DNA from: Bispira polyomma
Lineage: Eukaryota
NCBI GenBank assembly: GCA_965649765.1
Contig: OZ287757.1
Span: 29,512,001 to 29,576,000, forward strand
Direction of reading: 5' to 3'
Length of the DNA stretch: 64,000 nt
A model generated the notes under the pieces. The model had not been told where the DNA came from and did no database searches. It saw only the letters and a list, made by a program, of their open reading frames with translations. The number at the start of each line of letters is the position of its first letter. Within the stretch, counting starts at the first letter, position 1. The translations under genes were made by a program, and so were the position numbers. Shown here in pieces: positions 1-64,000 of the stretch.

Positions 1-705
1 TTAACCATGTAGGGTCGGACAAGATGGTGCCAATTTTGACCGATTGGAATCTATCAGACAAATACGCCGTGAACCATTTAAGTGCAGTACCGTTGATACC
101 AAACCAAGACGATAGGCACTCAAGAAGAACTTTGTGATCAATAGTATCAAATGCAGATCCAGCAGTTCTAAGGCAGTAGGCATACCTTTAGATAAAGATA
201 TATGAATGTCATTTTTGATGCAGAGTAGTGCAGTCTCTGTAGAACGACCACTTCTGTACACTGACTGATACTTATTGCATAGATTACTAACGTCGAGGTG
301 TTGTTTGATCTGTAAGGCGACCACTCGTTCAACCAACTTAGAGAAAAAGCAAAGGCCTGAGACAGGACAGTAGTTTTTCAAGTCAGCCTTTGGGAGAGAA
401 GATTTTTTTATTAAAGGAGTGACAATGGCTTTTTTAAAATCATTTGGAAAGACCAATGAGAGGTTAACAAGTTTTGTGATTGAGGGCAATAAAATGTCAA
501 TACATTCCTTAACAAGGAATGTAGGCCACGGATCTAACAAGCAAGATTTTACGGGTGATGTAAGTATAACTTTCCTGACCTCATCAACAGTTACTGTGGA
601 GAAACAGTTGAAGATGGTTGGTGGAGCTGATGGTAAAGGAGCATTTGGGGCAGCTGATGTAAAACTATCACGGATTCTGGTAATTTTATCAGTAAAAAAT
701 ATCTA
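1..705 (-). mobile_element. L2/CR1-clade LINE ORF2 fragment (pre-RT/RT), 5'-truncated, runs off the left edge
   Basis: Minus-strand reading IFFTDKITRIRD...KSCLLDPWPTFLVKECIDILLPSITKLVNLSL...KKAIVTPLIKK...KNY(C)PVS...STETALL. Clearly homologous to the LINE ORF at 22391-23266; frameshifted near LLDL. Confidence 0.9.
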
Positions 706-722
706 ACGGATTATCCGGGGTA

Positions 723-2780
723 ATGGCCATATTGCAGCGTCTCGAGTCGGCAAACGCTGACATTAACAAAAGACTAGACCAAGTAGAACTGAAAGGGTCA
801 GTTAATTCAACCCCTTTGACGTCCCCCGTAATACCAGTCAGGAACAACACTATGCTAGATTTACGTCCTCACGCAGCGTTGCCATTACCCCCGAATCTGC
901 GTCCAGGTCAGACTGCTCAGCAGCTGGGTCACTCAACTTCGTATACTGGCCACCAACATCACGACTACCAACGGGACGGCATCATTCCCAGGCTTGATGT
1001 TCTGAAATCCATCACGGACGTTAACGCCGCTGTGAACCAAAGGCTGGCTGGATATGACACCCAGCTACGACAAGACTTATCCCAAGGTAAGACTTCCTTA
1101 CGCCAAAAGTCCGGCCGTTACAACATCACAGACGTATGTGGTGTGGAACCCCAGTCACGTTGGGCTAATGAGGGATGGATAGGGGGAACAGCCCGAAAGA
1201 GGCCAAGCTTTGACGATCTTACTATGCCCCAATGGGCAGCCGGGCAACTCGCCAACATCGCCCAGGTTTCCGACCCCAATCTGATGAGGCAAATGCTGTA
1301 CCAGATGATATACTCATTCCGGGATGCAGACGCACTACCATGGACGGCAGTGAGGGCAGCATGGGGCGGGAATATGCAGCTGATCGAAGAGGGTCGACTC
1401 GACTGGTCGAACTCAATGCAATGGGCGTTGAACCACCTTAGCACTTCTCAGTTGGCACTCGTCAACCCTCAGACCACGCACCAGGTTCAGAAGGCAAAAG
1501 TTTTGTGCAAATACTATAATAATGGTTCTTGCACTAATGAAAATGATCATGGCCAATATAGGCATATTTGTAATTACTGTTACCGTAACCTAAACAAAGA
1601 AAGTGTTCACCCTGAACATAAATGTAGCAAAGTGAATGCTACTAAGAAGCCATCTGATGGCAACCAGTTAACAAAATGGGTAGCTAGTCAACGACCAAGT
1701 GGACGAACAATTGAACATGTTGTAAATTGCAATAATAGCAGTGGCATAGTTAGTAATTCTAATGTTAAAACTAATAGCTATTTTGGAAGTAAAGTAGGAA
1801 ATGAAACTAATGTCAATAACTCTAAGTATCATGTAATTGCTAGTAAAGAAGAAAAAATACAATGTGAAAGTACAGTGAACTTCTGGGAAAGTACAACTCA
1901 GAAAAGTACAGTTCATGAATATATACACCAGGTTGGGCATTATGAAGTTCATAATCCACTAATATATAGTGATATTGCTGCAATTGAATGTAACGTTTCT
2001 ACTATAAACTGTATATTTGTGTGTCCACAAGAAAATTGTCACGACCAGGTGGTATACTTGCACTTTCCAAAAAACGACAGCTGGTCAGGTTTCTGCTATG
2101 GGATAAAAAGTACCACAAGTGTTAGATATCAGTGTTTAGCCAATTTACCAGGCTTTCAGCTAATGGTTACTGATAAACAAAAGGTCAATATGTCTGTGCA
2201 AACTTGTTATCATGTATACCAGTATAATAATACTGACCGAGAACATGCTGATCTCAGGTTTCAAAACTATCACAGAGACCTTACCAGCTACCAGAAAGAT
2301 AATCATGATTATGTGCAATACATGTATAATATTATTGACATGCTTATTGAAAAAGATAATGTGATAATTAATGTTAATAAAGATAAAAAGGTTGGAAAGT
2401 CCAAGGTGAGTAGCAAACGAGCGCACACTCCGCCTGTGGATCACGTCGACGGGTTGTTCAGCCCCGACACGGGACACAGTTCTTCTTCTAAACTAAGTGA
2501 CATTAAGGACATTACAGACTCTTCCAAAAGTCTAGGCTTTATTAAACTTTCTAGAAAAACCTTCAATTTTACTGGACCTGACAGGGATTCAGTTCAGATA
2601 GATAGTATGAGTAAAATGACTGATATAGCAAACATTATTAGAAGTACAGGGGTGTCCAACTATAAGCAGGCACGCATTCCCATTAAATCTCAGTTGAACA
2701 TTAAGGCCTGGGAGGATATCACCCAGAACCACCCTGACAAAATAATTACACAATATTTAAAGTTTGGCTTTCCAACTTAA
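723..2780 (+). CDS. Gag-like protein fused in frame to the N-terminal part of Pol
   Basis: Coiled-coil N-terminus, core FDDLTMPQW...PWTAVRAAW...IEEGRLDW, and Cys/His finger CKYYNNGSC...H...HICNYC...HPEHKC. Then a ~300 aa linker and the DIRS-type RT start SQLNIKAWE...PD...YLKFGFP, broken by a frameshift. Confidence 0.8.
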   Translation: MAILQRLESANADINKRLDQVELKGSVNSTPLTSPVIPVRNNTMLDLRPHAALPLPPNLRPGQTAQQLGHSTSYTGHQHHDYQRDGIIPRLDVLKSITDVNAAVNQRLAGYDTQLRQDLSQGKTSLRQKSGRYNITDVCGVEPQSRWANEGWIGGTARKRPSFDDLTMPQWAAGQLANIAQVSDPNLMRQMLYQMIYSFRDADALPWTAVRAAWGGNMQLIEEGRLDWSNSMQWALNHLSTSQLALVNPQTTHQVQKAKVLCKYYNNGSCTNENDHGQYRHICNYCYRNLNKESVHPEHKCSKVNATKKPSDGNQLTKWVASQRPSGRTIEHVVNCNNSSGIVSNSNVKTNSYFGSKVGNETNVNNSKYHVIASKEEKIQCESTVNFWESTTQKSTVHEYIHQVGHYEVHNPLIYSDIAAIECNVSTINCIFVCPQENCHDQVVYLHFPKNDSWSGFCYGIKSTTSVRYQCLANLPGFQLMVTDKQKVNMSVQTCYHVYQYNNTDREHADLRFQNYHRDLTSYQKDNHDYVQYMYNIIDMLIEKDNVIINVNKDKKVGKSKVSSKRAHTPPVDHVDGLFSPDTGHSSSSKLSDIKDITDSSKSLGFIKLSRKTFNFTGPDRDSVQIDSMSKMTDIANIIRSTGVSNYKQARIPIKSQLNIKAWEDITQNHPDKIITQYLKFGFPT

Positions 2781-3750
2781 CTCACAAGATATTACTAACC
2801 ACCACTCTGCTTTGCAATTTCCTAAGGCTATTGACGAATATCTGGATAAAGAAAAGAGTAAAGGTGCCATGTTGGGTCCTGTGGCCAACATCCCAGATTA
2901 TCATTTCCACTGCTCACCCTTACTTACTAGGCCCAAAGATGGCAGTAAGAGACGAGTCATTCTTAACCTCTCTTATCCGGTAGGTAATTCAGTTAATGAC
3001 AATGTTAGTCGGGGAATTTATGATGACACGGAATTCTCACTAAAATTCCCTAGTATTGACAATATAACTGCAAGTATTCGGGACACTGATAACCCACTTA
3101 TGTTTAAGGTAGACGTGGCCCGCGCATTCAGAAATTTAAGAGTCGATCCGGTGGACGCTTTAAAGCTGGGTATCAAACATAACGACCAGTATTACGTTGA
3201 CGCTGCCGTGGCGTTCGGCTGGGCCCACGGCAGTGCTATCTTTCAGCGATGTTCGGTTATCATAGCAGATCGGATGAAAACACTGGGTTATAACCTTCAT
3301 TGCTACATTGACGACTATGCTTGCATATGTCGGGAATCTCAGGCAAAACAAGGTTTTGAACACCTCTGCAAATTACTGAATTACGTAGGTCTTCCAATGA
3401 ATCCAGATAAGGTTTGTGCTCCCTCTACTAAGGTCACATTCTTGGGTATTGACATTGACATTACTAAGGGAACAATCAGTATAACTAAAGAAAAAATTGC
3501 TGAAATATTTCAAACATGTGTCGATACACGAAAAATATTCTGGATATCTCGTACAAATTTTCAATCAGTGCTAGGAAAATTGCTTTACATACACAAATGT
3601 GTAAAACCTGCCCGTTGCTTTATTAATCGTCTCCTTTCAGTTTTTAGGGCTTCCCCTGGAGTCAAGCGCTTCAAAATTACTAATAACATTAAAAGTGATT
3701 TAGACCGGTTCATTAATTTCTTTTTAATTACAACAGGGTCACATATATAA
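2764..3750 (+). CDS. Reverse transcriptase (DIRS/Ngaro type), frameshifted at both ends
   Basis: Motifs NHHSA, RPKDGSKRRVILNLS, MFKVDVARAFRNL, FGWAHGSAIFQ, catalytic CYIDD, FLGIDID, QSVLGKL. Confidence 0.92.
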   Translation: MAFQLNSQDITNHHSALQFPKAIDEYLDKEKSKGAMLGPVANIPDYHFHCSPLLTRPKDGSKRRVILNLSYPVGNSVNDNVSRGIYDDTEFSLKFPSIDNITASIRDTDNPLMFKVDVARAFRNLRVDPVDALKLGIKHNDQYYVDAAVAFGWAHGSAIFQRCSVIIADRMKTLGYNLHCYIDDYACICRESQAKQGFEHLCKLLNYVGLPMNPDKVCAPSTKVTFLGIDIDITKGTISITKEKIAEIFQTCVDTRKIFWISRTNFQSVLGKLLYIHKCVKPARCFINRLLSVFRASPGVKRFKITNNIKSDLDRFINFFLITTGSHI

Positions 3751-3779
3751 ATCCTCTCCCAATTAAGGCAAACAAGGAA

Positions 3780-4163
3780 ATGTATTTAGATGCATGCCTC
3801 ACAGGTTTGGGGGGCATTTGGAATGACCAAGTTTACTATACACCTATCTATAATGTTTACCAATATGACCTTCATATTACACAATTAGAGATGGTCAATA
3901 TTGTAGTGCCTTTGAAACTTTGGGGAGAAAATTGGGCTCACCAAAGGGTGACAGTCCATTGTGACAACATGGCAGTGGTCTTGGTCGTCCAGACTGGCAA
4001 AACTAGAGATCCATACTTAGCTGCTTGTATTCGCAACATTTGGTTGCTTACTTCAACACATGACATTACTTTAAAAATAGTACACATTAAGGGTAAAAAT
4101 AATATATTGGCGGATGCTTTGTCCCGAATCTATCTAAACAATCAATTAGGACAATCCTCCTAA
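3780..4163 (+). CDS. RNase H domain of the retrotransposon Pol (continuation of RT across a frameshift)
   Basis: YLDACLTGLGG, ITQLEMVNI, VHCDNMAV and HIKGKNNILADALSR give the D-E-D-D RNase H pattern typical of DIRS elements. Confidence 0.9.
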   Translation: MYLDACLTGLGGIWNDQVYYTPIYNVYQYDLHITQLEMVNIVVPLKLWGENWAHQRVTVHCDNMAVVLVVQTGKTRDPYLAACIRNIWLLTSTHDITLKIVHIKGKNNILADALSRIYLNNQLGQSS

Positions 4164-4241
4164 ACGTAGTATGATGCAGTTACTTAATCAGTATGAACGT
4201 AAACCAGTTCCAATTAGTCACTTTAATTTAAACCTTAACAT

Positions 4242-5228
4242 ATGATTTCAGGTGCTACATCATCATCTGACACCTTAGGGAGGGCAGCCATTGACAGAAT
4301 ACATGCTGCTCTCAGACCTTCTACCACAGCAGCATACTCTAGCCAATTCAGAACATACTTGTCGTTTCTACAGTATGTCCAAATACAGGACATCGCCGTC
4401 CACTCCGTACTAGCGTTTCTAGAATATCTGACACAGAACAATATATCTCCAAAAGTGGTGAACAATTACTTAGCAGGCATAAAGTTCATGTGTTTGAAAT
4501 ATAATCTCAATCATACAGTGCTCCAACATAACTCCATTGCTCTGTTCACACGTAGCCTCACTCACACTTCTTCTTTTAGACCAGCCCCTAAAAGAGTATT
4601 TGATGTCAAACAATTACTGTCAATTTCTGAAAATTGTGAAATACTTAGTGATCCCATACTCTACAGGGCCATATTTCTGGTAGCTTTCTATGGCTTCCTG
4701 CGCATGTCGAACATTGCCCCTCACTCCAGAAGGCAATTTGACCCCTCAAGGTACTTGCTGCGACAAGATTTGATATTTGGCCCTCCTGGGCTTCACATAA
4801 TCATCAAGTGGGCCAAAAACATGCAGGACCGGTCAAAGTCGCATGTGGTCCAATTACCAAAAATAAAAATACCACTCCTCTGCCCAGTACGGGCTCTACA
4901 GAACCTTCTACAATCCAGGAAAATCTCAGATCACTCCCCCGTCTTTGTAACTGCATCTCCCCCATACCACCCCATAATGGATTCACACGTTAGGGCAGCT
5001 TTGAGAACAGTATTACAACACATAGGCATAAATCACACCATACATGGCTTTCACACGTTCCGTAGATCCGGAGCTACCCTTGCTTTTAAGAACAATATAT
5101 CACTTCAAAACATCATTGCACACGGGCTGTGGCAGAGCTCTGCTGTATGGACATACCTACAACCAACTTCCCAAGCTGCCTCAATAATTCCTTCCACATT
5201 TGCAGAAATTATACCCTCTTCATTTTGA
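4242..5228 (+). CDS. Tyrosine recombinase (YR) of the Ngaro-like element
   Basis: Intact 328 aa ORF. N-terminal RPSTTAAY helical domain; catalytic residues in FYGFLRMSN (R), WAKN (K), GFHTFRRSGAT (HxxR) and HGLWQSSAVWTY (W, Y). Confidence 0.93.
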   Translation: MISGATSSSDTLGRAAIDRIHAALRPSTTAAYSSQFRTYLSFLQYVQIQDIAVHSVLAFLEYLTQNNISPKVVNNYLAGIKFMCLKYNLNHTVLQHNSIALFTRSLTHTSSFRPAPKRVFDVKQLLSISENCEILSDPILYRAIFLVAFYGFLRMSNIAPHSRRQFDPSRYLLRQDLIFGPPGLHIIIKWAKNMQDRSKSHVVQLPKIKIPLLCPVRALQNLLQSRKISDHSPVFVTASPPYHPIMDSHVRAALRTVLQHIGINHTIHGFHTFRRSGATLAFKNNISLQNIIAHGLWQSSAVWTYLQPTSQAASIIPSTFAEIIPSSF

Positions 5229-6157
5229 CTTTGGGTTTGGGCTTATTAAAAATTTTACACATATTTTAAAATTTTAAATATATCTCATAAACCTGTACAT
5301 AGATACTAACATGTACAGAAAATAAATCTCCAAACCTTAAAATTCTTGTTGTTATTTTATGACTTTACTTACCATCACACACTAACGGAACTGAATGACA
5401 ATAACCAATTTTAAAATTAAAAAGAAACAACAAACAAAATCAATTAAATCAAACTTGCGAGCTCCAGGAATTAGCTTCCTGTATTCTCACTGGGTAATAC
5501 CGGAAATTGGAGTCAATACCAGTGCCATGGCTCATCAAAACAATTTTCATATGCCTTGTTTGTCAAGCTTTGAATGCGTGGGATGAAATTATTGCTGCTT
5601 TAGTTTATTCCGTAGTTATAATGAAAAAATAATTAGTACTTTTCCTTCAAATGCTTGGTAACAAAAAGCTGGATTGTTGCCATGACGACAGATTCAAATC
5701 TGGTATTCAGTGCAAAAACATTCCCCACCGAAGATAGGTTCAGTACATTTCTTTAAAATGCCCAGAAATGAAAATCAAGATCATAGCAACAGGGCCAGAG
5801 TTGGGAATTAGACCAAAACCAATCCCAAGAAAGCTATTACTAAGACCAGTGAAGTCCGGAAATAAAAATACCTGTCATAATGGTATCCAATTAGGATAAG
5901 AAATTTATGCAAAGAAAGCTTTTTAATTTGATGTTGCCACAAGATTCCCTTTGATGTCTGGAAACAAAACGATGTCTGACCAAAAATAATATATCCCCAG
6001 ATAGACATAAAAATAAATGACAGATGTAAATGCACATAACAGAAAATTAGGACCAGTAACTGTACATTTTATTAAAGGTCACTACAATTTTATATATTCT
6101 TCAGATTTATATCTGAATATTTAATATTTATGCTACCAATATGTAAGCAATATTTGC

Positions 6158-7641
6158 GGAAATTTTGACTGAAAAATAAGCAAAATTAAAACAAAATACT
6201 ATAATTGCTACTTACCCTATGGGAGGTCTTAAAATGCCAGATAAATTCGCTGTTCATGTGGCCTCAAAGATAAGGTGGATCAAAAAGTTAATGAGTAATT
6301 CCTTAGGGAATAATAAATGGCATCCTTTGACATGGTACTTAGTAAATATAGAGAAACATAAAATAAAAAACACTTCCATGTATAATGAAATATAAGTGTC
6401 TTACACCATTTCATAAACAACTGTTTGATTGCTGGCAAGAAGTTAATGGTATAGTGCCCAACACCATAGAAGACATCTATAATGAATACATTTTGGATAA
6501 TAAATATATATGCTCTGATAAAAAAAAATTGAAGCTACCAAGTAACATTACACAGGCCCTTGTGGTGAAAGACATATTATCTCATCAAGGTCAAATATTA
6601 ACAAAACAAGAATTTGATATTAAATTTCAGATAAATATAGACATTCTTAGTTATAACAAGATCGTTAGTGCAATACCACAACAGTGGAAAGATAAAATTA
6701 AATGTTTACCGATTATTCGATCAGATTTAAGGAAAATTCCCAAAATAATTGTCAAAGGCACACTTACAGATCTTACAAAGGTCAAAAACAAAATTCTCTA
6801 TTGGGCAGTGGTCAATAATAAATTCCAACAACCAACAGAAATAGATAAATGGATAGATATGTACCCGTTTTTAGAAGTAGCCCCATGGCACAAAATTTTT
6901 GGGTCAATACATATATTTATAAAAGCACTTTATTTTCAATCTTTCAAATACAAGATTCTAAACAGAATTGTTAACCTTAATTATAATTTACATAAGTGGA
7001 AGATTAAAGACAGCTAATTATGCAACTGATGTGGATTAATACTATTGACATCATCTATATTAATGCACAAATTCTAAAGTCTTTTGGGGTGAAACAAAGA
7101 GGTGGATCAATAAGGTCATGAATATAAATAACTTTTGCGAAAATTCTGTCTGTGAAATTTTATTTGGAATTGAAGTAAAGGATAAACAATTAAGTATAAC
7201 TAATCAAATACAAAATCTGATTATATTGTTGGGCAAATGGTATATTAATAAAACTAGGACTAACAGTAATACAATAATCTTTGTCAATTTTTTAAGATTG
7301 GTGAAGTTAAAATTGGAGTCATATGAAAGAAGTCTTTTGTGCCCTGAGAACATTGAAAGAGTTGATAGAGAATTTCATATTAAACTAAAAACTATTATCA
7401 CAAAACTATAAGTAGAGACATGATTTTGGCAGTAATTTATATAATTATGTAAATGTAATTTATAATCAAGGAAATGGCAACAAATTGTGCATAATATCCA
7501 ATTGGTTTATATTTTTGTTACAAATTTATGTTCATAATCTTTTTTGGGGGGGATGATGTGCATCTTTTATACCACACTTGCATGTATGTATTATGTTTGC
7601 AACAACCCCCCCAAAAAAAACAATAAAAAAACAAAACAAAC
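6158..7641 (+). mobile_element. Tx1/L1-clade LINE, 5'-truncated 3' end with A-rich tail and 16-bp TSD
   Basis: GGLKMPD...KIRWIKKL, FQSFKYKILNRIV, decayed CCHC finger and EILFG...IILLGKWYI C-terminus. A-rich tail at 7613-7640. Perfect direct repeat tgtaagcaatatttgc at 6142-6157 and 7642-7657. Confidence 0.92.
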
Positions 7642-8235
7642 TGTAAGCAATATTTGCCTTGAATCAATACTGATACATTATTGGTTAATGTGTTGATAAA
7701 TTATCGGCGAGGTGATATTTGATACATTATTAATCGAGGGGTTGTAACCTTATTGTCTGGGTGAATTAATACATTATTGGTCAAAAGTTGATACAATTTT
7801 AGTTGTTGCTATGTTATTGGTTGTTAATATATTTGAGCTTTTTGATACAGTTATCAGTTGTATCTAAAGACTAACTGGCGGAGACATGTGACAACTACCG
7901 ACCCTAAATTAATTCAAACAAATAATCGCTCAATATGAAAATAACTAATTATATTAAACAATCACACTTGTCCATTAGTAAAATATAAACTAATCAGAAA
8001 CAAATATAAATGCAGCCGTTATTTACTTTGTTTACATTCCAAGTAAAACCGGAAATGAAATTTATTTAACCAAAATGGCAGACTTCCTGTTTCTTAGATG
8101 TATTTGAAACGATTCATAAAATAAAAATTTGTCACAACTAAATAACAAAACGTTTATTTTTAACAATTATTTTACTTATTTTGAGTAATACGAGTTTTTC
8201 ACTGGATAATATGCAAGATACATTTCATATGTTAA

Positions 8236-9212
8236 AATTTTCTACAACTATTCAGAGCCAATACAAATCATTAATGTCGACTAGCCAGCCTAACATTTTG
8301 CAGCCGTTACCTCCCTATTGCAAGTTGTTGATTCAAATCTGAATTTCACAATAAACTTGTCCATAACAGCATGATTTTTTGCAGCACAAAATATATTAAC
8401 TATTTCTCACCTTTTTCATCAAGTCTGAAAACTGATAGATATTGTATATGACCTTCATACCACTTTGAAACTTAGTCAAAACTCACAGCATTTTAGAATT
8501 TACTACAGCTATTCAGAGCCAATACGAAAAATTAATGGCGACTGGCCCGCCTAACATTTTGCAGCCGGTACCTCCCTATTGTCCAGTAGTAAATTCAAAT
8601 CTGAATTTCAAAATAAACTTGTCCATAAGAGCATGATTTTTTGCAGCACATAATATATTAACTATATCTCACCTTTTACATCAACTCTGAAAACTGATAG
8701 ATATTGTATATGACCTTCATATCAATTTGAACATTAATCAAAACTCACAGCATTTTAGAATTTGCTACAACTATTCAGAGCCAATACGAATAATTAATAA
8801 CGACTGGCGCGCCTAACATTTTGCAGCCGTTACCTCCCTATTGTCCAGTTGTAAATTCAAATCTGAATTTCAAAATAAACTTGTCTATAACAGCATGATT
8901 TTTTGTAGCACAAAATATGTTAACTATATCTCACCTTTTCCATCAACTCTGAAAACTTATAGATATTGTATATGACCTTCATACCACTTTAAACATTAGT
9001 CCAAACTCACAGCATTTTTGAATTTTCTACAACTATTCAGAGCCAATGCAAATCATTAATGGAGACTAGCCAGCCTAACATTTTGCAGCCGTTACCTCCC
9101 TATTGCCTAGTTGTAAATTCAATTCAGCATGATTTTTTGCAGCACAAAATTTATTAACTATATGTCACCTTTTACATTAACTCTGAAAACTCAAAGCTCA
9201 CAGCATTTTAGA
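8236..9212. repeat. Tandem repeat, ~262-bp unit, 3 full copies plus one internally deleted copy
   Basis: Anchor ttcagagcc recurs at 8251, 8512, 8774 and 9036; shared blocks gcctaacattttgcagccgttacctccctattg and agcatgattttttgcagcac. Confidence 0.95.
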
Positions 9213-9769
9213 AAACAATGTAAACAATACTTTAATGGGAAGCAATATACCTTCTGCAGTTGCCTATGTCGTGTGGTGTACTCTGGGAGACCAAGCGCCC
9301 TCTTGGCCACTGAACAGGACTTGTACAAAGCTCTCACAAATTCTGCACCACATGGGCCCTGGTTGCTAGTAGTAGCAGAGGCCCCCACCCTGGACATGTC
9401 TTCTACACCATAGGCACAGAGCACCACAAACATTACCAGTTGGTTCAGATATTTCATCTTGGCAGTATATTTGGTCAAGTGTGCTATCTTACTGCAGTAG
9501 TAGAAGTAGTAATAGTAGTAGTGTGGCATAATGTACCAAGACATCTAGATTATACTGGGTTTTTTTTGTTCCACGTTAAAAATGTAAGAAAATGGAATAA
9601 TTCTTAAGGGACCCTATCCTAGTTAAAATTCTCAGTAATGTGATGTAATGTATGATTAGAATAGTCTTAGTTCAACGTCGCCTTTAACACGTGCCTTATC
9701 ACACCGGTAGAAGAAATCATACCTGGGTAGTTGGCAAAGGCCAACCACCAGCCTACAGCAATTATGGGA

Positions 9770-9932
9770 CTTTAAGTGCTGGGAAAGTTGTCACTTACTT
9801 GCCGATGGTCGCCGATTTCCAGTGTCGCATCTTGACCAACTAGTATATACTTCTCCAGTACTCAAACTGCCCATCATGTTCTGACCTATATATAATGTGT
9901 TGCAAGCGACGTTAAACCCCAAATCAAAATTC
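9770..9932 (+). mobile_element. Decayed SINE 3' half, related to the young SINE family in this window
   Basis: gggaaagttg...cttgaccaact...gacgttaaaccccaaatcaaaattc parallels the core and tail of the 31898-32153 SINE. Confidence 0.55.
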
Positions 9933-12752
9933 AGTCGAAAGTTTTTTGTATTTTGAAGTTACTGCCACAGTGAAAGCATTTTGGGAGGAGGGGTGCATAT
10001 TAACTGAATAGACTGATACTAGTAGAAGACACTGGATACCCGGAATTTGCGGGCGTTCTTAATTAACGGAATAGGTCAAGTGACTGACCAATGTAAATTT
10101 TTTGGAATTTATTATTTATTGTGATGTACCATTTCATGGATTATACATTTGGTTATTTCTAGAAGATTTGTATTAATTTTAACTTTTCCTCAGAAATGAA
10201 TTACTCGAGTGTGTTTCATAGATATTTATTTTGGTTGTTGTGTGTGTACTGTTCAGATTTATCCATATATGAAACAGCTTTCTGATTGTATTTATGTTCA
10301 TCTATGTTGTAGAATACACTGTTGATTGTCCATAAATGAGTGATGAAATGACAGCTGATCATTTCCTTGTGGGATTTTTTCCCCTACAAAGTACATATTC
10401 AAACTATTTGGCCAAAATGGCTACTATTGCAACACACTTTTTGAAGGATTTTCATTTGTGAATACACAAGAATGACTTTGCATAGATTGATGAGATGACC
10501 CCTATTGCAGCCATAATGTATGCTGGATATTTTTTATCTCATTATTTCGCAAAATCCAGATATGCTTACACACGTTTTTTTGTCTAATAAGGTAATCATA
10601 ATCCAATGCTCGATTTTTGTTCATTAGCTTTGACAGGTCTGAGTAACTAAAAATACATAGGAACGTAGACAGACACAATAATAGCAGCTAACATTAGGTT
10701 AAATATCAAAGTGCAAGCTTTTTTATTATTTTTATTTAAACTGAAAATTTAGATAAATTATTAAAATGTTTAAAATAAAACAAATGATGAGTGACCTTTT
10801 TTTAGAGTATTAAATTAAATGTCATTTATATTAATCATATTAATTCTACTGGATTGAGGACCAATCAAATATTTAAATCAACCCTTGCATAAAGTGGTGC
10901 TCACTTTATGACGGAATGGAGAGGCGGTTAGAGACATTTTGAAAATTGCCTTGTAGTGGCGGGAACCCCTTGCCTTAAGTTTATCTTCCTTTTGGAATCT
11001 TCTGCAGTCGACCAAATCACTATGTGTATCTTCGCTCTCAGTGATCGCTTTTCTGCCCATTTCTGACTATTCTCGAATATTTTTGTAACACTACTGTAAG
11101 TCTTCCGCTTGTTCCAGACTGGGAGTATTATTTGAAGTTAATATGTACTAATACTTGTTAAGACATAGCATTTATTGTATAAATGGCTACCTTTGTAAAT
11201 GTAAATGTGTGTAGGTTCATAGTCTGATATCACGTCTATTGGGGTCTCAGCCGACTTTACATTTTACACCCTCCCAGCCTGGGTTCTTTCACCCAATTGT
11301 TAAGTCCCAGCTCCCTCAGAAAGTATACTAGCCATGTTGCCACACTCATTAGCGGCCAGGTACCCATTCATACACCTGGGTAGAGAGGGACAAAAGGGTA
11401 CAATTTCCAGGCCTGCAGCACAGATCAGATCAGGGGGGTTAATATATACTTATACTTTGATATAAAGATAGCAATTTTGTACAGATTAGTATGTCCTTAA
11501 TAAGACCATGAGTAAAACTAATTGTAATGTATGATATAGCAGTATGATATAAAGTGTTTTTCTGACATTCGGTGGATGTCTCTTACAAATAGGTTCTCTA
11601 CTTCCTCTAAAAACATGCGTGCAATATAGTGTAATACTAAACTATTATTTCACAAAAACCCCTAAAAACAGGATTTCTGATTGTAGCATTCCAGGCCTTG
11701 CAGACTTATATTTTTCTTTAAGACTACGACCGCAGGTATTTATTTTGTATAATATTATAGCATATGAAACTACCACAAAGATTCATATCCTTTAATTATA
11801 AAATAAAATGAGGCATTTTTTTATATACATATATATATGATATTAATAATAAATTATTTGCTTCGCATAACATGGTATGGTGTAATTATTGTTTGAGTTT
11901 AAAATTTGTTGTAGAAAGGCCATCATTTCTGATTTGCATATTCTTAATACAGTAGCATCTATTAAGCTCCAATTATAGAGTTTCAAAATGCCGTATTATG
12001 AGAATATTTATCTTACAAAAAGGATATACTTTCACATGCTTATGTGATTTGCGTAGTTGTTGAGGACTTTGTCAGCTAATCAGATGGTCTTTGGTTTAAC
12101 TCCTGACTGGTCGAGGTGGTCTGGTGATTGGAAGATCTCCAGTTTGACTCCAGCTTATGCATCTAGGTTAATTGGTGTCATAACATCCTTGGGCAACATG
12201 TGAACTCTCCAACGCGCACTGATAAAGACCCAGGTATATATTAACAGGCCTCTACATAAATGCTTCAATAAAAATAATAAAAGTCATTTTTAACCATTCA
12301 AGGACGTCCTGATGATGTGTATTATCAACTCTAATTTATTTCAATTAAATGATTTGCCAAGATTAATAAATCAGATATAGCTACTTTGATATATTTTAGG
12401 TGTGTTTAAATGATTTGTCAAGACTGCGCCAATACTCTGTGTTGTAAATCAAAAGCAAAGCTAATTTTTTTTCTAAATTTTAAATAAAAATATAACAAAA
12501 TGTCATGTAGTTTATGTTAAAAATAGAGTTACAATATACTGTGGCTTTGATTTTTGTCCCAATAAATAATTGCAGCATTTTTATTATTAAAATAAGCATA
12601 CACTGTTTGATACTAAAATTGCAGCTTTCTTATTTTATTATAATTTGTTTAATGAGCATTTATCTCCTTGGTCATACCAGGAAATTTGGTTTGAAAGATT
12701 GTTAATATTGTGAGTGTCTGGACAATGATTAATTATTCATATTTGTCTTAAG

Positions 12753-15700
12753 GTGTTGTTGCAAAAGATGATCAATGCCCAAGCTAGTCACTTTGAGAAT
12801 AGGTCACTTTTTCTGGTGTACCTTCTCCCGATATTGAAACGACAGAGTTAGATTTGAATGCAACTTGTTCAATCAATAACAATTACAAATTGCCATTGTC
12901 CATGAATAATCAGATCCAGAGTTTTACTACAAATACTGGCAAAAGGAGTTTGCTTGGTTAGCCTTGGGTGTGTGGCAATTACTTCAGTTACTTCGAAAAG
13001 ACAATAATACACTAAAGCATTGACAGCTTGAATTTACTGGTGATAGTGTAAGTATATTGTGTACTGGTTCATGGTCAGTTATTTTGTAGTCTAGATTGGT
13101 TTTTGTTTGTAGTAATATTCTCATTTCATAGCAAAAAAAAAAGTGGTTAAGGTTACTGTGATCAATATAATTGTATATATTATAATAGTTTCCCAGTTGA
13201 ACTTAGGTCACACACTCTTTAAACGACTTATACACCTTCGTTCCCTGCCTGTACACCCGCACATTTTTTATTCTGTTGTTGCGCTTGGAAGATGCCTTAC
13301 ATCAATAAGGCACGTTACAAATACAATACAATAATTTTACTTATTCCATGAGAGTTCACCCAAGTACATATGTAGTTACTTTATCATCAAAATTCAAAAC
13401 CTTAATCAGATCGAATAATTCAGGAAAAGTTCCAACTCTCTTAGAGGCACTGTTGGTCTTTGGGTTGAATCCGAGATTGTTTTCCTTGATCCGTAGTTAT
13501 CAAAGGTGTACCAGTTAAACTCACAATCATGTCAACAATTCCCCTGCTACATCTTTGTGTGCAAGAAAAGTGTCAAAAGTCGGGCCCGTATTCTTGATCG
13601 TATACTCAACTCAAATATAAACCATGTGGAAGTCCTTGTACATGGAAATAACCTATACATGTGATCATTCATCTTAATAGCGACTTCAACAATGAATTCA
13701 AATATGAAGTCAGATTTTACATATTTTTGCTGTATCTCGAGTTATAAAGATTCCAAATTTGATTTGAGTATGAGTTTAAGCTGAGTATACGTTTGAGAAT
13801 ACAGGCCCTGATTTCCATGCTGAAAGCTCTATTAAACTGAATGGTCATTTGCATTAATAACTAAGTATGTGTATGTGGTTTTTGCGTTTAAGCCGTGAGT
13901 TAACCCTTTTAAAGCCCATGTTGTAGGCTATTAGCCACCCCAAAACATTTCTTTTTTTTTCCCTCCAGTTCCTCACACCAGGAAATGGTTAGAACTGCAG
14001 ATTTTCCTGTTTTAATAATTATACCTGAGGCCGGGGGTAGTCTTTGGTGTGTGTTTTAGTGACTTGAGTTATCTGGAAGCTGTTACCTCCAATTCCCGGC
14101 AATAGATTTTCTTAGCTTTTCTTAGCCAGATCTCTCTTTTCCAAAAATTTCTAACTCAAACCAGACTCAAGTTTAAACTTCAAGTTGTCCTTTCTCTGTA
14201 GAGAGGGAAGCTATACGCCAATAAACAGTAAAGGTTATACCTATATGCAGGAGTTATACATAGCCTTCACTTGAGTTGAGTCTGAGTTTATGCTACAGTT
14301 TGGGGATTAAGAACCTTGGTATAGTTGTATTGTATTATAATTTATACTCTTCATATTATCTATCTATATATCTTTCTAATATTTAAATCACTAATTAACC
14401 TATTGTTGACGATCAACAACCAACCAGCATTAATTAACTATCATTCCTCTAACTGAGAAAGTTGTGGCTTGAGGATGACCATTTATAAATGTCCCCAAGA
14501 CATTTTAGCCTGTCACTGGGGATAGGATCCAATGACAGGACGGTCGTTTTTTTAAGTCGTTATGCAGGCCACTATCTATACTACTTCTATTCTGGTCGCC
14601 TAAGGCTGGATATCGAATACAGATCCTGTGTATTCCTAAGCTGGTGTGTTACACTCACTAGGCTACAGTGATCCAGTGTAAACACATTGTATCATGTACA
14701 GGTCAGAATGAGTTCAGAAAGGTAGCAGACCATGACTGTGGAAGAAATGACTATATATGGGGTAAATCTGTGTTGTCACTACAAAAATGTACTTAGCTCT
14801 GTCACTACAGCCGGTGTGTGGCCTTTGTCACCATCAATGCGGATTTGGAGCCCACAAACTTCTGGCTAAAGAACTTGTGCAGTGATGTGCAGCAACTAGT
14901 CGGTGTGGATGTCTTTTAAAGGTATGCATTTTAAGTAACATAAAAATCTGACAAGATATTGGAGTTGGAATAGGATGTTGATAATGTATGTTGTCTCGCA
15001 TGGCCTGGACACGTGGCCTACGGGGAATGTGATGATATATTGTTTCTCTCTATCCAGGGGTAGAAATGGGTACCTGGCCGCAGGCGAGTGTTATTTTTTG
15101 TGGCGTATATGGTAGTCTTCGTTTGTTCTCCTGCTCTGTGTGTATAAGTACCAACATCGTCACAAACAAAACATCACAAAACGTCACAATCGACTGCACC
15201 TTCATGAAAATGACGTCACTTTGATGCGAAACTACCACGTTTCCATTTTTATGGCTTGGCTACATTGTGGGACGAAACCACGTGTAGGTGTGACTAGGCT
15301 ATTACACTGAGTGGGTGATCAGAAGGTCCCCGATTCGACTCCTGATAACAAAATAATGGTTATTGTGGATACCATTATTCAGCAAGGTGTGAACATACCA
15401 TTGCCTTGTGATTTATGGACGACTAATAGGCTATATATTATGATCATTATAAATTACTGGAATAAGCCATTACATTTTTGGAGTAAAGGGCCATTCTAGT
15501 ATTTGTTTTCACTGTAAAGCTTTGAGGGTATTCCCTTAGTGTCCATCTGGTGAATACTGTAATATTCTTTGGTTTCAATATATGAATAAAAACTGTGCTC
15601 GCCTCTATGTGCTTATTCAGCCAGCAGTCTGTATGTAGTTAGGTATGTGTTGTCACTTTTAGTCATTGTGGCGGAGGTAAGCACTCTTTCTGGTGAACAG

Positions 15701-16905
15701 TTTGGCCGTGTATCTGCTGATTCAAGTAGTGTTTATGTATGTATTGGATTGGATTGTTTTGGTTTGTTCTCACTTTTTGGCACTGTTGTACACCATTATA
15801 CCCTACAATGCTCACAATACTATAATAACATTACTGTTTCAATAAATTTATGAAAAATGTGGTCCTCTGTATGAGTTGATTTATTTATATATTTCAGATG
15901 GAATGGCAGGTTACATTGTCAGAAACAGCAAACAATGTACCAACCCAGTGAAGTTATTCTCTGTCTCAATCATGTCCACTCTGGAGGGCAGTGACAAATG
16001 TGACTCTCATGATGTAAGAGCTGAAAACATTTTAAATTGACATCTTTAACCTGGAGATGTCAGAATATTCTAAAGGCATTGATCTTCTGTTGCTAATTTT
16101 ATATAATTTCATACCATATACAATAGAATCGTTAGCCGAAATCCATTTATCCGAACCGCCAGAGCTTCTTTCAGGATGTACTTTCAGGAACATTAAGACA
16201 TCCATTATGTAGAATTACAAATACAAATCCCTTTTAGGATTCACATATTTGGTACTTAATGCATTTGACAAAACACCCATTGTATTGTATCATATCATTA
16301 AATACTATCTTACTAAATATTTAAAACCTATCTTTTGACCTTGCTTACCCACAAATTTTATCTAGCTTTGTTTTAAATCTGTACATTAATTACTAACTTT
16401 TTTTTTATTACTAACTTGTTATATAAAAAAAAAATCCTTACTTCCATTTGGTCCACGATTGTATTTCACCATGTATGTTTTAAAACATTGTAACTGCAAC
16501 CAATGTATTATATATACTTGCTTCTGATTGGCTCACGATATGGTTTAACTATGTAAACTTTGAATTGATTTGCGTGTTTTGTCACTCTTAAAACATTGTA
16601 TATCCCGATGGTTGATTTGAGTACTGGGAGGAAACCAATGTATACTAGTTCATAACAATTATACATATGGCTATACTACCAACAGAAATATGGACTGTGA
16701 TAATATGGACTGTGGCGGCTGTGCCATCTGTGGAGGCTTTGTGACCGAGACAATTTGAGACTGCAAGGACATGAGTGAAAGCCTAACTGGCTGTGTGGGC
16801 TTTGCTGCAGTAGTAAGGCTGGCGCGGAAGGACTCTAACGGCTTGCCCAATGATGGCTGTAAATGCCCAAATAAATGAGGTCATGACATATACCAAGGAC
16901 TAAGT
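12753..16905 (+). pseudogene. Decayed secreted/lectin-like gene: C-type-lectin-like exons followed by PAN/apple-domain exons
   Basis: Exon 14702-14921 (ag/gt bounded) reads QNEFRKVADHDCGRNDYIWGKSVLSLQKCT*LCHYSRCVAFV...FWLKNLC. About 16665-16905 reads NMDCGGCAIC...TI*DCKDMSESLTGCVGF. 15898-16013 is a partial PAN-like exon. 12753-13047 and ~13420-13578 (SQSCQQFPCYIFVCKK) resemble the two halves of a CTLD. Stops and indels are present. Confidence 0.55.
13582..13808. mobile_element. MITE (PIF/Harbinger-like termini)
   Basis: Left end gggcccgtattcttgatcgtatactca matches the reverse complement of the right end, gggcctgtattctcaaacgtatactca. Confidence 0.75.
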
Positions 16906-17279
16906 GTGACTAAATATACTGCCGTTTATAAATATCTATGGTTCATGACCCCTCTTCTGTCTAAATGGGTACTGGATATATGCCTTAGGATCCGTTAGGA
17001 CAGAGATTAAGCACCTAGGATCACATCAGATTAGATCACTTAGACTAGCTCAATGTAGTTTGTTATATCGATATAAAAATAATTGCACTTTACTCAGAAG
17101 TATTTAATTCCACCCTGATTGCCATTCATGATTGTGTCCACTAATTATAAAGAAAATCACTGTCAATATTAGACAACACAATGTAAAATACTCAACAGTT
17201 GGCATTTAGCAATTGTTATGGAGTTATTTCAAAAACGTTATTCTCTTGGACAATCTAATTCATTGAACATTTAAACCAA

Positions 17280-17390
17280 GGGGTGGTATACACCAAAGCG
17301 CTAAGCTGAGACTTTGTATTAGATCAAGTATACGTTTGAGCTAGATTTAGGATAATATCTAGACTTAGCCTTTTTGGTGAATACTGCCCC
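17280..17390. mobile_element. Short MITE
   Basis: Imperfect TIRs: ggggtggtatacaccaaagcgctaag versus right-end reverse complement ggggcagtattcaccaaaaaggctaag. Confidence 0.65.
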
Positions 17391-18441
17391 TGACATTCAA
17401 CAATCCCACTCTCCCCACTCCCAATGGATAGGAATAAGTCCGATTGAAAAAGCAATGATACATTATGAATACCTATTATAATTCTATACTGGGCTATGCT
17501 TTCAAATCACATTTTAAGAACTGAACTTACTACCACCAAGAGTAAAATAAACCCCAAAATATAGTAATTTACAAAACACCAATTATATGCACCACAGTAG
17601 TGCATACTCATATGCACTACACATGGTCATAATGAACCCATACACTCTAGGTTGATAAAAATTTTTGCAGTCTAAAAAGCAGGAATTTAAGAACAAGGCT
17701 TTTTTATGAGAACTGTCCAATTATGTCTTTTTCCCAGGGTTTGTTTGCATGTGGCAAGGTATTAAAGCACTAAACCAGAAAGGCTTCACTGGTGCTAAGC
17801 AAAACAAGAGTTGTTATTTTAAAAAGACATTGGCATACAGTGTAATGGACAACTGCCGTTTAGGTGTTTAGCCTAGTCAATTGCTTCTATCCGATACATG
17901 AAGGCCTTACATATTATTTCAACATTGCGGCTGTGCCTTATAATCAGCTCATAATGTAAACCTGACAACCCTCAGTTTGGACGGGTTGATTGCTTCCAAC
18001 CAATTCACGAAGGCCTTGCATATTATTTCCAAGATGGTTGTGCCTTTTTCGATGGCCGCAACCTTTTCAGAATGAAAACAACGTCAGGATGACAAACACA
18101 GAAATGAAGTTTGTGCTACTCTACTTGTCTTCTATGTTTAGAAAATCAACATTGTCACATATTTTAAATATGATGCAGTCAATTTGAAATGAAAAGAGCT
18201 TAACTAATGAATTATGGGCAAAAGTTTTTGTATGTCAGAAAAGATGCTAACCTGTTTGAGAGATGCATTTAGGGATGTATACCACCAGAGGTTAGTCCTT
18301 CAAGCCATATTGATTAGATTTCGGGAGACATATATCCCTATCATATGGCCCACCGCATTTGGTATGCACATACATCTCCACACTTTTAACTGGTGTGTTT
18401 AGGTGCAATTACAAGTTTCAAAGGGAGGAGCCTGTGTGTAC

Positions 18442-18730
18442 TAATCGTATCTAATCTAATCTAACTTTTATAGCACTTAATCTCTCCTTTTTATGGAATT
18501 CTAAGGCGTAGACAGTATCATTTTTCAATTTGCATTTCTGTTAGACAAGCATGTTGAATAGGTAGGTTTTAAGGATGTGAGTGAGGATGCACAACGAATT
18601 TCGGCAGGTAATTCATTCCAAAGTGTTGGAGCATCATGGGCAAAGGTATTGTTTAAGTGACGTTTAGATTTGTGTACTGCTAACATAAATCTTGGAATGG
18701 TCAGGTAACTTTTTTCTGGTCTCCATGTAC
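18442..18730 (-). mobile_element. L2 LINE extreme 3' fragment
   Basis: TFAHDAPTLWNELPAEIR C-terminal motif, (tagat)n tail at 18442-18465, flanked by tgtac/tgtac. The empty site is seen in the paralogous block near 26810. Confidence 0.8.
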
Positions 18731-18809
18731 ATAACAAATTCTCTCAACAGGACACTTCATAAACAAGAAAGTAAATATGAATGACACCATACTACCTCAT
18801 AATCCACCT

Positions 18810-19690
18810 TTTTTGGCGTCCGGACCCCTGTGTCAAAAACCTTTGGATTACCTTACTTAATGCTCTTTGTGGCAATGTTTAACTAAATCCTGGGCCTTTC
18901 CAATCAAATCTAAAAATTGGTGCCTTCAATGCCAGATCTATCGGCAACAAGGGGGTGTTGCTATCTTTGTCAAGAGTACCCTTTCAAGTGAAATTTTCAA
19001 TATTGATGAATCTCCATCTTTTGAATGTATTACCTGCAAAATTTTAAATGGATCTCAATCATTCCTAGTTTCCTTCCTGTATCGTCCACCGAGCACCTCT
19101 ATATCTGCTTTCAATCAAGAATTTTCTGGTTTCATTGCATCCATTATCCTTCTCCTGTTGAAATCTATTGTACTTGAGAACTTCAACATCAAAATCGAAA
19201 TCAAAAACACGACAACCGAAGATTTCTACAGCCTGCTGAATATTTTTCAATTCAAACAGTTTATTTCCTGTCCCACTCATCTCCTCAACCACATTCTCGA
19301 CCTGATCATTGCTAGACCTGAGTCCAAGCTGATACAGGATGTATGTATTACTGACGGGTGTCTGATCTTCTTGACATTTTTGCACATCTTGTGATGCCTA
19401 AACCACTGTCACAAAAACCTAAGGTAATTAAATTCCGCAACACCAGAAAAATTAACATTCTAAAATTTTGGGATGCCATACTTGCTTCTCGCTTCATTAA
19501 ACACCCTAGTAAAAGTGTGAATAATCTCAGTCTACTATATAACCATATCTTGTCCTCTATCCTTTCTGACCCCTATGAATGGACCAACCCAGACATCAAG
19601 GAAGCTAAAAGTTGTAAGCGTCAACTTATGGTGGGGCACTAATTCAGCATTTGATAGCCAGTGCTACAGAATTTGAATTTGAATCTTGAA
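18810..19690 (+). mobile_element. L2/CR1 LINE apurinic-endonuclease fragment, decayed
   Basis: GGVAIFVK, SFECI, LYRPPS, (G)NFNI and PTHLLNHILDLII APE motifs in the 18867-19394 ORF, continuing in 19358-19642. Confidence 0.85.
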
Positions 19691-20184
19691 TTTGATGGTG
19701 GGTTTTGCAAAATATATGTGTTGCTTGTTCAAATATCTAGGTAATAGTGTTACAAAGGGAGGGGAGCGGTCATGGGTGATTGAACTTGAATCTGATTGGA
19801 ATTTGCTAAATAAACAATAAAATAAAGGTTAGGTATCACCTAAAGTTTTAAGGTTGGATAAATCTTATGCTGGACTGAACTAACAGACCCCTAAAGTGGT
19901 CGTGTTGTGCATTAGGTCATTTTTTACCCCATTATTAAAACCTTAAAAATGCAACCCAAATCATTAAAAAAATTAATATTGATTCTCCTTTCTATTGATT
20001 CCCCCCACTGCCATGAAGTTGAGACATGTTAGAAACAAACTAGGATGGACCTGCCACGAAAGTGACATGTACCTCCACCAACACTAATGACAAAGGAATA
20101 CATAATCAACAATAACAAAAGTTTTGAACATTTTACCGAAGATTTCTGTAGTGCTCCTACTGCAGACAAATCTGAAACAACGTA

Positions 20185-21290
20185 GTTTTTTTTAAATATT
20201 ACAATATTTTTATTTAACAATATTATGTATACAATGACATTCTGAAACAAAGTTACAACATACAGTCACTGACCGATACAAAGACGTTCATTATGCATTC
20301 TAATGGCCATGCGTGTAAATGAGACCTAGATATAACTGTAAAAAAATTTTTAGAAAGTGAGTAATACATAAAAATACATAAAACAGTATCACGACAGAAA
20401 ACAAATCAGTACCATCAACGTCCGCAGGATATAGGATACATGTTTAAAATTGCAGCATTAAGATTTTACTTGTTTTATTCACTCATTAAATAATTTATTT
20501 AAGTTTCAGACTACTGATTTATAGGGAAATCTATGTGTTAAATTGAGAAGGGAATAAAGTGGTTTAAAATTTTCACCAAAACTGTATGGAATTATTGTTT
20601 GATTTTTGGTCAGCACACTCAATTTGGGCTCTATTTTACACAAAATAAGAATGGTGTATCAAAAAATTCAATATAAAGAGACAATACAAAAACATCATAC
20701 TGTGAACATTTTTGATTAGGTCGAATTCTCTTTGGGATTTACCATGATAATGGTATGTAGGTACAGGCAGTGTTGTCACTTAAAGCTGTATTCTGATTAT
20801 ATGGAAGTGTCACTTCAACTTAACACCACCTTCTGTCTGGAAAACGTTTTGACACCTGTGTAAAAAGATATGTTCTTTCACTATCCTGTCAGCAGCTTAT
20901 AGACTTGTAAATGGGATTTGTAACCTAACATGAAAAAGGTCTCTATTCCACCAAAAGACTTTTATATATAAATATATGTATGCAAATTATTATGTTAGCC
21001 TACACTTTCATATCGTTGCTCTAAACTTCGATTTTATAGATCAGGTTATTTTTTTTTCTCAGAAATAGGGCTATTCTTGTTAGTAAATGCAGTTTATGTC
21101 AGGAAAATATTGCAAAACGGGTTCTCTTTTAAAAAACATAACATTATACAGAAGTGAGAACAATATACTACAAGAGTTGTCTTTTTTAAAAAGACATATT
21201 GTGAAATACACAAACGTTATTATGGCCCCTACATACTTAGGCAATCTGACACCCCTCAGTTCAGGAGGATCGATTGTGTCTAAGAAATCC
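20185..21290 (-). mobile_element. Highly decayed Tx1/L1-like LINE 3' end
   Basis: ELRGVRLP (GGLxLP-like) at the 5' side, C-terminal remnants in broken frames, and a T-rich tail on the + strand near 20186. Weak. Confidence 0.45.
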
Positions 21291-21366
21291 ATGAAGGCCT
21301 TACATATTATTTTTCTAAGATGATGGCGTACTTTTCAATGGTGGCGCCCGTTTCTGAATGAAAACA

Positions 21367-24300
21367 ATTGTAATTGTAATTAGACTTTTATTGCGCTTAA
21401 TCTCCCCTTAACAAAGCGGACTCTAAGGCGCAACAGCACAAAAGACAGTTATCCAATTTCCAAAATCAAGGGACAGAAAAGGGTCAGCACCATAGAGTGC
21501 GCCGGGGGATGATCGAGACTAGGGTGGATATGCTTTAGTGTACAAGTGGGTTTTAAGCTGCTTTCTACAACAGGCTAGTGAGGGGGAAGCACATCAGGAA
21601 GAGCATTCCAAACAATGGGAGCATCAAAAGCAAAGCTGTGACCAAACTGTTTAACTGACTTTTGAGTAGATAGGTGGAACTTCAGAACAACAAGGAAATT
21701 ACTACTACTCTGACTACGTCTGGTATTGTTGGAACTACTATAAGTGGAAAGATATGGGGAAAATACTTTGGAAACCCAGTGTGGAGAAACTTATAAACAA
21801 GTGTAGCTGTCTTAAACACTGAACGCTGTTCAACAGGGAGCCAATGCAATTTCTTAAGAACAGGAGTTATACTGGTGTATCGACTGGTGTTTGACACAAT
21901 TCTAGCTGCACTATTTTGAATGCATTGTAATTTACGTAAATTAAACTTTGAGAGACTTCTGAAAAGCAAATTGCAGTAATCTAGTCTACTACTGACAAAA
22001 GCATTGGCCACAAGTATAGAAGCATCATAAGTGACAAACCGTCTGACACGTCTAAAATCCCAGAGTTGCACAAAGCTTTTACAGACACTCTGAACGTGTT
22101 TAGAGAAAGAAAAGTCAGGGTCAAACCATACACCCAGGTTATTGACAGAATCAGCAGGACTGAAAGGGCTACCCAGGATGTCAACTGGAAACAATGGTTT
22201 CAACTTATCCCTCTGTTGTTTGAGCCAAAGATTATGAACTCAGTCTTGTCGGGATTAAGTTTGAGTTTACCAGTTGACATCCACTCTTTCACATCGTCAA
22301 GGCACCTGTTCAACTGTTCAAAGGCAGTAGATGTGTTCTTATGGGATAGGTGCACATAATTTTTGGGTATCATCTGCATAAAAACGAAACTTAATCCCTG
22401 TCTATTTGCCAATAACCAATCAGAGAGGGGCAGAGTATAATGAGAACAACAGAGGGCCCAAAATCTTGAGGAACACCAAACAAGAGTTTACAAAGATCGG
22501 ACAAAGTAGAGCCAATTTTTATCGACTGATAACGATCAGTTAAGTAGGAAGTGAACCATTTAAAAACAGAGCCCCTAACTCCAAACCAAGTCTGAAGACA
22601 ACTGAGAGGCGTAGAATGATCAATGGTGTCAAAGGCAGCAGAGAGGTCGAGCAATACCAGGGCAGTTGGTTCCCCTCTTGACAAAGATAGGTGAACTTCA
22701 TTTTTTATAGACAGTAGAGCTGTCTCAGTCGAATGACCTGTTTTATACGCAAACTGGTATGGGTTATCTAAGTCGTGGACAAAGAGGTGATCTAACAGTT
22801 GCCTAGCAACCACACGTTCAGCCAGTTTTGATATGAAAGTAAGACTAGATACAGGGCGATAATTCTTTAGGTCATCAACTGGAAGAGAAGCCTTCTTAAT
22901 AAGAGGAGTAACCACAGCTGTTTTAAAACCATCAGGTACATGTCCCTCAGTAAGTGAGCAGTTTACAAGCTTTGTAATGGATGGTAGTAATATATCACTA
23001 CATTCTTTAATAAGAGATGTTGGCCATGGATTCAACATGCAGGATTTTGTAGGCGATTTACTTATTATTTTACTAACATTGTTTTCAGAGACTCTGGTAA
23101 AGGCAGTAATTTCTGGGGGATCAGAAAGAGGATGAACATCAATTTTAGTTTCAGAAACAACAAAAGTATCTCTAATTCTATTAATTTTGTCAGAAAAAAA
23201 GGAAGCAAACTTATCAGCTAGTGATTTATCAGAATCATGGGACGGGAGTGCCACATTGGTATCCATATTAAGGGTCTTGCGCAGTTCGTGCCATAGCTTC
23301 CTGGAGTTGTGACTGTTGTCAGAGATAAGTTTGCTATAGTACTCCGACTTATCCTCGTTAACAAGTACATTGCACCGAGCAATCTGGCAATGAAGTGGAC
23401 TTCTATTTAATTGATTCTTGGCCCTTCGCCAAGTTCTTTCATATTAGCGCGAGATTTTGCCCGTTGGTATGAATCAGAGAGCCAATGAAATGAATCTTTC
23501 TTTGACATTCTAGATACAAGTGGTGCATGCTTATCTAGTACATCACCCAAGTCATGTATGTATTGTTCATAAAGTTTGGCTACAGAATTGGCAGGTGACT
23601 TAATAAAGGAAGTATTCTTGAGATCAGTACGGAGGTCCTACATGTTAATACGTTGGTATCTCCTATAATGCACTGTATTAGGAATATGAGCCACCTGTGG
23701 GGGAGAAACAATTGAACATTTGACTAATGCATGATCCAATATGAAATCGCAGACTTTGACATCCACAATAGCATCCTGATCACAAAGAGATAAAATAAGA
23801 TCCAGAATGTGACCATGCAGATGGGTAGGTTGTCTAACTGACTGTTTTAGATCGCACAAATCAAGAAAGGTCATAAATTTATCATCGTCACCAACTGGTG
23901 CATCAACATGTATGTTAAAGTCACCACAGATATGATATGAACTGTTAATGGAAGACTACAAACCAACAAAGACATGAATTCTTCTAAATAATTACAGGTA
24001 CATGATCCTGGGGGACGATAGACACAGGCAAGCAACAGTGAGTGGCCATGAAGCCCAATTGATACCACCATATTTTCAAAGGACTGATAGACAGGAGAAT
24101 CTATTTTATGTGGTTTGTAGGAGGATTTGATGAAGAAACCAACACCGCCACTAATACATGAGGGACGACGCGTTTGAGGAAACACAAATCAGGAGGAGTA
24201 ACAGACTGTAGACAGCTATCCGTATCAGATAGACGGACATAGGTCTCTGTAACACAGAGGAAGTCGAGGTCATGCGATGTCACAATATGGACCCTTGTTC

Positions 24301-36370: not shown

Positions 36371-39300
36371 ATGGAGGGTGAAAACACAATACCAGTGATT
36401 GATTTTAACAACTGTTCACTGGATATTGATGCAGGGAATTTAAATGAGGAGGTACTAAAACAAACAGGAGAGGCCATTTGTAAAGCCTTTCACGAAGTTG
36501 GATTTATCTATTTGAAAAACCATGGGATTCAGCAGAAAAAGGTACACTGGCCAGTGTTATCTATTGTGAATGATACTGTATATTTTATCTAATGCTGATG
36601 TTTATTTGTACTGAAATTGTATCCTAAATTGCTAGACACTTACAAAACTGAAACAAATATCAAGGAATCAAAATATCATGGCACGAAAGTGTATATATAT
36701 AATGTTGTGAACTTTAATCAAAACATGGTGAATACTGTTAATTAGCTATTAATTATGAAATGTTCTGTGTTAGTGTGTTTTATATAACATCTATCATTGT
36801 TTACCCAATAGATGTACTGTACCATTCTGTATGATATTAATATATAAAAATAATGTTCAAACAAAATTGGTGGGTGTATGTTGAAAAGTTAGCAGTAGAC
36901 CCGCTGAAGGCCTGTGATTTGCAGAGCAGAACACCTTGACCAACTAGCTAAACTGTTCTGATTTCATCCATCATTGAACTACTGCACATAATGGTGTTCT
37001 ATAAGCAATATTTTGGGTCCAGCACTTGTTTTGTATCAAGCGAATAGAAGTTAAGTTTTTGTATCAGGCCGCTGGAAACTTAGTTTTAATTTATTTTGGG
37101 TTAAACATCGCTTTCAACAAACCTTGTAACATATCGAGACATGCATTTCACTGGTGGATGAAATCAGAACATGGAAGTTTGTCTACAAACCACTGGCCTT
37201 CAGTAAGTCAACTATCCACCAAGAAGAATGCAATATAAAATTAAGTGCCTTACTGTTCCTCATCCTTTACAGATAGATGAGACATTTCAATTAGCCAAGA
37301 GATTCATTGAATTGCCTGAGGATGTCAAACACAAATATAAAAGAAATGCTGATGGTTATGGATGGATAGCCATGTCGCGTGAAAGGTAATAGTTCCAATG
37401 GCAGTGTGGTAATAAGGTTGGTATGTTACAGCCTGTTGTCAGATAAAATCCATGAGCACACAAAATTAATCAAATTAATTTTAAGGCATTATGTGATATT
37501 TTGTCATAGTGTGCAAAGCTTCGTTGTAGCTTGAATAAAGAAAGACCACATGATCTGAAGGAATCATTCAGCTATCTACCGCAATATGCACATGTAAGTA
37601 CTCAATCCCTTCGAGGTTTCATTAATGTATATCAGTACATGTATGCCATACTATTCTATTAAGGAGTCAAAGTTCTACTGGATCATTTTAGTTATTGAGA
37701 ATCATAATCCTAGGACAGTCGTCAGGAAACAGTTGAATATGATTTACATTTTACTATCTGGAAAAGTGAGGTGGATGAATTAGTTCTGATATTTAGAAGA
37801 AGGGAAATCCGCAAAACTGGTGTCGTGTGAAAGAATGAATGACAGAACGATTTATGACTTATACATCTCATGTTATTGAATTTAGGGACCAGGGTTACTC
37901 AAACAAGTGTGGGGCCGCGGTGGCCTAGTGGTTAGCAAGCATTGCGCTTCACAATCACTGGTCTCTCACCTCTGGGCGGCGTGAGTTTGAATCCCGTCGA
38001 TGCCTATGTGGGAAAGGTGGTAGTTCCTTACTGTGGGCCGCTGGTTTCTGTGCAGAACCTTGACCGACTGTATGCAGTGTTTCCTCCAGCGTTTCCAACT
38101 ACCCGTCCCAATATAACCTACTAAAAGGTACTAGAGTGGACGTTAAATATCTAAATTCAAATTCAAATACTCAAACAAGTGTAGGTAACAGGTATATGCA
38201 TAAATAACATGTTTAGACTGATCACACAAGGTTTTTGGTATTCATGGATGCTATAAAAGCTAACTTAACCTATTATATCACACTTATGTAGGAATTCCCC
38301 GATCCAAACAAAGATGTGAATGGTTTTGGTAACATCATGGAAGAGATGTTTCACAAGTGTTACAAACTCTCCATGAGAATTTTGGAAGCAATTGGAAAAG
38401 GATTAAAGTTGGAGGTAAGTCTCGTAGTTGACATTGACACTAAAGGTTTAGTATTAAACAAGGGTATTGATATTAAAGTTGAAGTAATACAAATATGTGT
38501 AATAAAACTTCAAAAAAATTAAGCTGTCATCTCAATGAACTACTGTTTGACAAGTCTTCACATAATACTATATATTACAGGATCCATATTACTTCAGTGA
38601 AGCACATCAACCATATATAAGGAAGAGCTTGACATCTTTGCGGATGTTGTATTATCCCCCAATTAAGGATGTTACAAGTAAGGTTATCTGTTATTCTATA
38701 CCGAATTATCACTGTGCAGCTTACTAAAAGTGCATATAGTAATTCTATACTTTATTGTATTTCATAAGAGAACTTCATAGTACATGCAAAATTTCATGGT
38801 ATATTTAACAAAACCTATTGACTCTGAGTCTTTGGGATATCACATTAGTATTATATGTCTGTCGCCTATGCTGTTGTGGGGTCAAATCTCAGCCCTGATG
38901 TGTATGTAAGAAAGTATGTGGTAGATTTGCTAAACACCGGTGGTTCGTATAGCGCAAAACATTGAACAATTACCCTGTTCTGATTGCCTCCACTAGTGTG
39001 CCACAAGACAAGTTATACGTGAAACTCAAAGTAAACTAAACTGATTTTCACTGAAATAGGAATGAAATATAAAACAATATTATTGTTCTAATCCATACAA
39101 GTGTCTTTAGGTCGTTTTAAAGCAGTCACTAGTTGGTGATCTTTAGTCACAGTAAATATGTCTGAAATCTACAAATGATAATGTGTGTCTGTCAATTTGT
39201 GGGTCAATTTCTATTAAAGCAATAGAAGCAAAACAAATCCGCTGTGGAGAACACTCAGACTGGGGTTCTATAACATTACTGTTTCAAGATCAAACTGGAG

Positions 39301-41472
39301 GCTTAGAGGTAATAAGAACTTATTATATTGTATTAAGGGGATCAAACTGGGAATCTTTTATCGCGATAACAACTCTGTAGCAACTAGATCACAAGCTATG
39401 AATAATCTAATCTTATCAAACTTTTATAGCACTTATCTCTGTGTACATGAGACAAAAAATAATTTTGACGATATAGCATATAGCAAATTTTTAATAATTC
39501 ACATGGTTATTACCCTAAGAAGCCAATTAGGCATGTTGCAGTCATTTACATGCTTGTCCATTACCCTTATGGCCTGGTCTCATTGATACATACCTGTGGG
39601 CGCATATGTTTTTGGTGTGGTGTTGACAGAAAGAAAGGGATTGTAGTTCATGTTCTTAAATACCTACCAACTGGCCACTAGCCTACCAGAAAATCTACAG
39701 ACAGATCAACCACTTTCATGTAAAGATGCTCATTTGTCTAGCTCCACAAATAGCTGCACGGGGCCGCGGTGGCCTAGTGGTTAGCAAGCAGTGAGCTTCA
39801 CATTCACTGGTCTCTCACCTCTGGGCGGCGTGAGTTCGAATGCCGTCATGCCTATGTGGGAAAGATGGTAGTTCCTTACTGTGGGCCGCTGGTTTCAGTG
39901 CAGAGCCTTGATCAACTATATGCAGTGTTTCCTCCAGCGTTTCCAACTACCCGTCCCAATATAACCTAAACAGGTACTAGAGTGGACATTAAATATCAAA
40001 AAAAAAAAAAAAATAGCCACACAGGCATGTGTAAATGAGACTGGGCTATGATTTATGTTCAACCATTTTAATGAATACTTAATTTTGCTATTTTCTTTGT
40101 TAACATCATCAACACACTATTAAATATTATCAATATACATTCAGTTTTAGATGTGATATGAAGCAAATTGTCATGCCATCTTACACTGAACAAAATATTT
40201 ATTCGTTTCAAATGTAGGTTATATCCAAAGGAAAGTTTCAGCAGGCCACACCAATACCAGGCACGGTCCTGGTTAACATTGGGGACTTGATGCAAAGATG
40301 GAGTGGGGATTATTTTAAATCAACTGTAGGTATTAAGGCTGTATATTTGGCTGGCTCTACCTGGGATGATTTTTATAATGTTGTTTTTTTGTAATATACA
40401 TGGTATTGTTCCACCCAATGTCAAATATAGTCGCAATTATTAGTTGTGTCCAGTTTTCAAAATTTTAACAACTGTGCACTACATGTGAAATTTTTTTGAG
40501 CTTGGTTATTCTATGGCACATAAATAGTAATCAGGGGTGAAATAATTAAAGTTGAGAACTTTACACTTTAAGTACTGCAGGTTTATTTACCGACAGCAAT
40601 TTGAATTCTATATTTTTTGGGTCACCTATTTTTAAGATTTCCCCAAAACTGTTAAAAAGATGGGTGATTTGACTATATATAATATATTTAAATTTATTTT
40701 CTCTATAAGTACATAGGATGCCATTGTCAATTAGTACACTCAATCTGTAATACAACAATGAACCAATTTATAGTCTCCTATATATCAATATTTGCTGATT
40801 TGGGCTTTGTTCATTACACAGTGTTATACTAGAAGGTTCGATCATTTAAATGACTTTATATTTTTAAAAATAGCAGTTACAATATGCCTTGATTATTAGA
40901 CATCTTCCGTCATAGAGGAATTGGCTTGGAGACAAGCGGTAACATAAAATGTTGTGTAATCGCAAAAAGTTCTCACCAGCGTCTTCCGGATGTCTCCTCA
41001 ATTTCTTAAGTGTCTCTATCTTGTCTTCTTATTGTCTCCAGTCCAGTAATTGCTTCCACTCGATTATGATGGCATGGAATTTCTAAATGTTCAAATTCAC
41101 AGCCACAATGAACCTTTGAAGAGACAAGGAGACACTCACCTATTTCTTAACTTTGTCTTTGAAGTTTCCACCCATGTCGTCTTGCATGTAAAGTAGTCAT
41201 ATCATTCCAAAATATCATTGCTTTACTTTTTACTGGTAAACGATTAAATACTCTTACATTACATATTTTGTTTCTGTACACAGGTACATCGAGTGGTCTT
41301 ACCTGAAGCCCTAGCTGCATATCCAGAGCGGAAATCTTTGGCTTTTTTTGCTATACCTGACGATGACTGCGAAATTGTCAGTTTAAAGCCACAGGAAGGT
41401 AGTGATCCAACTCCGCCAATCAAAAGCAGAGATTACATGGATATGAAGATGACAGCTGCTATGCGTTATTGA
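36371..41472 (+). CDS. 2OG-Fe(II) dioxygenase B, isopenicillin N synthase-like family; 8 coding exons, 317 aa
   Basis: Exons 36371-36541, 37273-37385, 37530-37593, 38292-38414, 38581-38677, 39220-39308, 40218-40325, 41284-41472. GT-AG, same intron phases as gene A (954 nt, open). HSD...VHRV and RKS motifs intact. Confidence 0.93.
37911..38167 (+). mobile_element. tRNA-derived SINE, copy 2
   Basis: Near-identical to copy 1; 15-bp TSD tactcaaacaagtgt (37896-37910 / 38168-38182). Confidence 0.95.
39760..40010 (+). mobile_element. tRNA-derived SINE, copy 3 (poly-A tail)
   Basis: Same body, pure A tail, imperfect TSD aaatagctgcac / aaatagccacac. The empty site is visible in paralog C near 58460. 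Confidence 0.93.
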
Positions 41473-41799
41473 CTCTCCTATGAAGTCTTTAGCATGTGCC
41501 TCCCTTTTAATGCCGGTATGACATTGATTTGAAGCTTGTAGTGAAAGGCAGAAATTGGGGTTCTTAATTATGCACAGAAATGAATTAAATGCATTCAGTA
41601 CATCTCATATATGTGTGACCTTAAACATAAGTTTGTCTTTGCATATGAGTAAAGAAAACTGATGTTGGGGATATTAGTTTATTCTATGTTATTCTCTAAT
41701 ATTTATATACCGACATGGACCACCTCAAAGTGGTAAGGTTGCATTTACGTTAGTGAATTGACTTCATGGTCAGATCTTAGCTTAAGCGTCCTCAATGTA

Positions 41800-42030
41800 A
41801 GGTCACCCTAAATATATGGTTGACCCTGTGGGTCGAAAATGAGCTCGAAATCGCTCTATGTTGCAACGTTTCCGATATAACACATGTTTTCAAAAAAGAC
41901 GCAGAAATTCAAGATGGCCACCAAAATCGAAAATTTCTTTAAAAGTTGACATATAAGCACAATTAACCCTGCGGGTCAAAAATGAGCTTGAAATCGCTCT
42001 ATCTAGCACTATTCCCAAGAATATGGGAGA
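41800..42030. repeat. Two-copy ~144-bp repeat, probably a non-autonomous Helitron/Helentron-type fragment
   Basis: accctg(t/c)gggtc(g/a)aaaatgagct(c/t)gaaatcgctctat at ~41823 and ~41967, with an internal aaattcaagatggcc motif. Family assignment is inference. Confidence 0.6.
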
Positions 42031-42615
42031 AATGTAAGGTCTGGGTCATTTATTTAAGGTTTTGTGGAGGGGATGCCTGGATGATAATTTTGTGCAGGTT
42101 GTCAAATTGCAAAGCTTTGTGTAGTGTTGTGTATGTGCAGCTAATATTTAATTTTCGATAAAACAGACAAAGCTCTTAAATTGTGGAGCAGATTGAGATA
42201 AAATAGGGGATCCAGAGTATTGTCCCTTCTTGGCCCTGCAATGTCCTTATAGAGTCATTCACTATAATGAGTGTCAGTATTGTTAAAAATTTATTCTTTT
42301 TTTTTTTTGAAAATTATATTTTAAAAGGCTATTTTACATGAACAGTAGCATTGTATGATTTTAATAAGTATAATAGCTTAAACCCTTCTCTTATCTAAAA
42401 AAGAGCAGTTGATAGTAGTTTAACATTTACCTCATAAAATAAGTCCCATTTAATCTTTGGAAACATTTAATGTAGAATTACTTCAGCCGACACAGCTGCT
42501 GACATTCATTTATGTAATTTTATTGATACATTGGAAGCTACTTTATTGTACATTTATATCAGCCCAAAGACATACAACCAAATTAAATTATACATTGTCT
42601 AGTTATGGACAAGTA

Positions 42616-42864
42616 GGGGCCACGGTGGCCTAGTGGTTAGCAAGCATTGCGCTTCACAATCACTGGTCTCTCACCTCTGGGCGGCGTGAGTTCGAATCCC
42701 ATTGATGCCTATGTGGGAAAGGTGGTAGTGCCTTACTGTGGGCCGCTGGTTTCTCTGCAGAACCTTGACCGACTGTATGCAGTGTTCCTCCAGCGTTTCC
42801 AACTACCCGTCCCAATATAACCTACTAAAAGGTACTAGAGTGGACGTTAAATATCCAAATTCAA
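42616..42864 (+). mobile_element. tRNA-derived SINE, copy 4
   Basis: Same body; 15-bp TSD agttatggacaagta (42601-42615 / 42865-42879). Confidence 0.95.
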
Positions 42865-44942
42865 AGTTATGGACAAGTAAAAATAAAACACAGTGTAACA
42901 GTAGTTGTAATAGGTACACAGATAAATGTGTGAAGATGAAGCCATACTTTAAGTAAACTGATGAATAAAGTAAGAATTGATTGTAACAATTCAACATACA
43001 AATGGAGAGGTATGGTAAAAATTGAAAAGACAGAGTTTTTAATAAACTGTCAACAGGTATGAGTAAGACCATATAAATGAAATGTACTTAACTGAAATGG
43101 AATATCCAAGGATATATCTGTGAAACTTCACAAACAGTACAGTAGGTGGTAAGCACAATATGTAGTTCAATGGTAACATAAAGAAGAAGTAAATGTTACT
43201 TTTTCCACTAGTATTAATTCATAAAAGGGAAGAACAATATAATAATATATATCTGTGTCAGTAAAGAGCAAAGCTTCAACTGATTACACACACACACAGG
43301 TTTTTCAACACTTTGACCCCATCTGGTAAATATCAGTTTGACTGATTCATTTGAATCTACATAGTGGCCAGCAGGACAGTAGTCATGTATTGTAATAAAA
43401 CCATCTTTAACTTTTTGGGAGCTATTATTGGGTAATGTAATTGTGAAATAACTATCGTCTGTGGCTAACTTCATACTTACTCTGCACTTGCTAATAGGTC
43501 CACTCACAAGTCTGTTTGGTTAAACCTAAAAGGTAAGGACAGATTCTTGGTCCATCAGTTTGTGTGTAGATTAGTTTAGTTATTAATTTGAATTAAATCT
43601 TACTGTCAATACTGGCATATTGTATCATGAAAGGCCCTATATCAGGGTAGTTTTATTTTCCTGGAAAAAAATAATCATTCTATAAATCACAGATTTCAAT
43701 CCATGACTATGGAGGGTAGTTGCCAAAGTGTTACCTCTATCTTATTATTATTGTGATTTTTACGACGCTTTATTGATTCTAGACATTTTCTAAAGCACTA
43801 CAACAGTATCAGTTTATTATGTAGTTTATAAACATAGCCAGGTCATATGGAAGAACGTGGGGTGTACATGAGGGAATTAAGGGGATTAGAGAGCTTGAAA
43901 AGATAGGTTTTAGGTTTTTCCCTATCATTCTTGGTGGGTTTAACAGAGGAGATAGAAAGTCTATTACCTCTTTTCAGGATACCAAAAGAAAGAAGGGAAG
44001 GGAAGTATGATCGCTGTTAAGTATAATTGGTACACTTTGATTTTAAGCAAAATTTTATAGTAAATAGGTAGCCCTGCATAGATATTTTGGAATAAATTGG
44101 TAAAAAGTAAGCTTTTTTGGTATTATAGGAGGAAATCCCTAGCCTATACCTCTTTGCCCTTTCTTGATAATGACATTTTTTAGTGTTTCTTTACCCAATA
44201 TAGACCACAAACAAAAGACTAATCACAAAAGATAATCAGTATGTTTGATTTTAATTATTAAATGACTGGAAATTCATATTATTTTATATATTTAAATATG
44301 TCAATACACAATATAATCTGACCCAGTATCGGATGCAGTATAAAAACACCATCCAAATTGGTCTAATCGAAGGGGACGTAATTGTTCGAATCGGATAGCA
44401 AGCCCCTTTGGTGTTTGTGCTAGAATAGCTGGTATGCTGTTTGACGGAGCTGAAACTGAACATTTGGTTGACAAGCAAAAGAACCCAGGCTGGAGAGGTG
44501 TACATTGTAAAGTCAGATCACCAGGTAATCATACCATTTCGAGTTAGCTTTTATGATGGAGTCGAAGTGTTCATTCAGTGATAGTGATTTATGACAATCT
44601 GATAACATTTTCTGTCAAAAGCTGATTTTTTTAGTTGTCGTTTCTGAGATTTGGCTTCCTTGCTATCTGGTGTCGTCCAATCATGGGGGTTGGCAGGTGC
44701 AGTAGGCAGCGCCAATGCACGAAGGGGTTCAGTTCTTGGGGTACCAGACTAAAATTAACTTGACCTAGATCGTGGCTAGTATAAAAGACAGCTCATTTCA
44801 AATTCTCCCGCCTTTCTTACTTTTGTTTACCAAGGAACAACTTCAAAACATGGCGTGGTCGTTTAAATTTTGTGTTAAAACTCGAAAATTGCACTGTTCT
44901 ATTGTTTTATACACCATTGCTTTATTCAAACATAAGTTCAAG

Positions 44943-47497
44943 ATGCCACGTGTTAAAGAATATAGTTGTTCCAAATGTAGGTGAAAGCATGAAAGGCCAG
45001 TTGTGAAACATTGTGTACATTTCAATGGGCCGGAAGAGGGATCCGCTGCCATTGACAGCCCTAGGGTTACAGGTGCCCGCTATCTAGTTCTTGAGGGCTC
45101 GGTTTCAGAACAAATACTATTGCAAATGCAATCTATGTCCCAGATGATGGAAAAGATGGATCAGCGGGTGCTTCTTACGGAGGCTGCGATGGCTGGAAAC
45201 CTCACCAAAAACCAGGTGGGTAGTAGTTCTCTTTCTAAAAGTTATGTTTCCAAAACCGGTGATGATAATGTGGTAACAGAAAGTGTGATCCCTAGCGTTG
45301 ATTTTGAGAAAAATTCAGCCATTCAGAGCCAAGTAGAGCAAAGGCTCTACCTAAGGTAAGAGAGGGGGAGGGTCCGATATATTGGTAAAAAAAATCATGT
45401 TCTATCCGGCAGTATCAAAAGTTATGACGATTTGTCCTTAAACCAATGGGTGTGCGGATTCACCAAAATTATTCAAGATGACAAATAACAGGCAGTCTGA
45501 GAAATAATTCTCAAGTACACAGCGAATCTGATGGAAGACTCCCACGATTTTTCCTTGGAGGCGGCCAAGGCATGTCATGCTGTCGTTTTATCAACAATGG
45601 AAATGGATATGTTACAATGGACGGATGTGGACAAAATAGACCGATTAAGGCAGGGTCCATGCCCAAAGGCACATACAAAATAATGGCAGTTCTCCGGGCA
45701 TAGGTGCACGGGTGGTAGTAAAACCAACATCAATGCCCAGCAGAATTGTGCTAATTGTAAGTTCTTTTAAGAAGAAACTTGTAAGTTTCCAAGTAGCCAC
45801 AAAACGAGCAATATATATTTCAAACAGATTTGTGAATCATGCGGAAGGACACACAAAAACTTGCAGTAAAAACAACTAAACAAAAACAAAAAAAACTAAG
45901 TGGCCACTGCATCAATGCAGTGGGCGATAAAAGTGTGGAAGAATGAATTTTCAATCGAACTGTTTTTAGAAAGGGTTTTGATTTATTTCATCTACTAAAC
46001 AAAATGGTGATTCAAAAAATGTGTAAATATAATAGGGCTACAACACCACGGTATAGCTACAGCTAAATTGTGCAGAAAGCACGTAGTAGTGTGACTTTTA
46101 GGTAAAAAAATGTATTAAATGTTGTAAATTTAAACACAAGTGTGTTACTAATTCAGGAATGCCCAAACAAAAACCAGTCAGTACGAATGTGGGGCTGAGT
46201 TGAAAACAACTGTGGCCAGTTGTAGTAAGGGATTTATATCCACTGATAAATATACTTTTGAGCTCAAGCAGGAACAAAATCAACACAAGTTGTTAGAGAA
46301 AGCAAAAACGGATAAAACAATTTTCATGATCAGAATGCAGTACAATATAGCTTTACACCTTTGTCCACAATAAGTTGTAAAATCTGGGATAACAGTGCGG
46401 AAAATCTGGGTGAAAATATATTAGAAATGCATCAAATACTATGTTGTGATGGCCGACATAATTATGATGGCCTCCAAATACCAGTAGATTTACAACTGAA
46501 TGCTGATAGGTGGGAACATTATCTCGACAAATATTGGGATTGACAGTTGCCGTTTAACTTAGGTACAGGTTTCCACTTGATGTGAACCCCTATGTTCGGA
46601 CAATAACAATTCGGCTACAAAATTTCCTGATCACGTTGATTTCTAGTTGAGAGGGGAATGCTGCCATGGAGCAATGCTCGGGCAGTTTAAAAATCTTCCA
46701 ATTAAAAATCTTGATTTTTTCACTAATGATGACACAAAATAAATGAGCTCAAGTAACAAAGCTGGTCATCGTTGATATTAGCCAAAAGACAAATCAGTTA
46801 ATGCGGTTGCTTCACCCACCGCATACATGGGCACTGAATTTTTACTGTCTTATTCTTCAATTGACAACCTAACTAATAAAATTCGGAAACTGGAAAAAGG
46901 TTGTGAAATCTTCAAAAGTGACGTAAGCAGGGCATTCTGCCACATACCCATTGACCCAGGGGCCATACATTTGCTTGACCACAAATGGGGTGATTATTTT
47001 ATAAATAAATCCCTGCCGTTCGAATATCAGAATGACTCCACTATTTGTCAACATCTTTTGGACGCAGTTCGGTTCATAATGTACTCTGAGGGTCATGACG
47101 TCCACAATTATATAGATTATTTTTATGTGCTTCGTTACCAAGCCAAATTAATAAGACTTATGAGAGACTGCAAGATCTTTTACCCGAATTGGGCCTAACA
47201 ATAAATGAAAAGAAATTAGTGGCTCCCAGTACGGAGGTTGTTTGCCTTGGGATAAGCATTAACACAATTGAATGTACCATCTTAATTCCGGATGAAAAAC
47301 TAAAAGAAATCCAGGATAGGTGTACTGTATGGAACTACAAAAATTGTTGCAATGAAAGAGAGTTACAGTCTCTTCTGGGTTCGCTGTTGTATGTTGCCAA
47401 CTTCATTAATTGTACCAGATTATATCTGAATAGAAAGCTTCAGCTATTAAGAGATAACCACAGCAAAAATAAATTTCCTATTACTCTATGCAATATT
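44943..47497 (+). mobile_element. Ngaro-like retrotransposon copy 2 (decayed gag + RT), cut by a MULE
   Basis: N-terminal CSKC..H..C finger; gag core YDDLSLNQWVCGF...LMEDSHDFSLEAAKACHA. RT remnants QLNADRWEHYL, FKSDVSRAF, HNYID, CLGISIN, LQSLLGSLLY. Many stops. Confidence 0.85.
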
Positions 47498-49480
47498 CGG
47501 TGCGCGGACAAAATGCCGGTGGACAAAATGCCGGTCAAAATTGCAAGGGTGGACAAAATGCCGGCCGGTTTTGGGCCGGGTGGACAAAATGCCGGTCTTT
47601 GGATTGTGAGCATTTTATTAACATTGAAAGGTTACAACCTTAAAAACGTTTGATTTTCAAGCACATAAAAAACTTTATTAACATTAAAAATATTTTCAAG
47701 CACTACATAGTCTTATCAACATTAAAAGCCATCACCATGACAAGAATATATAAATCATTTTAGTCGAATAGAATGCCCTATTCCATTCAAAAAGTCTTTG
47801 ATACAAATTGTTTTGTTGGCTCTCTGAACACATAAGTTGAACAGTTTTTGTTGGAGGTCTTTTGTACACTTCCGTTGCCTTTTTTGGGGAGGTTGTCCAC
47901 GAGCTGCCTGAAGTAACTGACTTATGACCATAGCAGCATCATCCCTCAAGTGGTCAATGAGCCTCCAGATGGATGGGTGGTCATGTCCAACTGTCTGGCG
48001 GAATGAGTTGTTCCACCCCTCGCAGTAGTTGTTTGTTCGGTCTGCTCCTTGTACGGTGATCTGATGAACATTCCACACATCCAATGGGTACTGAGGTGGT
48101 ATCTTACGCAGGCGAATACAAGGCAGATTATCACCGGTGACTGGTCTTTGAACACGCCGAAAACTTCCACTGACATAGGTGTGGTCAAAGTAGTCCAGTA
48201 ATTCATCACCGGGTGTGTAACATATTTCACGTAGGTACTGCATCCCCTCAGAGATTTCCTCTACTGGCAGGAATGCAAGCCCGTCCACCATCCCACAGAA
48301 GTGCTTGAACTCTCCATCTAGTTTGTAGAGATCTTGTAGGCCAAGTCCTTGAATTTTCCTCCACGTGCTTTGGGTCAGATGATAGAAACAACCTTTAATA
48401 GTGATGTGAGAACCCAAAACTTGCTGAAAGGCATTGATTACAGATCGCTCAAAGTCCATATGAATAATTTCTGGATCTGGGCTGAAACCTAATGACTCGC
48501 ATCTATCCACAATAGCCTGAAGCATCTCAGTGTAGAGTTCTTGGGATTTGCCTGACAACAATGCATAGCAACATGTCACTGCTGACTCTCCAAGTTTTGC
48601 CCGAATGACGTATAGCTGTTGGAATATTAAAGGGGCCACAGAAAAAGTTCCATCGACAAACCAAGTGTCTGCCAGAGCTAGGTGTTTGAGTCCCTCATCA
48701 GTGGCAAACACAATCACCCTCTGTCTGTTTCCGGAACCGCTGTCGTGGACCAGGAAAGTCTTTGGATGAGGTCCTGATGTTTGGGTCCATTCACCTTCAA
48801 CAGTCAGTTCTTCTAGAGTCTTTGGGTCCTTTGGGAGGTTACCGCGTTGAATTCGTCTGATGGATCTCTTGAGACTATCAGGCTTGCCAATCTCAGCACG
48901 CACACCATTACTTGCTTGTGAGAGTGTTGAGCTAAGGATGGCATGTGGCTTTACTTTGGATACCTGAGAGGAACTTTTTAACTGGTTTCTCAACTTAGCA
49001 ACTTCAACTGTGGTAGTGCTGGTGTCATGGCAATGTGGATGTTTAGGCACTGGATTTTCCATATCTGAATTAGTCACCAGTGAACCATTACACAAAAAAG
49101 CATTTTTTTGAGAGCATGACCACTGTATGAAATTTTTAGTCTTTGATTTCTTAGTGTACATGAAACCCTCAAAACATAATTTTGACCCTCCTTTATTTGT
49201 TTTAATTAACTCCATAATCTGTCAGCTCTGGTTTCACTTGATGAATGATTATTGGTAAGAAAAACTGAACCTTTTATAGACATAGTCACTGCCAAGGAGG
49301 TTGCAATTGATAAATGAGCAATTGAGCAATTGAGCAATTGAGAAATGTAATTGAAGATAAAATCACAATATCACAAAGGATTATTATTGGCAAAGACAGG
49401 AATGATTCAAAGGGACAAGTTTTCAAAGAAATAGTTCAAAACCAGAGGATTGCAGTTACCCCTAAATAACTCTTTATTCC
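47498..49480 (-). mobile_element. Mutator-like (MULE) DNA transposon, one terminus retained
   Basis: The terminus at 47498 carries four ggacaaaatgccgg subterminal repeats (47506, 47521, 47551, 47582) and the element holds an intact transposase. No matching inverted end was found on the other side. Confidence 0.88.
47755..49215 (-). CDS. FLYWCH-MULE DDE transposase, intact 486 aa
   Basis: N-terminal FLYWCH finger (TNKGGSKLCFEGFMY...WSC...C...HCH); catalytic WFVDGTF, IHMDFE, CFYH (CxxH) and RTNNYCEGWN. Confidence 0.95.
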   Translation of the reverse strand: MELIKTNKGGSKLCFEGFMYTKKSKTKNFIQWSCSQKNAFLCNGSLVTNSDMENPVPKHPHCHDTSTTTVEVAKLRNQLKSSSQVSKVKPHAILSSTLSQASNGVRAEIGKPDSLKRSIRRIQRGNLPKDPKTLEELTVEGEWTQTSGPHPKTFLVHDSGSGNRQRVIVFATDEGLKHLALADTWFVDGTFSVAPLIFQQLYVIRAKLGESAVTCCYALLSGKSQELYTEMLQAIVDRCESLGFSPDPEIIHMDFERSVINAFQQVLGSHITIKGCFYHLTQSTWRKIQGLGLQDLYKLDGEFKHFCGMVDGLAFLPVEEISEGMQYLREICYTPGDELLDYFDHTYVSGSFRRVQRPVTGDNLPCIRLRKIPPQYPLDVWNVHQITVQGADRTNNYCEGWNNSFRQTVGHDHPSIWRLIDHLRDDAAMVISQLLQAARGQPPQKRQRKCTKDLQQKLFNLCVQRANKTICIKDFLNGIGHSIRLK

Positions 49481-49489
49481 TATTGGGAC

Positions 49490-51261
49490 AAGCAACGTAT
49501 AAACTTTACTCTAAAAGGTAAAATAGCAGTTTTGAAATCACCGATTGTTCCTCATATTTTACAATTAGCTTTTGTCCTTCCTTTGAGTCAGATTTGGATG
49601 TTATGTTTTACAATTTTGTGTGGAGTAAAAAGAATCGTCTTATTTCAAAGAATGTATATGTACAGCCATCAGAGTTAGGTGCTCTAAAATGGTACCTGTT
49701 AAATATATAGTTGAGACTGCCAAAGTTATGTGGATTAAAAGACTTTGTAACAATGTGAACGCCAAATGGAAGGTCTTGGCTGTTGATTTAATGGGTATTC
49801 ATAAGAGCAATTTATTGACTAAACGACTGTTCCAAAATATCAGCCATAATGTAAAGACTACTTTCTATTTAAGTTTACTTTCTAGCTGGTTTAGCTTTCT
49901 AAAAACTAATGTCGTAAGTGTGCATGACGTGCACAGTGAATCAGTGTTTGACAATTCATTGTTTGTCATTGATAGTAAAGTAATCAGTGACAAATATGGC
50001 AATTGGAAGGACTCTGGTATTTTACAGGTTTGTGATATATTGAAAGACAACTATGAAACTTTCATGTCTAAAATTGAACTAGAAAGAAAATATAAAACAA
50101 ACATAGATGATATGGTGTACAACCAAACTATTAGTGCACTATCTGTTTAACTAAGAAAGTTGTCAAAATATAAATCAAATAGTCTCACAACAAATTATAT
50201 AAATATACCTAATTGCTGTTTAAAGAATATTGGTTTAATTAAAAGTCCACAAGTACATACATATTTTATTGTCACTTCAAAATAGCCAAAATAAATGGGT
50301 AGAATACTATCTATTTATGGAGACTGTGGACTGGAAAAACATGTTTTACCTGTTAAAACTGTTATTGATACATACTTGATCACACTTCAGTATAAAATTT
50401 TACAGAGTGTATGCATGCAATTACCAGCTTTTTAATTGGAAAATCAAAGACTTGCCAGACTGTAGCATTTGTAGTAGGGTTGATAATTTAGAACATTATC
50501 TTTACTGTTGTCCATATACTAATAATTTTTGGAAACAGACTCAAAAATGGTGGATGAACCATACCTGTGGTAATTATGATTTAACAGTTTTGAAAGTTTT
50601 ACTGGGTGTAATTAAATTTAATCCCAAATATCACTATATTGTCAATTATGTTATCTTAGTAGGAAAATATTTCATCAGCAAATCTAAAAAACAAAGTCAA
50701 GACTTATACTTTCAAAATTTTCTGCGATCTTAAAAATAGAAACTTATGTTGGAGCAGAGCTTGTACACTAATCAAGGTAGAATAACAGTATTTGAAGAAA
50801 AACTTGGTCTATTGTTAGACTATCTTTGAAATGTGTTATGTCATTTTTACATTGAATTATATCCTTTGAATGCACAGGCTTATTTTGCGCTCAAACCTGT
50901 AATTGATAATATTTGTAGTACACAACAGTTACTGTTATATTTCATGTAGCAATTGTCCTTATAGTGTCATGATCGCTTTCGTTATTGTATGTTACTCTTG
51001 TCATGTACCTTTTTCTTATGGTTTTGTTAGTCTGCTATGTCAAAATAAATTTGTAAAGCTTTTTTGTTATGTAAAAATTAGTGAAACTTTTATTTTAATG
51101 TAATATGGTACAGACTGATAAAAAATGTCTTCTGTACAAGAACAACAAAAAAGTTTATTTTGTTTGTAATTGTATATTACTGTATTGTCTTTTTGTTTTG
51201 TGTAACTGTATTTGTATTGTTATCTGTTTCAAATGTATATAAAAAAATGAATAAAAAAAAA
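49490..51261 (+). mobile_element. Tx1/L1-clade LINE 3' part with A tail
   Basis: TLKGKIAVLKS, LGALKM, KVMWIKRL, CCHC finger CSICSRVDNLEHYLYCC, VILVGKYFI. 3' UTR and A-rich tail at 51241-51261. No TSD found. Confidence 0.9.
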
Positions 51262-52750
51262 GATGCGTACAAGAACAAAAGTCCCCTGAGATTAAGGAAG
51301 CAATGCTTGGGTATTTAGCCAACTTTATGGACGACGCCCACAACTTTTTGTGGGAAGCCGCAAAAGCTTCTCATGCTATCTTGTTGACTAATATGGAGTT
51401 GGATTGTCTTAAGTGGACCAATGTAGACAAGGTTGATCGGATTCGCCGGGCTCATGCCCAACATCACAAATCTGGTTCCAGTAGTAAGGCAAAGGTTTAG
51501 GTTAAAGCTCAAGGTGTTACATGTCAATTTTTTCAGGAGGGCACCTGCAAATGCCACCCACCGAACCTCAGGGCAACTTTTTAAACATTATTGTGAGACT
51601 TGTGTTGGCAATCATCAAACAAAATTATGTTCACAAAGGGTTAAAAAAACTTAAGGCCTACTGCAGTAATCCAGTGGGCATGTCAGTCTGTAGTAGAATT
51701 GTATACAATTTAAGGATTTTAAAGTATTGTCTAACGTGTGTTTATAAAAGTATTCTTGTTCTAACCAAATTGTACAAAGATTTTTTGTCAAAAATAGGAG
51801 TTGTAAGTCTACCCAAATGAGTGTTGTTTTTGACAAAAGACCACTTAAAAGTAAAATTGATCCTATGCATTGTTCCAGTAAGGCTAACCGGTTGAATAAC
51901 CACAGCCATACTCCTGTAAACAGGTGTGAACGGGGTGTCACAGTAAGGTCAATAAAGATGTCCAAGGGGCTTGACCCCGCCACAAAAGACCTTAGTGTTA
52001 ACAAACCATTGTTCAAAAAGAAAGAGGTTGACACGGGGGGGGTGCCAACAATGACTTCCAATTAACACTCTTGAATAGGTTTGGTGTATTAGACACACAT
52101 TGTGGGGAGAGAGAGAACAGTCCTAACTTAATTGATTGTATGAAGGCCCCTCCTGTGTGGTTGTGTAAAGTGAAAAGAAAACAAATGAAAATGTCAAAAA
52201 CAAAATGTCAATTCCTAGAAACGACTTGAGAAATAACACTACTGACTTGTCGGATGATAAATATGCTCTGGATATGTGCAGGTCACTTGACAAGCATAAA
52301 AGACTAAATGATGCAAAGGGGTGTGATACTTTTAGATTATGGGACATCCAAAATAGTGTGAAATTTGGGTTTATTCCACTCTCGTCGTGGGGGCAAAAAA
52401 TCTCAGACAATTCCTAGGAACAAAATTCTATGAATGTGTTTGTACTCCATAAGCATAGAGAGAGGATGGTCATCGAAACTACAGGGGTCTGCAGGTCCCT
52501 GTCGTTTCTCAGCTGAAAGCTTCAGTATGGGCCAATTACTTGAGAAACTACTGAGACTAGGAACTCTCTTTGCTTATAAAATTTGAGTTTCCCCTTGATT
52601 TTACTGAACAACACAAATTCAAGTCGGAACTAGAAAATCACACTTCTGCCAATCAGTACCCAGAACATGTTACTCACTACTTAAAAAAATAGTGTGAATT
52701 TAGGGCCATGTATGGTTCCTTTGATGTGCCACCAATTTTAAATTCACACT
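51262..52750 (+). mobile_element. Ngaro-like retrotransposon copy 3 (gag C-half to RT start), decayed
   Basis: MLGYLANFMDDAHNFLWEAAKASHA...DRIRRAHAQ, finger CQFFQEGTC...HYCETC, KFGFIPLS, and RT start SQLKASVWANYL...FPLDF...NHTSA...AMYGSF. Confidence 0.85.
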
Positions 52751-53332
52751 GAAACAAACAGGAGAAGCCATTTGTAAAGCATTTTACAAAGTCGGATTGG
52801 TTTATTTGAAAAACCATAGGATTTAGCAGAAACAGGTACACTAGCCAATGATATCTATTGTAAATGATATACTGTATATTATATCTGATACTAATGTGTA
52901 TTTGTACTAAAATTAGCCCCTAGAGACAGTTATAAAACTAAAACAAATCATAAGTACTCAAAATACCATGACCTACTCTAGTAATGTATATTCCCTGTTG
53001 TAAATTTTAATAAAAACAAGGTGAAAACTGTTAATTAGCAATTTAATAAATTAAGTTATATACTATTTTGTTTTTTCTAACATCTGTTTTTTTGTTAACC
53101 AAAAGGTACACTGCACTATGCTGAACAAGATAAATAAATAAAAATAAATTTAAAAAGCCATTGTGGGTTATCTGTGTGTGTGTTTAAAAGTTAGCAGCAG
53201 CCTTGCTGAAGGTATGTGGTTTACAGAATACCTTCACCAACTGCATACTATGTTATGATGCCATCCACCAGTAAACTGCACATTGTGATATGATACAATG
53301 TTAATGTCTCAAAGTAAATGTAAGGAAGCAGA

Positions 53333-53619
53333 GAGTCCGAACTTGTGTATGACCAAAGAAACAAATGAAAAGCTTTACCTCTGCTTCTGATGGTTACTAG
53401 TCCACCTATACAAAGTCTCTGCCAGCACATATCACTATCATAACGCTAGGACATATCACTATCACGTTTCTTTGATATTGAATAGGAGTCTGAACTTGTA
53501 TATGACCAAAGAAACAAATGAAAAGCTTTACCTCTGCTTTTGATGGTTACTAGTCCACCTGTACAAAGTCTCTGCCAGCACATATCACTATCATAACACC
53601 AGGACATATCACTATCACG
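53333..53619. repeat. Two-copy direct tandem repeat, 153-bp period
   Basis: gagtc(c/t)gaacttgt...ggacatatcactatcacg at 53333-53466 and 53486-53619. Confidence 0.95.
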
Positions 53620-55208
53620 GGCTTAATCCAAAACAAATTGCAATATAAATTATTGCTTTATATATTTCTATATGATCAACATACAAAAGTCTGGAATAAT
53701 AGAAATATGGGAAAAGCCTAAATTTTGACAAATTCAAAACAAAATTGGCAAAACCATGAAAAGTACTGCAATCATTGAATATGGTCTTGTAAGGTATTTA
53801 AATGTAAGTCACTTTAATCTGGATCATTTACTGGGAAAATGATTCAATTTTAGACAGTTTTGCAACTTCATTTAAATCAAATTGAAGTTTTTTCCTTGTA
53901 AAATTTTGAATATTGTTAAAACAATGTTACAGATGAACATGCCATTTTTTTAATAATTAAATCAAAAGACTTAATAGAAAATTTGGAGAAAGCTTCAGGT
54001 TTACCTTCATTTTTGGTCTTAAATTATTGCCTGATCTGAAAGTTTACTAAAATTGTCCTTGATGACATCAAATATTTGCTCTTCAGAGTTTTTACAAATT
54101 ACACCATTACATTCACCACAAACAGTTCCACATATGAATCCATGTTTTTGTTTTTTATAGCTGCATCTCTTAGTAGTGTCTCTGCTTCTGTCTTTACATA
54201 ATTTTTTATAAGATTTGCAGATGTCTTAATAAGTCTATTATTTTTAAATGACCTTATCACGATTCAAGAGAAAGTTTATAATGTGTTTTTTAAATTATTT
54301 TTGATGGTTGGGACAGTCTTGAGAACCTACCTATCTTTATGGTTTCAATGGGAAATCTTATTAGACATGCATGGGACAAACAATCTACAAGGTCCACTCA
54401 ACTGGAGTAATCCTTATTTAAACACTACCCAACACTTGCGATGTGATGCATGGTGAACTTAACCCACGTGTTTCTTAAACGACCACCCCTGCTTTCTACA
54501 ATAGCTTGTCTGACTTGTGCAATGCTTGATTACTGCAAACACCATTGATTCTGCCCTTCGTGATCTTGATTGCATCCTAGGTCATTTTAACTCCTTCTAG
54601 CCTCCAAATCGCAAAAGTGGGACCTGGCCATTAGCAGGCAGTTCACTGGTGATGAAAGTCAGAACAGGGTTAGTTGGTTAAGATTTAACAGTTTATTTAA
54701 TTTATTTTCTGCACTTAAAGTGGCCCAAAAACACATCACCTAGTGAACTAAAGTATTTATATAGTTTGGTTTTTATTATTGGCTTTGGTTGTTGGTATGA
54801 ATTTACTATCTACCTCATGTATAAACATTTCTCTCATTTTAAAAACTTTTTTACAAGTTTTTTAGTACTATTAGCCTATCTGATATGTCATATTATCTCT
54901 TCACAACAGATATATAATATATATGTATATGTATTTATAATGTTTCAATTGTGTGACCTCTTACACACTAACAAAAAAAAACAACACATATACACATACA
55001 CACAAATCACTTCTTTAAGTCAGATACTTTAGATGTCTTTACATATGTGTGTATTCTCTACTTGTGAAAAAGAAACAGATGTATTTAATAGGATATAAAC
55101 ATATATAAACCATCAACTGTACATATCCATGCAGATTGTATGTATAAGGAAGAGTTGGTAGTGTGTGATTCTATTCAATTTATGTCATTTTGTACACTCA
55201 CCAAGGAG

Positions 55209-55338
55209 NNNNNNNNNNNNNNNNNNNNNNNNNNNNNNNNNNNNNNNNNNNNNNNNNNNNNNNNNNNNNNNNNNNNNNNNNNNNNNNNNNNNNNNNNNNN
55301 NNNNNNNNNNNNNNNNNNNNNNNNNNNNNNNNNNNNNN
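55209..55338. other. Assembly gap (130 N)
   Basis: Run of N. Confidence 1.
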
Positions 55339-58300
55339 AATGTGGTGGGGGGAGAGACGCAGTTGAGAGAATCGAGCAGAAACAGTCAGCTTTCTTTGAT
55401 GACACAAAACCGTTTTTTTGAAAAACCGGGGGATAGGGGATGACTCAAAAATTACTAGGGGAAAGGGAGGACATGAAAACACAAGGGAAGTATTACACAA
55501 GGGAAGAAATAATCAATATACCCCACGACACAATTTTTTTAAAGGTTTCTTCAAGTGAACTTGCACTGGAGTGTATTGTTGTGCTGGAACTGGTCTGGAC
55601 TATTACTATATGTTGTGTTATTTGTATTTTTCTGTGGTGTTACGTCATGTAGTGCGTGATCTGAAAGGGGCTTTACAGACCACCCACGACACAACACTAC
55701 AGAAAAATAAAAACAAGGTATGTGTACATTAAGGGGGGAGGAGCGGGAGGATGTCAAATTAGCTACCAGCAGCTTTGCAACAGAAATTGTTGGCATCAGT
55801 TTTGTTAAAGGTGTATTTTTTTATTATTTCCAGTAATACATAATGTAATTTACAAAACGTCAAAACTAAATAAAATAATAATAATTCTACTGTTACAAAT
55901 TCACATAAATTAAGTAGTGAAAGAATAAACCAAAAAGCGCAAATAAGATGTATACAAAATCAACACACATACGTTTAAACAAAAAAGGTGGCTGGTCATA
56001 ATGATCCATGACATTTATGTAGGAATTCCCCGATCCATACAAAGATGTGAATGGTTTTGGTAACAGTATGGCAGAGATGTTTCAAATGTGTTACAAACTC
56101 TCTATAAGAATTTCTGGAAGCAATTGGAAAAGGATTAAAGCTAGAGGTAAGTCTCAGAAAACAGTTATTTTTAAATCAAAGCTTACATATTAAACAAGTG
56201 TAGTAATATTAAAGTCAAAGTATAAAATATGTGAATTAAAAGTCTCAAAAGAAATTAATCCTTTAACCACAAGAAGAAAAACACCATTAACACAAGGAAC
56301 TTTTTTTAGTAATAGGTTACAGACAGCTGTAGTCATTAAAACACCACTGACTACTTCTGGCTTTTAATAACAGCCTCATCTATATTTTGTTGTAAAAAAA
56401 TGAGTCTGATGTGCTAACAATTCCCTATTATTGCTAAAAAATAAAAAAAACTACTATTTTTGGGGTCTCGACTACTTACCGGGAGTAACAAATGCTGTCA
56501 ATGGTTGACCGATAACCTAAAAGTTAAAAGAGTTAAGCAGTCATCTCAATAAACCACTGTTTTATATGTCTTCAGTAATGTCTTTTACAGGATCTATATT
56601 ACTTTAGTAAAGCACATAACCCATATACAGAGAAGAGCTTCACCACTTAGAGGATGTTGTATTATCCACTAATTAAGGATGTTACAAGTAAGCTTATCTG
56701 CTATTTCGTATCTGATAAGCACTTTGCAGCTTACTACACATACATATAGTAATTCTGTATTCCATTCTATTTTTAATCAGGAACTGTAATTGTGCATGGA
56801 AAATATCAAGGCATATTTGAAACAACCTAATGACTCTAACTCTGTGAGAAATTACACTACTATTATTACTTTTCATAAAATATGGAAAAGAGGTTAAACA
56901 TTTCAATTTTGGATAACCCATGACAAAGCAGGTATATACAGAATTTTACCATGATTGCAGATGTAGTAATATAACGAAGAAGCTTGGGTGTTTGTAGAAT
57001 TCCAAGAGTGATGAAAATGTGTGCATATCTGGTTAACAGTGGGTTATTATGATTCTAACATGACAAATAAAAGAAATTACCCAATTCCTACTACATATAC
57101 TACAAAATTAAGTTCTTGAAGGAATTATTTCATTCAGGGTATAAACAACACTAAGGACAAAATACAGTCATAATTAGGTAAATTGACTGAAAGTGTTAGT
57201 CATAATAGCATAATAATAGGTTTCACAAGATTGACTGTAACGTATATACTAAATCAGAATTGTATACACAGCCATATCATGTTGCAATACTAAATTAGTT
57301 TTAAATACAGAACATATTTTAATTTCCCCTATTGATTGAACTGACTGTTTTACTCTTCACTAAAATAGGAGGGGCATCAGAGGTGTAGTGGTAACACAAT
57401 AAGTTGTCTTTCACTTATGCAGTAGGAAAAGGAAAGTTGGCAGTTGATTGTCTGAAGGCTGGTGGTTTGCAGAGTAGAACACCTTGACCAACTCCCCGAT
57501 TCTGATTTCTTCCACCAGTGAACTGCCGTGTCATGATGTGACACAAGACAAATTGAAAGTGACTCAAAACCCCAAAGTAACTAAACAAATGTGAAATATG
57601 ACAGTGAATGAAATATAGGACAATATGATTGTAAAAATATAAGTAAATAATAATGTAGTTTTATAGCATCCCCTCTAGTTTGTGTACGTTAGTCATAGCA
57701 ATTATGTCTCAAGTCTAAAAGTTACAAATGATTATATGTGTTTAATTGTGTCTTACAGATATCGAAGTCAATCAAATCCGATGTGGAGAACACTCAGACT
57801 GGGGTTCTGTAACATTATTGTTTAAAGATCAAGTTGGATTCTTAGAGGTAATACAGACTTATTTAATTGTTACTAATGCCAAGCATCTTAGTTGGTGCAA
57901 CATCAGAATTCATTACCCTAATACATACATACATGGAGTCCAACATGGCATAAATGAAAGTGGCCAATTTGTTGGTAGATTTTCGCCCTGCACTTTTGAA
58001 GTTGGAGTGGTTATTCGTGTGAATAAAACCCAGGTGTAAGTTTTCACATAATGCTTTGGTTTCATCTGGGATAATCTCCCACCTAGGTCACATTTACAAC
58101 AATTGTCGCTTCAAATGTGACATGAATAAATCTCTGACCAAATATATCTCTCACTATGTATCAATAAGCACATCCATGTCATTAAACGTGAGGATTAGTG
58201 GTCATAAATACCTAGCTTGTGTAGGTTTTCATTAGTATTTGTCTAAAAAGGTAAGGAGTAGTGAAAACGTGTATGTTCGTCCCTTGTCAGTGACATTTGG

Positions 58301-59459
58301 TGACCATCAGTATACAATTGTTCAATGTTAGTGACCTGTTAGTGTCAGAAGGTAACACAAATGTGACTTAAAAATTATAATATCAAAATGTGACATCAGA
58401 GGGAAATACAGACAGGTTCAGCCTTTGATTTGCGCCACGTTCATTTGTCCAACTCCTTGAATAGCCATATAGTTATGTGTGAATGGGACTGGGCCATGAC
58501 TGATGTGTAACTGTTTGAATTAATTTTTAATTTTGTTCTTTTCATTGTTAACAGCATCAAATATTATTAACATACATTCAGTTTTAGATGTGATATGGTA
58601 AAATTTGTCATTTGCCATGCCACCTTGTTTGAAACACACTAAACTAATCAAATGTAGGTGACGTTAAAAGGAAAGTTTCAGCAGGCCACTCCAATACCAG
58701 GCACAGTCCTGGTTAACATTGGGGACTTGATGCAAAGATGGAGTGGGGATTATTTTAAATCAACTGTAAGTATTAAGGCTGTATAATTGGCTGGCTTTAC
58801 CTCTGTATCCATGTATCATGGTTTTCAAGATATTAACAATTATTTTGCAAAATCTTTGTGCACAACATGGGAAATTATGTTTAGCTCAGTTATTCTGTGG
58901 CACAATAAAGAGAATCCAGGGATAAATTGACAATTCTATACTTTCAGTGCTGCAGGTTGATTTACAGTCATTTTTCATTACATATATTTAGTGTTGCCTA
59001 ATTGCATAATTTTCCATCGTTATGAAATAATTTTTTTTGTCATGGATTGAATATCTCAAGTGAATAAAAAAATTATAATTTTATTACAGCTAGCAAACCC
59101 CTAATGTTTGTAATATCTCAGCAAAAATCCAAATAAATAGGTATATCCAGAAAATAGGTGACTCGACGATAGATAATAGAATTAACTTTATTTTCTATAT
59201 GTCAGAATGTCATTGTAAGTCACACACACTAAGTCTGTAAAACTGAATTAATCTAAATTGAGTTTAATCAATTTTGTTAAGTGAGCAAATTATAGAGGAT
59301 CCACACAAGTTTGATTGTCCAGCACATTTCACTCTGAACCTTTTTGTGCCAACAATGGAAGATGGACTTAATGATTGGACTAATGATTCTGCTGTTGCGC
59401 TTTAGAAGATGTCTAGCATCAATAAAGCGTATTAACAAATTAGAATAATAATAATAAAA

Positions 59460-60907
59460 AAAAGATGAAATTGAAAGCTTGTTCTATCTTGTCGTAATGT
59501 CAGCTTGATCCAGTCCCAACAAATCTGGTACAAAAATGTATCAGGACAATTAAAACCTAGCATGCAAGGATTATCGACCAATCTTTGAAATCAGTTATAT
59601 CATGTTTTAAGCAGTCAGTTGTGACTCCCTTATTTCAAAATATAAGACTTAAATCAGAGTTGTTGAAAAATTATTGTCACATTTTGAATCTATAATTTGC
59701 ATCAAAATTACTGGAAAAGCATTTCAGTTAGATTAAAAGAATAGAAGGATTCACATGACCTTCAGAAACATCACATTCTGCCTTTTCCCAATTTCATAGC
59801 ACAGAGACAGCTACTTTGAATATCCAAAATTATCTTCTGATCGTTGCTAACAGAGGTGAATGTAGTATTCCTGTCATATTGGACCTATTGGCAGCCCTTG
59901 ATATTGTGAATCACAAGATACTTCTATGAAGGCTGCATGACCAATTTAGCATACAAGACATCACACAAAATTGAATAGAATCATATCCAGACAACAGGGT
60001 GCAGCAAGTGCTAGTGAAAAACATGCTGTCTAAAGAAGCCACCATAAAATTGAATATTGAAAAGGTATATTCTGGGAGCAGGTGATTATTCAGACTCCAG
60101 ACAGCCACTTGGCACATTCAGTTGTATCCCACTTCTATGCAGATGACTCTCAATTATATGTATGTTCACTTCAAAGCAGAAACAGCAGTAACAGACACAG
60201 TTTGAAGAATCGAGAGCTGCTGCAAAGATGTGAAAAATGGATGACATCTCACTTTCTAAAATTGAATGATGACAATGCCGGGGCTATGTAAATTGGGAAC
60301 TATAGCACAAAAAAATTAAGAATGCAGCATCACCTCAATTCAAGCAGCAAGATCTGACCAAAAGGTCATGCACAACTCCAGTCCATGTTTTTCTAATCTC
60401 TTGGAGAGATTTCTACAATTGTCTGCTCTACAAATGTCAAAAGAAGCAGCTCAACAAATTACAGTCAGCTCTGAACTGGTGGCCACAAATTTGTCTCTGT
60501 AACCCCATTATTGATTGAATTACACTGGCTTTCAAATGAAGTAAGGATTCAGTACAAACTTCTCATTATTACGAACAATGCCTAAAGGGCAGGGGATCAA
60601 AATACCTCACTGAGCTTCTTACTCTGTATATAGTCAAACAAAAACTTGGTGACAAACCCTTTAGAAAAGCTGCTCCAGAACTTTGGAATAAACTTTCTGG
60701 AGTCAAATGAAACTGTGGAATCAGTGATTTCATTCAAAAAACAATTAGTGTCCTGTCTTTTAGAAGAGCTTATAGTATGTAAATTTGTAAATTTAATTTA
60801 CAATATTGTACATGTACATATTCTTTTGTTTATTAGTCCTCGCCTAAGCGCTAGTGAAGACACATAATACTCTGATATTACTGCTATATAAATTTAGCTA
60901 TTATTAT
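59460..60907 (+). mobile_element. Decayed L2/CR1 LINE RT in intron 7 of pseudogene C
   Basis: CQLDPVPT, HSTETA, LDLLAALD, HFYADDSQLY, WMTSHFLKLN, TPLLIELHWL, APELWNKL. Absent from the homologous intron of gene B. Confidence 0.85.
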
Positions 60908-62171
60908 GTCTTCCTATAAAATATTGGCTGATTTTGTCATGGCATCCTTCATCATACTGAGTTATTTTAAAAAGTTCAATCATGTATATGACATTAATTT
61001 TGCTTTTCAATAACAGTTACTACATGCATTTATTATTAGCTCCCTTCCTACATTGGCAAATTGGCTTTTGCGTCAAGCAACAGCATGAAATTTTGTGTAA
61101 TCGCAAACGATTCTCCCCACTGTCTCCATGATGCCTCATCCATTCCATTTGGTGTCTCCCTGTTGCCTGCTTGAAAATCTTCAAATTTACTGCCAGGATA
61201 AACCTTTGGTGAGACAATTAGAAGTCAATCACCTATTGTCTTATCTTTGGCGCAGCTTTGTCTTTGAAGTTTACCAACCTGTCACCGTGCTGTTGTATTG
61301 TGAAAAGTGGTCATATTATTCCTAAATAGTATTGGTGTACTTTGTACTTGTACAAGATTGCATACTATTACTTCAAGAAATTTGTTTTTCTCTACACAGG
61401 TACATAGAGTGGTCTTACCTGAAGCTGCAGCTGAATATTCAGAAAGAAAATCTTTTTTTGCAGTACCGGACGACGACTGTGAAATTGTCAGTTTAAAGCC
61501 ACAGGATGGAAATGACCCCACTCCGCCAATCAAAACCATAGATTATTTGGATATACAGGTAAAAGCTTCGCTGCATCTCTAACTTTGTCATGAAGTTTTT
61601 ACCATATACCTCCCTATTTGACCTCAATTTGACATTGACAGGAGGTTTGTAGTGAAAGACTGAATTGGGATTCTTAATTCTGTAAAGAAATGAGTTTCGG
61701 ATGACGATGAATTATTTAAGATTAAGTGCATTCGAGCAGAGTTTGAGGTAGATTAACATTGCATTGCATTTATATTTGGCTTAAAATAAAGAAAAGCTTA
61801 AGTACATAAGTATTTTACTTAACTAATATGTAAAAAATAGTGAAGGCTAAGTAAAGTGGACCTACAACCTTTTTAGATTGGTATAACAAAGATGTAACTT
61901 GTTCATATTTTTATGAAGTTTAAGTAGATCTAACTCAAAAAGCTGTGATTACAGCAGCTATTTCTTTTACACAGGTAATATGGCAAACTGATAATAATTT
62001 AAAACTAAATGTCACATGATTGTATATCTACATTACTCAATGCAATTTCATGATATAAATTACTCTACCAATATACAGTAGAAATGTATGAAATATCCAA
62101 AGTCAAATATGCTCCACCTGTGGGGAATGTATGAGACAGGTAAATTGAATGACCCATTGGCTGTGTTATGT

Positions 62172-62835
62172 CCTGGTCCCATTGGCCGTCACGTTTGCTG
62201 TCGTTAAAAATTTAATTTGCGTAGTTTTTGTGTGGTATTTACGGGAGCTGACGTGATATACATAAGCATACATAACCTGGCGTGAGAGATGAGATGCAAG
62301 AAATTTATAATTTCAAACCGTTTGAAATTTGGACACGCAAAAGCTGGCAAAAGGTAACGTACCTAAACTTGTGTTTTTGCATGAGCATTGCGACAGTTCG
62401 CGTAGTGTAACGGCTATATACGTCACAATGGGTGAATGTGCGTCACTATGATGCAAAACTTGCAAGTTGACAGAAGAACATGTACATAAACGTGTATTGA
62501 CGTACTTCTGTGACAGATTAAGTAGAATTACTTAGATATAATGTAGTAAATGACAAGGTTTAACCTAAATTAACGTCCTTCAACGTAAAAAATTACGTCC
62601 TCTTACGTGTTTTGGCGTACATATACGTGCTATACGAGGGATAAAATACGTACTTTGACGTGCACTTAAGCATCCCCTGCAAGACCTAGCAGGTTTTGAC
62701 GTACAAATACGTAAATTACTGACTCCTTTTATGTGAAAAAATGGAATATTTGGGTTTTGCATCAACTTTTGCAGCAACTATTTACACGGCCCTTGCGTGA
62801 AATACATAAACTAACGTACATCCGGTGGGACCAGG
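62172..62835. mobile_element. Non-autonomous DNA transposon with short TIRs
   Basis: cctggtcccattgg ... ccggtgggaccagg inverted ends; interior unusually rich in acgt/tacgt motifs. Confidence 0.6.
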
Positions 62836-64000
62836 CCATTAAGGAGGGTTATAAATCGCCTAACCATTCTTTAGTTGGATATTTGACTGCGAAAATATTG
62901 GGGGTGATGTAGCCCATATACAAACAATCAGTAGGATGACAGGACATATGAATTGTGAAGTGAATTGTAAAACTATTGTTCAGTCAATTGGTGCTGAAAT
63001 GCTGTACATGTGTTTGTATTCCAAAAAGTTTACTGATGTATCCACAAGTTTATTTTACCATTTTGTTACATTGAGCTCAGTCATTTACAAGATTTACAAA
63101 TCACAAGTTAAGCACAAACTGTTGCAATGTTGTTTTATCTTATAACATGCATATCTTTGTGCTTATTATGTCAATTATAAATATTAACATTGAAAGTTAA
63201 AACACTTTATGGTTATAAATCATATTTAATAATTCTAAATCTTGGTCTAAGAATGTAATATGACACTATGAAGTAATATTGAGTTCAATGTAATTGAATT
63301 TTTTTGATGTGTTTTGTGTTCTCTTTAAAAGTTCCTTATTGGTCAAATTTATTTGGTCCAGCACAATGCAGCAGTTATGTAGTATTACATTACTTTGGTG
63401 TTAACAAAAAATTACTTAACATTTATAAAATTTCAGAAAGCTATTAGCTCATGTATTCACAGCATATTTGTTTAAATGCATATTCTTGTTCACATTACAT
63501 GTATATTTTTGTTGGTTTTAAGCCAAACTATATATCTTCAGCTGTAAATTTGTTATGCAGCATTAAGGCGCCCACCCTTTGCATCAACTTAATAATTAGC
63601 TAGACTATATAATAATAAAAATAAAAAGTTGAATGATCCAGTTAGCAGAAAATTAAAAAGACATATTATCAATATTAATGAAATATATGGTTGTTATTCT
63701 ATTAAATAATAGAGTAGAAAAACTAGAAATATGCGACAAATACTGTCAATTAAAATAAAAATAAATATTTGGAAGTCAAAGTGACTAATATGGTATTAAA
63801 TAATGCCTCCCCCATGTCTGATGACACGCTGGTCCATTGAGCTGGCTTCCATGGGGGACTGGGTGTGGAATGTGTTATGCTTTTACAGTGTGGCTGGTTT
63901 AGTAGCATATATGCATTTATAACAAGCTTTGCAATTTTTTAAGTGTATTCGTATATATGTATAATTTTTTATAATTTTAAGAAGTCATCCTTTTGGCATT

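Follow-up and report, generated by a model that had tools for sequence, protein, structure and literature searches.

Conserved splice sites in Ngaro-type retrotransposons of Bispira polyomma suggest that the tyrosine recombinase is made as a spliced Gag fusion

We infer from patterns of sequence conservation that a Ngaro-type retrotransposon family in Bispira polyomma probably makes its tyrosine recombinase (YR) from a spliced mRNA, as a fusion to the N-terminal part of Gag. The initial annotation had proposed such a fusion, and the proposal is supported here by the conservation of donor, acceptor and phase in two clades and by the poor conservation of an ATG at the start of the YR frame. The host spliceosome would excise a 3.1-3.5-kb intron, containing the gag core and the regions for reverse transcriptase (RT) and for RNase H, from a fraction of the genomic RNA. 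Starting at the gag AUG, translation would then give about 170-210 Gag residues followed by about 325 YR residues, the Gag part being predicted to carry a basic tail or zinc finger, a coiled-coil-like helix and a second helix. The unspliced RNA would give Gag, plus Gag-Pol by readthrough of a UAG (clade A) or by a -1 frameshift (clade B).

The copy studied first is a decayed Ngaro-type element in a stretch of 64,000 nucleotides (the window), and a first look returned 13,703 YR candidates. Its gag-like, RT/RNase H and YR reading frames follow one another on the forward strand. This co-oriented order, the absence of a methyltransferase and the split direct repeats are features of Ngaro elements (order DIRS; Goodwin and Poulter 2004) as outlined in PMC4157794, PMC9210276, PMC6681497 and PMC3783388, as is the clade A YR start, which lies in the -1 frame and slightly overlaps the end of RNase H. 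The gag frame has no Pfam match and was identified from its position and C-terminal Cys/His motifs. In three of three open pol frames, RVT_1 and RVT_3 are the sole Pfam domains, with no methyltransferase after the RNase H. The ORF lists contained no evident SGNH hydrolase. Sibling copies have the repeats in the arrangement A1, B1, A2, B2 by which PMC9210276 defines Ngaro, with units of about 220 and 160 bp. The window copy retains A1, which lies upstream of the window beyond an insertion, and a single B (5237-5396); A2 is gone. DIRS1-like elements have a methyltransferase and inverted terminal repeats with an internal complementary region; assignment to them was rejected on the direct terminal repeats and the missing methyltransferase, and the latter also excludes the PAT-like group, defined in PMC4157794 by a methyltransferase together with split direct repeats. 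The gag start of the window copy lies outside the window, upstream, cut off by the insertion of roughly 1.8 kb, so this copy could not make the full fusion. What survives of the predicted exon 1 is its 3' part (701-1086), encoding the coiled-coil-like helix, a linker and the second helix of the gag N-terminal region. The RT (PF00078) and RNase H-like (PF13456) coding region (2761-4163) is split into several frames, near 2770, 3720-3750 and 4150-4160, and the YR frame of the predicted exon 2 (4252-5228) is intact, with a SAM-like N domain and the PF00589 catalytic domain.

Both splice-site sequences put forward by the initial annotation were found, with matched phases and about 3.2 kb apart. 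The donor, CAAG/GTAAGA (1083-1092, the slash marking the splice junction), ends exon 1 at 1086 in phase 1 of the gag frame (696+3k). The acceptor, TTTCAG/GT, opens exon 2 at 4252 in phase 1 of the YR frame, and the predicted intron between them (1087-4251, 3165 nt) holds the gag core, the pol N-terminal region, RT and RNase H. AG/GTAAG occurs once between 600 and 5600, at the donor, which ranks second among 235 GT sites by its match to the textbook 5' consensus. The acceptor motif TTNYAG is abundant, with 11 occurrences from the donor to the YR end in the window copy and 9-25 in 15 lineage representatives, so a match in a single copy is weak evidence. In one copy the pair could be due to chance; conservation across the genome lifts it above chance. 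Spliceosomal introns have their branch point 18-40 nt upstream of the AG. The branch-point-like ttaac of the initial annotation (4235-4239) is weakly conserved, with an A at -15 in 9 of 16 lineages and at -14 in 10 of 16. A branch-point-like TTTAAYYT at -30 to -23 (4222-4229) is conserved in clade A, but these bases double as the final codons of RNase H, and the constraint need not come from splicing alone.

The clade of the window copy, clade A, comprised 16 lineages with YR DNA about 62% identical, from which 16 representatives were used to build a tree; the DNA evidence for both clades comes from one genome. Of 123 clade A sequences, 95 carry a phase-1 donor G/GTA (19 have no alignable gag and nine have no donor), and G/GTAAG is the most frequent form in all 15 lineages with data. 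Among 105 invariant four-fold columns, the donor Gly column is the sole one with a single codon. It shows no changes on the tree, where the 126 four-fold sites average 5.97 and no other stands at zero, and the donor Lys codon is among the two of 180 two-fold sites without change. The acceptor, TTNYAG/G, is similarly constrained: T at -6 and -5, AG at -2 and -1 and GT at +1 and +2 are fixed in 16 of 16 lineages, with position -4 free and -3 either C or T. Its phase matches that of YR in 115 of 122 copies (off phase in three, absent from three and unanchored in one). The RNase H stop is separated from exon 2 by 6 nt (stop at 4243-4245 in the window copy, followed by the acceptor at 4246-4251), leaving the acceptor non-coding for RNase H, and in the YR frame the codon that closes with the A of the AG variously encodes S, V, T, A or P. 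The constraint therefore acts on bases, not residues. Intron length has a median of 3295 nt in 91 copies. A 5' consensus match, a YAG 3' site and base-level conservation, as in spliceosomal GT-AG introns, are all found.

The same arrangement recurs in a distant clade B (40 loci in 13 lineages), whose identity to clade A is about 25% in gag, 41% in RT and 32% in YR. A phase-1 donor is present at 30 of 40 loci, and the donor codons of the two clades align with each other. An AG lies 65 nt upstream of a conserved Pro codon, as in clade A, at 32 of 40 loci (background 0.051), within pyrimidine-rich non-coding spacers and with a split codon for G, D, A, V or E. Counted by majority within lineages, the AG is found in only 9 of 13; for two coding offsets the counts are 7 and 6 of 13. 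A second copy in the window, which has lost RNase H and YR, belongs to this clade. The donor that the initial annotation had placed at 45355/45356, after the residues VEQRL, is there (AAG/GTAAGA, 45353-45361). It is off phase in this decayed copy because its distance from VEQRL is about 28 nt shorter than in the relatives of this copy.

The YR might instead have its own start, by stop-start reinitiation at an AUG or near-cognate codon at the RNase H stop or from an internal promoter and a nearby Met, with the splice-like motifs as by-products; we consider this quite improbable. The ATG of the window copy (4242-4244) overlaps the RNase H stop, but an ATG immediately upstream occurs in just 12 of 118 copies, as the spliced reading predicts, and was rejected as the family start. 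The first Met is otherwise commonest 44-79 codons inside YR in 12 of 16 clade A lineages, within or beyond the SAM-like domain. The stop-overlapping codon is ATA, ATG, GTG or CTG in 95 of 118 clade A copies and the following codon is ATT in 16 of 16 lineages, and 10 of 22 YR homologues from other assemblies are annotated as starting there, which would suit reinitiation, although near-cognate codons arise from the stop itself and three lineages have TTA, CTA or GTA. YR could also begin independently in clade A at an ATG at -3 (two lineages) or a Met at +9 (two). Among the 22 YR homologues from other assemblies, 21 begin with S, V or P followed by G or D at the acceptor site. In four clade B lineages YR could begin at a Met at +4 to +16, but the Met position in that clade ranges from +4 to +31, and the stop, in varying frames, is mostly 22-56 nt upstream. 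Nor does an own start account for the absence of synonymous change at the gag donor. A further reading, to which we give a comparably small probability, is that both sites are real but not joined to each other, or that the spliced RNA has a regulatory role, such as lowering genomic RNA, and YR comes mainly from another source. TTNYAG is frequent within the element, and a second strong donor-like site, AAG/GTGAGT at 2403-2411 (junction 2405/2406), is shared in position by about 8 of 16 lineages. This site, however, is mostly in phase 0 (in pol in the window copy), is missing from several lineages and has no shared place in clade B, whereas the four-fold freeze is restricted to the main donor and the phases of the main pair agree in both clades. 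It is from this agreement in phase that we infer the pairing of donor and acceptor.

Poulter and Butler (2015), as quoted in PMC13003380, supposed that YR is expressed by a -1 frameshift from pol. A shift at the RT/RNase H end, giving a Gag-Pol-YR polyprotein, would fit the clade A YR, which is in frame -1 and overlaps the end of RNase H, and the overlap holds a strict slippery heptamer in 14 of one lineage's 20 copies and in one single-copy lineage. Yet the overlap is just 4 nt in 61 of 118 copies, and the heptamer is strict in 15 of 117, relaxed in five and absent from 97. Of 32 clade B copies, 16 have YR in the -1 frame, nine in frame 0 and seven in the +1 frame, and a stop often precedes it. 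Such a shift explains neither the lack of change in the donor codons nor the fixation of the AG. On these sequence patterns it appears largely refuted for both clades and very improbable as the source of YR, and, in contrast to the frameshifting supposed in the Ngaro review, our evidence favours splicing onto gag.

Direct traces of the spliced form were sought in several collections. In three contig sets from one study (run kind unstated), coverage was even over 30 bins, resembling DNA, and the 1086-4252 joint was absent among the 15 of 40 joints listed. A profile search gave 141 exon-1 homologues, 55 with a gag core and none a Gag(N)-YR protein; a possible YR part in one (E 0.005) was dismissed, the protein being a plain gag. 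A sequence search with the exon-1 region gave zero matches. There was likewise no such fusion among the 120 of 234 YR homologues listed, all of which are at most 348 residues long. The protein libraries appear to consist mostly of intron-blind gene calls. No intron-less copy was found among the 91 and 30 copies carrying both sites or among 30 exon-1 loci, and no relatives from outside the genome were found in metagenome or viral contigs. A structure model of Gag had a mean pLDDT of 48.6 and no fold match; in this low-confidence model, the donor codon (190) falls just past a helix at 166-188.

Spliced subgenomic mRNAs are used for retroviral env and foamy virus pol, and copia has a spliced gag. 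The arrangement proposed here would resemble these in reaching a 3' ORF by removal of a large intron, with spliced and unspliced RNA in balance. It would differ in that the donor is deep in gag and in frame, giving a half-Gag fusion, and in that the 3' ORF encodes the integration enzyme. Retroviral integrase is packaged within the Gag-Pol polyprotein; here too the integration enzyme is predicted to bear a Gag part, but YR would gain it by splicing, apart from RT. Speculatively, and with somewhat less than even confidence, the shared N-terminal part may allow co-assembly of YR with Gag or its entry into the nucleus. More tentatively still, an ancient position-conserved splice may graft the putatively oligomerising N-terminal half of Gag onto YR in animal Ngaro elements generally, loading it into Gag particles independently of RT, and may predate the split between the UAG-readthrough and -1-frameshift lineages. 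YR expression and packaging in YR retrotransposons have previously rested on supposition (frameshifting). If the model is correct, the YR protein has about 500-535 residues including the Gag N-terminal half, rather than the 330 of the annotated ORF, and work on Ngaro integration biochemistry would require this form. Splicing would then be a host control point on Ngaro elements, as it is in other retroelements. Host genes could then be disrupted by the strong donor and acceptor carried at thousands of candidate loci.

The suggestion that one transcript gives three proteins stands in outline, with a change to the route to pol. The -1 frameshift signal between gag and pol belongs to clade B, and clade A pol follows an in-frame UAG. 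The literature searched held no description of an in-frame UAG between gag and pol in Ngaro elements. The UAG/G at the gag end was rejected as an acceptor for pol, as it has no pyrimidine tract and is in phase 0, against a phase-1 donor. Expression of clade A pol after this UAG-G looks readthrough-like, as in the gammaretroviruses. Unlike gammaretroviral readthrough, it has no evident conserved downstream structure, none being shared in single-sequence folds compared by eye. The stop is absent from the window copy at the position it takes in its siblings (1677-1682), and pol is in frame behind the UAG-G in 37 of 38 clade A copies.

The element at approximately 701-5396 on the plus strand carries reverse transcriptase (RT), an RNase H-like domain and a tyrosine recombinase (YR) with an N-terminal SAM-like domain, as identified with Pfam. 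Its full-length siblings have the split direct repeats A1 ... B1 A2 ... B2, and a methyltransferase was absent from the three open pol frames examined. By its domains, its repeats and this absence, compared with published descriptions (PMC9210276, PMC4157794, PMC6681497), the element follows the Ngaro plan. Two siblings, L050 and L062, have B repeat sequence upstream of the 5' end and an unusually long A-region repeat, a layout resembling tandem or circle-junction insertions. The window copy is decayed, and the question of YR expression therefore concerns the family: its gag start lies upstream of the window behind an insertion of about 1.8 kb, the gag stop is missing, pol is broken at several places, and a single B repeat remains. 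The insertion (4877-6000 of locus L063 from the same genome, plus window 1-700) has a weak minus-strand RT match and interrupts gag exon 1; window 21685-23443 holds a related RT fragment.

The initial annotation described a phase-1 donor and a phase-1 acceptor in this copy, and the coordinates and reading frames confirm both. At the donor, CAAG|GTAAGA, exon 1 stops after 1086, the first base of a gag codon, and at the acceptor, TTTCAG|GT, exon 2 begins with 4252, the second base of a YR codon; 3165 nt separate the two exons. The donor is the sole instance of AG|GTAAG in 600-5600. Acceptor-like TTNYAG is common, with 11 instances in the window copy, so a single copy proves little. A second strong donor-like site in the N-terminal region of pol (window 2403-2411, 2405|2406) has the same position in roughly half of the lineages related to the window copy (clade A), mostly in phase 0, and is not shared by the distant clade of copy 2 (clade B).

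Conservation was examined in 122 clade A loci of this genome plus the window copy, the best-scoring of many more candidates and hence biased to well-preserved YR, grouped at 80% single linkage into 16 lineages (one mis-clustered copy was merged by hand). Clusters share a median YR identity of 0.62. The donor G|GTA is in phase 1 in 95 of 123 copies, 19 having no alignable gag and nine lacking the donor. All lineages with data have GGT as the Gly codon of the donor, and among 105 invariant four-fold columns only this one uses a single codon (mean top-codon share 0.51). On a tree with one natural copy per lineage this codon has no changes, against a mean of 5.97 over 126 four-fold sites; the Lys codon that follows is among the 2 of 180 two-fold sites that also have none. 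In one lineage (L141, L142, L146) the exon-1 linker is expanded, with 321-331 codons before the donor, which is still in phase. The acceptor is in YR phase in 115 of the 122 copies with a YR start (three off phase, three absent, one unanchored). The six bases from the RNase H stop to exon 2 are, across the 16 lineages, T, T, any, C/T, A, G. The YR-frame codon ending in the acceptor A encodes S, V, T, A or P, so the bases rather than the residues are constrained. The -4 position is free, as is typical of 3' splice sites.

Clade B comprises 40 loci in 13 lineages, with identities to the window copy of about 25% in gag, 41% in RT and 32% in YR. In 30 of the 40, a phase-1 G|GTA follows the VEQRL-type motif at a distance of 14-17 codons (one off, three none, six unanchored). 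The split codon can encode G, D, A, V or E, its initial G alone being constant, and the donor codons of the two clades align in 19 of 19 gag proteins. In 32 of the 40 loci an AG precedes a conserved Pro codon by 65 nt, the same distance as in clade A (seven do not have it, one is unanchored; background 0.051). By lineage majority it is found in 9 of 13, and AG at two offsets within coding sequence attains 7 and 6; it is chiefly the most decayed copies that lack the site. The donor reported for copy 2 itself, 45355|45356, is present; a local deletion leaves it off phase, and this copy has no YR. A minus-strand frame of 488 aa with FLYWCH and MULE transposase domains (window 47758-49221) occupies the expected place of its RNase H and YR. 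Beyond the Bispira polyomma genome the comparison is of proteins only: [S/V/P]-[G/D] occurs at the site in 21 of the 22 YR homologues that reach it, as an in-phase AG would force, and the gene calls of 10 of the 22 place a start codon immediately ahead of it.

A -1 frameshift in the RNase H/YR overlap could also yield YR, and was thought probable by Poulter and Butler (2015), as quoted in PMC13003380. However, the overlap is 4 nt in 61 of 118 clade A copies, 15 of 117 have a strict slippery heptamer (14 of these from one lineage), and the YR frame of clade B is -1 in 16, 0 in 9 and +1 in 7 of 32. Reinitiation at the RNase H stop matches the stop/start geometry of clade A but misfits clade B, where most stops lie 22-56 nt upstream. 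Both alternatives leave the frozen donor codon unexplained. The ATG at 4242, which overlaps the RNase H stop, is not conserved, being present in 12 of 118 copies (the window copy, ten of one lineage and one single-copy lineage). Taking the most frequent first Met of each lineage, 12 of 16 have it 44-79 codons beyond the acceptor and two at +9; as the SAM-like domain occupies YR-frame residues 17-84, late Mets would cut it.

Comparative evidence from both clades thus supports the earlier reading of the two confirmed sites, and the YR of this family is likely made from spliced RNA as a Gag(N)-YR fusion. Unspliced RNA would give Gag and Gag-Pol, and spliced RNA approximately 170-210 Gag residues joined to approximately 325 of YR. 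Retroviral env and foamy virus pol are comparable cases of spliced expression. A low-confidence Gag model (pLDDT 48.6), for which no fold match was found, has helices at 64-91 and 166-188 and places donor codon 190 before the core; tethering of YR by the Gag part is a guess, and a somewhat doubtful one.

The signal between gag and pol differs between the clades, the frameshift type noted earlier belonging to clade B. In 11 of 15 clade B copies examined (window ~45890-45930; L156-L192), gag ends in A AAA AAC, a stop and a hairpin-like inverted repeat, a predicted -1 frameshift signal. In clade A, 37 of 38 copies (11 lineages) have TAG-G at the gag end and an in-frame pol, which appears readthrough-like, as in gammaretroviruses; our literature search found no description of such a signal for Ngaro. 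The site corresponds to window 1677-1682, and in siblings such as L103, L133 and L149 pol is open for up to 895-947 codons. Two putative recoding modes would coexist with one splice plan across the clades. At the gag stop, an acceptor for pol found no support.

No junction of the 1086-4252 type was seen among the 15 of 40 joints listed, the contigs being DNA-like. No Gag(N)-YR fusion protein was found among 141 exon-1 homologues or in the exon-1 region search, and no relatives in the metagenome or viral contigs searched. The 91+30 copies and the 30 exon-1 loci included none without the intron. In the portions of the literature covered, no description was found of YR being expressed by splicing in Ngaro or DIRS elements; Repbase may hold such notes.

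Elsewhere in the window, a long degenerate duplication (~36450-41590 and 52750-61700, 68-83% identity in pieces) may be a tandem gene pair, and a 250-bp repeat occurs at 31892, 37905, 39760 and 42609.

Follow-up and report, generated by a model that had tools for sequence, protein, structure and literature searches.

Programmed -1 ribosomal frameshifting is a textbook mechanism. The slippery heptamer A AAA AAC, with spacers of 6-9 nt, is listed for MMTV, HTLV, BLV, EIAV, IAP and astroviruses in the available part of PMC3835772. The junction described here shares with these sites (MMTV, HTLV-1/2, BLV, EIAV, IAP and astrovirus ORF1a/1b; available parts of PMC3835772 and PMC3542737) the same heptamer, a spacer within 5-9 nt and a 3' RNA structure, and likewise has a structural gene upstream and the polymerase in the -1 frame. 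Among animal LTR retrotransposons, pol lies in the -1 frame in 28 of 51 surveyed elements, many with tandem shift heptamers (PMC5009743, in part); these gag/pol-shifting elements are of the integrase type, unlike the tyrosine recombinase (YR) elements considered here, and neither DIRS nor Ngaro nor tyrosine recombinase is mentioned in the accessible text of that survey. For Ngaro elements in print, a frameshift at the RT/RH-YR overlap was proposed by Poulter and Butler 2015, as quoted in the portion of PMC13003380 at hand. In the literature searched, including the available parts of PMC3783388, PMC6681497, PMC9210276, PMC8547959 and PMC5009743, no gag/pol slippery site was found for DIRS or Ngaro elements, and pol expression in YR retrotransposons is essentially undocumented there; Goodwin and Poulter 2004, Poulter and Butler 2015 and Repbase notes or supplements may mention one.

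We analysed a 64,000-nucleotide stretch of Bispira polyomma DNA (the window) that carries decayed copies of such elements, together with their relatives in the 1.04 Gb genome. Judging from sequence comparison, the gag/pol junction is very probably (probability about 0.88) a programmed -1 ribosomal frameshift signal through which Gag-Pol is made. It differs from the retroviral and astroviral sites in that its host is a YR retrotransposon without protease or DDE integrase, in that its predicted stimulator is a short hairpin of 7-9 bp, and in that, in the window's clade, the gag stop follows directly on the heptamer. In the proposed mechanism, the hairpin would pause the ribosome with tRNA-Lys and tRNA-Asn on AAA AAC; both tRNAs would slip back by one base and translation would go on into RT/RNase H. 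Unshifted ribosomes would stop at the next codon and free Gag, so that the Gag-Pol fusion would arise in a minority of translations.

Long natural copies encode a gag of ~350 aa ending in a zinc knuckle, a pol of 810-870 aa that includes RT and RNase H, and a YR ORF; Pfam matches (RVT_1, RVT_3, Phage_integrase) and ORF maps place these in the order gag, RT/RNase H, tyrosine recombinase. Split direct repeats in the arrangement A1-B1-A2-B2 were found in L092, L093, L098 and L105 of the window's clade, in L323-L327, and in L117 and L138 of a sister clade in which gag ends in UAG. No methyltransferase domain was matched by Pfam in the pol proteins scanned, and pol ends after RNase H. The Ngaro superfamily of the order DIRS, as described in the available parts of PMC3783388 and PMC8547959, has the same gag, RT/RNase H and YR, the same A1-ORFs-B1-A2-B2 layout and no MT. 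We use the term Ngaro-like on structure alone; split repeats are also a feature of PAT-like and VIPER-like elements (PMC6681497, in part). One very young family (L322-L327) consists of near-identical copies with intact gag and pol and split repeats about 99% identical, which indicates recent activity in this genome.

Within the window, the second copy carries the heptamer A AAA AAC at 45890-45896 (plus strand, as are all features of the three copies given here), and window sequence and the gag homology frame place it in gag phase. The gag stop TAA (45897-45899) forms the first 3 nt of a 7-nt spacer (45897-45903), which is followed by an 8-bp hairpin with a 4-nt loop (CCACTGCA-TCAA-TGCAGTGG, 45904-45923). 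This hairpin folds at -15.8 kcal/mol (z -4.7) and, from folding and conservation, is the likely stimulator of the frameshift. The letters of heptamer, stop, spacer and stem-loop agree with the preliminary description of this DNA, as do the -1 frame peptides of copies 2 and 3, KKLSGHCINAVG and KKLKAYCSNPVG. The decayed gag of copy 2, with a C-terminal zinc knuckle, spans 44901-45899 (tblastn to intact relatives, 47%), and a remnant of the A split direct repeat lies at 44698-44850, with a 76% match to the A repeat of the related locus L185. The decayed pol (linker and RT, 45896-47485; homology) falls with frameshift clade 1 in RT trees and is interrupted by a MULE transposon, whose transposase with a FLYWCH zinc finger has an open frame of 488 aa on the minus strand (47500-49221).

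The preliminary description had held that the gag frame at the heptamer could not be confirmed in such decayed copies. In the case of copy 2, however, the phase can be read from homology despite local decay: gag homology at 44901-45854 is in register with the codons AAA AAC TAA, from which it is separated by local indels and a stop at 45867, and the match to pol sets in at 45896, in the -1 frame. Both strands of the window together contain 35 AAAAAAC sites, and those of copies 2 and 3 have the strongest hairpins 5-9 nt downstream; a hairpin strength of -13 was reached at 2 of 599 random positions. The only other site that comes close in hairpin strength (14552-14510, minus strand) has a 6-nt spacer and an 11-bp hairpin (-10.9) and occurs once in the genome. 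We considered it as a further signal and rejected it as probably a chance occurrence, having no ORF context; such a single copy shows that the bare motif can come about by chance.

A pattern for the whole cassette gave 624 exact matches in the genome, and its reversed control gave none. To avoid circularity, copies were also chosen by the gag protein minus its last ten codons. Of the 30 best hits, 19 had the perfect in-phase heptamer and stop; so had 43 of a set of 60 longer loci, which was drawn from 150 hits mostly for open gag frames and overlaps the best-30 set. A perfect 7-bp stem at 7 nt followed in 16 of these 19 and 37 of these 43; the remaining gag-selected copies were one-base variants, indels, deletions or a form with an early stop. 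Among gag relatives from other assemblies (116 hits), 76 retain the last knuckle, and 65 of these have a K-N tail, seen at the protein level only; the residue before K-N was always S, A, P or T, which is what an in-phase A AAA AAC would encode. Viral contigs, prokaryote genomes and a first metagenome scan yielded no relatives with DNA context outside this genome. One metagenome contig of a distant relative (L291:1317-1319, a single copy) has gag-TGA-pol in frame with a short pol N-terminus.

The frame of pol was followed in every fetched locus with a length of 4 kb or above. At 29 loci the end of gag adjoins a pol ORF of 600 aa or longer, with pol in the -1 frame at 22, in frame at 4 and in +1 at 3. 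All 22 of the -1 loci have pol behind A AAA AAC, several of them being near-identical members of one family. Gag and pol overlap by only 19-28 nt in the window's clade, so a shift must occur at or beside the heptamer. Within 38 codons after the gag stop, 21 subfamily representatives showed a stop in the -1 frame in 1 case, in the 0 frame in 16 and in the +1 frame in all 21. The natural copies bear out the expectation that the heptamer shares the phase of gag and that pol lies in the -1 frame.

An alternative is separate translation of Pol from its own AUG near codon 40, via reinitiation or leaky scanning. A methionine does occur at codons 39-44 in 11 of the 21 clade-1 representatives; in the remaining 10, as in further clades, it is missing or lies elsewhere (first Met at codon 19 to 342). 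A conserved pol start codon, which was looked for in the 21 representatives and in the other clades, was not found, in agreement with the earlier expectation that pol has no ATG of its own. Moreover, the -1 frame is open and conserved upstream of that methionine, and a separate start leaves the in-phase heptamer unexplained; we regard separate initiation as very unlikely. Slippage of the polymerase on the A6 run, adding an A and yielding mRNAs with gag and pol fused, finds some footing in homopolymer runs that differ in length between genomic copies of these elements. The run at the junction, however, is only six A in 578 copies and always ends in C, and slippage would presumably require neither this run length nor the C at its end, nor the fixed codon phase and the 3' hairpin at ribosome spacing that are seen here. 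We consider polymerase slippage extremely improbable.

The evidence for the hairpin of the proposed frameshift signal comes from the same 21 representatives, whose RT identity is 66%; the 3' arm was part of no search pattern. Synonymous sites in RT are saturated (none of 58 fourfold columns reaches 90% third-base conservation), whereas GCA and GTG in the stem keep their third base in 21 of 21. Paired bases are kept where the amino acid varies (C-7 in 20/21, U+5 in 20/21 and G+12 in 21/21), and the hairpin loop is free to vary. Compensatory change, for which the preliminary description had proposed to search the stem, was found in part: besides the invariant synonymous sites there is one compensatory pair between clades, and within the window's clade covariation is not significant (79 of 500 shuffles reach the score). 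In a second clade with 7 representatives, the basal pair C-G is swapped to G-C (22:7) and the outer pair partly covaries. Covariation over the two clades, reached by 0 of 500 shuffles, is overstated, since the swap represents one clade-level evolutionary event.

Frameshifting might be real and the hairpin nonetheless kept for another reason, for example as a packaging signal, as the target of a sequence-specific protein or because it encodes the H-C-x-x-A-V peptide, with the A-run and the adjacent stop producing the shift. Each synonymous stem base is paired to the first position of an H, C, A or V codon, and constraint on the protein could thereby freeze the stem; in addition, the six core pairs never covary across the two clades, and one heptamer clade (L372, L373) showed no strong stem 5-9 nt downstream. 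Against this, the 7-nt spacing is fixed, bases remain paired even at variable amino acids, and further clades exchange both the peptide and the stem sequence yet retain a stem 6-9 nt downstream. These further clades, with RT identity of 41-53%, keep the in-phase heptamer at 29 of 30 loci, at 28 of 30 loci and at more, and their downstream stems and peptides are unrelated to those of the window's clade. Different stems after a kept heptamer are stronger evidence than the swap of the basal pair, and we find it decidedly unlikely that the hairpin is kept for a reason other than frameshifting. At some loci (L292-L297, L306, L307, L320, L328), two interleaved helices follow the heptamer; they might fold into an H-type pseudoknot or, instead, into alternative hairpins.

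Production of Pol from a spliced mRNA with its acceptor at the gag/pol junction has in its favour that splice-like signals are conserved elsewhere in these elements, the donor lying within gag and the acceptor ahead of YR. A polypyrimidine-AG precedes YR in one codon phase at 66 of 133 loci, compared with 7 and 11 for the other two phases, and a GT of matching phase lies at a conserved Gly-Lys of gag in 95 of 97. By comparison, the gag/pol junction is purine-rich, and a loose test found an acceptor-like site in only 24 of 150 junctions; a spliced Pol is therefore hardly credible. For YR, the sequence signals suggest a Gag-YR splice rather than an RT/RH-YR frameshift. This differs from the printed account of Ngaro, so far as available, in that the frameshift cassette lies here at gag/pol and a splice-acceptor-like site precedes YR. 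In the window, donor-like GT occurs at 1087 and 45356 and an acceptor-like AG at ~4251; donor and acceptor are in phase 1, as at many loci.

The claim that these YR retrotransposons make Gag-Pol by programmed frameshifting gains support from the phase, start-codon and stem comparisons and probably holds for the window's clade; it does not extend to all Ngaro-like elements of this genome, because sister clades have pol in frame after UAG or in +1 and the subfamily of copy 3 has an early stop. The gag/pol junction of copy 1 (element 696-5228) reads TGG at 1677-1679, where its family has TAG-G with pol in frame. In this clade, gag-TAG-G-pol is in one frame in 49 of 58 unique copies, and long pol is present in L117, L126 and L138. 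The UAG loci (window 696-5228; L062-L090, L111-L150) are candidates for amber readthrough, and a loosely conserved GT(C/A)-C(A/G)AC motif lies 10-15 nt after the stop. Folding of the sequence after the UAG in copy 1 did not reveal a stimulator structure. In another clade, gag ends in GTT plus any stop and pol is in the +1 frame, at 16 of 20 loci fetched and at three further loci. Its gag (L382, L383, L388, L392-L410) ends in Q-(R/Q)-V, with GTT followed by TAG, TGA or TAA.

The in-frame gag-UAG-G-pol arrangement resembles gammaretrovirus UAG readthrough, and GUU-stop with +1 pol resembles the closterovirus GUU-stop +1 frameshift (both motifs in the available part of PMC3542737). By analogy, both modes are putative; the base after the stop is here mostly U, not C. 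As the deep RT branches among the recoding types are weakly supported (0.46-0.77, midpoint root), we claim no order of switches between them.

Copy 3 retains the heptamer AAAAAAC at 51644-51650 and a decayed hairpin at 51656-51679, flanked by the decayed 3' part of gag (51261-51648) and a pol remnant (51645-52782), both recognised by homology. The heptamer and hairpin described earlier for this copy are therefore both present, but the hairpin is weaker (-12.8 kcal/mol, z -2.7), with one stem pair broken, and a TAA at 51642-51644, common to the copy 3 subfamilies, directly precedes the heptamer codons in the heptamer's phase. The gag stop after the heptamer is mutated to TTA. Copies 2 and 3 are dead remnants of the cassette. 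Across the genome, 68 copies have T-A7-C (in codons, TAA AAA AAC and then a stop) versus 578 with six A, about a tenth, and the early TAA truly terminates the gag ORF in these copies. Two clades near copy 3 have it fixed, and a third family carries either TAA or TCA; loci with a stop directly before the heptamer include the window site (51642-51650), L095 and L271-L288.

In the 10 copies of early-stop clade A, whose identity is 89-98% in the pairs listed, shared RT variants were 13 non-synonymous to 38 synonymous and singletons 97 to 84 (non-CpG, p 4e-4). This result survives the omission of any copy, with a neutral ratio of ~2.8; transversions alone, too few in number, gave no significance for this clade. 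The same comparison was not significant in early-stop clade B (8/18 versus 76/101, p 0.29) or in one canonical control family. Because RT in clade A is under purifying selection, its Pol seems, on this sequence evidence, to be used in cis despite the stop, and clade A is unexplained by a simple frameshift model. Pol might be reached by a slip at an upstream in-phase A AAA AAG, by a P-site slip at the stop itself, or by readthrough followed by a shift; either slip would give a transframe protein of ancestral length. The hairpin is too distant for a slip at the upstream A AAA AAG or at the early stop. Alternatively, Pol of the early-stop elements could be supplied by trans-complementation with recombination. 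A shift assisted by a stop codon may come to light in the early-stop subfamilies. An apparent RNase H frameshift common to the early-stop clades was discarded once it had been traced to a poly-G run that differs between individual copies.

Taken more widely, the junction might act as a recoding switchboard, with -1 frameshifting through at least four stimulators, UAG readthrough, +1 shifting at GUU-stop, a spliced YR and early-stop Pol made in cis; we hold this tentatively, at somewhat below an even chance. The occurrence of three recoding modes at the same homologous junction within a single host would offer a natural experiment on how control of the Gag:Pol ratio evolves. The -1 junction provides an exact, reporter-ready signal of 50 nt, backed by hundreds of natural variants. 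Annotation would change as well: gag and pol would form a single unit of translation, and the unshifted product would account for many predicted proteins with a K-N(E/D) end.

Several other repeats lie in the window. LINE-type reverse transcriptase-like fragments, judged by eye from their translations, occur at 1-702 (minus strand), 6367-7411 (plus) and 49629-50730 (plus). A tandem array of ~262-bp units spans 8229-9196, and four copies of a SINE-like repeat, whose 5' end resembles a tRNA, lie at 31892-32153, 37905-38166, 39760-39968 and 42610-42871.
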